NCBI GenBank assembly: GCA_050014355.1
Contig: JBEKDL010000002.1
Coordinates: forward strand, 2,503 to 66,502
Direction of reading: 5' to 3'
From: Dehalococcoidales bacterium
Lineage (GTDB): Bacteria; Chloroflexota; Dehalococcoidia; Dehalococcoidales; RBG-16-60-22
Length of the DNA: 64,000 bases
Every line of letters begins with the position of its first letter. Position 1 is the stretch's first letter. The notes beneath the pieces were generated by a model that worked only from the letters and a program-made list of their open reading frames with translations, ran no database searches and had not been told where the DNA came from. Of this stretch, positions 1 to 64,000 are shown piece after piece. The translations under genes were made by a program, and so were the position numbers.

Positions 1-1
1 G

Positions 2-172
2 ACGCTGTTGATATGGGGCGCCAGAGACCCCATCGTGCCGGTGCGGCAGGCCTACGCCGCGGCCAAAGTGATTCCTGACTGCCAGGTGAAGGTCTTTGAA
101 AAGCGGGGCCATAACGTCCACCGGGATGAGTTAAAGCAATTTTCCAGCGTTCTGGCGGGGTTTTTAGGGTAA
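2..172 (+). CDS. C-terminal fragment of an alpha/beta-hydrolase-fold protein (5' end outside window)
   Basis: Frame 2 is open from the window edge to TAA 170-172. It reads TLLIWGARDPIVPVRQAYAAAKVIPDCQVKVFEKRGHNVHRDELKQFSSVLAGFLG, a typical C-terminal Asp/His region of alpha/beta hydrolases. It is absent from the ORF track because it has no start in the window. Confidence 0.5.
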   Translation, partial: TLLIWGARDPIVPVRQAYAAAKVIPDCQVKVFEKRGHNVHRDELKQFSSVLAGFLG

Positions 173-195
173 TCCCTGATTGCCATAAATCCGTC

Positions 196-215
196 ATTCC
201 GGCGAAGGCCGGAAT
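196..215. repeat. Small perfect hairpin element (ATTCCGGC-gaag-GCCGGAAT) between convergent genes
   Basis: 8-bp perfect stem with a 4-nt loop inside GTCATTCCGGCGAAGGCCGGAATCC. It lies 24 nt after the + strand stop and about 59 nt after the minus-strand stop at 274. It is probably a bidirectional terminator or REP-like element. Confidence 0.45.
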
Positions 216-273
216 CCATATCCCCCTTTTCGCCGTCCCCGAGATTCTTTGCTTCACTTAGAATGACCATGCT

Positions 274-858
274 TTAAAGCCGCGGTTTGCAGATAACCTC
301 TTTAACCCTCAAACCGAAAAACCGGTGAGTATAGTCAGGCTTTATCACCAGCGCTGTATCCGCGCCGCGTCCCGTGCCGCCGATGCTGATAATCTCCTCA
401 TCCGCGCGCACCAGGCCGGCGTCGGCGGCCATGGCGGCAATCTCGCAGGCGACTTTCGTGCCCTGGCTGAACATGCGGAGTGCCATGGCAACCACATCGC
501 CGATGGCGTGGGAGGGCGCCGGCGACCCGCCGGCGGCGGCCGGGGATAAAGCGCGCTGGATGCCGCCCAGGGTATGGGCTGCGGTAAGGATGACGCCTCC
601 CTTGCCCTCGACGCTTTTCCGGTTCTCCTCGGTAAACTCCTGCGTGTTCGGCTCGCGGAAGCCGGCGGTATGAGTCACGATGATGACTTTATACCCTTTT
701 AAGGCCACCACGGCTTTCACGGCGGTGGCGCCGGTTGTGGAAGCCACCACGAATGTCTTAATTTTTAACGCATCGGCCCGCTGCTTAGCCAGGGCTAATG
801 TTTGGGCGGTATTTTCCTCCCCGCCCGGTTTTTCAAAATAGACTGTTTTAAGTTCCAA
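274..858 (-). CDS. Stand-alone pyruvate-kinase C-terminal (alpha/beta) domain family protein
   Basis: 194-aa ORF. MELKTVYFEKPGGEENT...VVASTTGATA...IGGTGRGADTALVIKP resembles the roughly 190-aa PK_C-domain-only proteins as I remember them. Family call is from memory, not searched. Confidence 0.65.
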   Translation of the reverse strand: MELKTVYFEKPGGEENTAQTLALAKQRADALKIKTFVVASTTGATAVKAVVALKGYKVIIVTHTAGFREPNTQEFTEENRKSVEGKGGVILTAAHTLGGIQRALSPAAAGGSPAPSHAIGDVVAMALRMFSQGTKVACEIAAMAADAGLVRADEEIISIGGTGRGADTALVIKPDYTHRFFGLRVKEVICKPRL

Positions 859-877
859 ATTACTCCTTTCATCCGGG

Positions 878-1639
878 TCAATCCGGCTTGACTACGTAGT
901 TCCTTAACGTGCCGATGCCTTCTATCGTTACCTCGACGATGTCGCCGGGCAGCATCGGGCCGACGCCACTTGTGGTGCCGGTGGCGATAACATCGCCGGG
1001 CAGCAGTGTCATCACCTGGGAAATAAAGCTCACCAGTTCATCGACGGGGAAGATAAGCTCGCTGGTGCGGGTCTGTTGCTTGACTACCCCGTTGAGGCGG
1101 GTCTCCAGCGCCAGGTTCGCAGGGTCAAGCTCCGTCTCGATGCACGGGCCGATGGGCGCGAACGTGTCGAAGCTCTTGGCGCGCGTCCATTGTTTATCTT
1201 TAGCCTGGAGGTCGCGGGCAGTGACATCGTTGAAGCAGGTATAGCCCAGGATGTAGTCGGCAGCCTTCGCTTTGGTCACGTTACGCGCTACTGACTTTAT
1301 AACCACGCCGAGCTCGCCCTCGTAATCGACCCTTTCCGACGACGGGGGATAGACGATGCTATCTTCGTGGCCGATGACCGCGGTCGGCGGCTTTAAAAAG
1401 ATAAGGGGCTCGGCCGGAATGCGGTGGCTCATTTCCTCGCCGTGGCTGCGGTAGTTTACCCCCAGCGCGATGATTTTGGACGGCATGCAGGGCGCCAGGA
1501 TTCTCATATCGGTAGGGCGATAGTAGTTGTGCGTCAACTCGATGCCTTCGAAAGGGGGGGCGCCCAGCCCGGTTATCATATCGCCGTCGATAATCCCGTA
1601 TTGTATGTTAAAACCGGTGGTAAATCTCACTATTTTCAT
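878..1639 (-). CDS. Fumarylacetoacetate hydrolase (FAH) family protein
   Basis: 253 aa with FAH-family stretches: VDYEGELGVVI, FDTFAPIGP, LLPGDVIATGTTSGVG. Confidence 0.85.
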   Translation of the reverse strand: MKIVRFTTGFNIQYGIIDGDMITGLGAPPFEGIELTHNYYRPTDMRILAPCMPSKIIALGVNYRSHGEEMSHRIPAEPLIFLKPPTAVIGHEDSIVYPPSSERVDYEGELGVVIKSVARNVTKAKAADYILGYTCFNDVTARDLQAKDKQWTRAKSFDTFAPIGPCIETELDPANLALETRLNGVVKQQTRTSELIFPVDELVSFISQVMTLLPGDVIATGTTSGVGPMLPGDIVEVTIEGIGTLRNYVVKPD

Positions 1640-1727
1640 ATGGTGAGTTTAGCATCCGACCGTATGCCGTTTCAACTGATAATGATTGCCAGCTTCGGCC
1701 CGTTATGTTATATTTAGTTCTGTTAAG

Positions 1728-2933
1728 ATGAAATCTGAACCCTTTATTATCCCTTCCGGCGGGGTCACCTCACCCGGAGGTTTTCTCGCCGGCGCTACCG
1801 GCGCCGGTATCAAGCACGCTGATAAAAAACGTCTCGACCTGGCGATACTGTATTCAGAGGCGCCCTGCGCGGCGGCGGCGGTCTTTACCACCAATAAAGT
1901 AAAAGCGGCGCCGGTCATATTAGACCAGCAGCGGCTGAAGGCGGGCAGGGCCAGGGCGGTGGTGGTCAATAGCGGCTGCGCCAACGCCTGCACTGGCCAG
2001 CGGGGCATGGCGGACGCCATGGAAATGGCAGAGCTGGCCGCGTGTCATACAGGCGTTCAAGCGGAAGATGTCCTGACGGCCAGCACCGGCGTCATCGGTA
2101 CGATGCTGCCGATGTCACGTATCCGGAAAGCCATATCCGGAATAAAGCTCTCCGTGAAAGGCGGGCATGATATCGCCCGGGCGATAATGACCACGGATAC
2201 CGTGCCCAAGGAGGTGGCGGTAAAGGCGGGCGATTTCACTATCGGCGGGGTATCCAAGGGGGCGGGGATGATTCATCCCGATATGGCTACGCTGCTTTGC
2301 TTCCTGACCACCAATGCCAGCGTCGACGCGGATTTCTTGAAAAAGGCGCTGCATAAAGCGGTGGACACTTCTTTCAATATGGTCTCTATCGATGGCGATG
2401 GCAGCACTAACGATACCGTGCTTATCATGGCTAACGGTAAGGCGGGAGGTAGACCTATTACTAAAGGCAGCCGGAAAGCCGCAATATTCCAGGAAGCCCT
2501 CAATAAAGTATGTATCCACCTGGCGAGGGCCAACGCGCGGGACGGCGAAGGCGCTACCCGGCTTATCGAGGTCACTGTCAAGGGCGCTGCCAACCTGGCC
2601 GATGCGCGAAAAGCCGCCCGCACGATTGTCAGCTCGTCGCTGGTCAAGACGGCGGTGCACGGCTGCGACCCCAACTGGGGAAGAGTTGTTGCGGCGGCGG
2701 GGCGTAGCGGCGCCGCGCTGGAGCAGGATAAAATCGGACTGGAAATCGGCGGCGTGACTCTGGTCAAAGGCGGGGTGCCGGCAGCTTTCTATAAAAAAGA
2801 GGTCGTGAAAATCCTGTGCGGCGAGGAAGTGAAGATTACGTTGAATCTTCATCTCGGCCGCGCTAAAGCCACGGCCTGGGGCTGTGACCTTTCCGCTGAA
2901 TACGTAAAAATCAACGCCGAATATACGACATAG
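1728..2933 (+). CDS. argJ: Bifunctional ornithine acetyltransferase / N-acetylglutamate synthase
   Basis: The ORF track gives 1686-2933. ATG 1728 (MKSEPFIIPSGGVTSPGGF) is the more plausible start. The autoprocessing motif GMIHPDMATLLCFLTTNA and the C-terminal SAEYVKINAEYTT are ArgJ-like. Confidence 0.9.
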   Translation: MKSEPFIIPSGGVTSPGGFLAGATGAGIKHADKKRLDLAILYSEAPCAAAAVFTTNKVKAAPVILDQQRLKAGRARAVVVNSGCANACTGQRGMADAMEMAELAACHTGVQAEDVLTASTGVIGTMLPMSRIRKAISGIKLSVKGGHDIARAIMTTDTVPKEVAVKAGDFTIGGVSKGAGMIHPDMATLLCFLTTNASVDADFLKKALHKAVDTSFNMVSIDGDGSTNDTVLIMANGKAGGRPITKGSRKAAIFQEALNKVCIHLARANARDGEGATRLIEVTVKGAANLADARKAARTIVSSSLVKTAVHGCDPNWGRVVAAAGRSGAALEQDKIGLEIGGVTLVKGGVPAAFYKKEVVKILCGEEVKITLNLHLGRAKATAWGCDLSAEYVKINAEYTT

Positions 2934-3007
2934 TAAACTCGCCGGCTTACCCCTTTACAAAACGGGCGAGACGGGTTAAAATAGCCTTTTCAGGATTTTA
3001 GGAAAAA

Positions 3008-3787
3008 ATGAAAAACGTTACCGTGGTTAAAATAGGCGGGTCAACCTTCGGCAGCGGTGATACGACCGTCGAAGATATCGTGGCCTTACAGAAAAAAGGC
3101 CACGCCCTGGTAGTGGTCCACGGAGGCGGCAACGCGGTCACGGACTGGCTCAAGCGGCAGGGCGTGAGCACCCGTTTCGTCCGCGGCGAGCGCGTTACCG
3201 ATTTAGCGGCGCTGCAGGTAGCCACTGCGGTGCTGGCCGGCCTGGTCAATAAAGAAATCACGGCGGCCATAAATCTGCGCGGCGGTCGCGTCTGCGGCAT
3301 CAGCGGCGTCGATGGCGCGCTCATCGAAAGCGCCATCAAAGACCGTGAGATGGGCTATGTCGGGGCGGTCGTCAAAGTGAATACGGGGCTCCTGGAAACG
3401 CTTCTCAAGGGCGGCTTTATCCCTGTCGTCTCGCCGGTTAGCCTGTACTCATTAGACCGGCCCGGAGATGCTCCGCTGCTGGTCAACGTCAACGGCGACG
3501 CCGTGGCGGGCGATATCGCGGCGGCGCTTAAAGCGGCGAAGTTGATTTTCCTGACGGACGTGCCCGGCATCGCCGACGCTTCCGGCAGGGTCTACTCGCA
3601 TCTTTCGGAAAGCGAAGTCGTGGCTTTAATAGCCTCGGGCGTGATTTCCGGGGGCATGATTCCCAAGGTAAACGCCTGTCTCAAGGCTTTAAACGCCGGG
3701 GCCACAGCGCGTATAATAGATGGAAAGAAGTCGCACGCCCTGTTGAAAGAGATTGAGGGTGGGGAAGGTGGCACGACTATTTATTAA
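3008..3787 (+). CDS. argB: Acetylglutamate kinase
   Basis: 259 aa amino-acid-kinase fold: VVKIGGS...VVVHGGG...NVNGDAVAG. It sits in an arg operon. Confidence 0.9.
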   Translation: MKNVTVVKIGGSTFGSGDTTVEDIVALQKKGHALVVVHGGGNAVTDWLKRQGVSTRFVRGERVTDLAALQVATAVLAGLVNKEITAAINLRGGRVCGISGVDGALIESAIKDREMGYVGAVVKVNTGLLETLLKGGFIPVVSPVSLYSLDRPGDAPLLVNVNGDAVAGDIAAALKAAKLIFLTDVPGIADASGRVYSHLSESEVVALIASGVISGGMIPKVNACLKALNAGATARIIDGKKSHALLKEIEGGEGGTTIY

Positions 3788-3799
3788 GAAGGTGGCAAA

Positions 3800-4993
3800 A
3801 TGACGGACTGGATGGAGCTCGAAAAAAAGTACTACATGCGCACTTTTGCCCATCTCCGGTTGCCCGTGGTGCTGGTGAAGGGTAAAGGGGCGAGGGTATG
3901 GGACGAAACGGGCCGGGAATACCTGGACTTTGTCGGCGGATGGGCGGTTAACTGCCTGGGGCACGCTCACCCGGTGGTGGTTAAAGCGCTGAACAACCAG
4001 GCGAAAAAGCTCATCCACACTTCCAACCAGTTCTATACTATACCTCAACTACAGCTGGCAGAAATCTTGGTGCAGCAGAGTTGCCTGAACCGGGTATTCT
4101 TCGGCAACAGCGGCCTGGAGGCCAACGAAGGCGCCGTCAAGCTCGCCCGCCGCTACGGCAAACTCAAATTGAACGGCGCTTATGAGGTCATCACGGCCCT
4201 GGGCTCATTTCACGGGCGCTCCCTGGCGATGACCGCCGCCACGGGGCAGGAATCGTTCCACGTACCTTATCTGCCCATGCCGGAAGGTTTTATCAACGTT
4301 AACTATAATGACATCGGGGCAATCAAGGAAGCCACCACTGCCAAGACCTGCGCGGTGATGCTGGAGCCGATTCAGGGCGAGAGCGGCGTCATCGTGCCCG
4401 ATGATGATTATCTTAAAAAAGTGCGGGAATGGTGTGACCAGAAGGGCATCCTGCTGATTCTGGACGAAATACAGACCGGCATCGGCCGGTTGGGCGCACT
4501 CTGGGGCTACGAGTGCTACGGCGTCGAGCCGGATATCATGACCCTGGCTAAAGGCCTGGCGGGTGGCGTGCCCATCGGGGCGTTGCTGGCCAAAGAAAGC
4601 GCGTCGGTTTTTATCGCCGGCGACCACGGCTCTACTTTCGGTGGGAACCCTCTGGCCTGCGCCGCCGGTCACGCTACCATGAAATACATCATAGAAAACA
4701 AAGTTACCGGCCACGTCGTGGAAGTGGGAACGTACCTCATCGAAAGGTTGAAGCAATTGAAGGACAAATATGCGTTCATCACCGATGTGCGCGGGCGCGG
4801 TCTGCTGCTGGCCGTGCAGTTCAATAGCGACCTGGCGCAGTCGGTCCAGATGGAGTGCCTGGAAAAAGGCCTGCTGGTCAATAAGCCGAAACCTAACGTT
4901 ATCCGCCTGATGCCGCCCTTAATAATTAATAACAAAGATGTCGACCGGGCGATTGATATCCTGGATAAGGTGTTCTCTGGAATTAATAAGTAA
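3800..4993 (+). CDS. argD: Acetylornithine aminotransferase (class III PLP aminotransferase)
   Basis: 397 aa with [14 protein letters not shown] and the PLP-lysine context [10 protein letters not shown]. It sits in an arg operon. Confidence 0.9.
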
Positions 4994-5020
4994 ATATTGC
5001 TAGAATGGGTTATGCAAGAG

Positions 5021-5932
5021 ATGAAAATTTTTAAAAAAATAACCAGGCTGGGGCTGGTGGTAATAATTATAGCAGCGCCCCTGCTTACCGTAATCTGGAT
5101 CATCTTTTTCGATTCAGAGGCAGGCATGGCTCAAGACGCAGGTATCCAGAGTTCAAGTTTACCGCTTAGTGACTACTCATCGGTACCGCAGTCAGTGGTA
5201 AATGCCGCGGTTCAAATGGCCGCCGAGGTTGTCGGCAACAACCAGAAAAAGCTGCAAAACTTCGTTGACCAGCTCCTGGCCACATATATCGATGCTAAAA
5301 ACAGCGACGTTGTCGTCGTCTTTAATCCGGGGGGGTGGGGATGGAATGCATCGCATACGTCCGGCTGGGGGAGTATTCTCGACGGGATGAAAGCGCAGCT
5401 GGAGAGCGAAGGATACCAGACGCTGGTGCTGAACTATCGGCGGACGAGCAGCGGGATTGCAGCGATATTCAAGGAATTCTTTGAAGCCGCCATGAGATAT
5501 CCTAATAAAGCCCGGGACCTGGCCATGCGCATTAAATTTCTCACCGATAACCTCCCGGATTTGAGGGTTATTATCGCCGGGGAAAGCACCGGCACGGTCA
5601 TTTCCGATAAGACTATGATTATTCTGAAGGACGACCCGCGGGTCTACAGCATCCAGACCGGCACGCCGTTCTGGCACAAACCAGCCGAGCTCGACCGCAC
5701 GTTGTTAATCAACAGCAACGGCGCCACTGTCGATACATTCAGCTACGGCGATGTCCCCGCCATGATCTGGGCCTCGGTGAAAAGCTGGTTCGGCCTGTCT
5801 TCCCCGAACGAAAAACCCGGCAATATCCTGTTCTGGTTGAGAGCGCCGGGCCATGACTACTCCTGGCAGTACCCCGGCGTCTATAATGGAGTCGTGAATT
5901 TCATCAAGAAAAACTTCGGCAGTAAAAATTAA
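5021..5932 (+). CDS. Hypothetical membrane-anchored protein with a possible GxSxG (GESTG) hydrolase elbow
   Basis: ORF 4997-5932 has candidate starts TTG 4997, ATG 5012 and ATG 5021. The N-terminal hydrophobic helix is LGLVVIIIAAPLLTVIWIIFF, and VIIAGESTGTVI resembles a nucleophile elbow. The 5' end is locally AT-rich. I recognise no family. Confidence 0.5.
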   Translation: MKIFKKITRLGLVVIIIAAPLLTVIWIIFFDSEAGMAQDAGIQSSSLPLSDYSSVPQSVVNAAVQMAAEVVGNNQKKLQNFVDQLLATYIDAKNSDVVVVFNPGGWGWNASHTSGWGSILDGMKAQLESEGYQTLVLNYRRTSSGIAAIFKEFFEAAMRYPNKARDLAMRIKFLTDNLPDLRVIIAGESTGTVISDKTMIILKDDPRVYSIQTGTPFWHKPAELDRTLLINSNGATVDTFSYGDVPAMIWASVKSWFGLSSPNEKPGNILFWLRAPGHDYSWQYPGVYNGVVNFIKKNFGSKN

Positions 5933-5944
5933 CGGAGGCCAGTC

Positions 5945-7189
5945 GTGGCGGATAAGGTAGTGCTTGCTTACAGCGGCGGGCTCGATACTTCGGTAGCTAT
6001 ACGGTGGCTGCACGAGAAGTACGGCCTGGATGTCATCGCGGTGACCATCGACGTCGGGAATGAAAAAGACTTTTCGGCCGTCCGCCAGAAAGCGCTCAAA
6101 GTGGGCGCGGTCAAGGCGCTGGTAATTGACGGCAAAGAGCTTTTTATTAAGTATTTCATTTTCCCGGCCCTGCAGGCGAACGCTTTGTACGAGGGACAGT
6201 ATCCCCTGGCCACGGCGCTTTCGCGGCCGCTCATGGTCAAGTTGCTGGTAGATACGGCGGCAGCGGAGGGCGCGACGGCTATCGCTCACGGCTGCACGGG
6301 CAAGGGGAACGACCAGGTCAGGTTCGAGGTGGGCATCAACGCCCTGGCGCCGGAGATGAAAATCATCGCCCCGGCCCGTGAGTGGGGCATGACACGCGAA
6401 GAGACGATTAAATACGCGCAGAAACACGATATACCCATCCCCGTCACCAAGAAAAGCCCTTATTCCATCGATGAGTGTCTGTGGGGCAGAGCTATCGAGT
6501 GCGGCGCGCTGGAAGACCCCTGGATGGAGCCCCCCGCCGATGTCTACACCTGGACGAAATCGCCGGCGGAAGCCCCGGACAAGGCGCAGTACGTGGAAAT
6601 CGGGTTTGAGAAGGGCCTGCCGGTTACCCTCGACGGCAAGGAAATGGACGGGGTTGCCCTGATACAGAAAATGAACGAGATTGCCGGTAAACACGGCATC
6701 GGCCGCATCGACCACATTGAAAACCGGGTGGTGGGCATAAAATCGCGGGAGATTTACGAAGCGCCGGCAGCCGTTGTCCTGATACAGGCACACCAGGCGC
6801 TGGAAGCCATGACCATGTCCAAGGACCAGCTGCGCTTTAAACAGAAGGTGGCCGTGGAATGCGCCGACCTTATTTATAACGGCTTGTGGTTCAGCCAGCT
6901 CAACCGCGACCTCGCCGCGTATATTTTAAGCTCCCAGCGCTACGTCACCGGCGCGGTCAGGGTGAAGCTTTTCAAGGGGACGTCTATGGTGGTGGGGCGG
7001 AAATCGCCGTGGTCGCTGTACAACCTGGCCCTGGCCACCTATGATAAGGGCGACAAGTTCAACCAGAAAGCCGCCGAGGGCTTTATCCACCTGTGGGGGC
7101 TGCCGGTCAAGACGCAGGCGCAGGTGCAGCTGCTGGGGGACAAGGAGGGGCCTTTGAGCATCATGGGCCCTGCCGAAGAGGAAAAATAA
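5945..7189 (+). CDS. argG: Argininosuccinate synthase
   Basis: 414 aa with a GTG start. It has the N-terminal AYSGGLDTS ATP-pyrophosphatase motif and typical ArgG sequence throughout. Confidence 0.95.
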   Translation: MADKVVLAYSGGLDTSVAIRWLHEKYGLDVIAVTIDVGNEKDFSAVRQKALKVGAVKALVIDGKELFIKYFIFPALQANALYEGQYPLATALSRPLMVKLLVDTAAAEGATAIAHGCTGKGNDQVRFEVGINALAPEMKIIAPAREWGMTREETIKYAQKHDIPIPVTKKSPYSIDECLWGRAIECGALEDPWMEPPADVYTWTKSPAEAPDKAQYVEIGFEKGLPVTLDGKEMDGVALIQKMNEIAGKHGIGRIDHIENRVVGIKSREIYEAPAAVVLIQAHQALEAMTMSKDQLRFKQKVAVECADLIYNGLWFSQLNRDLAAYILSSQRYVTGAVRVKLFKGTSMVVGRKSPWSLYNLALATYDKGDKFNQKAAEGFIHLWGLPVKTQAQVQLLGDKEGPLSIMGPAEEEK

Positions 7190-7190
7190 A

Positions 7191-8564
7191 TTGAGTCAAA
7201 TTCGCGGGCGTTTCAGCAAGCCGGCGGACAAGCTGGCAGCGTGGTATACCGCTTCACTCCCCTTTGACCGCCGCCTTTATCCCTATGATATCGCCGGCAG
7301 CATCGCCCACGCTAAAATGCTCGCCAGACAGAGCATTATCACGGATGAAGAAGGCCGGCAGATTATCGCCGGGCTGAAGTCCATCCTCGCGGAAATAAAA
7401 CAGGGCAAATTCGAGTTTAAAGCCGAACTTGAAGATATCCACATGGCCGTCGAGTCCCGCATTATCGAAAAGGTGGGGGAAGTGGGGCGCAAGCTCCATA
7501 CCGCCCGCTCCCGCAACGACCAGGTAGCGCTGGACACGCGCCTTTTTATCACCGAGGCCATCGCGGATACCATAAAAGCGATAAGGAATTTCCAGAGGGC
7601 GCTCCTCGACCTGGCCGAAGCTAATAAAACCGTTATCATGCCCGGGTATACGCATTTACAGGTGGCGCAGCCGGTACTGCTGGCGCATCATTTGCTTGCC
7701 TATTTCGAGATGCTGGAGAGGGATGTCGCCCGTTTCAGCGATTGTTTTAAGCGCGTAGACGTCCTGCCGCTGGGCAGCGGCGCGCTGGCGGGTGTCGCCT
7801 ATGACATAGACCGTACATTCGTGGCGAAGGAGCTCGGCTTCAGCGAAGTCAGCCGCAACAGCCTCGACGCCGTAGCCGACCGCGATTTCGTGCTGGAGTA
7901 CGAGGCCGCCGCGAGTATCTGCATGATGCACCTTTCACGCCTGGCAGAAGAGCTGGCGCTATGGTCTTCGGCGGAGTTCGGTTTCATTGAGCTCGATGAC
8001 GCCTTCACCACCGGCAGCAGCATCATGCCGCAAAAGAAAAACCCCGATGTCGCCGAGCTCGCCCGCGGCAAGACCGGGCGGGTCTATGGCCATCTCCTGG
8101 CGCTTCTCACGACGATGAAGGGACTGCCCCTGGCCTATAACAGCGATATGCAGGAGGACAAAGAGGGGCTTTTTGATACCGTGGACACGCTCCTCGCCAC
8201 CCTGAAGGTATTCACGGGTATGGTGGGCGCGTTAAGAGTTAATGCGGAAAATACACACAAAGCGGCGGAAAGGGGCTATGTCCTGGCCACCGACCTCGCC
8301 GACTACCTGGTGAAAAAAGGCGAGGCGTTCCGCACGGCGCATGAAATCGTCGCTAATCTCGTAAGCTACGCCGTGGAAAAAGGGAAATCGTTCGCGGAAC
8401 TAAAATTAAGTGAGTATAAGAAACTTTCGGCGCTATTTGATAAAGACGTTTATAAGATATCCGTAGAATCTTCTCTCGCGGCGAGGGATGTCTTCGGCGG
8501 CACCGCCCCGAAGCGGGTCAAGCTGGCGCTGGCTAAAGCGAGGCGGATGGTGGGGCGGGAATAG
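7191..8564 (+). CDS. argH: Argininosuccinate lyase
   Basis: 457 aa with a TTG start 1 nt after the argG stop. It carries the fumarate-lyase signature GSSIMPQKKNPD. Confidence 0.95.
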   Translation: MSQIRGRFSKPADKLAAWYTASLPFDRRLYPYDIAGSIAHAKMLARQSIITDEEGRQIIAGLKSILAEIKQGKFEFKAELEDIHMAVESRIIEKVGEVGRKLHTARSRNDQVALDTRLFITEAIADTIKAIRNFQRALLDLAEANKTVIMPGYTHLQVAQPVLLAHHLLAYFEMLERDVARFSDCFKRVDVLPLGSGALAGVAYDIDRTFVAKELGFSEVSRNSLDAVADRDFVLEYEAAASICMMHLSRLAEELALWSSAEFGFIELDDAFTTGSSIMPQKKNPDVAELARGKTGRVYGHLLALLTTMKGLPLAYNSDMQEDKEGLFDTVDTLLATLKVFTGMVGALRVNAENTHKAAERGYVLATDLADYLVKKGEAFRTAHEIVANLVSYAVEKGKSFAELKLSEYKKLSALFDKDVYKISVESSLAARDVFGGTAPKRVKLALAKARRMVGRE

Positions 8565-8753
8565 CTAGGCGGCCTTGGGTGCTTTATTCTGCGTACGCAG
8601 GCACCGCGTGCAGACATTGAGTCGCTTCCATTGTCCTTCGATAGCTATTTTGGCGGGATGCACATTGGCCGTAGACCGGCGGTTCGTATGGCGCTTGGAA
8701 TGACTTACATTATGGCCGAATTGCAGAGATTTCCCGCATAAATCGCACTTCAA
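8565..8753 (-). CDS. rpmB: 50S ribosomal protein L28
   Basis: 62-aa basic protein, MKCDLCGKSLQFGHNVSHSKRHTNRR... Its stop abuts the argH stop with 0 nt between them. Confidence 0.9.
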   Translation of the reverse strand: MKCDLCGKSLQFGHNVSHSKRHTNRRSTANVHPAKIAIEGQWKRLNVCTRCLRTQNKAPKAA

Positions 8754-8878
8754 TTTACTGGTCTCCTTGATTATTCAGAATAACTATTGTATTATGCTGC
8801 TGATTAATATATAGTATCATAGTGCGTCTGGGTTGGCAAGACGCGAGTACGAGACGTACATAACAAGGACGGTGACAA

Positions 8879-10510
8879 ATGAGCCAAGTAAGTTCTCTGG
8901 CCGGCCAGGACTTAAGGGACATGTTCCAGGCGGCAACTACCTGGCTGGAAAAAAGCTCGGCGGATATCGATGCTCTGAACGTATTCCCGGTGCCGGACGG
9001 CGATACCGGGACGAATATGATGCTCACCATGCGTTCCACGATGGAAGAGGCCTTCCGCGCCCCTGACCACAGCGCCGCGGGCGTCGCCCATGCCATGGCC
9101 AGGGGGGCTCTGATGGGGGCGCGCGGCAATAGCGGCGTCATCCTTTCCCAGATATGGCGCGGGCTGGCGCAGGGCCTGGATGATAAAGATTCCTTTGTCG
9201 CTGAAGACCTGGCCGGGGCTTTAAAGCAATGCGTGGCAACGGCCTATAAAGCGGTATCCAATCCGGTGGAAGGGACAATGCTGACGGTTATCAAGGATGC
9301 CGCCAAGGCCGCTGAATCCAGCGTAAAAGAAGGCGAAAAGGATATCGTATTGGTACTGGAGGCTACGGTCAGCGCCGCCGGCGAGTCCGTGGCCCGGACG
9401 CCCAAGCTGCTGAAAGTCTTGAAAGACGCCGGGGTGGTTGATGCCGGGGGGCAGGGCCTTTATACGATTTTAGAGGGCGCGCTCCGCTATCTCAAGGGGG
9501 AAACGGAGCTCATGCGCCTCCGCAAACCCCAGATAATCGTCAGCGAGATTCACGCCGCAACGCCGGTGACCTTCGGGCCGGTAGTAGAGGTGCCTTACGG
9601 GTATTGCACCGAGTTCCTTCTGAAGGGGGAAAAACTGGAGCCGGATACGCTGCGCAGGAGATTGGAAAAGAAGGGCGAGTCCCTGATGGTCGTCGGCGAT
9701 GATTCAGCCGTCCGCATCCACATCCATACCCTCACCCCGGGGAACATCATCGAGCTTGCCACCAAGCTGGGCACCCTGCACCAGGTCAGCGTCCGCAATA
9801 TGGACGAGCAGCACCAGGACTTCCTGGAAATGCAGAAGGAGAGAATGCCCACCACCGATACGGCCGTCATCGCGGTGGCCAGCGGAGACGGACTGATTGA
9901 AGTCTTCGGCAGCCTGGGCGCTGCGGCGGTCGTCCCCGGCGGCCAGACGATGAACCCGAGCACCAAAGACATCCTCCGCGCGGTGGACTCGGTGCCTTCG
10001 GAACAAATCATTATATTGCCTAATAATAAAAATATCATCCTGACCGCCAACCAGGTACAGAATCTGACTCAAAAGAAAGTGTCCATAGTACCCTCGAAGT
10101 CCATTCCGGAGGGTGTGGTGGCGCTATTGGCTTTCGATTATGAGGCTGATTTCAAGACCAACGCCCGGATAATGGAAAACTCTCTGGCATCGGTGAAGAC
10201 GATTGAGGTCACCCGCTCCATACGGGCGACGAAAATAAACGGCCTCAAGATACAAAAGAAGCAGCCTATCGCCCTGCTCGATGACGAACTTATCGCCGCG
10301 GGCGAGACTAACATCGAAGTCATCAATAAAGTGTTATCCAAACTCGACCTGGAGCAAGCCGAGGTAATCACCGTTTACTACGGGTCCGAGGCCGAAGTAT
10401 CCGAGGCCGAGCAATTCAGCGCCGGCATTACCAAACAATTCCCGCACCTGCAGGTAGAGGTGATCCGCGGCGGTCAGCCGCATTATAGCTACATTATTTC
10501 AATCGAATAG
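8879..10510 (+). CDS. yloV: DAK2-domain fusion protein (YloV family)
   Basis: 543 aa with the DAK2 phosphate-binding motif PDGDTGTNM near the N-terminus. It shows the usual pairing with a downstream DegV gene. Confidence 0.85.
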   Translation: MSQVSSLAGQDLRDMFQAATTWLEKSSADIDALNVFPVPDGDTGTNMMLTMRSTMEEAFRAPDHSAAGVAHAMARGALMGARGNSGVILSQIWRGLAQGLDDKDSFVAEDLAGALKQCVATAYKAVSNPVEGTMLTVIKDAAKAAESSVKEGEKDIVLVLEATVSAAGESVARTPKLLKVLKDAGVVDAGGQGLYTILEGALRYLKGETELMRLRKPQIIVSEIHAATPVTFGPVVEVPYGYCTEFLLKGEKLEPDTLRRRLEKKGESLMVVGDDSAVRIHIHTLTPGNIIELATKLGTLHQVSVRNMDEQHQDFLEMQKERMPTTDTAVIAVASGDGLIEVFGSLGAAAVVPGGQTMNPSTKDILRAVDSVPSEQIIILPNNKNIILTANQVQNLTQKKVSIVPSKSIPEGVVALLAFDYEADFKTNARIMENSLASVKTIEVTRSIRATKINGLKIQKKQPIALLDDELIAAGETNIEVINKVLSKLDLEQAEVITVYYGSEAEVSEAEQFSAGITKQFPHLQVEVIRGGQPHYSYIISIE

Positions 10511-10525
10511 GGAGGTAGTATCGGC

Positions 10526-11362
10526 ATGACAGTTAAAATAGTTACTGATACCCTGTCCGATATAACCGGTGACTTGGCTGCAGAACTGGGGGTTGCAGTT
10601 GTTCCTCTCTATGTGCGTTTCGGAGAGTCTATCTACCGCGACAGAGTGGAGATAAGCTCCGATGAGTTCTATCGGCGGCTGATAAATGAGTCCGTTTTCC
10701 CTTCGACAACACAGCCGACTCCTAATGACTTTCTCGAAGTCTATAAAAAGCTGGCCAAAGAAACCGACGAGATTCTGGTCATCACCGTTTCCAGCAAGCT
10801 TAGCGGCACCTATCAATCAGCTATTCAGGCCAGGGACCTTTTAAAGAGGGAATGCCGGATAGAGGTAATCGATTCGCTCTCGGTAGCCATGGGCTTCGGG
10901 CTAATCGTCATCGACGTTGCCGGGGCGGTCAAGGGAGGCGCGAACCTAGATGAAGCGGCGGCACTGGCGCGTAAGTCCCTGCCGAAGTCGCATCTCATCG
11001 CTTACTTCGATACGCTGAAGTACCTCGCCCGGGGCGGGCGTATCGGCAAAGCACAGGGGCTTCTGGGCTCGATGTTATCGGTCAAGCCGCTGCTTACTAT
11101 CAGGGAAGGCGAGATGGCCCCCCTGACCCGGGTGCGCTCGTTCAGCTCCGGGCTGGACTATGTTTTCAACGCGGTGGCGGCTATTCGCAACATTAAACTG
11201 CTGGCCGTGGAGCATTCTACCTCTCTGGAGAACGCGGACAAGCTGGTGCAAAAACTCGGTTCTATCTACCCTAAAGAACGCATTTACCGTTCGGTAATAA
11301 GCCCCGTTATAGGGACCTACGCCGGCCCTGATGCCATGGCGATTTCTATCCTCGAGGCTTAA
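10526..11362 (+). CDS. DegV family fatty-acid-binding protein
   Basis: 278 aa, MTVKIVTDTLSDI...VITVSSKLSGTYQSA...GPDAMAI, typical of DegV. Confidence 0.9.
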   Translation: MTVKIVTDTLSDITGDLAAELGVAVVPLYVRFGESIYRDRVEISSDEFYRRLINESVFPSTTQPTPNDFLEVYKKLAKETDEILVITVSSKLSGTYQSAIQARDLLKRECRIEVIDSLSVAMGFGLIVIDVAGAVKGGANLDEAAALARKSLPKSHLIAYFDTLKYLARGGRIGKAQGLLGSMLSVKPLLTIREGEMAPLTRVRSFSSGLDYVFNAVAAIRNIKLLAVEHSTSLENADKLVQKLGSIYPKERIYRSVISPVIGTYAGPDAMAISILEA

Positions 11363-11370
11363 ATGTTGGT

Positions 11371-11664
11371 ATGACGGTAAAAATCGTCACGGATAGCGTT
11401 TCCGACATTCCTCCGGCCATTGCTGACGGACTGGGCATTACAGTAGTACCCTTATAGATAGTTTTCAACTCCCGTACCGCTTTAGCAAGATTGAGGAGGT
11501 GGCTGTCGAGGATGCCACCACGCCTGGCGAAGCTGAAATGCTCCTGGACAGGCTCGGCATTATCTTCCCGAGAGAGCGCATCTACTGCGCCAAGGTAAGC
11601 CCGGTCATCGGCACTAACGTTGGGCCGCGCGTTATCGGCGTGGCGGTGCTGGGGGATAAATAAG
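11371..11664 (+). pseudogene. Decayed second DegV paralog with only the N- and C-terminal ends left
   Basis: ATG 11371 reads MTVKIVTDSVSDIPPAIADGLGITVVPL and then hits TAG 11455-57. Another frame (about 11427-11660) reads ...KIEEVAVEDATTPGEAEMLLDRLGIIFPRERIYCAKVSPVIGTNVGPRVIG... Both pieces parallel the ends of the intact DegV at 10526-11362, and about 190 central codons are missing. Confidence 0.7.
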
Positions 11665-11721
11665 CCTCCCCCGTGCTTTTACCCCGCAATTTGTCTATAA
11701 TATTGGCGAAACGTCTGACTT

Positions 11722-14166
11722 ATGAACGCCGATTCTTTACGTAAAGTCCTTGAGCTCGAGCGCCAGCGCGGTTACGCGGATACCGCCGTCTTCGGCGGCC
11801 TGGATAAATTCCTGCCTAACTGGGCCGGCCAGGCGGCGACCTCGATAGCCAGCCCCACTTTGCTGCGGCGCTTCCGCAAGCTTTTCAAGGCCGGCTACGG
11901 CGCGATGAGCACTGAAAAGCGCCGCCAATGGACGCAGGATGTCCTCGCTTTCCTTGATGAAACAGAAAAGAAAACGAACACCGCGGCGAAACCCATTAAA
12001 ACTAAATCGCCCGCGACGCCCTGGAAAACCGTTCCAAAAGTGAAAAAACCGGCAAGTGTCACATCGGACCTGGATGCGCCGGTTACGGTTGTGAAGGGCA
12101 TCAGCACCGTACTGGCCGCTAAATTCGGTAAGCTGGGCGTGAAGACAGTGCGCGACCTGCTCTACTTTTTCCCCCACCGCCACCTCGACTACAGCAAACT
12201 CAAATCCATCTCGCAGCTGGCCGAGGGCGAAGAACAGACCATTATCGCTAACGTCTGGCAGGCGCAGGAGACCCGGCCGGGCGGCCGCCGCAGCACCGAG
12301 GCCATCGTCGGCGATGAGACGGGCAATATCCGCGTCGTCTGGTTCAACCAGCCCTACCTGGCCAGGACGCTGACGACCAACAGCAAGATAATTCTTTCAG
12401 GGCGTGTCAGCGTGTACCATGGCCGGCAGATGTTCGTCTCGCCGGACTGGGAACTGATGGAAGGCCAAGACTTCGTACACACGGCGCGGCTGGTGCCGGT
12501 CTACCCGCTTACCCAGGGACTGCGCCCGCGCCAGGTCAGGCGGCTGATGAAGGGCTTTATCGACCTGTGGGCCGGACGCGTTACCGACTTCCTCCCAACC
12601 ACGCTGCGACAGCGCCTTGGCTTCCCGGAGCTGCCGGCAGCCATTGGCCAGGCGCATTATCCGGATGATGAGGCGAGTAAAGACAGGGCCAGGGTGAGGC
12701 TGGCCTTCGATGAGCTTTTCCTGCTCCAGCTTGGCGTGATGAGGAAGAAGCGCGACTGGCAGAAGAGCCGCCCGGGCAGGCCTCTCGATGTAAAAAAAGA
12801 GATATTGCAAAAGTTCCTGGACTCGCTGCCGTATACACTAACAGTTGCCCAGGACAAAGTGCTCGGGGAGATTATTGCTGACCTGGGAAAGGACCTGCCG
12901 ATGTGCCGCCTGCTCCAGGGCGAGGTAGGAAGTGGCAAGACCGTCGTCGCGACGGCGGCACTGCTGCTGGCGGTGGCCAGCGGCTTTCAGGGCGCTTTCA
13001 TGGCGCCGACGGAAATCCTGGCGGTTCAGCATTTCGCCACCATCGGCGGACTTTTAGCGAAGATAGGCCGGGAGGAGGGGGAGGATAATATAAAGTGCTA
13101 TTACGGGCTCGGTGAACACCCTGTGAGAATAGCTTTGCTTATCGGCGATATCAAGCAGGCCGGAAAAAAGGCGATACAGAAGCAAATCAAGAACGGCGAA
13201 ATCGATATCGTTATCGGAACGCATGCCCTGGTGCAGAAGGGCGTCGATTTTCATAATCTTGGACTGGCGGTGGTGGACGAACAGCACCGCTTCGGGGTGG
13301 AACAGCGGGCGGCACTGCGGGAGAAAGGCTTTAATCCCCACATGCTGGTCATGACGGCCACGCCGATACCGCGCACCCTGGCGCTCACGCTTTACGGCGA
13401 CCTGGACCTCTCCGTAATTAGCGAGCTGCCACCGGGCCGGCAGACAGTCAAGACCAAATGGCTCCGGCCTGACCAGCGTGAGAGCGCCTATGCCTTTATC
13501 CGCAAACAGATAGCCGCGGGACGCCAGGCTTTCATTCTTTGTCCCCTCATCGAGGAGTCGGATGCCGTGGCCGCGCAGGCGGCGGTGGTCGAGCATGAGC
13601 GCCTGTCCCGTGAGGTCTTCCCGGATTTAAAGCTCGGCTTGCTGCATGGTCGGCTGTCATCTAAAAACAAGGACGCCGTCATGGAGAGCTTCCGCGCCGG
13701 CGCACTGGATATGCTGGTCTCGACGCCAGTTATCGAGGTCGGCATCGATATTCCCAACGCTACGGTGATGCTCATCGAGAGCGCCGACCGATTCGGACTT
13801 TCGCAACTGCACCAGTTCCGCGGGCGGGTGGGGCGGGGACAGGAGCAGAGCTACTGCATGCTGCTGGCAGAGAACCCGTCCGAGGTCGCCAGGCTACGAC
13901 TTGACATAATAGAAAATACCGGGGACGGTTTCAAGCTGGCTGAAGAAGACCTGAAAATGCGCGGGCCGGGCGAGTTCTTCGGTACGCGCCAGAGCGGCCT
14001 GCCCGACCTGCGCATGGCCAGAATCTCCGATGTCGCCCTGCTGGAACTGGCCCGCGCCGAGGCCATCAGGCTCTTTCAAACAGACCCCGACTTTAAAAAG
14101 CCGGAAAACCGCCTTCTCTCTGCGGAACTGACGCGCGTCTGGAGCGGCACCAGCGAATGGAGCTAG
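11722..14166 (+). CDS. recG: ATP-dependent DNA helicase RecG
   Basis: 814 aa with Walker A GEVGSGKT, the DEQHRFG box and QLHQFRGRVGRG, plus a wedge-domain region upstream. Confidence 0.95.
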   Translation: MNADSLRKVLELERQRGYADTAVFGGLDKFLPNWAGQAATSIASPTLLRRFRKLFKAGYGAMSTEKRRQWTQDVLAFLDETEKKTNTAAKPIKTKSPATPWKTVPKVKKPASVTSDLDAPVTVVKGISTVLAAKFGKLGVKTVRDLLYFFPHRHLDYSKLKSISQLAEGEEQTIIANVWQAQETRPGGRRSTEAIVGDETGNIRVVWFNQPYLARTLTTNSKIILSGRVSVYHGRQMFVSPDWELMEGQDFVHTARLVPVYPLTQGLRPRQVRRLMKGFIDLWAGRVTDFLPTTLRQRLGFPELPAAIGQAHYPDDEASKDRARVRLAFDELFLLQLGVMRKKRDWQKSRPGRPLDVKKEILQKFLDSLPYTLTVAQDKVLGEIIADLGKDLPMCRLLQGEVGSGKTVVATAALLLAVASGFQGAFMAPTEILAVQHFATIGGLLAKIGREEGEDNIKCYYGLGEHPVRIALLIGDIKQAGKKAIQKQIKNGEIDIVIGTHALVQKGVDFHNLGLAVVDEQHRFGVEQRAALREKGFNPHMLVMTATPIPRTLALTLYGDLDLSVISELPPGRQTVKTKWLRPDQRESAYAFIRKQIAAGRQAFILCPLIEESDAVAAQAAVVEHERLSREVFPDLKLGLLHGRLSSKNKDAVMESFRAGALDMLVSTPVIEVGIDIPNATVMLIESADRFGLSQLHQFRGRVGRGQEQSYCMLLAENPSEVARLRLDIIENTGDGFKLAEEDLKMRGPGEFFGTRQSGLPDLRMARISDVALLELARAEAIRLFQTDPDFKKPENRLLSAELTRVWSGTSEWS

Positions 14167-14357
14167 CATTTATTGGTAAAAATATCAAAAAGAAAATTGG
14201 TAAGATAGTTAAGATAAGTGAAGAAAAGTTAAGAAAAGTAAAAAAATAAGTTCAAAATCTCAATAATTTCTTTATCCTAATTTAACGCTTTCTTTACGCT
14301 ATATTACACGATGCCGTGATATACTCTTGGCAAGATTGCAGAAAGTAGGATTCGGAT

Positions 14358-14798
14358 ATGAATAAAGCGCTAAGAATCCTGTTAAACGGAAAACATAAAA
14401 TAATATATCTCTTGAGCGCCCTGGTCACCTTGGTGGTCATGGACGGGGTAATGACGCAGTTCCTGGTGGGAAAAGGGGCGGCGAAGGAAGCTAATCCGTT
14501 GCTGGAGCCACTGGTGGGGCAAACTGGTTTTATGATTTTAAAGGTAGTCGGGGCGTTATTATGTGCCTTTATCCTCTGGGATGTCCACCGGCGTTTCCCC
14601 AGGGTGGGGGCGTTTCCCCAGGGTGGGGATAATCGCTTCATGGATTGCGGTTATCGGTTACGCGGTTATCGTGGCCTGGAATGCCAGTCTTATCCTTCTA
14701 GCATAAGGTCGGTGATTTCGATGCTCGCCAGGCGCCTCCAGAGCGGTATTGTTTCAGGTATAATATCCACGAACTGTACTTCGCGCGGTAGCTTATAG
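14358..14798 (+). CDS. DUF5658-like small membrane protein, reading frame shifted by a 19-bp tandem duplication
   Basis: The N-terminal 80 aa form hydrophobic helices with an E-x-NPL motif. After codon 80 the as-is frame becomes hydrophilic and runs into the convergent gene. Removing one repeat copy restores RRFPRVGIIASWIAVIGYAVIVAWNASLILLA-stop, with TAA at 14704-06. Confidence 0.6.
   Translation: MNKALRILLNGKHKIIYLLSALVTLVVMDGVMTQFLVGKGAAKEANPLLEPLVGQTGFMILKVVGALLCAFILWDVHRRFPRVGAFPQGGDNRFMDCGYRLRGYRGLECQSYPSSIRSVISMLARRLQSGIVSGIISTNCTSRGSL
14591..14628. repeat. Perfect 19-bp tandem duplication (GCGTTTCCCCAGGGTGGGG x2)
   Basis: Copy 1 (14591-14609) and copy 2 (14610-14628) are identical, read directly from the sequence. 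Confidence 0.95.
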
Positions 14799-16225
14799 TT
14801 CGCCATGCGCCCCTGGCAGTAATGGCGTATCTCCTGTTCTGTGGCTTTCTCTCCCGGTTTCAGGCGCACGATGGCCTTTATCGTTTCCCCTCTTACGATA
14901 TCGGCAACGCCTTGCACTTTCACCTCGGCTATTTTGGGGTGGGTGGCCATGAATTCCTCGATATCGGCAGGAAAGACGTTCTGGCCCTTTAGAATGATCA
15001 TTCTGCGCTTCCGGCCGGTGATATAGAGAAGGCCGTTTTCATCCAGTCTGCCGATGTCCCCGGTATGCAGCCAGCCGTGGCGCAATATTTTTGCCGTAGC
15101 CTCGGGTTTATTGTAAAATCCCGTCATTACGGGACCCTTGGTGACAATCTCGCCTTCCTGGCCGGGGGGAAGCTCGTTATCATTTTCGTCGAAGATTTTT
15201 ATCTCCCAGCATGGCATAGCTTTTCCGGACGCGCCGGCCGGGGCGCTGTTATCGAGGGGGCAGACGGTAATCTGGCATACCGTCTCGGTCTGGCCGTAAA
15301 CATCCAGGATGTTTATGCCGTAGTATTTCTTGAACAGGTTTATCACGATAGGCTCGAGCGGTGCGCCGCCGCTGAAGCAGAGCCGTAGCGAGCTTAAATC
15401 GTGCTTGATGCCTTCGCGCCTGGCGATATTTATCATCAGCGCGAAAATATAGGGGACGCCCATGTATATCGTTCCCTTTTCCCGCTCCACAGTTTCCATG
15501 AAGCTCTGCACCGAGCGCCCGGTGCCCGGCACGACCAAGATGGTACTTCCTTGGTATATCGAGGCCATCAGGACCGCCGTCAGGCCGAACTGGTGGTACA
15601 TGGGCAGGGCGAACTCGATGACAACATCTTTTTCCGTCTGCTGCAGCACTTCAGCGGTGTTTATGGCCTCGATGCAGATGTTGCGTTGGGAAAGGGCCAC
15701 GCCGTGCGGTTTCTGCGTGGGGCCTCCGGTGTAAGAGATAATGGCGATATCGTCCGGCTTGATTTTAATATTCAAGGGTTCGGCCGGGTTCTCGGCAATG
15801 ATTTTAGCGTAATCGATGAACTGTTTTTCGTAGGCGGGGTCGAAGGTTATCACATGCCTGACGGTATTAAAGCGGGGTATGTCCGGCAGGAGCGAGGCCA
15901 GGGGAGGGTTTTCCACCACCAGCACTTTAGGGCGGCAGTCGTTAAACAGGCTGACCAGCTCATCAGCGACATAGCGGGAATCGAGCGGCACAGCGATGCC
16001 GCCGGCCTTCATGATGCCGAAGAAAATAGACACGAATTCCGGGTTGCTGGCCTGAATCATGGCCACGCGGTCGCCCTTTTTCACGCCGAGCTTAATCAGG
16101 GCATGGGCGACCCGGTTGGAGTCCTGGTCCAACTGCGCGTAAGTAACGCGGCGTTCGCCCATCGCGATGGCCGTTTTGCCGCCAAAGAGCCTGACGGTGT
16201 TATCCAGCATCAATTTCAGGTTCAT
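14690..16225 (-). CDS. AMP-dependent acyl-/aryl-CoA ligase
   Basis: The ORF track gives 14690-16312; ATG 16225 (MNLKLMLDNTV) is the likelier start. ANL-family motifs are present: YTGGPTQKPHGV (a deviant P-loop), GWLHTGDIG and GRKRRMIILKG. Confidence 0.85.
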   Translation of the reverse strand: MNLKLMLDNTVRLFGGKTAIAMGERRVTYAQLDQDSNRVAHALIKLGVKKGDRVAMIQASNPEFVSIFFGIMKAGGIAVPLDSRYVADELVSLFNDCRPKVLVVENPPLASLLPDIPRFNTVRHVITFDPAYEKQFIDYAKIIAENPAEPLNIKIKPDDIAIISYTGGPTQKPHGVALSQRNICIEAINTAEVLQQTEKDVVIEFALPMYHQFGLTAVLMASIYQGSTILVVPGTGRSVQSFMETVEREKGTIYMGVPYIFALMINIARREGIKHDLSSLRLCFSGGAPLEPIVINLFKKYYGINILDVYGQTETVCQITVCPLDNSAPAGASGKAMPCWEIKIFDENDNELPPGQEGEIVTKGPVMTGFYNKPEATAKILRHGWLHTGDIGRLDENGLLYITGRKRRMIILKGQNVFPADIEEFMATHPKIAEVKVQGVADIVRGETIKAIVRLKPGEKATEQEIRHYCQGRMANYKLPREVQFVDIIPETIPLWRRLASIEITDLMLEG

Positions 16226-16406
16226 GGCTCTTCCCTGCTGACCTTTCTGGAAATAATAGACTCTTACATCGCCGACTATCAGAAAATTATTTGGATAAAA
16301 CAAGTATATCAAACATGGGCCGCTCTTGGAAAGCTTTTTAATTGACGACTTGCTTGAAACCGTGTTAACTTAGTGATAGGAAAACAGAAGACCGGAGCTA
16401 TGGGTT

Positions 16407-17546
16407 ATGGTCGCTACCGAATTTCCCGCTTTAGATGAAATATTAAGTCTATTAAAGGACCAGCTGGAGGTAATTAAACGTTCGGGTAGGCCGGTGATAG
16501 GCTGGTTTTGCAGCTATACACCGCTGGAAATACTGCTTGCGGCCGGGCTTCAGCCTTACCGCATTTTACCTGAACCGGGGAAGGCCATCACCCGCGCCGA
16601 TAGCTACATCGACCGCAATTTCTGCCCCTATGTGCGCACCTGCCTCGGCGAAGCCCTGGAAGGCACGTACAAATTCCTCGAGGGGCTGGTGGTTGTCAAC
16701 TCCTGTGATGCCATGCGGCGCATGTACGACGTCTGGCGCTATAATATCGGCGGAGATTTTATCCACCTGCTGGACTTGCCCCGTGTCAACAGCCCCGAAG
16801 CCGCGGCCTACTACCGCGAATGCCTGCAAAAACTTACCGGGGAGATTGAAGCTCATTTCAAGGTACCGGTAACTGATAGAAAGCTGGCGGAGGCTATCAA
16901 ATCATTAAATAACTGGCGGTCATTGCTCCGTGAGCTTTATAAAGTAAACAGAGATAAAGGTTTTCCGCTGACGGCGGCGCAGGTCCATACGGTGGTCAGG
17001 GCGGGCACGACGTTGCCCATCGATGTTTTTAACGGCGCTTTAGAGCGACTAATAGATAACCTCGGTAAAAGCGATTCCGTGAGCGTTGACGAAGGCCCGC
17101 GGATTTTAATCACGGGCAGCATCATGGACAATCCGCGGATACTGGAGCTCATCGGGGAATGCGGGTCGAAAGTGGTGGCCGACGACCTTTGCACGGGGAC
17201 GAGGCAGTTCTGGGACACGGTCGAACGCGCGGCCGACCCCCTGACGGACTTGAGCCGTCATTATCTCGGGCGCACGCCTTGCCCGCGCATGAAGGACGCC
17301 TCGAGAAGGTTCGACCATGTCCTTGAAATGATTGATGAGTTCCGGGTCGATGGCGTGATATTTTACACCATGAAGTTCTGCGACCCATTTCTTTTCGATG
17401 TCCCGCTGTTTAAGGAAGGGCTTGCCCGAAGAGGTCTTCCGTCTCTGTTGCTGGAGGGCGATTACACGCCGGGGACGCTGGGCAGGGTCAAAACGCGCAT
17501 CGAGGCTTTTACTGAGATGTTGAGGCAGAATGTTAGAGCAGCTTAA
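16407..17546 (+). CDS. 2-hydroxyacyl-CoA dehydratase / BcrC-BadD-HgdB family subunit
   Basis: 379 aa. GRPVIGWFCSYTPLEILLAAGLQPYRIL and the C-terminal VDGVIFYTMKFCDP are typical of the HGD-D family. Confidence 0.8.
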   Translation: MVATEFPALDEILSLLKDQLEVIKRSGRPVIGWFCSYTPLEILLAAGLQPYRILPEPGKAITRADSYIDRNFCPYVRTCLGEALEGTYKFLEGLVVVNSCDAMRRMYDVWRYNIGGDFIHLLDLPRVNSPEAAAYYRECLQKLTGEIEAHFKVPVTDRKLAEAIKSLNNWRSLLRELYKVNRDKGFPLTAAQVHTVVRAGTTLPIDVFNGALERLIDNLGKSDSVSVDEGPRILITGSIMDNPRILELIGECGSKVVADDLCTGTRQFWDTVERAADPLTDLSRHYLGRTPCPRMKDASRRFDHVLEMIDEFRVDGVIFYTMKFCDPFLFDVPLFKEGLARRGLPSLLLEGDYTPGTLGRVKTRIEAFTEMLRQNVRAA

Positions 17547-18804
17547 GTCTACTGTGACCGGCCCCGCGGTAACTACGGAATTTTTAAGGCATCCGCTGGC
17601 CTATGACCTGATGGCCGCCGTCGGCAAGCGCGTCTACTCGCGCCGGGGCAAAGGCGCCGAAGGGATATGGCTGGATTTTATCTCACACCAGATAAAGGCC
17701 GGCCTGAAGAGGCAGGGGCTGGTGGTGTGGGCCAACGCCTTTTTCCCGTTCGAACTGCTTTACGGGCTGGGCGTAACGCCGTATCACCCGGAATCGATTG
17801 CGGCCACGGCCGCCGCTCTGGGATTGAGCCGGGAGGCGATAAATTGCGCCGAGTCCGGTAGCTATTCTCCCGATATCTGCTCTTTCTACCGCTGCGCCAT
17901 CGGACTGGACATGGAAGGTCTGCTGCCGCCGCCGGATTTCATGGTCTCGGCCTCTTACCTGTGCGAAGGCGCGGTTAAGTCATTCCAGAATGTCGCCAGG
18001 GACTACGACTGCGAGCACTATCTGCTCGATGTCCCCTACCATCACACGGAAAAGTCCCGGGAATACGTGGCCGGCCAGTTGCAGGAGCTGGCGCAGATTA
18101 TCGCTAAAAAGCAGGGGAGGCCGGTCGATAAAGAAAAGCTGGCCGGGGCGCTGCGCCTTTCCAACGAGAGCCGGGACTACCAGCTTAAAATTAACGAGCT
18201 GCGGAAAGCCTCGCCGTGTCCCCTTTCCGCGGAAGACGCCACCAGCTACATACCGGATATGCGCTTTTTCAGCCCGGGCAGCGAGGCGGGAGTCAGGTTT
18301 TTTAAAGCCCTGCACGATGAGGTAAAGGGCAGGGTATCTCGCGGCCGGGGGGTGGTCATTAACCAGAGATACAGACTGCTCTGGCTCCACTACGTCCGGC
18401 CCTACTATCCCAACGAAATCATCCGCTACCTGGAGTCCAACGGGGCGGCGGTGTGTTTCAATGAAGCGGCCCATGTCTACTGGGCGCCCCTTGACCCCGA
18501 GAATCCTTACCGGAGCCTGGCGGATAAGGTCTTATCCATGCCTAACGGCGGGCCGCTGGAGCGCCGGGCGGAGCTGGCTTTAAGGCTGGCCGGAGAGTAC
18601 CAGGTCGACGGCGTCATCCACTTTTCGCACCGGGGCTGCCGCCAGAGCTGTGGCGGAGAGTATGTTATCCGGGACCTGATGCGGAAAAAAGATATACCCA
18701 TGTTGATACTCGACGGCGATGCCATCGACAGCCGCAACTACTCCAAAGAGCCGACGAGATTGAGGCTGGAGGCTTTCCTGGAAATGCTGGAGGCGAAGAA
18801 ATGA
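17530..18804 (+). CDS. 2-hydroxyacyl-CoA dehydratase family subunit (second component)
   Basis: 424 aa and overlaps the upstream gene by 17 nt. VVWANAFFPFELLYGLGVTPYHPE and VDGVIHFSHRGCRQS are typical of the family. Confidence 0.8.
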   Translation: MLEQLKSTVTGPAVTTEFLRHPLAYDLMAAVGKRVYSRRGKGAEGIWLDFISHQIKAGLKRQGLVVWANAFFPFELLYGLGVTPYHPESIAATAAALGLSREAINCAESGSYSPDICSFYRCAIGLDMEGLLPPPDFMVSASYLCEGAVKSFQNVARDYDCEHYLLDVPYHHTEKSREYVAGQLQELAQIIAKKQGRPVDKEKLAGALRLSNESRDYQLKINELRKASPCPLSAEDATSYIPDMRFFSPGSEAGVRFFKALHDEVKGRVSRGRGVVINQRYRLLWLHYVRPYYPNEIIRYLESNGAAVCFNEAAHVYWAPLDPENPYRSLADKVLSMPNGGPLERRAELALRLAGEYQVDGVIHFSHRGCRQSCGGEYVIRDLMRKKDIPMLILDGDAIDSRNYSKEPTRLRLEAFLEMLEAKK

Positions 18805-19583
18805 TTACCGCCGGAATCGACATCGGCTCTCTCACGGCCAAGGCGGTAGTCCTCAAAGATAAAGACATCGCCGGGTACGCGATCATGACTGCCGGAGCGG
18901 ATGTGACAGCAGCGGCCGGGCGTGTCCTGGGCGAGGCGCTGGAAAAAGCGGGACAGCGTCAGGAAGACCTGGCGGTGGTGGTGGCCACCGGCTATGGCCG
19001 GGCCAAAGTGCCCCAGGCTAAAAAATCGGTCACCGAGATAACCTGCGATGCGCGCGGGACTCATTTCCTGTTCCCGGAAGCGGGAATGATTATCGATATC
19101 GGAGGGCAGGACAGCAAGGTTATCAGCCTCGACGCTCAAGGCAGGGTCATTGATTTCACGATGAATGATAAGTGCGCCGCGGGAACCGGTCGTTTCCTCG
19201 AAGTGATGGCGCGTGCCCTGGAAATAGAACTCGACCAGCTCGGGCCGGTCTCCCTGAAACACCGGAAAGCGGTGGTCATCAGCAGCATGTGTACCGTCTT
19301 CGCCGAGTCGGAGGTCGTCTCGCTGATTGCGGAGGGTTATGCCCGGGAGGATATCCTTAACGGCCTGCACCAGGCCATCGCCAGCCGGATTGCCGCTATG
19401 GCCCAGGGGTTGAGGGCGGAAAAAACGGTAGTGCTGGGCGGGGGTGTGGCGAAGAACTCGGGCGTGGTGCAAGCCCTTGAGGAAAAGCTGAAAACCAGGG
19501 TAAAAGTCCCGCCGGAACCGCAAATCGTGGCGGCACTGGGGGCGGCCATCTGCGCGCGGGAAATGGCCGAGGCCAAACACTAA
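18801..19583 (+). CDS. CoA-substrate-specific enzyme activase (HgdC/BcrAD-type ATPase)
   Basis: 260 aa with a 4-nt overlap. It has the ASKHA-fold motifs GIDIGSLTAKAV, IDIGGQDSKVI and NDKCAAGTGRFLE (cluster-bridging Cys). Confidence 0.9.
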   Translation: MITAGIDIGSLTAKAVVLKDKDIAGYAIMTAGADVTAAAGRVLGEALEKAGQRQEDLAVVVATGYGRAKVPQAKKSVTEITCDARGTHFLFPEAGMIIDIGGQDSKVISLDAQGRVIDFTMNDKCAAGTGRFLEVMARALEIELDQLGPVSLKHRKAVVISSMCTVFAESEVVSLIAEGYAREDILNGLHQAIASRIAAMAQGLRAEKTVVLGGGVAKNSGVVQALEEKLKTRVKVPPEPQIVAALGAAICAREMAEAKH

Positions 19584-19626
19584 ATTTTATCTCTAAACTC
19601 TAAATACTCTCTTCCCCCACCTGGAT

Positions 19627-21696
19627 TTAGAGGTTACACTTGCTCACCTGGCAAAGCTGTGATTTACAGGGTATAAATCCGGAAATCGGGTCAAGGTTTT
19701 TATCATCCACCAGGCTGTTGACATTGGCTTCCCCGGGCCAGTGGTGCGGCAGCGAGACAACGCCTTGCAGAATGGTATCGGTGACGTGGGCTTTCATCCT
19801 GATGCTGCCGCGTGGCGTGCTGATGGTCACCGTATCACCCGCGTTTATCCCGCGCGCTTTAGCGTCCGCGTGATGAATGTCCACCAGCGGTTCCGGCATC
19901 AGCTTGCGCAGCCGGGGGATGTTGCGGTGCTGCGAATGCGTGTAGGCCATCACCCTGGCGCCGGAGGTTATGACCAACGGGAATGACTTCGCAAGGTCAG
20001 GCCGACTTAAAGGACTTTCCGGGGGCTCACGATATACGGGGAGGGCGTCCAGGCCGTGTTCGGCCAGCGCGGCGCAGGCAATTTCCACCTTACCGGAGGG
20101 CGTGCAGAACCCCAGTTTCCGATAGTATTTTTCCGGCCTTTTTACGGCAGGGAGTTTAATTCCTTCAGGGTGCTGTTTGAGGTCTTGGCAGGTGATTTTA
20201 AGCGGCTCCAGCACGTAATCGGCGCACCTGGTAAAATCACCGTTCCAGAAAAGCTCGCCGAATCCCAGCCTTTTTGCCAGTTCAGAGTAGATGTCCCACT
20301 CCGTGCGGCTTTCGCCTACCGGACTGATGGCCGGTGAAATCAGCCTGGCACAGCCTCTGTAATTTGTAAGGAGTATCGGCCTCTCCAGCCACGATGCGAT
20401 AGGCAGCACGATGTCCGCAAGCTGTGTTCCGGGGGTATGAAAATATTCGGTCACGGCGACGAAATCAAGCTTTTCAAGAGACGCAGTCATCCGGCGGGAG
20501 TTGGCGAAAAACTGGATGTCAAGTCCCGCAGAGAAGAGCGCTTTGATGGGATACGGCTCACAGCTCTCAATCTGGTCAACTATGGCGTTGGACTGCATCT
20601 CGCGGTAGCGTTCCGTCCATATCGGAAAACGCTGGGAACCTACTCCCGGCGGCATTTTGGAGATTCTTTCGTGCAGGGTGATGTCGTTGACCTCGACCGT
20701 TGTATGGTTAGCGAACCTGTTACCACCGTTAATATCGAAGTTGCCGGTCAGCGCCGGAAGCAGAATTATCGCCCGGTGGTTCTGTACGCCGTTGGAATGA
20801 TGGGTGGTGCTGTTCGCGCTCAAGTGGAGCTTGGCCGGTTTGGTAGTCGCGTAGAGGATAGCCGCCTCTCTGATTTTGGCGGCAGGCACCCATGTTATCT
20901 CTGCCACACGCTCCGGTGGATATTCCTGTGCCAGACTGGCCAATCCCTCGAAGCCGATTGTCCACTTTTTGATAAACTCCTTGTCGTGAAGGTCCTGATT
21001 GATGATGACATTCATCATGCCCAGCGCCAAAGCGCCGTCTGTGCCGGGGCGGAGCTGCAGGTGAATATTGGCCCGGGAGGCGATGGTGGTGCGTTGGGGG
21101 TCTACCACGATGTATTTGACGCCCCTTTTGATTGCCTCGATATTTTCCTGCCAGGCCTGCGGGGATGAAATAACGCTGGAACCCCAGACCAGCTTGCATT
21201 TTGTTTCGGGTTCCACCGAAGCGCTGGAGCCAGCCATCCCGGAATACTCTGGGCCATAGGTCAGGTTGGCGGCTATCCATGTACCGGAAAAGCAGTTGCT
21301 GCTCTCGGTGCAGTAGTTGGGTGAGCCAAAGGCGTGGGACAGCCGGTGGAAAAAAGGGCGGGGTTCCTTGGTATAGGCAATCCAGAAAACGACCGATTCC
21401 GCCCCGTATTTATTTTTAACTAATTGCAGGTTGTGCGCAGTTATATCTAAAGCCTCTTCCCACGTAGTTCGTTGCCATGAGCCTTTGCCCTGTGCGCCGG
21501 TGCGTTTAAGGGGATATTGCAGGCGGTCAGGGTGATAGATAAAGTCGAGCTGGGCTTTCCAGCGCGGGCAATAGGCTACCTTTGGGTCAGCGATATCAAT
21601 TTTAACAGCTTTCCCGTCGCGGACATTTATCTTCGTCGGGCAGGAGTTGGAACACATATAGCAAATACCGTCTTTGACTTCTACAGACTTAGCCAT
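19627..21696 (-). CDS. Molybdopterin (Mo/W-bisPGD) oxidoreductase, cytoplasmic, stand-alone
   Basis: The ORF track gives 19627-21756; ATG 21696 (MAKSVEVKDGICYMCSNSCP) is preferred. The N-terminal CxxCxxxC...C [4Fe-4S] motif is present. There is no twin-arginine signal and no adjacent FeS or membrane subunit. Confidence 0.85.
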   Translation of the reverse strand: MAKSVEVKDGICYMCSNSCPTKINVRDGKAVKIDIADPKVAYCPRWKAQLDFIYHPDRLQYPLKRTGAQGKGSWQRTTWEEALDITAHNLQLVKNKYGAESVVFWIAYTKEPRPFFHRLSHAFGSPNYCTESSNCFSGTWIAANLTYGPEYSGMAGSSASVEPETKCKLVWGSSVISSPQAWQENIEAIKRGVKYIVVDPQRTTIASRANIHLQLRPGTDGALALGMMNVIINQDLHDKEFIKKWTIGFEGLASLAQEYPPERVAEITWVPAAKIREAAILYATTKPAKLHLSANSTTHHSNGVQNHRAIILLPALTGNFDINGGNRFANHTTVEVNDITLHERISKMPPGVGSQRFPIWTERYREMQSNAIVDQIESCEPYPIKALFSAGLDIQFFANSRRMTASLEKLDFVAVTEYFHTPGTQLADIVLPIASWLERPILLTNYRGCARLISPAISPVGESRTEWDIYSELAKRLGFGELFWNGDFTRCADYVLEPLKITCQDLKQHPEGIKLPAVKRPEKYYRKLGFCTPSGKVEIACAALAEHGLDALPVYREPPESPLSRPDLAKSFPLVITSGARVMAYTHSQHRNIPRLRKLMPEPLVDIHHADAKARGINAGDTVTISTPRGSIRMKAHVTDTILQGVVSLPHHWPGEANVNSLVDDKNLDPISGFIPCKSQLCQVSKCNL

Positions 21697-21797
21697 TTTA
21701 GCTGTTCCCCTAACTTCAAATTCGGAAAAAGGCTGGACTTCTATTAAGTATATCACTTACCCATCCCAAAACAACTTCCTGTTGTCCCACCTGCATA

Positions 21798-21806
21798 TGG
21801 TATAAT
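21798..21806 (+). promoter_or_regulatory. Extended -10 promoter element (TGgTATAAT) upstream of rsfS
   Basis: TGGTATAAT is read directly, about 33 nt upstream of the first in-frame sense codons of rsfS. Confidence 0.4.
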
Positions 21807-21838
21807 CTTATCAAAATACGATTGTGGAGATTTGAAGG

Positions 21839-22183
21839 CTGGAAGGTATTGAGTTAGCGCGCCGGGCCGTAGACGCGGCCAGCGATAAACAGGCCGCCAA
21901 CATCGTGCTGCTGGACGTGCGCGGTCTTTGCGGCTTCGCCGACTATTTTGTCATCTGCGCCGGGGAAAGTCAGCGGCAGCTCCGCTCTATCTACGATGAA
22001 ATCGAGAAAAGCCTGAAAAACCAGAGCACGCTGCCGTCTCATCATGAAGGCAGCTCCGATTCGGGCTGGCTCCTGCTCGATTACGGCGATGTTATTGTCC
22101 ACGTTTTCGGAGAGCAGGAGCGCGCGTTCTATAATCTCGAAGGGTTCTGGCGCCACGCCAGGACTGTCTTGAGCATCCAGTAA
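21839..22183 (+). CDS. rsfS: Ribosomal silencing factor RsfS
   Basis: The sequence is RsfS/iojap-like (NIVLLDVRGLCGFADYFVICAG...LLDYGDVIVHVF). The first canonical start is GTG 21905, but conserved N-terminal sequence (LARRAVDAASDKQAANIV) lies upstream, between TGA 21833-35 and 21905. That stretch contains only CTG 21839 and ATT 21848 as candidate starts, so the start is unresolved. Confidence 0.75.
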   Translation: MEGIELARRAVDAASDKQAANIVLLDVRGLCGFADYFVICAGESQRQLRSIYDEIEKSLKNQSTLPSHHEGSSDSGWLLLDYGDVIVHVFGEQERAFYNLEGFWRHARTVLSIQ

Positions 22184-22600
22184 TCAGCTGAAAATCTCTT
22201 TCTTCGTGAAAAAGAGGGACACCTCTTTTACCCCGTTTTCCGGCGAATCCGACCCGTGGATGGAATTTCTCGTCAGGTCCAGGCCGAAGTCCTTCCGTAT
22301 CGTCCCCGGGGCGGCTTTAGCGGGGTCGGTGGCGCCCATGATTTTCCGGATGCGCTCCACGGCTTTTTCACCTTCGAATGCGGCGGCCACGATAGGGGTG
22401 GAGGTAATATAGTCCAGCAGGTCTTTGAAAAAGGGCTTTCCTTTATGGACGGCGTAGTGGCGCTCGGCCAGCCCTCTATCCACGTGCAGCATCTTGAGCG
22501 CAACGAGCTTTAACCCCTCCCCCTGCAGCCTGGCGATGATAGCGCCGGCCAGTCCCCTTTCCATAGCATCGGGCTTCACAAGAACCAGTGACCTTTCCAT
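22184..22600 (-). CDS. ndk: Nucleoside diphosphate kinase
   Basis: 138 aa, MERSLVLVKPDA... with the active-site NSIHGSDS. Its stop abuts the rsfS stop with 0 nt between them. Confidence 0.95.
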   Translation of the reverse strand: MERSLVLVKPDAMERGLAGAIIARLQGEGLKLVALKMLHVDRGLAERHYAVHKGKPFFKDLLDYITSTPIVAAAFEGEKAVERIRKIMGATDPAKAAPGTIRKDFGLDLTRNSIHGSDSPENGVKEVSLFFTKKEIFS

Positions 22601-22618
22601 GGAAAAACTCCTGATATA

Positions 22619-23299
22619 TTATTTTTTAGTTCGCGACCGACTAAAAAGCGCGGTTAAATCGGTGAATCTGACCTTTTCCAGGGTATCGACGACGAGGTCG
22701 GCCTGCTTCAGCCTGGTTTCAGGATGGCTGGTAGCAACCGCGACGCATTTCATCCCGGCATTTCTCGCTCCGGCCACCCCGGCGATGGCGTCCTCGAAGA
22801 CGACGCAATCGGCCGGCCTGACACCGAGCTTCTGGGCCGCCAGCAGGTAAATCTGCGGGGAGGGTTTGCCCTCGGGCACCTCGTGGCCAAAAACGACGGC
22901 CTGAAAAAAGCCGTCAACGTTCAGCGTTCGCGTGATGATTTTGATGTTTTCCGGCGGCGCGGAAGAGGCGATAGCCTGTTTGACGCCGTGCTCTTTCAGC
23001 GCCCTGATAAGCTCGATGGCCCCGGGCAGCGCCCTTACATGCCCGGCTACTCTACGGCGGAAGTTTGCCTGTTTAGCGTCGTTGATAGCGCCCATCTCTG
23101 CGGGAGCTGTGCCTTCGCCCAGAGCGTCTTTAATAATAGTGTCGTTCCTCTGCCCGAAGAAGCGCAAGAAGTGTTCCATGGTGTAATCGATGTCCTTTTT
23201 AGCGAACTCTTCTTTCCAGGCCAGGTAATGGTATTCGACGGTATCCGCGATAACCCCGTCCATGTCCCAGATGGCTGCCTCCAGGTGCGCTTCAGACAT
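22619..23299 (-). CDS. HAD-superfamily hydrolase (beta-phosphoglucomutase-like subfamily IA)
   Basis: 226 aa with HAD motif I DMDGVIADT, plus a cap domain and VFEDAIAGVAGARNAGM (motif IV region). Confidence 0.8.
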   Translation of the reverse strand: MSEAHLEAAIWDMDGVIADTVEYHYLAWKEEFAKKDIDYTMEHFLRFFGQRNDTIIKDALGEGTAPAEMGAINDAKQANFRRRVAGHVRALPGAIELIRALKEHGVKQAIASSAPPENIKIITRTLNVDGFFQAVVFGHEVPEGKPSPQIYLLAAQKLGVRPADCVVFEDAIAGVAGARNAGMKCVAVATSHPETRLKQADLVVDTLEKVRFTDLTALFSRSRTKK

Positions 23300-23759
23300 G
23301 GCTGCGCTTCTCCCGCACTTTATCGGCTTTCCCTGCCTCGTTATCGGCGATGAACTGCTTGGCCGTGCTTTCCGCGACGACCGTGCCGTCTTTCAGGCAT
23401 ACCTGTCCCTCGGTTTCGATAATTTTTTTACGGTGCAGGGTGACGCGGCCGGTGACGATGAGGGGCGTGTCCACCTTTATGGGCTGCCGCTGCCGTATGG
23501 TGATGCTGGCGGTCAGGCAGGTATTGCCAGTGGTATAAGCGGCATGGCTCATCGCCTCGTCCAGCAGGCAGCCCAGGATACCGCCGTGGAGTAGTCCCGG
23601 CCAGCCCTGGAACTCTTTTACGGGAGTATATTCTGCCCTGACTGTATCGCCTTCCCTGACGAATTTGAGCTTCAGACCGATGGGATTATTGCCGCCGCAC
23701 CCGAAACAGAACCCTTCATTGAGGTCGGCGTTGAGCGTTACTTTTGGCACAATAACCAT
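23292..23759 (-). CDS. PaaI-type hotdog-fold thioesterase
   Basis: 155 aa with the N-terminal CFGCG...NPIGL and GLLHGGILGCLLDEAM typical of PaaI/YiiD-like thioesterases. Confidence 0.7.
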   Translation of the reverse strand: MVIVPKVTLNADLNEGFCFGCGGNNPIGLKLKFVREGDTVRAEYTPVKEFQGWPGLLHGGILGCLLDEAMSHAAYTTGNTCLTASITIRQRQPIKVDTPLIVTGRVTLHRKKIIETEGQVCLKDGTVVAESTAKQFIADNEAGKADKVREKRSHV

Positions 23760-23787
23760 GATTGTATCTCCATTCCGGTCTTAATTA

Positions 23788-24783
23788 TTAAAAGTGCTGC
23801 CAGCCCGTTTTTCCGGTCTTCACGGCTTTTCCCTGTACGTCAATCAGGTCAATCTTGCCCGGCTCGCCGGCGGTGATTTCTCCGATGGCCGTAACCGGGC
23901 ACTTTAGCTCCGATTTAGCTTTGTTGACCGCGGCGGAGCTGCCCGTGAAAAGGAGCTCGTAGTCTTCCCCGCCGGAAAGCGCCAGACCCGGCGCTTTGTC
24001 CCCGAAGCTGCCTTTCATTAAAGGATGGACCGGCAAACGTTCGGCAAAGACACGGGCGCTCATTTTGCTCTCTTTGCAGATGTGGCGGAGGTCGGAGAGC
24101 AGACCGTCGCTGATATCGATGGCGGTTTTCAGGCCGCATTTGACCAGGAACTGACCTTCAGCCAGGCGCGGCACAGGATGAACGAAGGCGCTTTTCAGGT
24201 ATTTTTCGGCCTCCGGTTTGAGCTTGAGCTTTTGCGTGAGCATCTCCATCCCGGCGGCGGCGCTGCCCGGGTAACCGGTCACGGCAATAGTATCGCCGGG
24301 TCGGGCGGCCGAGCGCCGCAATATCTCGCCATTCAGACTGCGGCCGATAACGGTGATGGTCACGGATACCTGCGGCGCGCGGGAGATGTTGCCGCCGACG
24401 ATGGCTGTCCGCGACCCCCTGGCCAGTTTAATCATGCCATCGTACAGGGCGGTGACATCCGACACGGCGGAATCTTTCGGCAGAGCGAGGGCGACCAGCG
24501 CGTACTCCGGCACGCCGCCCATCGCGGCGATATCGCTTAAGTTAATGGCCAGCGATTTCCAGCCGAGCTCCTGCCAGGAGATGGTGTCCAGCGTGAAATG
24601 GACGTCCTGTACCATGGTGTCTACCGTGGCCAACTCTATCGAGCCGTCAGGGCGCCAGGCGGCGGCATCATCGCCGATGCCGATGAGCGGACGGTCCGGG
24701 GCGAGCCGGTCGACTTTCGCGTCGGATATCATTTTGGCGAGGAGGTCAATCAGCCTGAACTCTCCCAGCTTGGAGACTTTCAT
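23788..24783 (-). CDS. thiL: Thiamine-monophosphate kinase
   Basis: 331 aa with an AIR-synthase-like fold and GIGDDAAAW near the N-terminus. Length and pattern are typical of ThiL. Confidence 0.88.
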   Translation of the reverse strand: MKVSKLGEFRLIDLLAKMISDAKVDRLAPDRPLIGIGDDAAAWRPDGSIELATVDTMVQDVHFTLDTISWQELGWKSLAINLSDIAAMGGVPEYALVALALPKDSAVSDVTALYDGMIKLARGSRTAIVGGNISRAPQVSVTITVIGRSLNGEILRRSAARPGDTIAVTGYPGSAAAGMEMLTQKLKLKPEAEKYLKSAFVHPVPRLAEGQFLVKCGLKTAIDISDGLLSDLRHICKESKMSARVFAERLPVHPLMKGSFGDKAPGLALSGGEDYELLFTGSSAAVNKAKSELKCPVTAIGEITAGEPGKIDLIDVQGKAVKTGKTGWQHF

Positions 24784-24857
24784 CAGGGAAATTATAGCAT
24801 ATTCATGACTACGCTCACTATATGGAGACTGTTGCGAAACTCATTAATCATATGTAA

Positions 24858-25790
24858 TTACTGTTTATAAAATGGTACTGGCGTATCCGACCATTGACTT
24901 GGTGCGCCGCCAAAAGGATTATCATTTATCGACCACATTCCAGGATATAGATACAAACATTTAAATTGAGCAGAATAAGTATATTTTTGTTGGGTCGGTG
25001 CATGTGTTATCGGGTCGTAAATAGTGATGAAGTCTTTGGAGACAGTATAAGTGCCTACCTTTTTCCCGTTATAAGGGTCATCCGTTGAATAAGTCCCGTC
25101 CTTATTTAATGTTATCGATGCCGTGAATCCTGCCGCCGATGCAACATAGGTTCCATATGGTATTAAAGGCGATACTTGATTCACGGCCTTTTGTGAGAGA
25201 AAGGCATATGCTGCCACTTTCTCTCCACCAGTTAATTTCCCGTAGGAATAGGGTTGTTGACCCTGATACACTATCTGAGCATTACTTAAAGTCAAATTAC
25301 TTGGAACTTCAAAACAAGTTAACAATTGTCTAGTTTGGCCTTCATCTAGCGAGGGAATGGGTGTTCCAGGGAGTGCCTTAAAATACTCAGGACATCTATA
25401 TATATTCGTTCCATCCGTAATTGCCCACCAATAATAAGTCCAGCAATTTTGATTAGGGACAGACGCTAGATAAGTTTTATTCTTAACAGAGATATTTACA
25501 ACCCACAAAACATCACCTCCCTTGGGATTCAAAACTCCAGAGCCACCTTCAATAATATCCTGTACTAATCCAGTCACTGTCACACGCCCAATAATATCTG
25601 CTGGATAGGATGAAGAAAGTGGGGTGAGAGTAGATGAATTAAGATGTGACATCGCTTCACTGGCCTTCTCTTTTGCAGAATTGGCTGCCTGTTGTACACC
25701 AGCACATGCAGAGGCAATCGTTAGTATAGGAATGAGAAAACAAGCCAATATCACGAAACTAGATATAGAGGTAAAATGATTTTTAAACAT
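24858..25790 (-). CDS. Hypothetical lipoprotein (AT-rich island gene 3)
   Basis: 310 aa. It has a signal peptide with a lipobox-like LTIASAC and a beta-rich mature part. I recognise no catalytic motif. Confidence 0.6.
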   Translation of the reverse strand: MFKNHFTSISSFVILACFLIPILTIASACAGVQQAANSAKEKASEAMSHLNSSTLTPLSSSYPADIIGRVTVTGLVQDIIEGGSGVLNPKGGDVLWVVNISVKNKTYLASVPNQNCWTYYWWAITDGTNIYRCPEYFKALPGTPIPSLDEGQTRQLLTCFEVPSNLTLSNAQIVYQGQQPYSYGKLTGGEKVAAYAFLSQKAVNQVSPLIPYGTYVASAAGFTASITLNKDGTYSTDDPYNGKKVGTYTVSKDFITIYDPITHAPTQQKYTYSAQFKCLYLYPGMWSINDNPFGGAPSQWSDTPVPFYKQ

Positions 25791-25842
25791 ATCCTACCTC
25801 CTAATATTTGCCCCCCTTATTTCGTTTTAGAGCATATCCTAA

Positions 25843-26553
25843 TTATTTGTCTATACTCTGAGTGCAACCAGGATATATACACCGTCCTGCGCTAGCTTCG
25901 GAGTTTACTAGCATGGACTTTATATTACAATACCTTGCTTCACAACTCGGATTTGAACATTCATCAAACCTAGATGCGCCTCCTCTGTATTTATCTAACC
26001 ATTCTTTTGTTTTATTATATTTCTCAATCCATAGATTATTATCTCTGAAGTAAAGAGTTTTGTTATGTTTTAAAAGAGAGAACAGTAAATTTAACTGTTC
26101 ATCTAGGGTTGGTTCAATAATTCTGTAGAATCTCTGTCCATGCGATGCTAATAGGCACTTCCAAGAATCTTCCTCAATGATGTATCTCAATACCAAATCT
26201 TTGTGTTGGGGACAACACAAACTTTCGCCGCACTTCCAGCAATATGGTTTTTTCTGGCTTGGGTTAGGGTTAAATGCGCCGCATTTTCTACATCGTGCTA
26301 TATTACCTTTTGATTGGATATTAAGCATCCTATCCATAATCGCAGGAATAAAAGCATCAAAAAGGCTATCCCTCCACATCCGCACTTCAAACTCGCTCAT
26401 CTTATCGAAAAACGAACAATTTGAATGGAGTTCGCCTCTATACGGACATAGTGATACATCATTTGGTAAGTTGTAAAATTTAATGCACCATGAGCATTGA
26501 GATGTTTGGAATAAATCTAAAATTATTTTCTTCCGTTCAGGTATGTCTGCCAT
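25843..26553 (-). CDS. Hypothetical Cys-rich protein with zinc-ribbon-like motifs (AT-rich island gene 2)
   Basis: 236 aa with CSWC, CRKCGAFNPNPSQKKPYCWKCG (CxxC-x14-CxxC), CSNPSC and CIYPGC. I recognise no family. Confidence 0.6.
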   Translation of the reverse strand: MADIPERKKIILDLFQTSQCSWCIKFYNLPNDVSLCPYRGELHSNCSFFDKMSEFEVRMWRDSLFDAFIPAIMDRMLNIQSKGNIARCRKCGAFNPNPSQKKPYCWKCGESLCCPQHKDLVLRYIIEEDSWKCLLASHGQRFYRIIEPTLDEQLNLLFSLLKHNKTLYFRDNNLWIEKYNKTKEWLDKYRGGASRFDECSNPSCEARYCNIKSMLVNSEASAGRCIYPGCTQSIDK

Positions 26554-26625
26554 TGTTGGTTTCCTATGTTTGATTTACATGCTCATTGATAAAATAATCC
26601 TGATACTGCATAAACATATTTGTAT

Positions 26626-27159
26626 TCATAGCCAATTAGCATAAGGGTACTTATCAGATACATAAAATGAATGAAACATAGTAATATAATCACTATCTGC
26701 GGTTAATGTAACTCTTACCTTATATGTGCCAATGGGTATAGAAGGTAAATTATCTCGTAATTCATCCTCATCTCTAACTACTTTTCCATCCTTTTTTCTG
26801 GCTGATATAATATCAATGGTAACAGGTATAACAGATGAATCAAGTGTAATACGTGCTCCTCTTATTTCGCTATAAGTAAAAAAATCAGGCATATATTCAT
26901 TCAAAAACGGTCTATTTGTTCCTTCCTCAAATATTTGAAGTGTAGCTGAAATGACAACAGAACGACGATAAACTCCAAGAGCCTTTAATATGCTATCCTC
27001 AATCGGTTTGTTCTGAATGTCACAAGACAAGATAGTGTGTTCCTCTATATCTCTCGTATAAAACCGAAATATAATTTTGGGTTTACCCCAAAACATTTGA
27101 ATTGCGGAAGGTGTAGCAACAATTAATGCGATTACTCCTATTATTAAAGCAGCATCCAC
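26626..27159 (-). CDS. Hypothetical single-pass membrane protein (AT-rich island gene 1)
   Basis: 177 aa with the N-terminal helix AALIIGVIALIVATPSAIQMFWG followed by a beta-rich soluble part. I recognise no family. Confidence 0.6.
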   Translation of the reverse strand: MDAALIIGVIALIVATPSAIQMFWGKPKIIFRFYTRDIEEHTILSCDIQNKPIEDSILKALGVYRRSVVISATLQIFEEGTNRPFLNEYMPDFFTYSEIRGARITLDSSVIPVTIDIISARKKDGKVVRDEDELRDNLPSIPIGTYKVRVTLTADSDYITMFHSFYVSDKYPYANWL

Positions 27160-27250
27160 GCCCCTATTCTATCACTTTGGAATCCTTTGTCCAGTAAATA
27201 ATTCCTGTCACTTACGTTACTCACTTTATATGGCAAGACAGCCTGGCAAT

Positions 27251-27278
27251 AAAAAAGGGGGCGAGTGCACCCGCCCCC
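27251..27278 (-). terminator. Intrinsic terminator of the small membrane-protein gene
   Basis: The stem is GGGGGCG (27257-63) paired with CGCCCCC (27272-78). On the minus strand it is followed by TTTTTT (A-run 27251-56 on the + strand). It lies 26 nt after the minus-strand stop at 27304. Confidence 0.7.
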
Positions 27279-27303
27279 TGTGGATTTAACATTTACGGAC
27301 TCA

Positions 27304-27534
27304 TCAAGGTTTTTCGGCCGCTTTGGCCTCTGCCGGCGCCGTTCCACCATCGCCGCGGCCCTGATATTTGAACCTGAAACCCTGGAATACCGCAAACCCC
27401 ACCCCTATCACTCCGGCCAGGGTCGCGGACGCTTTATCCAGGTTCAAAGACGGATAGAACCACGCCAGCGCCGTCACGCCGGCGCCCGAAATCCCGAAAA
27501 CCACCATGAGCAATATTCCCATCTGTTTATCCAT
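27304..27534 (-). CDS. Small two-helix membrane protein, hypothetical
   Basis: 76 aa with two hydrophobic segments, a GGAGGG RBS upstream and its own terminator. Confidence 0.55.
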   Translation of the reverse strand: MDKQMGILLMVVFGISGAGVTALAWFYPSLNLDKASATLAGVIGVGFAVFQGFRFKYQGRGDGGTAPAEAKAAEKP

Positions 27535-27665
27535 CTACGCTACCCTCCGCCGGAAGAATCTCTTATTATTTATAACGGATTTTTCGGGTCAAGGTTAGTG
27601 TTTCCGGGGGGAAATCCCGGAAGCGCGCTGTCAATATTTAAGGCTATTAGCTATAATGGGTCGGG

Positions 27666-28289
27666 ATGAATGAAAGCTCGCGTCGCTCCAGGAATATAGC
27701 CATTGCGATACTGGCGGCGATGATAGTCATCAGTGTTGTCGGCGCCGTACTCCTGGTACAGCACTCGAAATATATCACCCGGCTTGAGCAGCAGGGGTAT
27801 CTCGGCCTCTTCATCATCTCTATCTTCGCCGGTTCGCCGATACCCATACCGACCCCGAGCATGATACTTACTTTTACTCTGGGTAGTATTTTGAGTCCTT
27901 TCCTGGTCGGGCTGGTCTCCGGCAGCGGCAACGCCGCCGGCAACGCGCTGATTTTCTGGACGGGGCGCAGCGGGCACAAGGTAATTCAGAACTTTATGGT
28001 GACCGACCTATCCGGCACCCCGCCCCGCTCGAAAATAGGGCGGTTTTTCAGGAGATTATCAAGGGTGCCGGAATTTGCCAGCCGGAGGGTGCTGATGGCG
28101 GTATTTTTTCTATCGATATATCCCAATCCCATCCTCACCCCCTTGATTCTGGGGATGGGGGCAACGCGTTTTAGCTTCTGGCAATTTTTTCTGGCAATCT
28201 GGGCCGGTAAGACCGCCCAGTGTATGATATTAAGCTACCTGGGATACTTCGGCCTGCGTTCGCTCATGAGGTTTTTCGGGATTTTCTAG
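27666..28289 (+). CDS. VTT/DedA-like membrane protein
   Basis: 207 aa and multi-pass. YLGLFIISIFAGSPIPIPTP resembles the DedA/SNARE-associated (VTT) domain entry motif. Confidence 0.55.
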   Translation: MNESSRRSRNIAIAILAAMIVISVVGAVLLVQHSKYITRLEQQGYLGLFIISIFAGSPIPIPTPSMILTFTLGSILSPFLVGLVSGSGNAAGNALIFWTGRSGHKVIQNFMVTDLSGTPPRSKIGRFFRRLSRVPEFASRRVLMAVFFLSIYPNPILTPLILGMGATRFSFWQFFLAIWAGKTAQCMILSYLGYFGLRSLMRFFGIF

Positions 28290-28341
28290 GCAGGCCGGCT
28301 CCCCTAGCGATATTTTCCAAAACCTGTTATATTATCTGTAA

Positions 28342-29073
28342 ATGCGCTACGCCTTCATCGCCGATATTCACGCCAATCTGGCTGCTTTACAGGCCGTGCT
28401 CGAGGATATTCAGGTAAAAGGCAGGGTGGATGAGATATGGTCCCTCGGTGATATCGTGGGCTATGGGCCGGACCCGCGCCAGTGCCTCGAACTGGTCAAG
28501 AAATACTGCGCCGTGAACATCGCCGGCAATCATGACCTGGCCGCTATCGGCAAGATAGAGCTATCCTATTTTAATCCCGCAGCGGCCGAAGCCTGCCGGT
28601 GGACGATGAATGAGTTGAATCCGGTAGACGTGCATTACCTCGCGGACCTGCCCCTGAAAATGGAAAAAAATGATTTTACGCTGATGCACGGCAGCCCGTC
28701 AGACCCGGTCCTGGAATACGTGATATCCGCCAGTATCGCGGAAAAAAACTTCGCTTTTTTTGATAAGAAATTCTGCCTGGTGGGACACTCCCACGTGCCC
28801 GCTGCTTTCAGGCAGGAAGGCAACACCGCCCAGACGATACACCTTATGGAAGGCGTTGGTCTGGTGCTGCATACGCACCGGATGATAGTTAATCCGGGGA
28901 GCGTGGGACAGCCAAGGGACGGCGACCCGCGCGCCAGCTACGCCATCTACGAAAGCGAAGGTATGATGCTCCGTTTGCACCGCGTGGAATATAATATCAA
29001 TGCCACGCAGGATAAAATGATGCAGGCCAACCTGCCTGTATCGCTCATTACGCGCCTGGAACAGGGACGCTAG
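28342..29073 (+). CDS. Metallophosphoesterase (calcineurin-like, YfcE/MJ0936-type)
   Basis: 243 aa with the metal-binding motifs IADIHAN, GDIVGYGPDP, GNHD and GHSH. Confidence 0.85.
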   Translation: MRYAFIADIHANLAALQAVLEDIQVKGRVDEIWSLGDIVGYGPDPRQCLELVKKYCAVNIAGNHDLAAIGKIELSYFNPAAAEACRWTMNELNPVDVHYLADLPLKMEKNDFTLMHGSPSDPVLEYVISASIAEKNFAFFDKKFCLVGHSHVPAAFRQEGNTAQTIHLMEGVGLVLHTHRMIVNPGSVGQPRDGDPRASYAIYESEGMMLRLHRVEYNINATQDKMMQANLPVSLITRLEQGR

Positions 29074-29087
29074 TCCCTGAAAATAGA

Positions 29088-29115
29088 GGAGGCGGGTCTT
29101 CGCGACTCCGCCTCC
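29088..29115. terminator. Hairpin between convergent genes (GGAGGCGG...CCGCCTCC)
   Basis: 8-bp GC-rich stem read directly. It lies between the stop at 29073 (+) and the stop at 29147 (-). Confidence 0.55.
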
Positions 29116-29146
29116 TTGATCAACTCTTTCAGTATTCGGTTCAGAG

Positions 29147-30178
29147 TTAAGCGCCTATCTTGATATCGTTTTTAGGTATTTGCTGGGTCTTGATTTTACT
29201 AATCAGCACGTTGGCGATGATGGGGTCGAACTGGGTGCCGCTATACCATACCAGCTCCTCCATGGCGTCGTGCTTGGACATGGCCCGCCGATAAGGGCGG
29301 TCGGAGGTCATGGCCTGGAAAGCATCGGCCACGGCGATAATCCTGGCCCCCAGAGGGATATCTTTGCCGCGGATTTTCTGGTCCAGCCCGGAACCGTCAT
29401 AGCGGTCATGATGGTGAGAAATCATATCGACTACCTTATCGTTAACGAAAGGCTTGACCAGGTTGGGGCCGATGATGGCGTGGGTCATAATGTGGCGGTA
29501 TTCGCTTGAGGTCAACTCGCCGGGTTTGTTAAGAATATTGGGGTCAACGGCAATTTTACCCACATCATGCAGCAGGGCGGCCCAGCGCAGGTCGTCCATA
29601 TCCTCGGGGGAAAACCCCATTTGTTTGCCGATGGAAAGAGAAAGCTCCGATACCTCCTGGGAGTGTCCCTTGATGTAGCTGTCCAGCGATTCCAGGGTGT
29701 TGACGAGAGCTTCCACGGTACCGAGGAACAGCCTCCTGGGCTCTTTATGGCCGCCTTCTTTCCTGCCGATATCCTGAAAATAGCGTTGAATTTCCAGCGC
29801 TACTCTCCGCTTGTCCAGTGTACCGTTGATGCTCTGTAAAATCTGCTCGAATTTAAACGGTTTATTAATATAGTCCTGGGCGCCGTTCTGGATGCACCTG
29901 GCGATAATCTTCGTATCGCTGACGCCGCTGGCCATAATCACGGCCGTTTCCGGGAAATTCAAGGTAATATCCGGCAGCACCTCATAGCCCTGTCTGCCGG
30001 GCATATTGATATCCATGATAACGAGGTCGGTTTGTTTTTCTTTCAGCTTGGCCAGGGCCTCTTCGCCGTCGCCGGCTTCATCGCAGGCGTAGCCGCGCAT
30101 GGCCAGGCCTTTATTTAAAATACCCCTGATGGCTTCTTCGTCATCAACGAGCAGTATGCTCTCTTTCGGAATGGTCAT
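29147..30178 (-). CDS. Response regulator with an HD-GYP-type phosphohydrolase output domain
   Basis: The ORF track gives 29147-30265; ATG 30178 with a GGAGGTGG RBS is preferred. The REC domain is ILLVDDEE...DLVIMDINMPG. The HD domain has LLHDVGK and HHHDRYDGSGLD, so the GYP triplet reads GLD here. No cognate kinase is adjacent. Confidence 0.85.
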   Translation of the reverse strand: MTIPKESILLVDDEEAIRGILNKGLAMRGYACDEAGDGEEALAKLKEKQTDLVIMDINMPGRQGYEVLPDITLNFPETAVIMASGVSDTKIIARCIQNGAQDYINKPFKFEQILQSINGTLDKRRVALEIQRYFQDIGRKEGGHKEPRRLFLGTVEALVNTLESLDSYIKGHSQEVSELSLSIGKQMGFSPEDMDDLRWAALLHDVGKIAVDPNILNKPGELTSSEYRHIMTHAIIGPNLVKPFVNDKVVDMISHHHDRYDGSGLDQKIRGKDIPLGARIIAVADAFQAMTSDRPYRRAMSKHDAMEELVWYSGTQFDPIIANVLISKIKTQQIPKNDIKIGA

Positions 30179-30409
30179 TTGCCCACCTCCCCGGTAGTGC
30201 ACTTCCTGGTAATAAGATTGTAAGAGGCGGACGCTAAACAAGTTATTAATATCGAACGTTGGCACATAAATAAATAGTAAAGATTTTTAAGGCCTTTAAC
30301 GTTATGAATTTGTAACTTTTTACCCCGTCAATTTATGACTATTGCAAGCGTTGCTGATATAATTAATATATAGAGTATTCGTCAACGATGGATTTCAAGG
30401 AGGTCAATT

Positions 30410-30643
30410 ATGATGTGGTGGGGTTGGCACGGCTGGGGCGCGGGCCTGATGATTTTGTTGATGCTGGTGTTCTGGGGCGGCATTATCGGGCTGATTGTAT
30501 GGGTGGTTACCCGGCTGACCAGGCAGGGAACGCACTCCGGCGGCGAAAAGCAAAATCCGCTGGATATCGCCCGGGAGCGCTATGCCTGCGGGGAAATAAA
30601 TAAAGAGCAGTTCGAACAGATTAAGAAAGACCTGTCCGGGTGA
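30410..30643 (+). CDS. SHOCT-domain small membrane protein
   Basis: 77 aa with a Trp/Gly-rich N-terminal helix and the C-terminal ARERYACGEINKEQFEQIKKDL, which is the SHOCT motif. Confidence 0.75.
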   Translation: MMWWGWHGWGAGLMILLMLVFWGGIIGLIVWVVTRLTRQGTHSGGEKQNPLDIARERYACGEINKEQFEQIKKDLSG

Positions 30644-30660
30644 TTTCTGATCTCATCACT

Positions 30661-30714
30661 CTAAATTCTAATCCCCATTCCCCTATTGGAGTTTAGAATT
30701 TAGTATTTAGAATT
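30661..30714. terminator. AT-rich hairpin / TTTAGAATTT repeat between convergent genes
   Basis: CTAAATTCTAA (30661-71) pairs with TTAGAATTTAG (30693-703). TTTAGAATTT recurs at 30705-14. Confidence 0.4.
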
Positions 30715-30722
30715 TCCCCCTT

Positions 30723-33653
30723 TTACCGCTTACCGACGTATTTCTCCGGGTCAGCTTTGAATCTGTCCCGGCAGGAAAGGGCGCAAAAGTAGTAGGTCTT
30801 GCTCTTGTAGTCCATTTTGGCGGCGGCGGTCTTCGGGTCGATTTCCATTCCGCAAACGAGGTCTTTAACAGTAGCCATGGCTCCCTCCTGTGTTTTTCTT
30901 TCGCTGACTTCGACTCTGGGCTCTATTTTTTCCGGGGCCGGCGCGCCCAGCGGGGCCGGTTTATAGCTGCGGAGGCGGTTGGCATTGGAGACAACCGAGA
31001 GCGAGCTGAAGGCCATGGCCGCCGCGCTTATCATCGGGCTCAACAGAATGCCGAAGGCGGGGTAAAGCGCGCCGGCAGCGATGGGAATTCCGATAGTGTT
31101 ATAAATAAAGGCGAAGGTCAGGTTCTGGCGGATATTCCTCATGGCAGCGCGGCTCAAGCTGATGGCGGTGACCACCCCCTTAAGCTCCCCGGAAATAAGC
31201 GTGATATCGGAGGACTCGATGGCGACATCCGCGCCCGTGCCGATGGCGATGCCGATATCCGCCTGCGCCAGGGCCGGGGCATCGTTAATGCCATCGCCGA
31301 CCATGCCGACCAGCTTGTTCTCGCCCTGTAGCCTCTTTACCTCCAGCGCTTTGTCCTGCGGCAGCACTTCTGCCAGGACGCGCTCGATGCCTACCTGCCG
31401 GGCAATGGCGGCGGCGGTGTGGCGGTTATCTCCGGTAATCATCACCACCTCGATGCCGAGGCGTTTTAAAGCGGCGATGGCGGCCGCCGACTCTTCCTTG
31501 ACCGTATCCGCTACAGCAACGATTCCAGCCGGGCGGCCGTCCACGGCGGCGTACATCACCGTTTTACCGTCGGCGGCCAGGCGCTCCGCCTGTTTTTCCA
31601 GCTCCGCGGTCGGCATACCGGCGTCTTCGAGCAGGTAGCGCGTGCCCACGAGCACACTGCGCCCGTCCACCGCCACTTTTATTCCCTGGCCGGTAAACGA
31701 CTCGAAATTCCCCGGCTCTGTCAGCACCAGTCCCCTGTCCCGGGCGCTCTGGACTATCGCCTGCCCGAGCGGGTGCTCCGAGGAACGTTCCGCGGAAGCG
31801 ACCAGCCGCAAAAGCTCATCAGCGCCGATGCCGTCAGCGGGCACGATGTCCGTCAGCGATGGTTTGCCTTTAGTAATCGTGCCGGTCTTATCCAGCACCA
31901 GTATTTTAAGCTTATGGGCAGTCTCCAGCGCTTCGGCGGAGCGGATAAGGATGCCGTTCTGCGCCCCCTTACCGGTGCCAACCATGATGGAAAGCGGCGT
32001 GGCCAGGCCAAGGGCGCAGGGGCAGGCGATGATGAGCACCGCCACGGCATTCACCAGTGAAAATATCAGGGCGGGCGCCGGCCCGAAGTTATACCACACG
32101 ATAAATGTAATAATAGCGATGAAAATTACCCCCGGCACGAAACGGCTGGCGACGAGGTCGGCCAGGCGCTGGATGGGGGCTTTAGAGCCCTGCGCCTGCT
32201 CCACCAGCTGGATTATCTGGGCCAGCATGGTGTCTTTGCCTACCCTGGTCGCGCGGAAGCGGAATGAGCCGGTCTGGTTGATGGTGGCGCCGATGATGCT
32301 ATCGCCTTTGTCCCGGGTAACCGGCAGGCTTTCCCCGGTGACCATCGACTCGTCCAGCGTCGAACGGCCTTCGATGATTTCGCCGTCCACCGGCACTTTC
32401 TCACCGGGGCGCACGATGACGACATCGCCCACCCGGACTTCCTCGATGGGTATATCCTGCTCGCGACCTTCACGCACCACGCGGGCCGTCCTGGCTTGCA
32501 GGCCGATGAGCTTGCGGATGGCCTCGCCGGTGCCGCCCTTGGCGATGGCCTCGATAAGGCGGCCGAACAATATTAGTGTAATAATCACACCGACGGATTC
32601 AAAGTACACCTGGCGCAGGTTTTCCGGCAGGATGCCGGGCGCGACGGTGACGACCAGGCTGTAGCCGTAAGCCGCCGTGGTGCCGATGGTGATGAGGGTG
32701 TTCATATCGGCGGTGCGGTGGCTCAAGGTAAGCCAGCCGGTGCGGTGTATCGGCCAGCCGCAGTAAAACATCACCGGCGTGATGAGCGCCAGCTGGAACC
32801 AGCGGTTGAGCAGGATGGAGGGAATCCAGGTCACGCCGAAAAGGTCATGCGCCATAACGGAAAAGACCACCGGCAATGAAAGCACCGCCGCGATAATCAG
32901 TCTTCGGGCAAGCTCGCGGCGTTCGGTGTGCCTGGCAGCTGACTCGCGGTCTTCGGTCTCGGTGGAGCCGGGCTGGCTGCGCCGGCGCACCTTGTACCCC
33001 GCGCTTTCGATGGCTTTTTGCATCTTATCCGGGGAAATCAGGGCGGGGTCATAGCTGGCGGTCACGCGGTCGTTGCCGACGTTGACTTTGATGTCATCGA
33101 CGCCGGGCAGGTAGCTTAGTCCCTTTTCGATATTGACGGCGCAGGAGGCGCAGGTCACGCCGCCTGCCAAAGTAAACTCGACCTTTTCTGTCTGGCCGGC
33201 CGGCAGCTGCGGACCTACGCCTACCGCCCGGGCGAATTCGCGGTGAGGCTCTTCATGAGTTAACGCAGACTCTGACTCTTTTTCCTCAACGATGATGGTG
33301 CCGTGCAGCATATTCATGCCGCAGGCGAAACCGAACTCGCCGGCTTTATCCGGCGTAAATTCGAGGGTCGTTTTAGCGAAGGGCGCCAGCGTTTTGCTGA
33401 CATGAAAGTCCGGAAAAACTACTCGTTCACTGCAGTCGCCGGCTTCCTGGCGGTCGAATACCAGGCGCAGCGGCACACCTTTCCTGACCCGGATGATGTC
33501 CGGAGAATATCCGCCCTTGACCGTGATGACTATCTCCTGGGCGTTCCCGGTAACGCGCGCCGTCCTGGCCTGCCTCGAGCCGAAGAAGAACCATGAAAGG
33601 AAGCCGATTAACGCCAGCCCGGCCAGCGCTATGACTATTCCTGATACCATCAA
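30723..33653 (-). CDS. copA: Copper-translocating P1B-type ATPase with an N-terminal cupredoxin-like domain, an HMA domain and a C-terminal TRASH/YHS domain
   Basis: 976 aa with HMA (GVTCASCAV), the CPC motif (ACPCALG), DKTGT and [11 protein letters not shown] helix plus a beta-sandwich-like N-terminus ends in [10 protein letters not shown]. The C-terminal VCGMEIDPK...[19 protein letters not shown] is the TRASH/YHS domain. Confidence 0.9.
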
Positions 33654-33874
33654 ACATTATCTCCGTATCAGATATCAAGCTGATTCAGAAAAGATGTACC
33701 TATTTCTATGATAGCACATTACAGGACGGCGCTCCCGGCACCTATCTTTGTAATAATGTCCATCTCCCTTCGACCTTAATGCGATGCCGCGAGCGCCATC
33801 ATTGAACATTGTAAAAAACGGGAGATTGAAAAGTTATAAAACGGCGGGGGAAATCATTACAAATGTATGACATT

Positions 33875-33905
33875 AAAAAGGCCGGCAATACGCGGTATCG
33901 CCGGC
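33875..33905 (-). terminator. Intrinsic terminator after the KaiC-like ATPase gene
   Basis: The hairpin is GCCGGC-aATAC-gcg-GTATc-GCCGGC (33881-33905). On the minus strand it is followed by CTTTTT. Confidence 0.6.
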
Positions 33906-33933
33906 GCCTTAAACGTAAAATAGCCCGATTTTA

Positions 33934-34671
33934 CTAGACCCTGATGCGCACAAAGGGTAGAATCTGAATGCCCACTCCGGGTTTAATCTCGAATCTCATA
34001 CCTTCCCCGCCCCAGCGCTCCACACCGCCGAGCTTGGTAACCTCCAGTATCTTGATAATCCTGGAATCTACCTTACCGGTCTCCAGCATCGCGTCGTGAG
34101 ACCGGAGCTTAAGATAATAATCGCTCATCATGTAGGCGCGGTAGAATGACTTCTTTTCAAAGGCGTGGCTATCGATGGCCATGACAATCGTGAGTCCGTT
34201 ACCGCACATTTCCTTGCATGATTGTAAGAAGTCTACTTTGACCACCAGATTGACCCTGGTCAGGTATACCGATGGCGAATCGATGACGACCATCTTAAAT
34301 TGCGGCGGCAGACCCTGAATATGATTGATGATAAGCTTCAGGGACTTTTGGGGCTCCCTCAAGACGGTTTTTGAATAAATTTTGTACACTCTAAGGCGGT
34401 CGTCTGCCAGATCGTCAGATGTGTCGAGGGACATGGAGTTCATCTGGGCAGTCAGTCCGTCAACGTGATATTCCGAAGAATAGTAAGCGACGGGGCTCCC
34501 CCGGGTGTTTAACACGGCGAAAGCGATGTGCTGGCACAGCACGCTTTTCCCGGTCTTGGCTTCACCCTCGATAAGCACGAGAGAGCCTTCCTTAATACCG
34601 CCCCCCAGAGCCTCGGCGATGTCCTTGATGCCGGAGGTACCGGGGTCGCTGGTCGTTGTCATGGCGAGCAT
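33934..34671 (-). CDS. KaiC/RecA-superfamily ATPase (FlaH/ArlH-like single domain), orphan
   Basis: 245 aa with Walker A GEAKTGKS and a Walker-B-like MVVIDS. The overall layout matches single-domain KaiC-like ATPases. Confidence 0.7.
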   Translation of the reverse strand: MLAMTTTSDPGTSGIKDIAEALGGGIKEGSLVLIEGEAKTGKSVLCQHIAFAVLNTRGSPVAYYSSEYHVDGLTAQMNSMSLDTSDDLADDRLRVYKIYSKTVLREPQKSLKLIINHIQGLPPQFKMVVIDSPSVYLTRVNLVVKVDFLQSCKEMCGNGLTIVMAIDSHAFEKKSFYRAYMMSDYYLKLRSHDAMLETGKVDSRIIKILEVTKLGGVERWGGEGMRFEIKPGVGIQILPFVRIRV

Positions 34672-34858
34672 AGTTCTTCAGTCTCCCCTTTTATGATATC
34701 CCTACTTTAAACCGGATGTCATAAAAAGGGTATAAACGTTATCGTTGGAGGCATAAACATTCCGTTAACAATTGTAACGTTTTAATTTCCACGATGCTTT
34801 TTAGGTTTCATACGTGATACAATAAATCTGAACATATAAAAAATTCCGGGGGGCATTT

Positions 34859-36571
34859 GTGCAAAGCCTGGGCATCGGGCTTGACCTGCTGGTCGTCCTG
34901 GCGGCGGCAATCGCCGGGGGCGTGGTCGCTCGCCTATTGCGGCTACCGGTTATCCTCGGCTACCTGGCGGGTGGTGTCGCGGTGGGGCCTTTCGGCCTGG
35001 GCCTGGTGCATGAGACCGAGTCGATTAACTCTCTGGCTAACATAGGCGTCGTTCTCCTGCTTTTTGCCATCGGTCTGGAGTTCTCCCTTAAAGAATTGGT
35101 AAAGCTGGGTAAAGTTTCCGTGCTGGGCGGCATCGCCCAGATAGTGCTGACGGCGGCCGCCGGCTACGTGCTGGGAAGGGTGATGGGTCTGGCTTCCGCA
35201 GGCGCAGTTATTTTCGGCTTTATCATCGCCCTAAGCAGCACCATGGTGGTGTTGAAGCTCTTGATGGACCGGGGAGAGATTGACACCATCCACGGCCGCG
35301 TGATGCTGGGGATTCTCCTGGTGCAGGACCTTAGCGTCGTCCCGATAATGGTCGTGATGTCGGCTCTCGGGGGTCAGACGGGCGCGCTGTGGGTGTCTTT
35401 AAGTATCGCGCTTGGCAAAGCGGCGGGTTTCATCGCGGTGATGCTCGCCCTGGGTATCTGGGTAATGCCCTGGTTCATGAAAAAGGTGGCCGGCCAGCGT
35501 TCGCGGGAGCTCTTTTTGCTGACGGTGATAGTCGTGTGCCTGGCAGCGGCTTTCGGCACATATTACTTCGGTCTTTCAGCGGCCTTCGGCGCTTTCGCCG
35601 CCGGGCTGCTTATCAGCCAGTCCGGTTTCGCCCGGCAGGCGTTTGCCGATATTCTCCCCTTTCGGGATACCTTTGCCGCCCTCTTTTTCGTCTCGCTGGG
35701 TATGCTGGCCAACCTGCATTTCATCGGGCAAAACGCGGGCACCGTGGCGCTGGTGGTGGTGGTAATCATCGCGGTGAAATTCGTCATCTGCTCGTTCATC
35801 ACAAGGGTTTTCGGTTACAGTCACAAAACGGTACTGATGGTCGGCACGGGCCTTATACAGATAGGAGAGTTCAGTTTTGTCCTGGCTTTGATAGGGGTAA
35901 CAATGAAACCGCCCCTGTTCTCTAACGAAGTATATAATTTGATAATAGCCTCGGCCATCGTCACCATGCTGCTGACCCCCTTCGCCATGAGTTTGAACTC
36001 TTTTCTTTACCGCTGGTTAAGCCAGAAGCGATGGTTCGCGCGCTGGATGGTAGGCGGTAAGCAAGATACCTGGAACTTCGAGACGCCCGGACTGGCCCGC
36101 CATGCCGTCATCTGCGGCTACGGCGCTGTTGGCAGCCGGGTAGCCGCCGTCCTGGAAAAACACAAATTCGCGTACCTGGTGATTGAACTCGACCCTACAC
36201 TGATTGCCAGCCTGCGCGCCCGCGGAATACCGCATATCTATGGCGATGCCAGCAATCCCGAAATTCTGGCCCACGCCGGCCTGGATAGAGCGCGCATACT
36301 GGTCTGTACCATACCGGACTACGCAGCGGCAGAGTTGACGGCCCGGAACGCCAAGAAAATCAACCCGAAACTGGATATCGTGGCCAGGGTCCACCGCGAC
36401 GCCGATGCCGAGCTTCTGAAGGGCATCGGTGTAACGGAGCTGGTCTTGCCCTTCTTCGAAGGAAGCCTGGAAATGATACGCCACACGCTACACCGCTTCG
36501 GTATGAGCAACACCGATATACAATATATCTTAAATAACCTGCGCCAGTCGCAGATAAAAAAGACCGAATAA
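34859..36571 (+). CDS. CPA2 cation:proton antiporter with a C-terminal TrkA-N (RCK) domain (Kef/YbaL-type)
   Basis: 570 aa with a GTG start. It has about 12 hydrophobic segments followed by a Rossmann motif, ICGYGAVGSRVA. Confidence 0.85.
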   Translation: MQSLGIGLDLLVVLAAAIAGGVVARLLRLPVILGYLAGGVAVGPFGLGLVHETESINSLANIGVVLLLFAIGLEFSLKELVKLGKVSVLGGIAQIVLTAAAGYVLGRVMGLASAGAVIFGFIIALSSTMVVLKLLMDRGEIDTIHGRVMLGILLVQDLSVVPIMVVMSALGGQTGALWVSLSIALGKAAGFIAVMLALGIWVMPWFMKKVAGQRSRELFLLTVIVVCLAAAFGTYYFGLSAAFGAFAAGLLISQSGFARQAFADILPFRDTFAALFFVSLGMLANLHFIGQNAGTVALVVVVIIAVKFVICSFITRVFGYSHKTVLMVGTGLIQIGEFSFVLALIGVTMKPPLFSNEVYNLIIASAIVTMLLTPFAMSLNSFLYRWLSQKRWFARWMVGGKQDTWNFETPGLARHAVICGYGAVGSRVAAVLEKHKFAYLVIELDPTLIASLRARGIPHIYGDASNPEILAHAGLDRARILVCTIPDYAAAELTARNAKKINPKLDIVARVHRDADAELLKGIGVTELVLPFFEGSLEMIRHTLHRFGMSNTDIQYILNNLRQSQIKKTE

Positions 36572-36594
36572 AGCGGATCATCGCGCACGCTTTG

Positions 36595-36634
36595 AACGTA
36601 TACGTTTGACATTCCACCCGAAATTGGTATAAAA
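36595..36634 (+). promoter_or_regulatory. 12-bp perfect palindrome AACGTATACGTT overlapping a sigma70-like promoter (TTGACA-N16/17-TATAAA)
   Basis: The palindrome is at 36595-36606, TTGACA at 36606-11 and TATAAA at 36628-33, all read directly. It lies about 410 nt upstream of the next start codon. Confidence 0.35.
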
Positions 36635-37043
36635 TATAAAGGCACAATTTTCTGTGACCAGATTTACCGGAAAATGTGCAAACAGGCAAAGGGGATAAAG
36701 ATTTCACAGGTAAAGTTCTTTCCGGAAATGACTTCCCTTTGTTAATTTGCGCATTATCACACCCCGCCGACTAGAAAGGTAAGACCGGACTAATCAAGTC
36801 AATATCCGAGCTTGATAATATGGGATTACACGGTATAGAGAGGCAATTAACCTTCTGTTGCTCCTTCTCCATAGTCATTAATGCACTACTCAACTCACCA
36901 CGTGATATGAACGATAGTAGTTGATGCATATTGACGACTCTGAACCACTACCTCTTTTTCCCTTGCCCAGTGGAAGGACTGGCAAGTTGAAATACCAACC
37001 TTAACGTTTTGAGCGAAAAATTTTTACTGGAGGAAAAAACACG

Positions 37044-37979
37044 ATGTCATACCCGAGTTTCAATGCGATTACCCTGGAGAAAGACAAGGAATACCCGAAA
37101 GTTACCTATCTCACCCTGAACCGGCCGGACAAGAACAACTGCATCAGCATCGGCGAAGAGTACATGACCGGCGATATCAAGAAGGCCATGTGGGAAATCA
37201 ACCACGACGATGACTGCAATGTGGTCATCTTCAAGGGCGCCGGCAAGAACTTCTGCGCCGGGTTCGACCTGTCCATGGTCTACCGCGTTTACGGCGGCGC
37301 CAAGGGCGTCAAACCCAGCCAGAGAATCAGGCTCCAGACAGACGAGGACCAGCTTTACGGATTCCCGCAGGCTATCCTGGACTGCAACAAGGTGGTCATG
37401 GTGCAGGTGCACGGCTGGGCTATCGAGGCCGGCCTGTACATCACCAAAGCCGCCGACGTCGTCATCTGCGCCAAAAACGCCAAATTCTCCCAGATGGGTC
37501 AAAGGCTCGCCTTCGGCGGGCTACCCACCCTGCCCCTCGAGCTGGTCATGGGCCACACCAAGAAGGTCGAAGAAATCCTGCTCACCGGCCGCACCATCAG
37601 CGGTGACGAGGCCGAGGAAGCCGGCTATGTGACCAAGGCCGTCCCCGAGGAAGACCTGGAGTCCGAAGTACACAACCTGGCGGCCGCTATCTCCCTTCTC
37701 CCACGCGACTGCGTGGTCATGGGCAAGTTCGCCCGCCGCCACATGCTAAGCCGCCTGGGCCTGACCAATCTCAAAGAGGTTATCCTCTACCACACCTTCA
37801 GCACCAACCTCAAGTACAGCGAGGACGAGAGAGAGCTTATGTTCATCCGCGACCGGGAGGGCATGGGCGAAAGAGAAGCCTTCCATAAGATGCATGAGAA
37901 GTATGAGGAGCGCTTGAACAAGACCAAGTATTTCAAGAGCTACCGCCCGGACCTGGCTGCTGACAAGAAAAAGAAATAA
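37044..37979 (+). CDS. Enoyl-CoA hydratase/isomerase (crotonase) family protein
   Basis: 311 aa with LNRPDKNNC and the oxyanion-hole region GKNFCAGFDL. It also has a C-terminal extension. Confidence 0.85.
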   Translation: MSYPSFNAITLEKDKEYPKVTYLTLNRPDKNNCISIGEEYMTGDIKKAMWEINHDDDCNVVIFKGAGKNFCAGFDLSMVYRVYGGAKGVKPSQRIRLQTDEDQLYGFPQAILDCNKVVMVQVHGWAIEAGLYITKAADVVICAKNAKFSQMGQRLAFGGLPTLPLELVMGHTKKVEEILLTGRTISGDEAEEAGYVTKAVPEEDLESEVHNLAAAISLLPRDCVVMGKFARRHMLSRLGLTNLKEVILYHTFSTNLKYSEDERELMFIRDREGMGEREAFHKMHEKYEERLNKTKYFKSYRPDLAADKKKK

Positions 37980-38015
37980 ATTCTTTGCGATTCTGCTTGA
38001 ATAAGGAGCAATTCT

Positions 38016-39050
38016 ATGGCAATGCCAAGACAGGAGTTCGCCAAAGACGACTATTTCAAGATAGATGTCGAATGCCATCTTAGCGGTGATCAAAAAAAAT
38101 ACTTCGATTATTTCCCGGCCTATAAACAATGGGTGTACGGTACTGCTGAAACTGCCCGTGCTTTCGGAGCTGTTCCTCACCATGCCACCAAAGACTGGAA
38201 AGATAAATTGGAGACTAAACCTGTCAAAGGGGATATGACCGAAGATGAACAGCTGATAGTTTACCTGGACCGCTATGGTGTAGATATGGCCTGTGTTCTT
38301 CCCGAGTCCATGATGGAAACAACGGGCTATTCCACCAAATGGTCTACAAACGGCTATCTACTGGCTGCCGCGGAAAAGTACCCGGATAGATTCATCGTAC
38401 AGCCCAACTTGGGGCCCTTTATCAAGAGAGGTATGAAAGATGTCCTCTGGGAGCTCGATTATCTTGCCCAGGAAAGAGGCTGCAAGATATTCAAGTTCTA
38501 TCCGCCGGAAGATACCTACATCAACGATGAGAGGATATGGCCTTTCTACAAAAGATGCAACGAACTGGGAGTAGTGGTTTCTATCCACACCGGCTGGAGC
38601 TGGTGCCCCCCGGGCAAGGCCAAATATTGCCTGCCGGTCCTGCTGGATGACGTCGTTAATGATTTCTATGACCTGAATATCATCGCGTTCCATGCCGGCT
38701 GGCCGCTTTGCCATGACCTGAACATGGTAGCCCTGTCTCATCCCAAAGTTTACATCAGCTTTAGCCTGATTATGCCCTGGTATAATAAGGCACCCAGGCG
38801 GTTAGCCGAAATCATTGGTGAAGCTATCCAGTTCGCCGGTCCGGAACGTATCGTCTGGGGAACCGATTTCTACGGCCCCGGCGGACTGTTCAGGGAAGCG
38901 GTACTGGGCCTTAGAACCTTCCAAATGCCGGAAGACCTGCAGAAGGACTACGGCTTCGCCCCGGTAACCGATGAAGTCAAACGCGGGATCTTCGGCACAA
39001 ATCTTGCCAAACTGCTTAATGTTGATACTACGAAAAGACGCGCAAAATAA
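38016..39050 (+). CDS. Amidohydrolase-2 (PF04909-like) metal-dependent hydrolase/decarboxylase family protein
   Basis: 344 aa with a TIM-barrel amidohydrolase pattern: VSIHTG, IIAFHAGWP and IVWGTDF. Confidence 0.75.
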   Translation: MAMPRQEFAKDDYFKIDVECHLSGDQKKYFDYFPAYKQWVYGTAETARAFGAVPHHATKDWKDKLETKPVKGDMTEDEQLIVYLDRYGVDMACVLPESMMETTGYSTKWSTNGYLLAAAEKYPDRFIVQPNLGPFIKRGMKDVLWELDYLAQERGCKIFKFYPPEDTYINDERIWPFYKRCNELGVVVSIHTGWSWCPPGKAKYCLPVLLDDVVNDFYDLNIIAFHAGWPLCHDLNMVALSHPKVYISFSLIMPWYNKAPRRLAEIIGEAIQFAGPERIVWGTDFYGPGGLFREAVLGLRTFQMPEDLQKDYGFAPVTDEVKRGIFGTNLAKLLNVDTTKRRAK

Positions 39051-39072
39051 ATAAAAAAGGAAAGGAGAAATA

Positions 39073-41775
39073 ATGTCTGAATTGTTCCCTATATTATTCT
39101 CGCCAATCAAACTGGGGCCGCTGGAGATTAAGAACAGAATCGGCGGTTCCTGCACCACCACCGGCGGCGCCGACCAGAACGGGTACATCAGAGAAGAGTG
39201 TATCTACTCTTACGCCGGCCGTTCCGAAGGTGGCGCCGGTTTCATCACCATCGAATGTACGTTTGCTACTGACTGGGGCGCGAAGACCACCAGCTTCGGT
39301 AACCCGCGTATCAGTGGCCGCTCCTACTACGAGGGCCAGTCCAACCTCGCCGAGGGCATCAAGCAGTGCGGCGCCAAGGCCTTCATCCAGATTACCCCCA
39401 GCTTCGGCAGGCAGGGCTCGAGCAAGACTTCCGGTGAAGTTCCGGGAGCGCCTTCAGCCATACCTTCCGAGAGACCGCAGGACTATGAGCTAAGAATCAT
39501 GCCCCGCGGCTACGAGACCAAGGCCCAGACGTTGGGCGCCACCACCCCTCCCAAAGTGCTGACCCTTGATGAGATTCATTACATGGAAAGGACCTTCCCG
39601 GATGCCGTCGCCGCCGCGCGTATTTGCGGCTATGACGCCGTCGAGTTCCACAGCCCGCACGGCTACCTCATCCACCAGTTCCTTTCGCCGCGCTCAAACC
39701 AGCGCACCGATGAATACGGCGGCTCGCTGGAGAACCGTTTCCGCTTCCTGAAAAACCTCCTGATAGCCTCCAGGAAGAGGGTCGGGCCGGACTTCTGCCT
39801 CGGTATCCGCTTGAGCGGTGACGAACATATGCCCGGCGCTATCCACGAAGAAGAGCTAATACAGGTCGCCAAGTGGTGCCAGGACCTGGGCGCCAGCTAC
39901 ATCCACCTCTCCGATGGCTCCTACGAAGCCCGGCACTATTTCTTCCCCCAGGACTCGCATGACTTTATCGAGCACGCCAAGCACTTTAAACCGGAACTCA
40001 AGATACCCTTGATTGTCCCCGGCCAGCATGACCCCTACCTCGCCGAGGAAGTCCTGCGCAACGGCTGGGCGGACGCCATCACCATGGGCCGCCAGCTCGT
40101 CGCCGACCAGCGCACCCCGCGTAAGTGGGAAGAAGGCCGCATCGACGAGATCACCCGCTGTCTGCGCTGCAACGTCTGCCTCGCCCGGTTCAACCGCGGC
40201 CTGGCTATCCGCTGCGCCGTGAACCCCAACATCGGCCGTGAAAAATACGACCCGAAGTACAACTCCTCCGCTAACGTTCAGGCCCTGCGGCCGCTGCCCG
40301 ATTCCTTCATGCCGCCGTGCCAGAACACCTGCCCCGCCGGCCTGGACATCAACGCTTACGTGCTGATGACCTCCCGCGGCCAGCTGGAGGAATCTTACAG
40401 GTATATTAAGCAGTACATTCCGTTCCCCGGCGTCATCGGGCGCGTTTGCCCGCACCCCTGCGAGGCGGAATGCAACCGAGGTAAGCTGGATGACCCCATC
40501 GGCATCAATAACATCAAGCGCTTCGTCTCCGACTACGTGATGGAAAAAGGTCTGGAGGGCAAGTACGCTTATATTAAGCCCCAGGCCCTGCCCGAGAAGC
40601 TGCCCATCACGAAGAAAGAAAAAGTTGCTGTGATTGGTGCCGGCCCCGCCGGCCTGACCGCCGCCTACTTCCTCATCAAAAAAGGCTATGCCGTCACCGT
40701 CTTCGAGGCGGAAGCTACCGCCGGCGGCATGATGACCTTCGGCGTACCCGAGCACCGGCTGCCCCGCAACGTCGTGAAGTGGGAAATCGATGCCCTCAAG
40801 AAAATGGGCATTGAAATCAAGACCAGCAGCGCTGTGGGCAACCCTGAAGACCTTAAAAAGAAAGGTTACAACGCCATTTTCGTGGCCGTAGGCTCGCATA
40901 ACAGCGCCAAGCTGAATGTGCCGGGCGAGGATTCCACCGGCGTTCTCCAGGCGCTTTCTTTCCTGAAAGACGTCAACTCCGGCAAGAAGGTTGCTGTAGG
41001 TAAAAATGTCGTCGTCGTCGGCGGCGGCAGTGTCGCCATCGACGTCGCCACCTGCGCCCGGCGTCTCGGCGCCGATGATGTCACCGTCACCTGTCTTGAG
41101 TGCAGTTACGATGAAATGCCCGCCCAGAACGAGGAAATCGAGCAAGCCATCGAAGAGGGCATTAAGGTAGATATGAGCTGGGGCCCCAAGCAGATTCTCA
41201 CCAGCGCCGGCAAGGTCAAGGGCGTCGAGCTTAAGCGCTGCACCACCTGCTATGATAAAGCCGGCAAGTTCGCCCCGGTCTACGACGAGAAAGAGACCAA
41301 GAAAATCGATGCCGATATGGTCATCACTGCCATTGGCCAGAGGGTCGATCTCTCCTTCATGCCTGGTAGCAAAGTCAAGGTTACCAAGAGGGGCACCATC
41401 GAGACCGCCGACCGCAGCCTGGCGACGAATGTCGCGGGCATTTTTGCCGGCGGCGATGTCGCCCGCGGACAGGGCACGATGATTGAGGCCATGGCTGATG
41501 GCCGCAAAGCCGCCGTCGCTATCGATTGCTACCTGCGCGGTGTCGAGCTCCCGCCTCCTCCGCCTCCGGTCATCCTGGCGGATGTCACCGAGCCGGCCTT
41601 CCAGTTCCATCTGCGGGAATACACCAAGGAAGTGCGCAACAAGGCGGAAGCTACCCCGGCCGCCAAGCGGAAGGACAACTTTATGGAGGTCAACCTCGGT
41701 TTTGCGGACAAGGAGACCTGCGTTAAAGAGGCCAGGCGCTGCCTGACCTGCCGCTGCACCGCTGTCAGATACTAA
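39073..41775 (+). CDS. Old-yellow-enzyme (FMN) / [4Fe-4S] domain fused to a complete GltD-like FeS-FAD-NAD(P)H module
   Basis: 900 aa. The OYE motif is HSPHGYLIHQFLSPRSNQRTDEYGGSLENRFRF, and the FadH-type cluster is CLRCNVC...RCAVNP. GltD-type cluster motifs are PPCQNTCPAG and GRVCPHPCEAEC. The dinucleotide folds are VAVIGAGPAGLTAA and VVVVGGGSVAIDVA. Confidence 0.8.
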   Translation: MSELFPILFSPIKLGPLEIKNRIGGSCTTTGGADQNGYIREECIYSYAGRSEGGAGFITIECTFATDWGAKTTSFGNPRISGRSYYEGQSNLAEGIKQCGAKAFIQITPSFGRQGSSKTSGEVPGAPSAIPSERPQDYELRIMPRGYETKAQTLGATTPPKVLTLDEIHYMERTFPDAVAAARICGYDAVEFHSPHGYLIHQFLSPRSNQRTDEYGGSLENRFRFLKNLLIASRKRVGPDFCLGIRLSGDEHMPGAIHEEELIQVAKWCQDLGASYIHLSDGSYEARHYFFPQDSHDFIEHAKHFKPELKIPLIVPGQHDPYLAEEVLRNGWADAITMGRQLVADQRTPRKWEEGRIDEITRCLRCNVCLARFNRGLAIRCAVNPNIGREKYDPKYNSSANVQALRPLPDSFMPPCQNTCPAGLDINAYVLMTSRGQLEESYRYIKQYIPFPGVIGRVCPHPCEAECNRGKLDDPIGINNIKRFVSDYVMEKGLEGKYAYIKPQALPEKLPITKKEKVAVIGAGPAGLTAAYFLIKKGYAVTVFEAEATAGGMMTFGVPEHRLPRNVVKWEIDALKKMGIEIKTSSAVGNPEDLKKKGYNAIFVAVGSHNSAKLNVPGEDSTGVLQALSFLKDVNSGKKVAVGKNVVVVGGGSVAIDVATCARRLGADDVTVTCLECSYDEMPAQNEEIEQAIEEGIKVDMSWGPKQILTSAGKVKGVELKRCTTCYDKAGKFAPVYDEKETKKIDADMVITAIGQRVDLSFMPGSKVKVTKRGTIETADRSLATNVAGIFAGGDVARGQGTMIEAMADGRKAAVAIDCYLRGVELPPPPPPVILADVTEPAFQFHLREYTKEVRNKAEATPAAKRKDNFMEVNLGFADKETCVKEARRCLTCRCTAVRY

Positions 41776-41805
41776 ACTCGTCACTATCCTGTAAGAGGGA
41801 TAATC

Positions 41806-41853
41806 GGGGAGGGGATGCGAGACACATTCTGTCTCCCCCTCCCCGAGGTTTTT
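41806..41853 (+). terminator. Intrinsic terminator after the OYE-GltD gene
   Basis: GGGGAGGGG (41806-14) pairs with CCCCTCCCC (41836-44), with an inner GAGACA/TGTCTC stem. It is followed by GAGGTTTTTG. Confidence 0.7.
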
Positions 41854-41860
41854 GTATACT

Positions 41861-41892
41861 GTCATTGCGAGGAGCGAAGCGACGTGGCAATC
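41861..41892. repeat. GTCATTGC...GCAATC hairpin-type element
   Basis: GTCATTGCGAGGAGCGAAGCGACGTGGCAATC has the same GTCATT...AATC frame as the element at 193-217. Confidence 0.4.
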
Positions 41893-41960
41893 TTATCTAT
41901 TGGCGCCGCTTATGGTGAGGTTGTCGAAATATAGCGGTTTCCGTTGTCTGCACAACCATC

Positions 41961-41983
41961 CTCTCCCTTTCATAAAGGGAGAG
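41961..41983. repeat. Perfect 10-bp hairpin CTCTCCCTTT-cat-AAAGGGAGAG just upstream of the CoA-transferase RBS
   Basis: Read directly. It is followed by TGAGAGAGGGATTTTTT, and GAGAGAGGG could alternatively pair with the left arm. Confidence 0.5.
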
Positions 41984-42015
41984 TGAGAGAGGGATTTTTT
42001 AATAAGAGGTGCATT

Positions 42016-43341
42016 ATGAGTTGGCAAGAGGAATACAAGAAAAAGCTGGTCACTGCAGAAGAAGCCGTCAGCCACATCAAGTCCGGTGACCGGGTCTGCT
42101 TCGTGCAGGGGAACGAGCCCCAGGCGCTGGGCCTGGCCCTGGCCGGGCGGCTGGGAGAGGTGGAAAACGTGCTGCTCTCCCTGCGCACGCCGGGCCGGGA
42201 CTTCGGCTGGTACGACCCCGTCTTCGAGATGTCTTTTAAAATAGAGGTGGGCTTCCCGCTGCCCATCGTCCGCCAGATAATCGCCGAGAGACGGGCCGAT
42301 TTAGCCATCGGCGGCCTGGGCTTTATCTTTATCGAGGAAGAGCGCGGCCCGGCGGACGTTGTTATGGTCGAGCTATCGCCGCCCGACGAGCACGGCTACT
42401 GCAGCTTCGGCGCTTCCGTCTGGACGAAAAAGTCGGAAGTCCGCAACGCCAAGATAGCCATGGCCGAGGTCAACAAAAACCTCATCCGCACCTACGGCGA
42501 TAACTTCATCCATGTCTCGGAGATTGACTACTTTGTCGAGCACACACCCTCCGGCAAGCAGCCCGGCGGCACCGACCTGCTGGGCCGCAAAAACGTCGAG
42601 GCCGGCGAAGCGGAAAAGACCATCGCCGGCTATGTCTCCACCCTCGTCAGGGACGGCGACACGCTGCAGGTCGGCGTGGGCTCCACCAGCGAGTGGTGCT
42701 GCACTCTCGGCACCTTCGAGAACAAGGTTGATCTGGGCTGGCATTCCGAGACCACGCCCCGGGGCATTATCCCGCTGATTCGCAGGGGCATCATTAATGG
42801 TAAACGCAAGAACTTTAACACCCATAAAGCCATCGCGACGGCCTGCGGCGGCGGCTCCAAAGAAGACATGGACTTCGTGACCATGAATCCGGCCTTCGAG
42901 CTGCACAGCGCCGAATACTGCCTCGATGTGCGCAACATAGCGCTGAACGATAACATGGTGGCCATCAACAGCGCCGTCAGCGTGGACTTCGCCGGGCAGA
43001 TTGCCGCCGAGTCCATCGGCCCCCGCGTTATCAGCGGCGCCGGCGGGCAGACTTCCTTTGCCATCGGTGCTTTCCTTTCTAAAGGCGGCCGCAGCATTAC
43101 GGTGCTGACTTCCACCGCCGGCAGCGGCGATAAAAGGTTATCGCGTATCACGCCCATGTTGGCCGAAGGGACAATTGTCACCGTGCCGCGTACCATCAGC
43201 GATTACGTCATCACCGAGTACGGCATCGCCCACCTCAAGGGTAAGACGCAGCGCCAGCGCGCTTTAGCGCTTATTGATATCGCCCACCCGGACTTCCGCG
43301 CTGACCTCAAGAAAGAGGCGGATAAGCTGTACTGGCCGTGA
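42016..43341 (+). CDS. Acetyl-CoA hydrolase/transferase family protein (4-hydroxybutyrate CoA-transferase-like)
   Basis: The ORF track gives 41944-43341; ATG 42016 (MSWQEEYKKKLVTAEEAVSHIKSGDRV) with an AAGAGG RBS is preferred. The layout is typical of family I CoA-transferases. Confidence 0.85.
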   Translation: MSWQEEYKKKLVTAEEAVSHIKSGDRVCFVQGNEPQALGLALAGRLGEVENVLLSLRTPGRDFGWYDPVFEMSFKIEVGFPLPIVRQIIAERRADLAIGGLGFIFIEEERGPADVVMVELSPPDEHGYCSFGASVWTKKSEVRNAKIAMAEVNKNLIRTYGDNFIHVSEIDYFVEHTPSGKQPGGTDLLGRKNVEAGEAEKTIAGYVSTLVRDGDTLQVGVGSTSEWCCTLGTFENKVDLGWHSETTPRGIIPLIRRGIINGKRKNFNTHKAIATACGGGSKEDMDFVTMNPAFELHSAEYCLDVRNIALNDNMVAINSAVSVDFAGQIAAESIGPRVISGAGGQTSFAIGAFLSKGGRSITVLTSTAGSGDKRLSRITPMLAEGTIVTVPRTISDYVITEYGIAHLKGKTQRQRALALIDIAHPDFRADLKKEADKLYWP

Positions 43342-43354
43342 ACGAATAGTTACC

Positions 43355-43410
43355 TTTGAGTCATCGACCTCAAATAGAGCGGTGTATATTTCAGACGCCG
43401 CTCTATTATT
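43355..43410 (+). terminator. Two consecutive hairpins after the CoA-transferase gene
   Basis: The first is TTTGAG(G)TC...GACCTCAAA. The second is ATAGAGCGG (43374-82) paired with CCGCTCTAT (43398-406), followed by TATTT. Confidence 0.55.
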
Positions 43411-43433
43411 TAGATAATATATAATACAGACAT

Positions 43434-44654
43434 ATGAAGAAAAAACCTTTTGACTACGGCTATGTTGTGGTGGCGGCCTCTACCATAATCTTAATGGTAG
43501 GCTTCGGCACCTATTACAGCTATACCATTTTCTTCGATTCGCTTTCCGTTGAATTTAATTCGGCCAAAGGGGCCATTTCCGGAGCATTCTCGATAGCCGT
43601 GCTGGTATCCGGGTTAATCTCTATTATTGCCGGCAGGACCAGCGACCGTCTTGGGCCTAAAGTAGTAAGCATTTTCTGCGGCTCGGCGCTCGGCCTGGGG
43701 TTCCTGCTAATGTCACTGGTACATTCCGTATGGCAGGTCTACCTGCTTTACGGAATCTTCTTGGCTACCGGTGTCGGCGGTCTCTTCCCCGCCGCTGTAT
43801 CGACGGTGGCTAGGTGGTTTACCGGTAAACGCGGGATGATGATCGGCATCGTCACGGCGGGCCTCGGCCTCGGCTCTATTATCTTTTCGCCCCTTATCAG
43901 CCATTTTATATTGGCTTACGGCTGGCGCAAGGCGTACCTGATTATCGGAGTTATCGTACTGGGTGTTATTCTGTCAGCGTCCCAGCTTTTAAAGCGTGGA
44001 CCGGAGCCGACAGGTCTGGCTGCGGATATTAAAAAAGTAGCTCCGAAAATAACGACCCCTGATGCCAGAGATTTTACTTACCGGCAGGCCATCCGGACCA
44101 GGCAGTTCTGGATGCTGGCGGTAATGTACCTGTTGAGCGGGTACGGCCAGTTCAGCCTCATGGTACACATCGTGCCCTACGCTACCGGGCTCGGCATAAG
44201 CCCGATTTCCGCCGCCAGCATCCTTTCTGTAATCGGCGCGTCCAGCATCTTCGGCCGGGTAATAATCGGCGGTATCGGAGACAGGATGCGGGTCAAGCCG
44301 CTGCTTATTGCCATTTTAGCAACACTGTTCATATCGCTGGCCTGGCTGGAATTTGCCCGGAATCTCTGGGTACTTGTCGGCGTGGGCATTATTTTCGGCC
44401 TGGGTTACGGTGGCTCATCAACCCTGCAATCGCTGGTGGCTGTAGAGATGTTCGGTTTGAGTACCATGGGGGTAATGTTAGGTAACTTCATTTTCAGCAT
44501 CTGTATCGGTGGCTCGGTAGGCCCGGTATTGACCGGCGTTTTATACGATGTGTCGGATAGCTACCGGTTAGCGTTCTCGATATGCGCCATTACAGCATTT
44601 GCCTGCCTGGTGCTGGTCTTATGGCTGACCCCTCCGAAGAAGCCAATAAACTGA
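43434..44654 (+). CDS. MFS transporter (oxalate/formate-antiporter-like)
   Basis: 406 aa with about 12 TM segments and an MFS loop motif, GRTSDRLGPK. The subfamily guess is from memory. Confidence 0.75.
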   Translation: MKKKPFDYGYVVVAASTIILMVGFGTYYSYTIFFDSLSVEFNSAKGAISGAFSIAVLVSGLISIIAGRTSDRLGPKVVSIFCGSALGLGFLLMSLVHSVWQVYLLYGIFLATGVGGLFPAAVSTVARWFTGKRGMMIGIVTAGLGLGSIIFSPLISHFILAYGWRKAYLIIGVIVLGVILSASQLLKRGPEPTGLAADIKKVAPKITTPDARDFTYRQAIRTRQFWMLAVMYLLSGYGQFSLMVHIVPYATGLGISPISAASILSVIGASSIFGRVIIGGIGDRMRVKPLLIAILATLFISLAWLEFARNLWVLVGVGIIFGLGYGGSSTLQSLVAVEMFGLSTMGVMLGNFIFSICIGGSVGPVLTGVLYDVSDSYRLAFSICAITAFACLVLVLWLTPPKKPIN

Positions 44655-44790
44655 CTTTGTCAATACCTTTCAGATCAAGAGCCCTCTTATTTTGTGATTC
44701 GTATAAATTATTGTAAAAGCATTTTACTTTACCTATAATATAACCGCTCATTAGCGTTTCTCCCGTTTGAACTGTGAAGGAGGGTTAGTC

Positions 44791-45840
44791 ATGACCAGCT
44801 GGCACGAATATCTCAAGAAAGAAGGCCATCCCCCCGCCTGGCCCTACCCTGTCAACTATGAAAAAGAGCAGGAAATCGAGACGGATGTGCTGGTGCTGGG
44901 CGGCGGTATCGCGGGGTGCTGGGCGGCCATCAGCGCGGCCAGGAAAGGCGTCAGGGTGGCTCTGGTGGAAAAGTCGGCCACGATAAGAAGTGGTGCTGGC
45001 GGGCCGGGCGTCGACCACTGGAACGACTGCTGCAATAATCCGCTCTCTAAGGTTAACGCCGATGAATGGGCACAGAAAATGGCGAGTAGCAATGGCGGCT
45101 ATACCTGCGGCATTGCCCGCCAGATTCAATGCCGTGAGAACTACGATACGCTCCTGGAGCTGGAGAAAATGGGCGGTAAAATTAGGGACTCCGAAGACAA
45201 GTACAGGGGTGCCGAGGGGCGCGATGACAAGACCAAATTCATGATTTCACCGCGCTATAACTACAACCACGAGACGAACACCGTTATCCGTGTGTGGGGC
45301 TCGACGTTCAAGCCGGCCCTGCGTAAAGAAGCCCTGCGCCTGGGAGTCAAAATCTACGACCGCGTCATGGCCACCAGCCTGCTGAATGAAGGCGGCGTCC
45401 CGGGGGCGCGCGTTGTCGGCGCGACCGGCCTGAACAACCGCACCGGCGAGTTCATGGTTTTCAAGTCGAAAGCGACCATCCTCTGCATGGCCGGGCCGGG
45501 CTCTATCTGGGTCTTTAACACTGAAATGGCCGGCATCACCACCTTCAGGTCGCGCGCTATGTCTGGCGATGGTCATGTCATGGCCTACCGGGCCGGAGCG
45601 GAACTGACCATGATGGAAAAGACCGGTACGCTGAACCTGGGGACGGGTTTCAAGCATAACTGGTACGGCGGCGCCGGAGATGCCAGCTATGAGAACGTCC
45701 GCATCATCGATGCCAACGGGAAAGTGCTCCCCGTGCCATATGAAGGGTGGGGTTCCAGCCTCGGCCAGATAGCGCGCGGCGGCGGCCCGGCGCGGTCGCC
45801 GTGGGAAGTCGTGCGCGAGGGTGTTCTCAAAGGGGAGTAA
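44791..45840 (+). CDS. AprA/fumarate-reductase-like FAD flavoprotein, N-terminal part (ends at an in-frame TAA)
   Basis: ATG 44791 with a GAAGGAGGG RBS, and the FAD fold DVLVLGGGIAGCWAA. It terminates at TAA 45838-40, and the same frame continues as the next ORF. Confidence 0.7.
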   Translation: MTSWHEYLKKEGHPPAWPYPVNYEKEQEIETDVLVLGGGIAGCWAAISAARKGVRVALVEKSATIRSGAGGPGVDHWNDCCNNPLSKVNADEWAQKMASSNGGYTCGIARQIQCRENYDTLLELEKMGGKIRDSEDKYRGAEGRDDKTKFMISPRYNYNHETNTVIRVWGSTFKPALRKEALRLGVKIYDRVMATSLLNEGGVPGARVVGATGLNNRTGEFMVFKSKATILCMAGPGSIWVFNTEMAGITTFRSRAMSGDGHVMAYRAGAELTMMEKTGTLNLGTGFKHNWYGGAGDASYENVRIIDANGKVLPVPYEGWGSSLGQIARGGGPARSPWEVVREGVLKGE

Positions 45841-45843
45841 GCA

Positions 45844-46716
45844 TTGCCGTTCTACGGCGATTTCCCGGCCATGCCGGACGTTGAAAGGAGAATTACCTGG
45901 GGGCTGATGATTGGAGAGGAAGCTATCACCCGCATCATCGTCGATACTTATAATGCCGCCGGGTTCGACCCCGCTAAAGACCAGCTCCAGAACTACCAGC
46001 TCATCGAAGGGCGCAGCCTGCCCCAATGGCGCTCGGTGGATGGTGCTGGTGCGCGGGGCGGTATCCTCACCGATGACTGGAATATGAAGACCACACTGGA
46101 CGGCCTTTACGCCACCGGCGACCAGCTTCCCGCCTCCGGCGACCACAACCTGGCCGCGACGACGGGGCGGTACAGCGGACGGAAAGCGGCGGACTATGCC
46201 CGGCAAATCGGGCCAGGGGCGGTTTCTAAAGAGCAGGTCGCGGTAGAAAAGGCCAGGGTCTATGCCCCCATCAATAATAGTGAAGGAATCGACTGGAAAG
46301 AGCTGCATTTCGGTGTTTCCAAAGCGATGCAGTTCTTCTGCTCCGAATATAAAACAGAATCGCTGTTTAACGAGGGGCTGGACACGCTCCAGGAAATCGA
46401 GGAAAAATATGTGCCCAGGCTATTCGCCCTCGACCCGCATCAACTCATGTGCAGCCTGGAGAGCTTAAGCGCGCTCGCCTGCGCGCAAATGATTATCCAG
46501 GCTTCGCTAGCGCGTCCGGCCAGCAGCAGGTACCTGGACTTCCACCGGATAGACTACCCGCAACTCGACCCGCTGGAATGGAACAAGTTCCTCACGCTTA
46601 AGCTGGAAAACGGCAAAGTCAAAATAGGCGAGCGCCCGCTCGGTTACTGGGGCAACATGAAAGATAACTACGAGGCCCACAATAAGGATTATACGGGCGT
46701 TTACGAGGGGAAATAA
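45844..46716 (+). CDS. AprA-like flavoprotein, C-terminal part (same frame as 44791-45840)
   Basis: A TTG start lies 3 nt after the TAA, with a GGGGAG RBS-like motif 6 nt upstream. GLYATGD and the capping/helical-domain sequence continue the flavoprotein. The two ORFs together span 642 codons. Confidence 0.7.
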   Translation: MPFYGDFPAMPDVERRITWGLMIGEEAITRIIVDTYNAAGFDPAKDQLQNYQLIEGRSLPQWRSVDGAGARGGILTDDWNMKTTLDGLYATGDQLPASGDHNLAATTGRYSGRKAADYARQIGPGAVSKEQVAVEKARVYAPINNSEGIDWKELHFGVSKAMQFFCSEYKTESLFNEGLDTLQEIEEKYVPRLFALDPHQLMCSLESLSALACAQMIIQASLARPASSRYLDFHRIDYPQLDPLEWNKFLTLKLENGKVKIGERPLGYWGNMKDNYEAHNKDYTGVYEGK

Positions 46717-46727
46717 GGAGGCTGCTC

Positions 46728-47021
46728 ATGGCTAAAGATAGAGTATATGCTTTGCCCAACGTCACCACGCCGAGCCGCCCGGTGATATTCACGGATAAGT
46801 GCAAGGGATGTAACCTGTGCGTGGAGGTCTGTCCGGTGGATGTCTACATACCCCACCCCGAGAAGGGTAAAGCGCCGATAATCCTTCACCCCGATGAATG
46901 CTGGTACTGCGGCAGCTGCGTCTACGCGTGCAATATCCCCGGAGCGATCGAGTTCAACTGGCCGCTACAGCAGCGGGGCTACTGGAAAAATAAAGCAACG
47001 GGCAAGGTCTCACGGGCTTAG
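46728..47021 (+). CDS. Small 2x[4Fe-4S] ferredoxin-domain protein (AprB-like partner)
   Basis: 97 aa with CKGCNLCVEVCP and CWYCGSCVYAC. It lies immediately downstream of the flavoprotein. Confidence 0.75.
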   Translation: MAKDRVYALPNVTTPSRPVIFTDKCKGCNLCVEVCPVDVYIPHPEKGKAPIILHPDECWYCGSCVYACNIPGAIEFNWPLQQRGYWKNKATGKVSRA

Positions 47022-47039
47022 CAGGTTTGCCGGAACCCG

Positions 47040-48479
47040 CTACTTTTTCTTTATCCCGGAAAACCCTAATTTTACCTGCAGCGGCTCGTCGATATACAGG
47101 TACTTGTCAGTCGCTTTGTCCCAGGCCGGCCAGTAAATCAGGTCTTTAACGCTCGGGTTACCCGTCTTCGCAAAGTGCGCCCACATCGCCATCATTTCTT
47201 CGGACACTTTTTTATCAATAGCGGAAAGCTCCGGGTCAACCGCTACAAACGGTGCCGGGGCCGGAGACGTATTCCCTGACCGGGGAGGGGGGGGCCGGTT
47301 CCACCAGCCGGACGTGTTATCGTAATCGCCGAAGACGTAATAAAGCTCCATACCGTGCGGCGCGGACTTGAGCCCAGCTTTCTTCCGCCCGTCCGGCACG
47401 CGGTTGAAGATATAGGCATAGGCTTTGGTCTTGGTTTTTTCCGCGCCTTTGAACATCTCTACGTAAAGCGGAATCATATGCGGCAGGAAAAGTATTGAGC
47501 TGTCATCAGTAATTTCTCCCAGGTTTCCCCCGGCGATAAACGGAACAGCATTATACTTGTCCGAACTTAGAATATTCAGCGCTTTATCCGGCAGGACCCA
47601 GCCGTCCACCGCTTCATCCCATATTCCGATAAGCACATTTTCCTCCCGGCAGAGAGCCGCGTTCGCTTCCAGAATTTGCTGGACAGGCAGGGCGCGGGCC
47701 GCTTTCAAGGGGTGGGCCTCTTTGGCGATGCCGAGTTTGGCGAATAGTCTCTCGCCGAACTGTTCCATGTACTTTAACGAAGCGCCGCTCATGGCGCCGT
47801 CAGGCGGGTTCCAGGCGCTTTCCAGGATAGCCCGTTGAAAAAGCCCTTTCGCTAAAGGACTTGCCATCAGGATGGCCACTTTGGCGCCGCCGCCCGATTC
47901 GCCGAAGATGGTGACGTTATCCGGGTCGCCGCCGAAAGCCGCGATATTTTGCTGCACCCATTTCAGAGCGGCAATCATGTCCAGGAAGATATAGTTCCCC
48001 GAAACACCGATTGAAGATTCGCGGGAAAGTAAAGGATGGCAAAACAGGCCGAGCGCTTCGAGGCGCATGTTGACGGTCACCAGTACCACGCCGTGCCGGG
48101 CCAACCGCGCCGAATTAAAGAGCTTTTCATTGCCGTGACCGCCCGTAAACCCGCCGCCGTGCATGAAGACCATAACCGGCAGATCCTCGGACGCCTTTTG
48201 AGCCGGCGTGACGACATTCAGGTAAAGGCAGTCTTCGCTCTGCGCCAATGGTGTAGTAGGTCCAAAACCAATTAACTGGGGGGTTACCGCGCTATAGGCA
48301 GTGCACTCGCGGATCCCTTGCCAGGGCATGGCCGGTTGCGGCGGCTGCCAGCGAAGTTCTCCCAGGGGCGGAGAGGCGTACGGAATGCCACGATAAGTGC
48401 GCACTTTCTGACCGGCATCGCCAATCATGGTCCCAGAGACATAGCCGTATTCTGTTTTTATCGGGTCCGCGAGCAACAT
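47040..48479 (-). CDS. Type-B carboxylesterase/lipase family protein
   Basis: 479 aa with the oxyanion HGGGF, the nucleophile elbow FGESGGG and an N-terminal IPYASPP motif. Confidence 0.85.
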   Translation of the reverse strand: MLLADPIKTEYGYVSGTMIGDAGQKVRTYRGIPYASPPLGELRWQPPQPAMPWQGIRECTAYSAVTPQLIGFGPTTPLAQSEDCLYLNVVTPAQKASEDLPVMVFMHGGGFTGGHGNEKLFNSARLARHGVVLVTVNMRLEALGLFCHPLLSRESSIGVSGNYIFLDMIAALKWVQQNIAAFGGDPDNVTIFGESGGGAKVAILMASPLAKGLFQRAILESAWNPPDGAMSGASLKYMEQFGERLFAKLGIAKEAHPLKAARALPVQQILEANAALCREENVLIGIWDEAVDGWVLPDKALNILSSDKYNAVPFIAGGNLGEITDDSSILFLPHMIPLYVEMFKGAEKTKTKAYAYIFNRVPDGRKKAGLKSAPHGMELYYVFGDYDNTSGWWNRPPPPRSGNTSPAPAPFVAVDPELSAIDKKVSEEMMAMWAHFAKTGNPSVKDLIYWPAWDKATDKYLYIDEPLQVKLGFSGIKKK

Positions 48480-48647
48480 GCTTTTCCTCCAATCCGGGTA
48501 ACGAAATACAACGCAGTCACATGGTAAATCACCCTATTATCGGTTGTCAATCGCATAATAAAAAAGTATTTCAAAAGGTTGACGCTGCCCCCCTTTTCCC
48601 ATTAGAATTAGCTTTAATTGTGCGCCCGCGTAGCAGCAAGGAGTTTC

Positions 48648-49988
48648 ATGGAAGTAGAGACGAAATGGGACGAGCTGACTCCCGCAGAGAAGCGGGAGAA
48701 GAGGTTCGAGCACTGGCTGGAGGCGCCGGGCGTTAAGTTCGATAGCCCGGAAGCTAAAAAAGGTTATCAGGCCAGGGTCGCCCGCTTAATCAAGGCGCTC
48801 AAGCGGGAAGTACCCGACCGCGTCCCCGTGCAGCTGCCGGCGGGTGGATTCCCGGTCTATTACGCCGGGGCGAACCTCCATCAGGCGATGTACGACCCAG
48901 AGCTGGTGCGCCGGGCCGGGCTGAAATTCGTCCGGGACTTTAAAGACGACATGGACAGCTTCCAGGGCGCCGGTATCAGCTCCGGGAGGCACCTGGAAAT
49001 CATCGATTACAAACTGGCGGCCTGGCCGGGCCGCGGCCTGGGGAAAAACGCCTCCGCTTACCAGTTTGTCGAGGGCGAAAACATGACGGCCGATGAGTAT
49101 GACGCCCTCATCAAAGACCCCTCCGACTGGGCGCTACGGACTTTCCTGCCCCGCGTGGTCAGGGCTTTCGAGCCGCTCACAAACTTACCGCCCCTGGTCT
49201 CATTGTTGAGCATGCCCACGGGGTTCGCGGCCCCGGCGGCTATCCCCGCGGTAAGAGCGGCTTTCCAGGCGATGATTGATGCCGGCATCGAGCAGGAAAA
49301 AATGCTAAAAGCGAACCTGGAAATCGGCCGGGCGGCGCTGATGGCGGGTCTGCCCTCGTTGAGGGGCGCGTCGGGCATGGCGCCCTTCGATATCCTCGGC
49401 GATTTGCTCCGAGGCACCAGGGAGCTAATGATGGACATGTTCCGGCGGCCACAACAAATCCACCGGGCGCTGGATAAAATCACCGAGCTGACCATCGAGC
49501 GCTATAAGACCGTTAGCAGGGATATCAACACCCTCACGGTTACCTTCCCCCTCCATAAAGGCGATGACACGTTCATGTCGGATAAGCAGTTCGCGACATT
49601 CTACTGGCCCACGCTGAAAGAGGTCATTCTGGGGATTATTAAGGAAGGTCTGATGGTGAACCTCTTCGCCGAAGGCAGCTACAATAACCGCTTGAAGCAG
49701 GTCACCGACCTCCCCGAAGGTTGGGTCAACTGGCATTTCGACCGCACGGACATGGCCAGAGCCAAGGAAATCCTCGGTGGGCAATGTTGCATCATTGGCA
49801 ATGTCCCGGCCTCGCTGATGTGCACCGGCACGCCGCAGGCTGTTAAGGACTATTGCCGCAAGCTCCTCGAGACCTGCGGTAAAGGCGGCGGCTACATCCT
49901 GGCCGGCGGCGCCAGCACCTCCCAGACGAACTCGGCCAATTTGAAAGCGATGATGGCCGCCGCGAAAGAGTACGGCGTCTACCATTGA
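48648..49988 (+). CDS. Uroporphyrinogen-decarboxylase (URO-D) superfamily protein
   Basis: The ORF track gives 48618-49988; ATG 48648 with an AAGGAG RBS is preferred. The C-terminal GKGGGYILAGGASTSQTNSANLKAMMAAAKEYG is typical of URO-D/MtaA-like TIM barrels. Confidence 0.65.
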   Translation: MEVETKWDELTPAEKREKRFEHWLEAPGVKFDSPEAKKGYQARVARLIKALKREVPDRVPVQLPAGGFPVYYAGANLHQAMYDPELVRRAGLKFVRDFKDDMDSFQGAGISSGRHLEIIDYKLAAWPGRGLGKNASAYQFVEGENMTADEYDALIKDPSDWALRTFLPRVVRAFEPLTNLPPLVSLLSMPTGFAAPAAIPAVRAAFQAMIDAGIEQEKMLKANLEIGRAALMAGLPSLRGASGMAPFDILGDLLRGTRELMMDMFRRPQQIHRALDKITELTIERYKTVSRDINTLTVTFPLHKGDDTFMSDKQFATFYWPTLKEVILGIIKEGLMVNLFAEGSYNNRLKQVTDLPEGWVNWHFDRTDMARAKEILGGQCCIIGNVPASLMCTGTPQAVKDYCRKLLETCGKGGGYILAGGASTSQTNSANLKAMMAAAKEYGVYH

Positions 49989-50028
49989 AATCGGACTCAT
50001 ACTTGAAATGTGAAGGAGGGTACGGAAA

Positions 50029-50937
50029 ATGGCCAGGACTAAATACGGGCACCTGGTGAAAAAGCTCCCGTTCGCTTATGATAAAAGCGGCTACCGGCAG
50101 GGCACGAAGCTAGACGGTGCTTTCCTGGGGATGGATGTGCATATCAAATACGGCGCTTACTGGTCGGCGGGCAGGGTGGGTGAAGCGCCTTACGGCATCC
50201 ACAAGCATAATTTCAACCAGGTTTTGCTCTGGTTGGGCGCCGATTGCCATGATTTAAGCGAGCTGGGGGCCGAAATCGAGCTAAGCCTGGGAGACAAAAA
50301 GGAAAGGGACAGACACGTTTTTACGTCCTCGTCCGCCGTCTATATTTCTAAGGCGTTTCCGCATTTCCCCGCCACGATTAACCGGATGGACAAGCGCTTT
50401 ATCTACCTGGAAATTTCCCAATCTCCCGAATGTAAGACCAGAGCGGTTCCTGCGAGCCAGGCCGCCGCTGGAGAAGCCCCGCTGGCCACCTGGTTTTCCA
50501 AAAACAGCAAGCGTGTTTCCCACCTGACTTTCCACCGCAAGAGTGCCTGGCATTACGGCCCTCTCAACCGGGACGATTCCGGCGGCTCGATTGCCGAGCT
50601 CCATTGCCCGGACTTCCCGTTCGGCATGATGTGGGAAAGCATCCGGAAAGCGCCTTACCGCTTCGGGCCGGTCCCGGATAAGCCGCACGTCCATACCTAT
50701 AACGAGTTCCTCTTTTTCATCGGTGCGGATACCGACGATTTGTCCCATCTTGGTGCGGAAGTTGAAATGTATATGGGCAGAGAAGGCGAAAAACACGTTA
50801 TCACCGAGCCCACCGTCGTCTTCCAGCCCCGGGGCTTTCCGCACTGTCCGCTCGTGGTGACGAAGATTGAAAAACCGTTTATTTTCTCCGTTGTTTACCC
50901 GTTCGGCACCGCCGCCCAGCAACAGCCCGGGGCATGA
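50029..50937 (+). CDS. Uncharacterised protein with two tandem cupin-like modules
   Basis: 302 aa. Each half contains HxHxxx[EQ]-x5-G-x8-LGAE[IV]E[LM]x[LM]G...H[VI]...F[P]HxP. It has a strong GAAGGAGGG RBS. Confidence 0.6.
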   Translation: MARTKYGHLVKKLPFAYDKSGYRQGTKLDGAFLGMDVHIKYGAYWSAGRVGEAPYGIHKHNFNQVLLWLGADCHDLSELGAEIELSLGDKKERDRHVFTSSSAVYISKAFPHFPATINRMDKRFIYLEISQSPECKTRAVPASQAAAGEAPLATWFSKNSKRVSHLTFHRKSAWHYGPLNRDDSGGSIAELHCPDFPFGMMWESIRKAPYRFGPVPDKPHVHTYNEFLFFIGADTDDLSHLGAEVEMYMGREGEKHVITEPTVVFQPRGFPHCPLVVTKIEKPFIFSVVYPFGTAAQQQPGA

Positions 50938-50988
50938 TTGATTAATCTGGATGACAACCGATAAAGTAGATAAAGGAGGCATTTAAGC

Positions 50989-51501
50989 ATGGCGGAAAAA
51001 ACGAAATACGGCAAATACTTCATCGAGTACGACCCCACCCGGTGGCCTAAAGAGCGCCGCCCGGTGATGGTGCGCATGGAAGAGAGCGTCATGAAGGGGA
51101 GCCATTTCTATCTGGTACACTGGGTCATGCCCGGTTTTGCCAAACCCCTCGGCGAGTACAAGTACGCCGGCCACCCGCCGCACATTCATAAGGACGCCGA
51201 GCTCCTTATCCACATCGGCACGAACCCGGACGACCCCATGGACCTGGGCGCGGAGGTGGAGATGTATATGGGCCCGGAGCTGGAGAGGCACGTTTTCAAC
51301 CGGACGTGCTGCATCTACATCCCGCCGAATTTCATCCACGCCCCCTGGCGGCCGATTAATACTATCCGCCCCTGGATATTCATTGAAATCAATCAGGGGC
51401 CGTCCCATACTGAAAAATCGTACCGGCAGATATTGCCCGCCGAGACCAGGGAGAAGATTGACTGGTCGCGCTGGCCGGACGAGGGCTACGATACCCCCTG
51501 A
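50989..51501 (+). CDS. Uncharacterised single cupin-like module protein (paralog)
   Basis: 170 aa with HIHKDAELLIHIGTNPDDPMDLGAEVEMYMGPELERHVF...IYIPPNFIHAP. It has an AAAGGAGG RBS. Confidence 0.6.
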   Translation: MAEKTKYGKYFIEYDPTRWPKERRPVMVRMEESVMKGSHFYLVHWVMPGFAKPLGEYKYAGHPPHIHKDAELLIHIGTNPDDPMDLGAEVEMYMGPELERHVFNRTCCIYIPPNFIHAPWRPINTIRPWIFIEINQGPSHTEKSYRQILPAETREKIDWSRWPDEGYDTP

Positions 51502-51540
51502 AATCCCGCGATTTTTACTTTAAAAGTTGAGGAGGTTAAT

Positions 51541-51753
51541 GTGGCTTATAAAATTAATGTCAAGAAATGCCTCAAGTGCGGCCTCTGCGCTGTGGAGTGC
51601 CCGGAAAAGGCGATTGTGGTGGATGAGAGAGTTAACGAGAAGGATGGCCTGGTGCGCTATGCGACCAGGATTGATATCAAAAAATGCACCGACTGCGGCA
51701 CCTGTGTTTCTTACGAGTGGTGGTGCCCGGCCAAGGCCATTTCAAAGGGGTAA
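51541..51753 (+). CDS. 2x[4Fe-4S] ferredoxin
   Basis: 70 aa with a GTG start and a GAGGAGG RBS. The cluster motifs are CLKCGLCAVECP and CTDCGTCVSYEWWCP. Confidence 0.8.
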   Translation: MAYKINVKKCLKCGLCAVECPEKAIVVDERVNEKDGLVRYATRIDIKKCTDCGTCVSYEWWCPAKAISKG

Positions 51754-51759
51754 AATTGA

Positions 51760-52254
51760 ATGGCTCGACTTAAATACAGCAAGTACTTTCTAAACGAGCT
51801 TACGCCCGAGGAGCGGTATAAAGGCTACGGTAAAATGCCGTCGATGGTGACTTTTACGGACCATGACATTATCGCCGGCAGCTACTATTTTTCCGCCATG
51901 GTCATGGGTCCGCGCGCTATCGGCCGGGGACACGGACCCCATACCCATAAAGACCCGGAAATCCTCGTGGCGCTCGGTACGGACCCGGACCATCCCGAAG
52001 AACTGGGCGCGGAAATCGAGCTTTGCATGGGACCGGAGATGGAAAAGCATATCATTACTACCTCTACGCTGGTCTTCATTCCGGCCAATTTCGTGCACTG
52101 TCCCTTCCGCGTGATGAAAGTGACCCGGCCATTCCTTTTTATCCAGTCACAGTACGCGCCCAAACTGACCGAGACCGCGTTGAAAAAGCTGTTGGCCCGG
52201 GCGGAGCGCGATAAAATGATTTTCCTCGATGCGGATGGCACACAGAAGGACTGA
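51760..52254 (+). CDS. Uncharacterised single cupin-like module protein (paralog)
   Basis: 164 aa with HTHKDPEILVALGTDPDHPEELGAEIELCMGPEMEKHII...VFIPANFVHCP. Confidence 0.6.
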   Translation: MARLKYSKYFLNELTPEERYKGYGKMPSMVTFTDHDIIAGSYYFSAMVMGPRAIGRGHGPHTHKDPEILVALGTDPDHPEELGAEIELCMGPEMEKHIITTSTLVFIPANFVHCPFRVMKVTRPFLFIQSQYAPKLTETALKKLLARAERDKMIFLDADGTQKD

Positions 52255-52270
52255 ACAGGACGGTAATAAC

Positions 52271-53470
52271 TTAGACCATCCAGTTTAAGGATTGCACGAG
52301 GCGGTACAGTTCGATTTTGTTCTTGACGCCGAGTTTCCGGTAGATATTCTTAATGTGGGTATGCACGGTCAGCTTGCTGATATAGAGCTTTTCAGCGGTC
52401 TCTCTGTAAGACATATCTGAAATAATGCAGTAGATAATATCAACTTCTCTATGGCTTAAATGGTATCTGGACTGCAGGTTGGTTTCCAGCCGGTTCTTGC
52501 CGGTAAGGTCGGTTAAAGTTACCATAAAGTTAGGCACCGAGTGCATTTTATCGGCTTTCCAGACCAGCGAGCATTCGCTTCGGAACTGCTTGCCGCTTTC
52601 GGAAAATACCACTCTTTCCTTCGGCCAGGAGATGAACTGTGACTCCGCATTGATCAAATTCAACAGCTCCGAGCAGTCTTGAATGACGCAAGCTGGCACG
52701 GGAAACTCGCCTTTCTCGATGTTTACGGCATCAGACGGCATTTTGTTATACAGATAAAGGCAAATTTCCCGGGCTTTAGCATTGGAATAGACCGGGCGGA
52801 AGCGATGGTCCAACAACAAAAGGCCGTCATTATTCATTTCGTCGGTGGAGGATTTTTTTCTCCAGCCGTTGATTTTAGAAATGGTGCTGATGTTGTGTAT
52901 GGCGAGGGTAAGGTGGGGTGCGAGTATCTCGGCCCGCGCGATATCGCTTGGCTCATAGTCGGTGTATTCGCGGGGGCGCCAGAGCGTAATCATGCCCTCA
53001 AGGTTGTTTTTCCAGCGAAAGGTGAGAAACAGCTCCCAGTATAGGTGCTGCGGCAGGATAAAATCGTTATAGTAGCTGGAGCTTTCCCAGTCCTTGCAGG
53101 AAATCGAATTGCCGATTTTTAAGACTGTTTTGGTGGAAGATATCGCCGCTTTCAGCAGGGGGGATTGCTGGAAATATCCGTCCTTATATAACGCCGGGTA
53201 GTGTTTATCTTCAACTAAGTTGTGGAAGTCCGATTTGAACGACCGGGACTCGACGACGTTCACGCGCCAGGGGAATCCCTTGATAAGGTGAAAAGTAACG
53301 CATTCGGAGCGGAACGAGCGTATCATGGCCTGGCAAAGTGTGCCGACTAGGCTCTCTACGTCTTGGCAGCGGTTAGCGGTATATACCAGGTCCAGTATCT
53401 CGCGGAGGTCCCTGCTGGAAACAACGGCCATATGCGATTTTATATCACTTTTCTTTTCACATGTCAACAA
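52271..53470 (-). CDS. LuxR-family transcriptional regulator with an uncharacterised N-terminal sensor region
   Basis: The C-terminal HTH is LSHREVDIIYCIISDMSYRETAEKLYISKLTVHTHIKNIYRKLGV. The start is either TTG 53470 or ATG 53431. Confidence 0.8.
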   Translation of the reverse strand: MLTCEKKSDIKSHMAVVSSRDLREILDLVYTANRCQDVESLVGTLCQAMIRSFRSECVTFHLIKGFPWRVNVVESRSFKSDFHNLVEDKHYPALYKDGYFQQSPLLKAAISSTKTVLKIGNSISCKDWESSSYYNDFILPQHLYWELFLTFRWKNNLEGMITLWRPREYTDYEPSDIARAEILAPHLTLAIHNISTISKINGWRKKSSTDEMNNDGLLLLDHRFRPVYSNAKAREICLYLYNKMPSDAVNIEKGEFPVPACVIQDCSELLNLINAESQFISWPKERVVFSESGKQFRSECSLVWKADKMHSVPNFMVTLTDLTGKNRLETNLQSRYHLSHREVDIIYCIISDMSYRETAEKLYISKLTVHTHIKNIYRKLGVKNKIELYRLVQSLNWMV

Positions 53471-53491
53471 AATACCCTGTTCAGGGTATTT
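53470..53491. promoter_or_regulatory. 22-bp palindrome AAATACCCTG-tt-CAGGGTATTT (candidate operator)
   Basis: Perfect 10-bp arms read directly, at the 5' edge of the LuxR gene and facing the divergent ABC operon. Confidence 0.5.
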
Positions 53492-53680
53492 AAATTCACG
53501 TTTATTTGTGCCATACTTCTGATAATCGATAATGATTTGATGGGACTAGCTTTGTTTGGACAATGTTTCAAATAATAAAAAGCAGGTACGCGCTTATAGT
53601 ATTGAGAAAGTGTGTCTAATATTTGCGATTTCCAGGTTTTTGAAATATAACCTTAAATATTATTTAGTTCGTTGATTTAT

Positions 53681-53709
53681 TTGACAAATCGCTCGATAGT
53701 TTTCATAAT
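53681..53709 (+). promoter_or_regulatory. Sigma70-like promoter TTGACA-N17-CATAAT for the ABC/ligase operon
   Basis: TTGACA is at 53681-86 and CATAAT at 53704-09, about 70 nt upstream of the first ORF. Confidence 0.45.
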
Positions 53710-53778
53710 ACGAATGGCTAGGTTATATTCAAATAGGCTGCATCCAACCGCGCCAACAGATTCAGGAGAAAAAACACG

Positions 53779-54039
53779 GTGGTAAACTGGCAGGTCACTG
53801 CGACCACGATTTACTGTGATGCTATCGACGATGACGTCACGCTGATTGTCGATAAAGACTGGAACGTGCAGTGCACCGGTTTTAAAAAATACTCTGCAGA
53901 TCTTGATAAGGCCACTGCCAGGGCGCTCAAGCAAAGGTCACGCAAGCTCGGTAAGAATCTTAAATGCGAAGGCCCTCTCGATTACAGGGTCACCGATTAC
54001 CGGGATAAGCTTAAAGCACAGGAAAAACCCAGACCTTAA
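53779..54039 (+). CDS. Small hypothetical protein (86 aa, 3 Cys, basic C-terminus)
   Basis: GTG start with an AGGAG RBS 10 nt upstream. It is the first ORF of the operon. I recognise no family. Confidence 0.5.
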   Translation: MVNWQVTATTIYCDAIDDDVTLIVDKDWNVQCTGFKKYSADLDKATARALKQRSRKLGKNLKCEGPLDYRVTDYRDKLKAQEKPRP

Positions 54040-54073
54040 ATGGTCAACTAAAGGTTCCAGAAGGGGCGCTACC

Positions 54074-54910
54074 TTGGATACGGCAGTCCGGAAACCAGTC
54101 AAAATAAGAATCGATAACGTTTCACTAAGCTTCGGCGGCGTCAGGGCCCTGATTGACGTCAGCGCAGAAATCCGGGATAAAGAGATACTGGCCATCATCG
54201 GGCCTAACGGTGCCGGTAAGACCGCTCTCCTCAACTGTATCAACGGGTTCTATAAACCTCAAAAAGGCGAGATTTATTTCGAGGGCCGCAGAATCACCCG
54301 CATGCGCCCGGATAAACTCGCCAAGATGGGCATCTCCCGTACCTTCCAGAACATCGAGCTGTATACCGGCTTGAGCACGCAGGACAATATCATGGCTGCC
54401 CGGCACGTGCTCATGAAGCAGACCTTCGTTACCGGCGCCCTGTACTTCGGCCCGGCGCACCACGAAGAAATCGAGCACCGCCATACTGTCGAGGAGATAA
54501 TCGATTTCCTGGAAATTGAAGCCCTCCGTAAAACCCCGGTCGGCGTGCTGCCCTACGGTATGCGCAAAAGGGTCGAGCTGGGCCGGGCTTTAGCCCTGGA
54601 GCCGCAGGTACTGCTCCTCGATGAGCCGATGGCAGGCATGAATTTGGAGGAAAAGGAAGACATCGCCCGCTTCATCATCGATATCTTCGAAGGACAGGGA
54701 GACACTTACCCGGATACCCCCGTCCTGAAAAACGGCATCAGCTGCATCGTCCTGGTGGAGCATGACATGGGCGTGGTGATGGATATCGCGGATAGGATTG
54801 TCGTCCTGGATTTCGGGAAGAAAATAGCTGAAGGCACCCCCACCGAGATTAAAGCCAACCCGGAGGTAATTAACGCCTACCTGGGGCAGGCGGTTGAAGC
54901 GGAGAAATAG
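54074..54910 (+). CDS. Branched-chain-amino-acid-type ABC transporter ATP-binding protein (LivG-like)
   Basis: The ORF track gives 53846-54910. I prefer TTG 54074 (in frame, after the small ORF's stop, with a GAAGGGG RBS). It has GPNGAGKT and LLLDEPMAGMN. Confidence 0.8.
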   Translation: MDTAVRKPVKIRIDNVSLSFGGVRALIDVSAEIRDKEILAIIGPNGAGKTALLNCINGFYKPQKGEIYFEGRRITRMRPDKLAKMGISRTFQNIELYTGLSTQDNIMAARHVLMKQTFVTGALYFGPAHHEEIEHRHTVEEIIDFLEIEALRKTPVGVLPYGMRKRVELGRALALEPQVLLLDEPMAGMNLEEKEDIARFIIDIFEGQGDTYPDTPVLKNGISCIVLVEHDMGVVMDIADRIVVLDFGKKIAEGTPTEIKANPEVINAYLGQAVEAEK

Positions 54911-54926
54911 CCTTGAAGATAATGAT

Positions 54927-55721
54927 ATGTTGCAAGTAAACAACATCGAAGTCTTTTACATGAACGTTATCCAGGTACTGCGCGGCGTATCGCTGGAGGT
55001 GGGCGACGGGCAAATTGTCGCTCTGCTGGGAGCTAACGGCGGCGGCAAAACGACGGTGCTGAAGGCAATATCCGGGATGTTGAAAACGGAGGAGGGAGAA
55101 GTAACCAACGGCAGCATCGTCTTTAACGGCCAGCGCATCGACAGAAAAGGGCCGGAGGACATCGCGGTGCTCGGCATCAGCCAGGTGATGGAGGGGCGGA
55201 GGGTGTTGGGGCACCTTAACGTCGAAGAAAATCTGCTTATCGGGGCTTACCGCCGCAAGGACCGCTCCGCTGTTAAGAAGGACCTGGAGATGGTTTTCGA
55301 TTATTTCCCCAAGATTAAGAATTTCCGGCGCCGGACGAGCGGCTATCTCTCCGGCGGGGAACAGCAGATGATGGTCATCGGCCGGGGGCTCATGGCCATT
55401 CCCGAGCTTATGCTGCTGGACGAACCTTCACTCGGTCTGGCCCCGCTGATGGTGCAGGAAATATTCGAGATTATACGCCGTATCAATACGGAGCAGAAAA
55501 TGTCCATTCTCCTGGTGGAGCAGAATGTCCGGGCGGCGCTCGGTATCGCCCATCACGGTTATGTCATGGAGAACGGCAGGATTGTCATGGAGGGACCGGC
55601 CGATAAGTTGAGGAATAATGAGGACGTCAGGGAATTTTATATGGGGCTGTCGGCCGTGGGTTCACAGAGAAGCTATCGCGACGTCAAGCATTACCGGCGG
55701 AGGAAGAGATGGCTAGCCTAG
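54927..55721 (+). CDS. ABC transporter ATP-binding protein (LivF-like)
   Basis: ATG 54927 (MLQVNNIEVFY). It has GANGGGKTT, LSGGEQQM and LLDEPSLGL, plus a basic C-terminal tail, KHYRRRKRWLA. Confidence 0.85.
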   Translation: MLQVNNIEVFYMNVIQVLRGVSLEVGDGQIVALLGANGGGKTTVLKAISGMLKTEEGEVTNGSIVFNGQRIDRKGPEDIAVLGISQVMEGRRVLGHLNVEENLLIGAYRRKDRSAVKKDLEMVFDYFPKIKNFRRRTSGYLSGGEQQMMVIGRGLMAIPELMLLDEPSLGLAPLMVQEIFEIIRRINTEQKMSILLVEQNVRAALGIAHHGYVMENGRIVMEGPADKLRNNEDVREFYMGLSAVGSQRSYRDVKHYRRRKRWLA

Positions 55722-57679
55722 CGGTCAGGCCAGGCGGGTTCGTTCCCGGGACCGAGCGGGTCGGACAGGAAAAGGGTGAGACCTGGCCCCAGATACTGAA
55801 ATATAACTATGAAAAGTATGGAGATGAACATATCGCCATACGCTATAAGCGCCGCGGCATCTGGCAGGCATCCAGCTGGAAAGACTACTATCTCGAGGTC
55901 AAGTATCTCGCGCTTGGCCTCTTATCGCTGGGGTTCCAACCGGGGGACAAGTTGCTGGTCATCGGCGATAATGCTCCCCAGTGGTATTATGCGGAGTTAG
56001 CTGCCCAGGCCAACCACGGCGTTTCGGTAGGGCTGTATTCCGACCTGACGCCGCAGGAAATAAAATATATCGCTGCTAATTCCGAATCCAGATTTGCCGT
56101 GGTGGAAGACCAGGAGCAGGTCGATAAGTTCCTCCAGATTAAAAGTGAGCTTCCCGGGCTGGAGAAAATTATCTACTGGCGCTATAAAGGCATATCCGGA
56201 TACAATGACGCTTCCTTGATGGGCTATCGGCAGGTACAGGAAACAGGACAAAAATATGAAGCCGAGCACCCCGGGGTATTTGAGCAGAATATCGCCGACG
56301 GGAAAGCCAGCGACGTTTGCGCCATTGTTTATACTTCCGGGACGACCGGTGATGTGCCCAAGGGCGCCGTCCACACCTACGCGACGCTGCAACCGGGGGC
56401 GGAATATTTCCTGCATCTCGACCCGTGGTATGATAATGATAATATCGCCACTTACATGCCGCCGGCCTGGATAACCGAGCAGTGGCTGGGCATCGGGTGC
56501 CATCTGCTATCCGGCGGTATATTGAACTTCGCGGAGAGGCCGGAGACACAACAGCAGGACATCCGGGAGATAGGACCGGATATTATATTTTACAGCTCGC
56601 GTATCTGGGAGCGGCAGGCGGTCACGGTACAGGCAAGGATGCAGGGCGCCGATTTCTTTAAAAAGATGGTTTACCGCCTGTTCATGCCGGTAGGCTATAG
56701 ACTGGCCGATGCCAGGTTGAAACGGCAAAAACCCGGCGTCTTAGATAAAATACTTTATCCCCTGGCTGATTTGCTGGTATTGAGACCCCTGCGGGATAAT
56801 CTCGGCCTGCCAAACGCCCGGGTCTGTTACGCTATCGCCTCCCCGCTAAGCCCGGAGGCGATCAGGTTCTACCACGCCTTGAATGTGCCCCTGAAAAACC
56901 ACTACGGCCTGACGGAAGGCGGCACGGTCTCCTGCTCCCGCACAGATGATATCAAACTGGAGACAGTCGGCACCATTCCCCGTGGGGCGGAGGTAAGGAT
57001 TACCGGCCGCGGTGAGCTTCTCTGCCGGCAGCCCGGCGTTTTTCAGGGCTATTACCGCGACCCCGTTAAGACGGCCGCATCTTTAAAAGACGGCTGGTTT
57101 TACAGCGGAGATAGCGCCCTTATCAATGAAGAGGGGCACGTGGTCTTTTTAGACAGATTGAAAGACCTTGTCGAGATGAGCTGCGGTGACAGACTGGCCC
57201 CCCAGCTGATTGAAAGCCAGCTCAAGTTCAGTCCGTACATCAGGGACGCCTGGGTGCTGGCCGGGCCGGAGAAGGCTTATGTCTCGGCCATCATTATCAT
57301 CGACTTCGATAATGTCAGCCGGTGGGCCGATCGCAAACGCGTTAATTACACCACTTTCAACGATCTGTCCCAAAAACCGGAAGTCTACGAGCTTATCCGG
57401 CAGGAAATCGAAAGGACGAACAGGTCCCTCGCGCCGGGCTGCCGCATCATGAAGTATACGAACCTGCACAAGGAGTTTGACCCGGACGAGTCCGAACTGA
57501 CTCGCAACCGGAAACTGAAAAGGCAGTTTATCGAGGAGCGCTACCGCGAAGTTATCCGGGCGATATACAGCGATAAGACCGAGGCCGCCATCGAAGCGCA
57601 AATAAAATACCGTGACGGAAGGACGGGTACAATCACGACTGTTATCGGCATTAAATCGGTCGGGGAGTTAAAGGAATGA
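55709..57679 (+). CDS. Long-chain-type AMP-dependent acyl-CoA synthetase embedded in the ABC operon
   Basis: 656 aa with YTSGTTGDVPKG and GWFYSGD. It overlaps livF by 13 nt and livH by 4 nt. Confidence 0.85.
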   Translation: MASLAVRPGGFVPGTERVGQEKGETWPQILKYNYEKYGDEHIAIRYKRRGIWQASSWKDYYLEVKYLALGLLSLGFQPGDKLLVIGDNAPQWYYAELAAQANHGVSVGLYSDLTPQEIKYIAANSESRFAVVEDQEQVDKFLQIKSELPGLEKIIYWRYKGISGYNDASLMGYRQVQETGQKYEAEHPGVFEQNIADGKASDVCAIVYTSGTTGDVPKGAVHTYATLQPGAEYFLHLDPWYDNDNIATYMPPAWITEQWLGIGCHLLSGGILNFAERPETQQQDIREIGPDIIFYSSRIWERQAVTVQARMQGADFFKKMVYRLFMPVGYRLADARLKRQKPGVLDKILYPLADLLVLRPLRDNLGLPNARVCYAIASPLSPEAIRFYHALNVPLKNHYGLTEGGTVSCSRTDDIKLETVGTIPRGAEVRITGRGELLCRQPGVFQGYYRDPVKTAASLKDGWFYSGDSALINEEGHVVFLDRLKDLVEMSCGDRLAPQLIESQLKFSPYIRDAWVLAGPEKAYVSAIIIIDFDNVSRWADRKRVNYTTFNDLSQKPEVYELIRQEIERTNRSLAPGCRIMKYTNLHKEFDPDESELTRNRKLKRQFIEERYREVIRAIYSDKTEAAIEAQIKYRDGRTGTITTVIGIKSVGELKE

Positions 57680-58569
57680 CCTTCTTTCTGCAGTTAGTGG
57701 TATCCGGGGTCGGACTGGGCATGATTTATGCTCTGATCGCTCTCGGTTTTGTCATCATCCTCAAATGTTCCAAGGCTTTTAATATTGCCCAGGGACAGTT
57801 CGTGATGTTAGGCGGTTACCTGGGTTTTACTTTCCTGCTGAACTTCCATCTTCCGGCCTGGATCAGCCTGCTGGCAGCTATCGCTATCGGGGTTGTTTTA
57901 GGTTTGGCAATAGAGCGTCTGGCCTTACGTCCCCTGGTAGGCCAATCGGTGCTGTCTGTTATCATGATGACCATCGCCTTGTCTACGGTTTTGGAAGGGG
58001 TAGGCGTCCTGATATGGGGAGGTATATATGAGCCGTACAAGGGAGGGCTTCCGACTTTTAGCCTACCTCCCGTGGGGGGCGTCTCCATCTCGCCAGAGAC
58101 ATTAGATGGGATTATTCTTTCGGCGATAGTCGTGATTGCGCTGATGGGTATTTTCCGTTACACCAAGATCGGGCTGGCGATGCGGGCCACCGCCGAGGAT
58201 GAAAAAGTAGTACAGAGTGTCGGCATCAAGGTGACCACTGTTTATGCCATATCCTGGGTAATTGCCTGTGTCGTCGGCGTTGTCAGCGGCATGCTTTTAT
58301 ACAGCATTTCGGGGGTTCAGCAAACCATGTCTGATATCGGCTTGAAGGCGTTTGCTGTAGTGCTGCTGGGAGGGGTAGACTCCATCGGCGGGGCGATAAT
58401 CGCCGGGATTATCCTGGGCATACTGGAGAATGTCGCGCCAGGGTATCTGGATCCACTTTTACCAAGCGGCGGCGGCCTGGCCAATGTTTTCCCCTTTATT
58501 GTCATGATAGTCGTACTAATTTTCAAGCCCCACGGTCTCTTCGGCACGGCCAGGATTGAAAGGATTTAA
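57676..58569 (+). CDS. ABC transporter permease (LivH-like)
   Basis: 297 aa and multi-pass, with a typical LivH start, QLVVSGVGLGMIYALIALGF. Confidence 0.85.
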   Translation: MTFFLQLVVSGVGLGMIYALIALGFVIILKCSKAFNIAQGQFVMLGGYLGFTFLLNFHLPAWISLLAAIAIGVVLGLAIERLALRPLVGQSVLSVIMMTIALSTVLEGVGVLIWGGIYEPYKGGLPTFSLPPVGGVSISPETLDGIILSAIVVIALMGIFRYTKIGLAMRATAEDEKVVQSVGIKVTTVYAISWVIACVVGVVSGMLLYSISGVQQTMSDIGLKAFAVVLLGGVDSIGGAIIAGIILGILENVAPGYLDPLLPSGGGLANVFPFIVMIVVLIFKPHGLFGTARIERI

Positions 58570-58577
58570 AAAAACCT

Positions 58578-59621
58578 ATGAGTTTACCGAGCGGCATATT
58601 TCAGGGAAGCTTCGGACAGGATATGGCTATCTTCCGCACCAAAACGCAGTGGCTTTTACTACTGCTTTTACTGGTCTTTGTCTTTACCATGCCTTTGTAC
58701 TCCAGCGACAAGACCATCACCACAGTAACTATCATAGGTATCACGATAATCTCGGTACTGGGGCTGAATATTCTCACCGGCTATTGCGGGCAAATATCGA
58801 TGGGCCACGCCGGTTTTATGGCCGTCGGCGGCTATACCGCGGCCGTTCTCATGGCCAAACTGCATTTACCATTTTTGGTTTCCGTGCCGGCCGCCGGCCT
58901 GGGTGCCGGTATCGTGGGCATTATCTTCGGTCTCCCATCGCTGAAAATCAAAGGTTTTTACCTGATAATGTCCACCATCGCCGCCCAGTTTATTGTGATA
59001 TGGCTCATTATCCAGATGCGCGGCGTAACCGGCGGAGCGGATGGTATGTCCGTGCCCCGGCCGGAAATTTTCGGGCTTGCCATCACCAGTAAAGCCAGTT
59101 ATTTTATTCTGGTTATGATTTTAACTTGTCTGGCGACTTATTTAGCCAAAAATATCGTCCGCACCAGGGTCGGGCGGGCTTTTATCGCCATCCGTGATAA
59201 CGACCTTGCCGCTGAAGTCATGGGCGTAAACCTCTTGTATTATAAGTTGACCGCATTTTTCATCGGTTGTGTTTATGCCGGTGTGGCCGGTTCGTTGATG
59301 GTAAATTACATCCACTTCGCTAATACAGAGCAGTTCCCCTTCATTAACTCGGTCTGGTATCTGGGAATGCTCATTGTCGGGGGTATGGGAAGCACGGTGG
59401 GCGTTATCTTCGGCGTGGTGGCTATCAAGCTGCTGGAACAGTTAGCAACGACCATCGGTCCGGTGCTGGCGAATATCTTCGTGCCCCAGGTGGCGGCCTC
59501 GCTCGCTCTTATCTTGGATGGGCTAGTCATTATCCTGTTCCTTATCTTTGAGCCTAGAGGACTGGCCCACCGTTGGGAGATGATTAAAGCTTATTACAGG
59601 CGTTGGCCTTTCTCACAATAA
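58578..59621 (+). CDS. ABC transporter permease (LivM-like)
   Basis: 347 aa and multi-pass, with GYCGQISMGHAGFMAVGGY typical of LivM. Confidence 0.85.
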   Translation: MSLPSGIFQGSFGQDMAIFRTKTQWLLLLLLLVFVFTMPLYSSDKTITTVTIIGITIISVLGLNILTGYCGQISMGHAGFMAVGGYTAAVLMAKLHLPFLVSVPAAGLGAGIVGIIFGLPSLKIKGFYLIMSTIAAQFIVIWLIIQMRGVTGGADGMSVPRPEIFGLAITSKASYFILVMILTCLATYLAKNIVRTRVGRAFIAIRDNDLAAEVMGVNLLYYKLTAFFIGCVYAGVAGSLMVNYIHFANTEQFPFINSVWYLGMLIVGGMGSTVGVIFGVVAIKLLEQLATTIGPVLANIFVPQVAASLALILDGLVIILFLIFEPRGLAHRWEMIKAYYRRWPFSQ

Positions 59622-59708
59622 AAAGGAATAACATGGAAAGGAGGTGGTAGATTCAAATAAACACAATTGAAATCGAAGCTAGACCGAATTTAAATGGAAG
59701 GAGAGAAA

Positions 59709-61007
59709 ATGTCTAAAATCAAGTATTTATTAGTATTTACGCTATTGATTCTGGTATCGATGTCCGTACTTACCGCCTGTACTTCAACGAAGACAACGAC
59801 AACGACAACTACCTCGACAACGGCAGCCGCGCAAACGATGTACATCGGCGGCACCTTCGCGATAACGGGCGCTTACGCCGAGGATACTACCGCAGTCCTT
59901 AACGGCTTCCTGGATTATGCGAAATATGTCAATGATAACCACATTATCGCCCCCTGGTACACCGATAGGACACTCCCCAGCAATGTAACCGTACAGGTGC
60001 TCTGGGGCGACGACCAGCTCGCGGCGGATAAAGCCCTGACTATCTATGATGACCTCAAATCCAAGGGTCTCCTGGTGGAGAGGGTAAGTTCTACCGCGGA
60101 AGGCCTGGCGCTGAAAGAAAAAATGAATTCGGACCGTGTTGGCGCCACCAGCCAGGCTACTTCACCGGCTTATCTCTCCCCGCCGGAAACTATCTTCACC
60201 AACGCCCCGATTTATACCGATTCTCTGGCCGGGGCGGCCGATTGGTTTATGCAGAACTGGAAAGGCACCGCTAAGCCCAGGGTAGCTTACCTCACCGCCG
60301 ATATGGCCTCGGGCAGGTCCATCGATATTCCGGAAATGCAGGCTTATCTGGAGAAGGCCGGATTTGAGTTCGCCGGTAAGCAGTTCCCACCGCTGGTTCC
60401 GACCACGCCGCCGACCACCCAGCTTTCATGGTTAAAGGATAACAAAGTTGACCTGGCAATTGGCTTTATGGTTAACGGCGGTTCGCAGCCAACCATCAAG
60501 GAAGCGGTCAGGCTGGGCATGGGTACCGACCAGCCCTACAAGATAACCTTCGCTTTCGCTAACCCGTCCCACCTCCAGATATTTGTCCCCGCTATGGGCA
60601 CCACGGGCAACGGCGTCGTGGTCACCGGCGATTTCGTTGCCTGGGAATCCAACGTCGCTGGCGTCCAGTTCGCCAATGCTTTGAACGCCAAGTACCGCGC
60701 CGGTAACCCGGTCACGAACATCATGTACCTGGATGGCATCATCGAGGGGATGACCCAGGTCGAAGCCCAGAGACTGGCCATGGCCCAGACCGGCAAGACG
60801 GTGTCCCAGTTGAAACCGGTTGATGTCCTGGAATATGGCTACTACAACATCAAGGACTTCAGCGATGGTGATATCACCATCACGCCATTAAACTATGGCC
60901 CTGGTCAGGTTTGTGGTGTGAGTAAAGTCCGCATTCAACAGGTACAGAACGGCAAGATTGTTGAAGTCGGCTCTGCCCCGCTCCATAACATCTACAAGCA
61001 CGAATAG
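59709..61007 (+). CDS. ABC transporter substrate-binding lipoprotein (type I periplasmic binding fold)
   Basis: ATG 59709 with a GGAAGGAGAG RBS. It has the lipobox LTAC followed by a poly-Thr linker, TKTTTTTTTSTT. Confidence 0.75.
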   Translation: MSKIKYLLVFTLLILVSMSVLTACTSTKTTTTTTTSTTAAAQTMYIGGTFAITGAYAEDTTAVLNGFLDYAKYVNDNHIIAPWYTDRTLPSNVTVQVLWGDDQLAADKALTIYDDLKSKGLLVERVSSTAEGLALKEKMNSDRVGATSQATSPAYLSPPETIFTNAPIYTDSLAGAADWFMQNWKGTAKPRVAYLTADMASGRSIDIPEMQAYLEKAGFEFAGKQFPPLVPTTPPTTQLSWLKDNKVDLAIGFMVNGGSQPTIKEAVRLGMGTDQPYKITFAFANPSHLQIFVPAMGTTGNGVVVTGDFVAWESNVAGVQFANALNAKYRAGNPVTNIMYLDGIIEGMTQVEAQRLAMAQTGKTVSQLKPVDVLEYGYYNIKDFSDGDITITPLNYGPGQVCGVSKVRIQQVQNGKIVEVGSAPLHNIYKHE

Positions 61008-61018
61008 CTGTAAGTTCT

Positions 61019-61048
61019 CCGGGGGCTCTATTACCGTGGGGCCCCCGG
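61019..61048 (+). terminator. GC-rich hairpin after the ABC operon (CCGGGGGC...GCCCCCGG)
   Basis: 8-bp stem read directly, with no clear T-run after it. Confidence 0.4.
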
Positions 61049-61145
61049 GGAAACCGACATCTCGCCGGCTACCCGGCTGTTTTGATGTCGGGCTATATCT
61101 ACGAGTATAATAGTAGCGTGCCTGTTGACGGCTAAGGAGCGAAAA

Positions 61146-62987
61146 ATGGCCGGCGGCTACATGGGCAAGCTACTCTTTGTCGACCTGACTACGGGCAAAA
61201 TAAAAGAAGAAACTCCTGGGGAAAGCCTGTACCGGGATTTCATCGGGGGATACGGCATCGGGGCCAGGATTCTTTACAGCCGCCAGAAAGCCGGCGCTGA
61301 CCCTCTCGGGCCTGAAAATACCCTCGGACTGATTACCGGCCCGCTTACCGGCACCCCGGCTACTTTCGGCTGCCGCTGGGTAGCCGTCAGCAAGTCGCCG
61401 CTAACCGGCGGCTGGGGCGACTCCAACTGCGGCGGCTATTTCGGGCCGTATCTCAAGTTTGCCGGCTACGATGGTGTCTTTATTTCCGGAGTATCGGCGA
61501 AGCCGGTCTACCTCTTAATCGATAACGGCAAAGCTGTCATCAAGGATGGTTCTCATCTCTGGGGGAAAAACACCCTTGAAACCGAGGAAACCCTGGAGGC
61601 GGAATATGGCCCGGAGGCCAGGGCTATTTGCATCGGCCCGGCCGGGGAAAGGGTAGCCCGCCTTGCCTGCATTATCAACAACCGCCATGATACCGCCGGC
61701 CGCGCTGGCATGGGGGCGGTCATGGGTTCCAAGAGGCTCAAGGCGGTAGTGGCGCGGGGAAATATTAAAGTGCCTGTCGCTGACCCTGAAGCGGCCGACA
61801 TGTTAAGAAAAGAGCACATCGCCGAGGGTAAAGAATGGTTTGCCCGTTTTGGTATTTACGGCACCGCCAGCCACGCGGCGGATTCGGCCCACAGCGGCGA
61901 TTCTCCCGTGAAAAACTGGGGTGGCGTTGGGGCTATCGAAATGCCCGATAACTCCGGTCTGAATAAAGAAATTGTCAGGGCTTGCGTCGATAAAAGAAGC
62001 GGTTGCTGGCACTGCCCCTCGGCCTGTAAAGCCACGCTGAAAATGGGCCCGCCGGAATTCCCGTATCCAGTCGGCGCCCAGAGGCCGGAGTATGAATCGA
62101 CGGCCGCTTTCGGGGCGATGTGCCTCGTGACCGATTACCATGCCATTATTTTAGCTAACCATTTATGTAATCTCTACGGACTGGATACCATCTCCACCGG
62201 CACGGCCATCGGCTTCGCCATGGAATGCTACGAGCATCGCATTATTACACCAAAAGACACCGGCGGCATCGAGCTGACCTGGGGTAACGCCGAAGCTATA
62301 CCCGCCATGGTAGAAAAGATAGCCCGGCGCGAAGATATCGGCGATGCCCTGGCTGACGGCGTCAGGATAGCTGCCGAAAAAATCGGCCGGAGCGCTAAAA
62401 AATACGCCGTACATATCGGGGGACAGGAACTCGGTCTCCATGACCCCAAAAGCTGCGGTTTCATGGCTTACCGCGGCAAACCGATGATGGCCATGTACCA
62501 GATGGACGCCACCCCCGGCCGCCACACCACCGGATTCGGTCCGCCTCAATTCATGGGGTATGTCCTTAACGCCGCCGGAGTGTGCCTGCACAGCAATATC
62601 GGTATCACTGACCCCCATAAATACCTGGCGGGGTTTTTAAGCGCCGTCACCGGCTATCGCCGCTCCATCAGCGAACTGGAGAAGGCGGGTGAGAGGATTG
62701 GCAACATGAGGCATGTTTTTTCTTTACGCGAGGGCGACGTGCCCATTAAGCGCTTTGTCCACCCCCGTATAGCCGGCCGCCCGCCCTTTAAAGAGGGTCC
62801 GCTGGCCGGCGTGACGGTGGACATGGAAGCCCAGGCATACTGGAACCTCGGCGCTCTGGACTGGGACCCGGTTTCCAACGTGCCAAGCCGGAAAAAGCTG
62901 CTGGAGCTCGGACTGGACGACATCGCCGAGGAGCTATGGCCGCCGGAAAAAAGGCCCGGTCCTGCCGGCATCAAGCCAATGAGCTAG
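61146..62987 (+). CDS. aor: Tungsten-type aldehyde:ferredoxin oxidoreductase
   Basis: ATG 61146 with an AAGGAG RBS. The N-terminal GKLLFVDLTTGKI (AFOR_N) and the cluster/pterin region GCWHCPSAC are present. Confidence 0.9.
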   Translation: MAGGYMGKLLFVDLTTGKIKEETPGESLYRDFIGGYGIGARILYSRQKAGADPLGPENTLGLITGPLTGTPATFGCRWVAVSKSPLTGGWGDSNCGGYFGPYLKFAGYDGVFISGVSAKPVYLLIDNGKAVIKDGSHLWGKNTLETEETLEAEYGPEARAICIGPAGERVARLACIINNRHDTAGRAGMGAVMGSKRLKAVVARGNIKVPVADPEAADMLRKEHIAEGKEWFARFGIYGTASHAADSAHSGDSPVKNWGGVGAIEMPDNSGLNKEIVRACVDKRSGCWHCPSACKATLKMGPPEFPYPVGAQRPEYESTAAFGAMCLVTDYHAIILANHLCNLYGLDTISTGTAIGFAMECYEHRIITPKDTGGIELTWGNAEAIPAMVEKIARREDIGDALADGVRIAAEKIGRSAKKYAVHIGGQELGLHDPKSCGFMAYRGKPMMAMYQMDATPGRHTTGFGPPQFMGYVLNAAGVCLHSNIGITDPHKYLAGFLSAVTGYRRSISELEKAGERIGNMRHVFSLREGDVPIKRFVHPRIAGRPPFKEGPLAGVTVDMEAQAYWNLGALDWDPVSNVPSRKKLLELGLDDIAEELWPPEKRPGPAGIKPMS

Positions 62988-63048
62988 ACAATTATCCGGG
63001 GTCTATTCCGTTTGTCTATAGATAAGAGGTATCATATTGAATAATATC

Positions 63049-64000
63049 ATGCATGTCGCGCCGGATTACTGGCATCACCTTTTCTCTCCCGCTTCGGTGG
63101 CGGTAATCGGGGCATCCAACACGCCGGGGTCGTGGGGGAACAACGCGATGAAGGGTGTCCTCTACGCCGGGGACAAGCGCGTTTATCCGGTCAACCCCAA
63201 CTCCCCGGAAGTCCTGGGCAAGACGGCCTATAAAAGCATCGTGGATATACCGGATATCATCGACCTGGCGGTGATTGTTGTGCCGGAAAGGCTCGTGCCC
63301 GGTGTGATGCGCGAATGCGCCGCCAAAGAGGTTAAAGCGGCCATCATCATTACTTCCGGGTTCGCCGAGACCGGCGAGGCCGGGCGTAAGGTGGAGATGG
63401 AGGTAACGGAAATCGCTAGGCAGGGCGGTATCCGCTTCGTCGGGCCGAACAGTATGGGCCACGCCGATACGACCTCGCGGATGTCTACCTTCGGCCAGAT
63501 GATGGAATTTCCCAGCGGTCCCGTGGCCGTACTTTCCCAGAGCGGAAGCACCTGTATGAAAATGGTACGCGCTTTAGCGGAGGTGGGCGTATCTTGCAGT
63601 AAATACGTCAGCACCGGCAATGAGGCCGATTTGTGCCTGGAAGACTATTTAGAGTATCTGGCCGGCGACGAAAGTACCAGGTTAATCGCCGCTTACATCG
63701 AAGGCCTGCGCGATGGCCGGCGCTTTTTCAATCTGGCTAAAGAGATAACGAAGAAAAAACCGATAGTCGTAGTAAAGGTGGGTTGCACTGAAGAATCCGC
63801 CCGGGCGGTCATGTCCCATACCGGCGCGCTGGCCGGCTCCGATGCTGTCTATACGGCAGCCTTCAAACAGTCCGGCGTCATCCGGGCGGAGGACGATGAT
63901 GAACTATGCGATGTGGTTTATGCTCTGCTTAACAGCCCCTTGCCCCCCAATAACCGCGTGGGTATCCTGACCATCGGGGGAGGGCAGGGAGCGCTGACAT
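63049..64000 (+). CDS. NDP-forming acyl-/acetyl-CoA synthetase (CoA-binding plus succinyl-CoA-synthetase-like domains), 3' end outside window
   Basis: Frame 1 is open from ATG 63049 to the window end. It reads MHVAPDYWHHLFSPASVAVIGASNTPGSWG...AIIITSGFAETG...RFVGPNSMG. It is absent from the ORF track because no stop lies in the window. Confidence 0.8.
   Translation, partial: MHVAPDYWHHLFSPASVAVIGASNTPGSWGNNAMKGVLYAGDKRVYPVNPNSPEVLGKTAYKSIVDIPDIIDLAVIVVPERLVPGVMRECAAKEVKAAIIITSGFAETGEAGRKVEMEVTEIARQGGIRFVGPNSMGHADTTSRMSTFGQMMEFPSGPVAVLSQSGSTCMKMVRALAEVGVSCSKYVSTGNEADLCLEDYLEYLAGDESTRLIAAYIEGLRDGRRFFNLAKEITKKKPIVVVKVGCTEESARAVMSHTGALAGSDAVYTAAFKQSGVIRAEDDDELCDVVYALLNSPLPPNNRVGILTIGGGQGALT

What the first reader, a model, noticed from the sequence alone, without database searches (positions are those of the whole stretch)
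50029..52254. Four copies of an uncharacterised cupin-like module in three adjacent ORFs, with a ferredoxin
The same roughly 150-aa module occurs four times in three back-to-back ORFs: twice fused in 50029-50937, and once each in 50989-51501 and 51760-52254.

The core aligns by eye:
- HKHNFNQVLLWLGADCHDLSELGAEIELSLG..RHVF...VYISKAFPHFP
- HVHTYNEFLFFIGADTDDLSHLGAEVEMYMG..KHVI...VFQPRGFPHCP
- HIHKDAELLIHIGTNPDDPMDLGAEVEMYMG..RHVF...IYIPPNFIHAP
- HTHKDPEILVALGTDPDHPEELGAEIELCMG..KHII...VFIPANFVHCP

HxH-x3-E-x5-G plus a later His is the cupin 3-His/1-Glu metal-site layout. The invariant LGAE[IV]E[LM]x[LM]G block and the shared MAxxKY N-termini are not from any cupin family I can name. One module has Gln in place of the Glu.

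A 2x[4Fe-4S] ferredoxin is wedged between the paralogs. All genes have strong RBSs and gaps of only 6-52 nt, so they look like one operon. The arrangement suggests a hetero-oligomeric, redox-linked metalloenzyme of unknown reaction.
Basis: partly seen in the sequence, partly recalled or inferred. Interest (0 to 1): 0.72.

Follow-up and report, generated by a model that had tools for sequence, protein, structure and literature searches.

The report
Ferredoxin-linked family of unannotated cupin proteins
Three adjacent genes really do encode four copies of a metal-binding cupin barrel from a large family that no curated library describes, and these cupins are partnered with, and sometimes fused to, their own iron-sulfur ferredoxin in uncultured anaerobic bacteria and archaea, which points to an unknown oxygen-independent redox enzyme.

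Summary
There are four paralogous ~150-aa modules: a two-module protein (50029-50937), a 170-aa "A" protein (50989-51501) and a 164-aa "B" protein (51760-52254). A 2x[4Fe-4S] ferredoxin (51541-51753) sits between A and B.

- **Fold.** AlphaFold2 models plus Foldseek give a cupin for B and an oxalate-decarboxylase/vicilin-type bicupin for the fusion. Identity to these structures is only 9-10%.
- **Annotation.** No module protein hits Pfam or NCBIfam, and PDB sequence searches give nothing significant. Homologues are named "hypothetical" or given a generic cupin or ferredoxin label.
- **Family size.** The family spans about 1,200 clusters at 50% identity. The ligand set H-x-H-x3-E/Q...H is conserved, as are LGAExE and GxExE blocks.
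- **Ferredoxin link.** A-Fd-B is collinear in about 40 of 80 genome loci (Dehalococcoidales). A+Fd also occurs in a Bathyarchaeia and a Spirochaetes MAG, Fd+B and bicupin+Fd pairs occur, and Fd-A and A-Fd fusions recur.
- **Upstream gene.** It resembles CdmB, a corrinoid-dependent methyltransferase I, but no corrinoid protein lies in the window. Such genes flank the cupins in 10 of 80 loci.
- **Oligomer.** An obligate hetero-oligomer is unlikely, because A and B each occur without the other.

Best reading: ferredoxin-coupled mononuclear-metal cupin enzymes of an inducible anaerobic catabolic operon. The substrate is unknown. It is a new variant of a known kind.

The parts
48618..49988 (+). URO-D-fold protein of the corrinoid-dependent methyltransferase I type (CdmB-like). 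First gene of the putative operon. The true start may be the ATG 30 nt downstream.
   Evidence: Pfam URO-D 5e-25, C-terminal half only. NCBIfam MtaA/CmuA hits lie below cut-off. PDB 9rui CdmB E 1.7e-34; CdmB is the MT I of the chloromethane system (PMC13222342). A promoter-like site lies at 48579-48608. Homologues lie next to the cupins in 7-8 of 80 genome loci.
50029..50937 (+). Bicupin, 302 aa. The N module (about 50029-50481) has a degenerate metal site (H-x-H-x3-Q here; the first His is not conserved in orthologues). The C module (about 50482-50937) has a complete H220/H222/E226/H272 site.
   Evidence: AF2 pLDDT 88.7, pTM 0.88. Foldseek top hits are oxalate decarboxylase, MncA and vicilins, E about 1e-11, TM 0.57-0.59. 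No Pfam or NCBIfam hit.
50989..51501 (+). A-type single cupin, 170 aa. Metal motif HIHKDAE at residue 65 and FIHAP at about residue 115.
   Evidence: 354 homologues, none with a functional name, including a Bathyarchaeia, a Nitrososphaerota and a Spirochaetes MAG. It is the member found next to or fused with the ferredoxin.
51541..51753 (+). Dedicated 2x[4Fe-4S] ferredoxin, 70 aa, GTG start. Family signature C-x2-C-x2-C-x3-[ED]-[WY]-W-C-P-A-x-A-I.
   Evidence: Pfam Fer4, Fer4_6, Fer4_7 and others above cut-off. Orthologues lie between A and B in 48 of 80 loci. The signature is conserved in 42 orthologues and in the L174 and L175 copies.
51760..52254 (+). B-type single cupin, 164 aa. Site H61/H63/E67/H113. 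Acid block LGAE85-I-E87 and G-P-E93-M-E95-K-H97.
   Evidence: AF2 pLDDT 79.6. Foldseek finds generic cupins only, including MarH, Ni-quercetinase and DddK. 58-88% identical orthologues occur in Dehalococcoidales, Acidobacteriota and Desulfobacterota MAGs.
52271..53470 (-). LuxR/GerE-type regulator with an unannotated ~330-aa N-terminal domain, convergent on the operon. Candidate regulator.
   Evidence: Pfam GerE 6e-14. Orthologues are conserved downstream of the cupins in the closest loci: adjacent in L001-L004 and L013, 0.6 kb away in L011 and 3.6 kb away in L012.
53846..61007 (+). Liv/Bra-type ABC uptake system, context only. It comprises two ATPases (53846-55721), an unscanned 656-aa ORF, two unscanned permease-like ORFs, and a Peripla_BP_6 binding protein (59694-61007).
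   Evidence: ABC_tran is recorded for the identical genes in L001. Peripla_BP_6 5e-22. The same transporter type adjoins the cupin-Fd genes in the Fd-A fusion locus and in L175. An ABC ATPase cluster of the window's type lies near the bicupin in 8 of 79 bicupin loci.
50200..50238 (+). Motif 1 of module 1 (HKHNFNQVLLWLG), with Gln in place of Glu.
   Evidence: for degeneracy in orthologues.
50686..50724 (+). Motif 1 of module 2 (HVHTYNEFLFFIG).
   Evidence: H220, H222 and E226 are invariant in 40 orthologues.
51181..51219 (+). Motif 1 of the A-type cupin (HIHKDAELLIHIG).
51940..51978 (+). Motif 1 of the B-type cupin (HTHKDPEILVALG).
   Evidence: H61, H63 and E67 are invariant in A3.

Best explanation
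The three proteins belong to a large, uncurated family of cytoplasmic cupin metalloproteins. Each intact module binds one metal ion (Fe, Ni or Mn; not determined) through two His and a Glu of H-x-H-x3-E and a His of P-x-G-x-x-H. The two-module protein folds as an OxdC/vicilin-type bicupin with one intact site and one degenerate site.

The small 2x[4Fe-4S] ferredoxin is a dedicated partner. I infer that it docks on, or in some lineages is fused to, the cupin. It would pass single electrons between the cell's low-potential pool (for example from AFOR or 2-oxoacid:ferredoxin oxidoreductases) and the metal-bound substrate. This would allow a redox conversion that needs no O2.

The operon looks like a substrate-induced catabolic unit for an imported organic acid. 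It has a regulator, a Liv-type ABC transporter, an esterase and a methyltransferase-I-like gene. In this peat Dehalococcoidia genome the substrate is plausibly a plant- or lignin-derived aromatic acid or a 2-oxo acid.

- **Shown:** the repeat, the fold, the ligand conservation, the Fd linkage and fusions, and the absence of annotation.
- **Inferred:** the electron transfer, the direction of the reaction, the substrate class, and any A/B/bicupin hetero-complex.
For: **Fold and site**
- fold; ligand conservation.

**Ferredoxin linkage**
- A-Fd-B is collinear in about 40 of 80 GTDB genome loci, and a ferredoxin homologue lies at the cupin genes in 48 of 80.
- Fd+B occurs without A in about 6 loci.
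- A+Fd is found in a Bathyarchaeia MAG (L174). A+Fd and bicupin+second Fd are both found in a Spirochaetes MAG (L175).
- A ferredoxin homologue lies near the bicupin in 6 of 79 metagenome loci.
- Fusions occur in both orders: the P0138 cluster (19 members, 246 aa, Fd-A), P0147 (Fd-A), L057 7184-7960 (A-Fd) and P0552.
- The ferredoxin carries its own conserved signature, EWWCPAKAI.

**Redox operon elsewhere**
- L005 has AFOR-ThiS-cupin-cupin-Fer4(386 aa)-bicupin-cupin, with gaps of 104 nt or less.

**Catabolic flavour**
- LuxR, TetR or GntR regulators and Liv-type ABC systems lie beside the cupin-Fd genes in three unrelated lineages.
- The gene spacing is operon-like and no + strand terminator is present.
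Against: - No experiment or complex model links the ferredoxin clusters to the cupin metal.
- B-type cupins stand alone, without a ferredoxin, in about 27 of 80 loci (Acidobacteriota, Desulfobacterota). Most bicupin loci also lack one. Electron transfer is therefore not universal in the family.
- Most characterised small cupins nearest in fold are non-redox or O2-dependent (MarH epimerase, sugar isomerases, DddK).
- Neighbourhoods beyond the cupin-Fd core vary widely, so no substrate can be derived.
- The ferredoxin's charge is not conserved: median pI 5.7, against 8.6 here. This gives no docking argument.
Confidence: 0.45

Rival explanations
1. The cupins are redox-neutral enzymes. Candidates are a keto-enol tautomerase, epimerase, isomerase or decarboxylase acting on a metal-chelated 2-oxo acid or sugar. 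On this view the ferredoxin serves neighbouring oxidoreductases rather than the cupins.
For: - The best small-cupin structural matches are MarH (rmsd 1.8 Å over 92 columns) and the 7eqk epimerase/lyase. These are also the only cupins in the PDB profile search, at a non-significant E of 0.5-1.
- Single members give marginal hits to cupin-type phosphoglucose isomerase.
- B and the bicupins often lack a ferredoxin.
- Recurrent neighbours handle 2-oxo or 2-hydroxy acids and aldehydes: an IOR-like protein in 19 loci, Ldh-like genes, an OYE enoate reductase in 26, TPP enzymes, AFOR and CoA_transf_3.
Against: - Ferredoxin-cupin gene fusions occur in both orders, in a cluster of 19 members.
- In Bathyarchaeia the A+Fd pair has no other oxidoreductase beside it.
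- A second ferredoxin lies right after the bicupin in L175.
- The ferredoxin has a distinctive conserved signature.

These features are hard to explain if the ferredoxin serves other enzymes.
Confidence: 0.25
2. The cupins are accessory partners of the methyltransferase-I-like enzyme. They might act as a methyl acceptor, a substrate-presenting subunit or a reactivation module that replaces the missing corrinoid protein and activase, with the ferredoxin supplying the reactivating electron.
For: - The upstream gene resembles CdmB (E 1.7e-34).
- No B12-binding protein was found among the ORFs of the 64-kb window that were scanned with Pfam. This covers all but a few transporter-operon and small ORFs.
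- Of 10 URO-D-like genes within ±8 kb of the cupins, 7 are immediately adjacent and 1 is a single small ORF away. They occur in three orientations and two phyla.
Against: - 70 of 80 loci have no such gene nearby.
- The A+Fd pairs in Spirochaetes and Bathyarchaeia lack it.
- No corrinoid-binding motif is evident, and no precedent is known to me for a cupin in this role.
Confidence: 0.1
3. The system detoxifies oxygen or reactive oxygen species in strict anaerobes. It would be a ferredoxin-fed metal cupin acting as a superoxide or O2 reductase, comparable to germin-type SOD activity.
For: - B is highly conserved across phyla (58-88% identity) and often sits in unrelated contexts, as stress genes do.
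- Germin/OxdC-type cupins have Mn-dependent superoxide chemistry (my own knowledge).
Against: - Regulators of catabolic type and ABC uptake systems sit beside the genes.
- There are up to seven paralogous modules per locus, with an AFOR.
- No rubredoxin, rubrerythrin or peroxidase partner is present at the cupin genes. Hemerythrin and hybrid-cluster genes lie 7-10 kb away in L007.
Confidence: 0.08

Closest known systems
Oxalate decarboxylase OxdC / MncA / 7S vicilins (Cupin_1-type bicupins)
   Same: The 302-aa protein is predicted to adopt the same two-barrel arrangement (Foldseek E about 1e-11, TM 0.57-0.59). Its C module has the 3-His/1-Glu ligand set used for Mn in OxdC (my own knowledge).
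   Different: - Identity is only 9-10%, and there is no Pfam Cupin_1 hit.
- The N-module site is degenerate.
- The hosts are anaerobes, whereas OxdC needs O2.
- The acid blocks (LGAExE, GxExE), the N-terminal K-Y motif and the ferredoxin partner are specific to this family.
MarH and the 7eqk non-haem-iron epimerase/lyase (small cupins; MarH acts on a β-substituted arylpyruvate)
   Same: These are the best local structural fit to the B-type cupin (rmsd 1.8-2.4 Å over about 90 columns). They are also the only cupins in the PDB profile search.
   Different: - E values of 0.5-1 are not significant.
- Those enzymes are about 120-130 aa, lack the ~55-residue N-terminal arm, and have no ferredoxin partner in the entries retrieved.
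Cupin-type phosphoglucose isomerase (PF06560) and pirin/YhhW
   Same: The H-x-H...E...H cupin site is shared. Sequence hits are marginal: GPI E 0.017 for one member, 1j3p E 1.1, and YhhW/quercetinase E 1.2.
   Different: No hit reaches any curated threshold. These families show no ferredoxin linkage.
CdmB / MtaA-type corrinoid-dependent methyltransferase I (upstream gene only)
   Same: URO-D TIM-barrel homology, E 1.7e-34 to CdmB (PMC13222342).
   Different: - No corrinoid protein, MT II or activase lies in the window.
- NCBIfam MtaA/CmuA scores are far below cut-off.

Membership tests
Cupin superfamily | Small β-barrel (jelly-roll) fold | tested here: met
   AF2 models have pLDDT 79.6 and 88.7. 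All the listed top Foldseek PDB hits are cupins or bicupins.
Cupin superfamily | Motif 1: G(x)5-H-x-H-(x)3-4-E-(x)6-G | tested here: met
   H-x-H-x3-E/Q-x5-G is present in all four modules, with the spacing to Gly one residue shorter. It is conserved across 153 diverse domains.
Cupin superfamily | Motif 2: G(x)5-P-x-G-(x)2-H-(x)3-N | tested here: inconclusive
   P-x-[GN]-x-x-H-x-P is conserved (P108 97%, H113 93%). The terminal Asn is replaced by a conserved Pro two residues after the His.
Curated cupin families (Pfam Cupin_1/2/3..., GPI, Pirin, Auxin_BP; NCBIfam) | Score above the family's gathering cut-off | tested here: not met
   The three window proteins have 0 families at E<=1, apart from a spurious FliW hit at E 0.15. 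Among 42 diverse members the best are single hits at E about 0.02.
Oxalate decarboxylase / germin family | Bicupin fold with Mn bound by 3 His + 1 Glu in both domains, and an O2-dependent reaction | tested here: not met
   The fold is similar. Only the C module keeps the full ligand set, and sequence identity is 9-10%. Metal identity and O2 dependence are not testable here.
2x[4Fe-4S] clostridial-type ferredoxin | Two Cys motifs (CxxCxxCxxxCP) and a Pfam Fer4 score above cut-off | tested here: met
   Fer4 36.5 bits (cut-off 21.1) and Fer4_7 36.8 (cut-off 27). The second motif is CxxCxxCx6CP.
Corrinoid-dependent methyltransferase system (MT I + corrinoid protein + MT II + activase) | An MT I homologue accompanied by a B12-binding corrinoid protein | tested here: not met
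   The MT I homologue is present. No B12-binding domain was found among the ORFs of the 64-kb window that were scanned with Pfam. A partner encoded elsewhere in the genome cannot be excluded.
   Co-occurrence is not obligatory: B occurs alone in about 27 of 80 loci, A+Fd occurs without B in L174 and L175, and bicupins mostly stand alone or in tandem. Physical interaction is not testable with these tools.

The most novel reading that the evidence does not exclude
The cupin-ferredoxin modules are an anaerobic counterpart of O2-dependent cupin enzymes. A dedicated [4Fe-4S] ferredoxin would replace O2 as the one-electron partner of a mononuclear metal. This would enable radical-type C-C, C-O or decarboxylation chemistry on plant-derived acids. 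In this operon the module may work with a methyltransferase-I-like enzyme that has no corrinoid protein. If so, this would be a new mechanistic class of ferredoxin-dependent metalloenzyme, widespread in uncultured Dehalococcoidales and also present in Bathyarchaeia, Spirochaetes, Acidobacteriota and Desulfobacterota MAGs.
Probability: 0.15. Interest if true: 0.85.

Novelty: new variant of a known kind. Interest (0 to 1): 0.6.

Why it matters
- **Scale and annotation gap.** The family has about 1,200 clusters at 50% identity, 702 of them at E<1e-10. It has no Pfam, NCBIfam or PDB representative and no cultured host. The MAGs that carry it come from groups found in peat and sediment.
- **Unprecedented partnership.** I know of no characterised cupin that has a dedicated ferredoxin, sometimes fused to it. 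My searches of the paper library also found none.
- **Mechanistic reach.** Finding the reaction could reveal how O2-free organisms perform chemistry that aerobes do with cupin oxygenases.
- **Practical gain.** It would give function to several genes per genome in Dehalococcoidales MAGs that are now labelled "hypothetical".
- **Testability.** The operon is only 2.2 kb, has a clear partner ferredoxin, and can be expressed anaerobically.

Tried and rejected
- **Curated libraries.** Pfam and NCBIfam on each protein and on 42 diverse members found no cupin family. PDB sequence and profile searches found nothing significant.
- **Neighbourhood analysis.** I looked for a substrate through neighbours in 80 genome and 80 metagenome loci. 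Beyond the ferredoxin and other cupins, no neighbour is present in more than about a third of loci.
  - The OYE homologues (26 loci) and the ADH/SnoaL/IOR block (17-22 loci) are largely lineage synteny.
  - DUF169, CoA_transf_3, AFOR, TPP enzymes and Steroid_dh each occur in 10% or fewer.
- **Split-bicupin idea.** I tested whether A and B are the split halves of the bicupin (A like the N module, B like the C module). This is rejected: A and B are each other's closest relatives, and both bicupin modules are closer to B.
- **Ferredoxin docking.** I tested whether a basic ferredoxin docks on the conserved Glu block. This is rejected because ferredoxin charge is not conserved.
- **Apparent fusion in L052.** The Fd-B "fusion" there is an artefact of a masked N run.
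- **Split flavoprotein gene.** A selenocysteine reading is rejected because the stop codon is TAA.
- **RNA elements.** No riboswitch or other Rfam element lies in the window.
- **Literature.** Searches for cupin with ferredoxin, Dehalococcoidia, URO-D or AFOR found nothing relevant.
- **Not possible here.** I could not inspect model coordinates. Whether the four conserved Glu face the barrel interior remains open.
Full report
**1. Observation**

- 50029-50937 (302 aa)
- 50989-51501 (170 aa, here "A")
- 51541-51753 (70 aa, GTG start)
- 51760-52254 (164 aa, here "B")

Splitting the 302-aa protein in two and aligning it with A and B gives 20 invariant columns. Pairwise BLASTP among the four modules gives E from 2e-13 to 4e-36. 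A and B are each other's closest relatives (36% identity over 160 aa). Both halves of the fusion are nearer to B than to A.

Gaps are 40, 51, 39 and 6 nt, with GGAGG-type ribosome-binding sites. No terminator-like site lies on the + strand from 48300 to 53700, and a promoter-like site lies at 48579-48608. The window holds no further module of this family.

**2. Fold and site**

AlphaFold2 on an alignment of 36 B-type sequences gives a β-rich model (pLDDT 79.6). Its PDB neighbours are all cupins:
- MarH, rmsd 1.8 Å over 92 columns
- Ni-quercetinase
- DddK
- archaeal PMI and PGI
- seed globulins

These matches are weak (E about 1e-3, TM 0.35-0.46).

The 302-aa protein models confidently (pLDDT 88.7, pTM 0.88). 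It matches whole bicupins: oxalate decarboxylase OxdC (E 8e-12, TM 0.57-0.59), MncA, vicilins and quercetinase, at 9-10% identity.

Conservation across 153 domains from diverse family members:

| Position (B numbering) | Conservation |
|---|---|
| H61 | 81% |
| H63 | 95% |
| E67 | 70% (Gln in a further 22%) |
| H113 | 93% |
| P108 | 97% |

Family-specific blocks are also conserved: L-G-[AG]-E85-x-E87, G91-x-E93-x-E95-x-[HY], [RK]-P124, and an N-terminal K5-Y6.

In 40 orthologues of the fusion, the C module keeps H220, H222, E226 and H272 invariant. The N module keeps only H60, Q64 and H112. The protein therefore has one intact and one degenerate site, as many bicupins do.

**3. Not a described family**

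- Pfam and NCBIfam give no hit at E<=1 for the three proteins, apart from a spurious FliW hit at E 0.15.
- Of 42 diverse members scanned one by one, none reaches a cupin model's threshold. The best are GPI, Cupin_2 and Auxin_BP, each in a single member at E about 0.02.
- PDB sequence and profile searches give only E of about 0.07 and weaker, and the best of these is a non-cupin β-fructosidase.
- The listed homologues (120 of the roughly 350-400 found per search) are unnamed, "hypothetical", or at best "uncharacterized RmlC-like cupin family protein".
- A profile search of 1.84 billion representatives finds 1,194 clusters at E<=1e-3 and 702 at E<=1e-10. Many are two-module proteins of about 300 aa.
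- Literature searches found nothing on such a system.

**4. Hosts**

The closest genomic loci are Dehalococcoidia/Dehalococcoidales MAGs (78-87% identity for B; one is labelled a fen MAG). Further B orthologues, at 58-70% identity, lie in Acidobacteriota, Desulfobacteraceae and Desulfatiglandales MAGs. A-type proteins also occur in Spirochaetes, Bathyarchaeia and Nitrososphaerota MAGs. No cultured host appeared.

**5. The ferredoxin is a dedicated partner**

- In 80 species-level genome loci, a homologue of the 70-aa ferredoxin lies at the cupin genes in 48.
- The order A-Fd-B is collinear in about 40 loci. Fd-B occurs without A in about 6, and B occurs alone in about 27.
- A+Fd recurs in a Bathyarchaeia MAG, arranged as DUF169, A, Fd, MFS (L174).
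- A+Fd also recurs in a Spirochaetes MAG (L175). The order there is GntR, A, Fd, Liv-type ABC, bicupin, a second Fd, a CoA-transferase and an ADP-forming acyl-CoA synthetase.
- Fusions exist in both orders: the P0138 cluster (19 members, Fd-A), P0147 (Fd-A), L057 7184-7960 (A-Fd) and P0552.
- The ferredoxin has its own signature, C-x2-C-x2-C-x3-[ED]-[WY]-W-C-P-A-x-A-I.
- L005 carries a tight operon: AFOR-ThiS-cupin-cupin-Fer4 protein-bicupin-cupin.

Together these results argue that electrons pass between the ferredoxin and the cupins. This is an inference; nothing here measures it.

**6. Other context**

The upstream 456-aa gene has a URO-D fold. Its best solved relative is CdmB, the corrinoid-dependent methyltransferase I of the chloromethane system (E 1.7e-34; PMC13222342).

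No B12-binding protein was found among the window ORFs scanned with Pfam, which covers all but a few transporter-operon and small ORFs.

URO-D-like genes lie within ±8 kb of the cupins in 10 of 80 loci. Seven are immediately adjacent and one is a single small ORF away. They occur in three orientations, in both Chloroflexi and Acidobacteriota. With about 14 genes per window, random placement would make roughly 14% adjacent (my estimate). The link is therefore real but occurs in a minority of loci.

Regulators and Liv-type ABC uptake systems flank cupin-Fd genes in three unrelated lineages:
- LuxR in this window
- TetR at the Fd-A fusion locus
- GntR in L175

This gives the unit a substrate-induced catabolic character.

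Other neighbours are either lineage synteny or infrequent:
- OYE enoate reductase (26 loci)
- Zn-ADH (22 loci)
- IOR-like protein (19 loci)
- SnoaL (17 loci)
- Ldh-like genes, DUF169, CoA_transf_3, a TPP enzyme and AFOR (infrequent)

Many of these act on 2-oxo or 2-hydroxy acids, enoates or aldehydes. This is a hint about the substrate class, not a result.

**7. Mechanism**

My best reading (confidence 0.45) is ferredoxin-coupled mononuclear-metal cupin enzymes that carry out an O2-independent redox step on an imported organic acid.

Rivals:
- Redox-neutral MarH-like or isomerase-like cupins, with the ferredoxin serving other enzymes (0.25). This is weakened by the fusions and by the minimal A+Fd pair in archaea.
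- An accessory or acceptor module for the corrinoid-protein-less methyltransferase-I-like enzyme (0.10). This is weakened because 70 of 80 loci lack that gene.
- Oxygen or ROS defence (0.08).

An obligate A/B/bicupin hetero-oligomer is not supported by co-occurrence. A local complex in Dehalococcoidales remains possible.

**8. Verdict**

The family is uncurated, widespread and unusually tied to a ferredoxin. Fold and metal site are of a known kind, so I rate it a new variant of a known kind, with interest 0.6. The reaction, the metal and the quaternary structure remain unknown.

Noticed in passing
window 44767-46716 (+), with 46728-47021: An FAD_binding_2 / Succ_DH_flav_C flavoprotein is split into two same-frame ORFs (357 and 290 aa) by a single TAA at 45838-45840. 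A 97-aa 2x[4Fe-4S] ferredoxin follows. It may be a pseudogene, a sequencing error or a genuinely split gene. It is not selenocysteine.
   Followed up: partly
window 48618-49988: The methyltransferase-I-like (CdmB-like) gene has no corrinoid protein, MT II or activase among the ORFs of the 64-kb window that were scanned. It is an orphan MT I.
   Followed up: partly
L005 13665-20100: A seven-gene minus-strand operon: AFOR, ThiS-like, cupin (143 aa), cupin (153 aa), a 386-aa Cys-rich Fer4 protein, bicupin (309 aa) and cupin (157 aa). A divergent 144-aa cupin lies beside it. All the cupins start with MAxxKY.
   Followed up: partly
L174 7078-7881; L091 4259-5011; L098 3922-4836 and 7 other loci: DUF169 (COG2043) genes recur next to A-type or bicupin genes. 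They occur in 8 of 79 bicupin loci, some with a Tat signal.
   Followed up: no
L082 6317-7789; L087 6265-7791 (7 loci): A 490-508-aa protein lies immediately upstream of the solo B-type cupin, seen in two Desulfobacterota MAG loci (L082, L087) and five others. The L082 copy has a Tat-like signal, and neither copy scanned has a Pfam hit.
   Followed up: no
window 14690-19583: An AMP-binding ligase lies beside two HGD-D subunits and a BcrAD/BadFG activator. This is a 2-hydroxyacyl-CoA dehydratase-type system.
   Followed up: no
window 24000-28300: A low-GC stretch (0.42-0.48, against about 0.55-0.59 around it) contains several ORFs with no Pfam hit. It may be an acquired island.
   Followed up: no
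window 39073-41775: A 900-aa fusion of Oxidored_FMN, Fer4_20 and Pyr_redox_2 (enoate/dienoyl-CoA reductase type). Homologues occur within 8 kb of the cupins in 26 of 80 genome loci. This is probably lineage synteny.
   Followed up: partly
window 30723-33653 (-): A P-type ATPase with an N-terminal cupredoxin-like domain plus HMA and C-terminal YHS domains. It is likely a copper exporter with an unusual domain set.
   Followed up: no
L052 2088-2870: An apparent Fd-B fusion ORF that spans a run of masked N bases. It is an artefact, not a fusion.
   Followed up: yes
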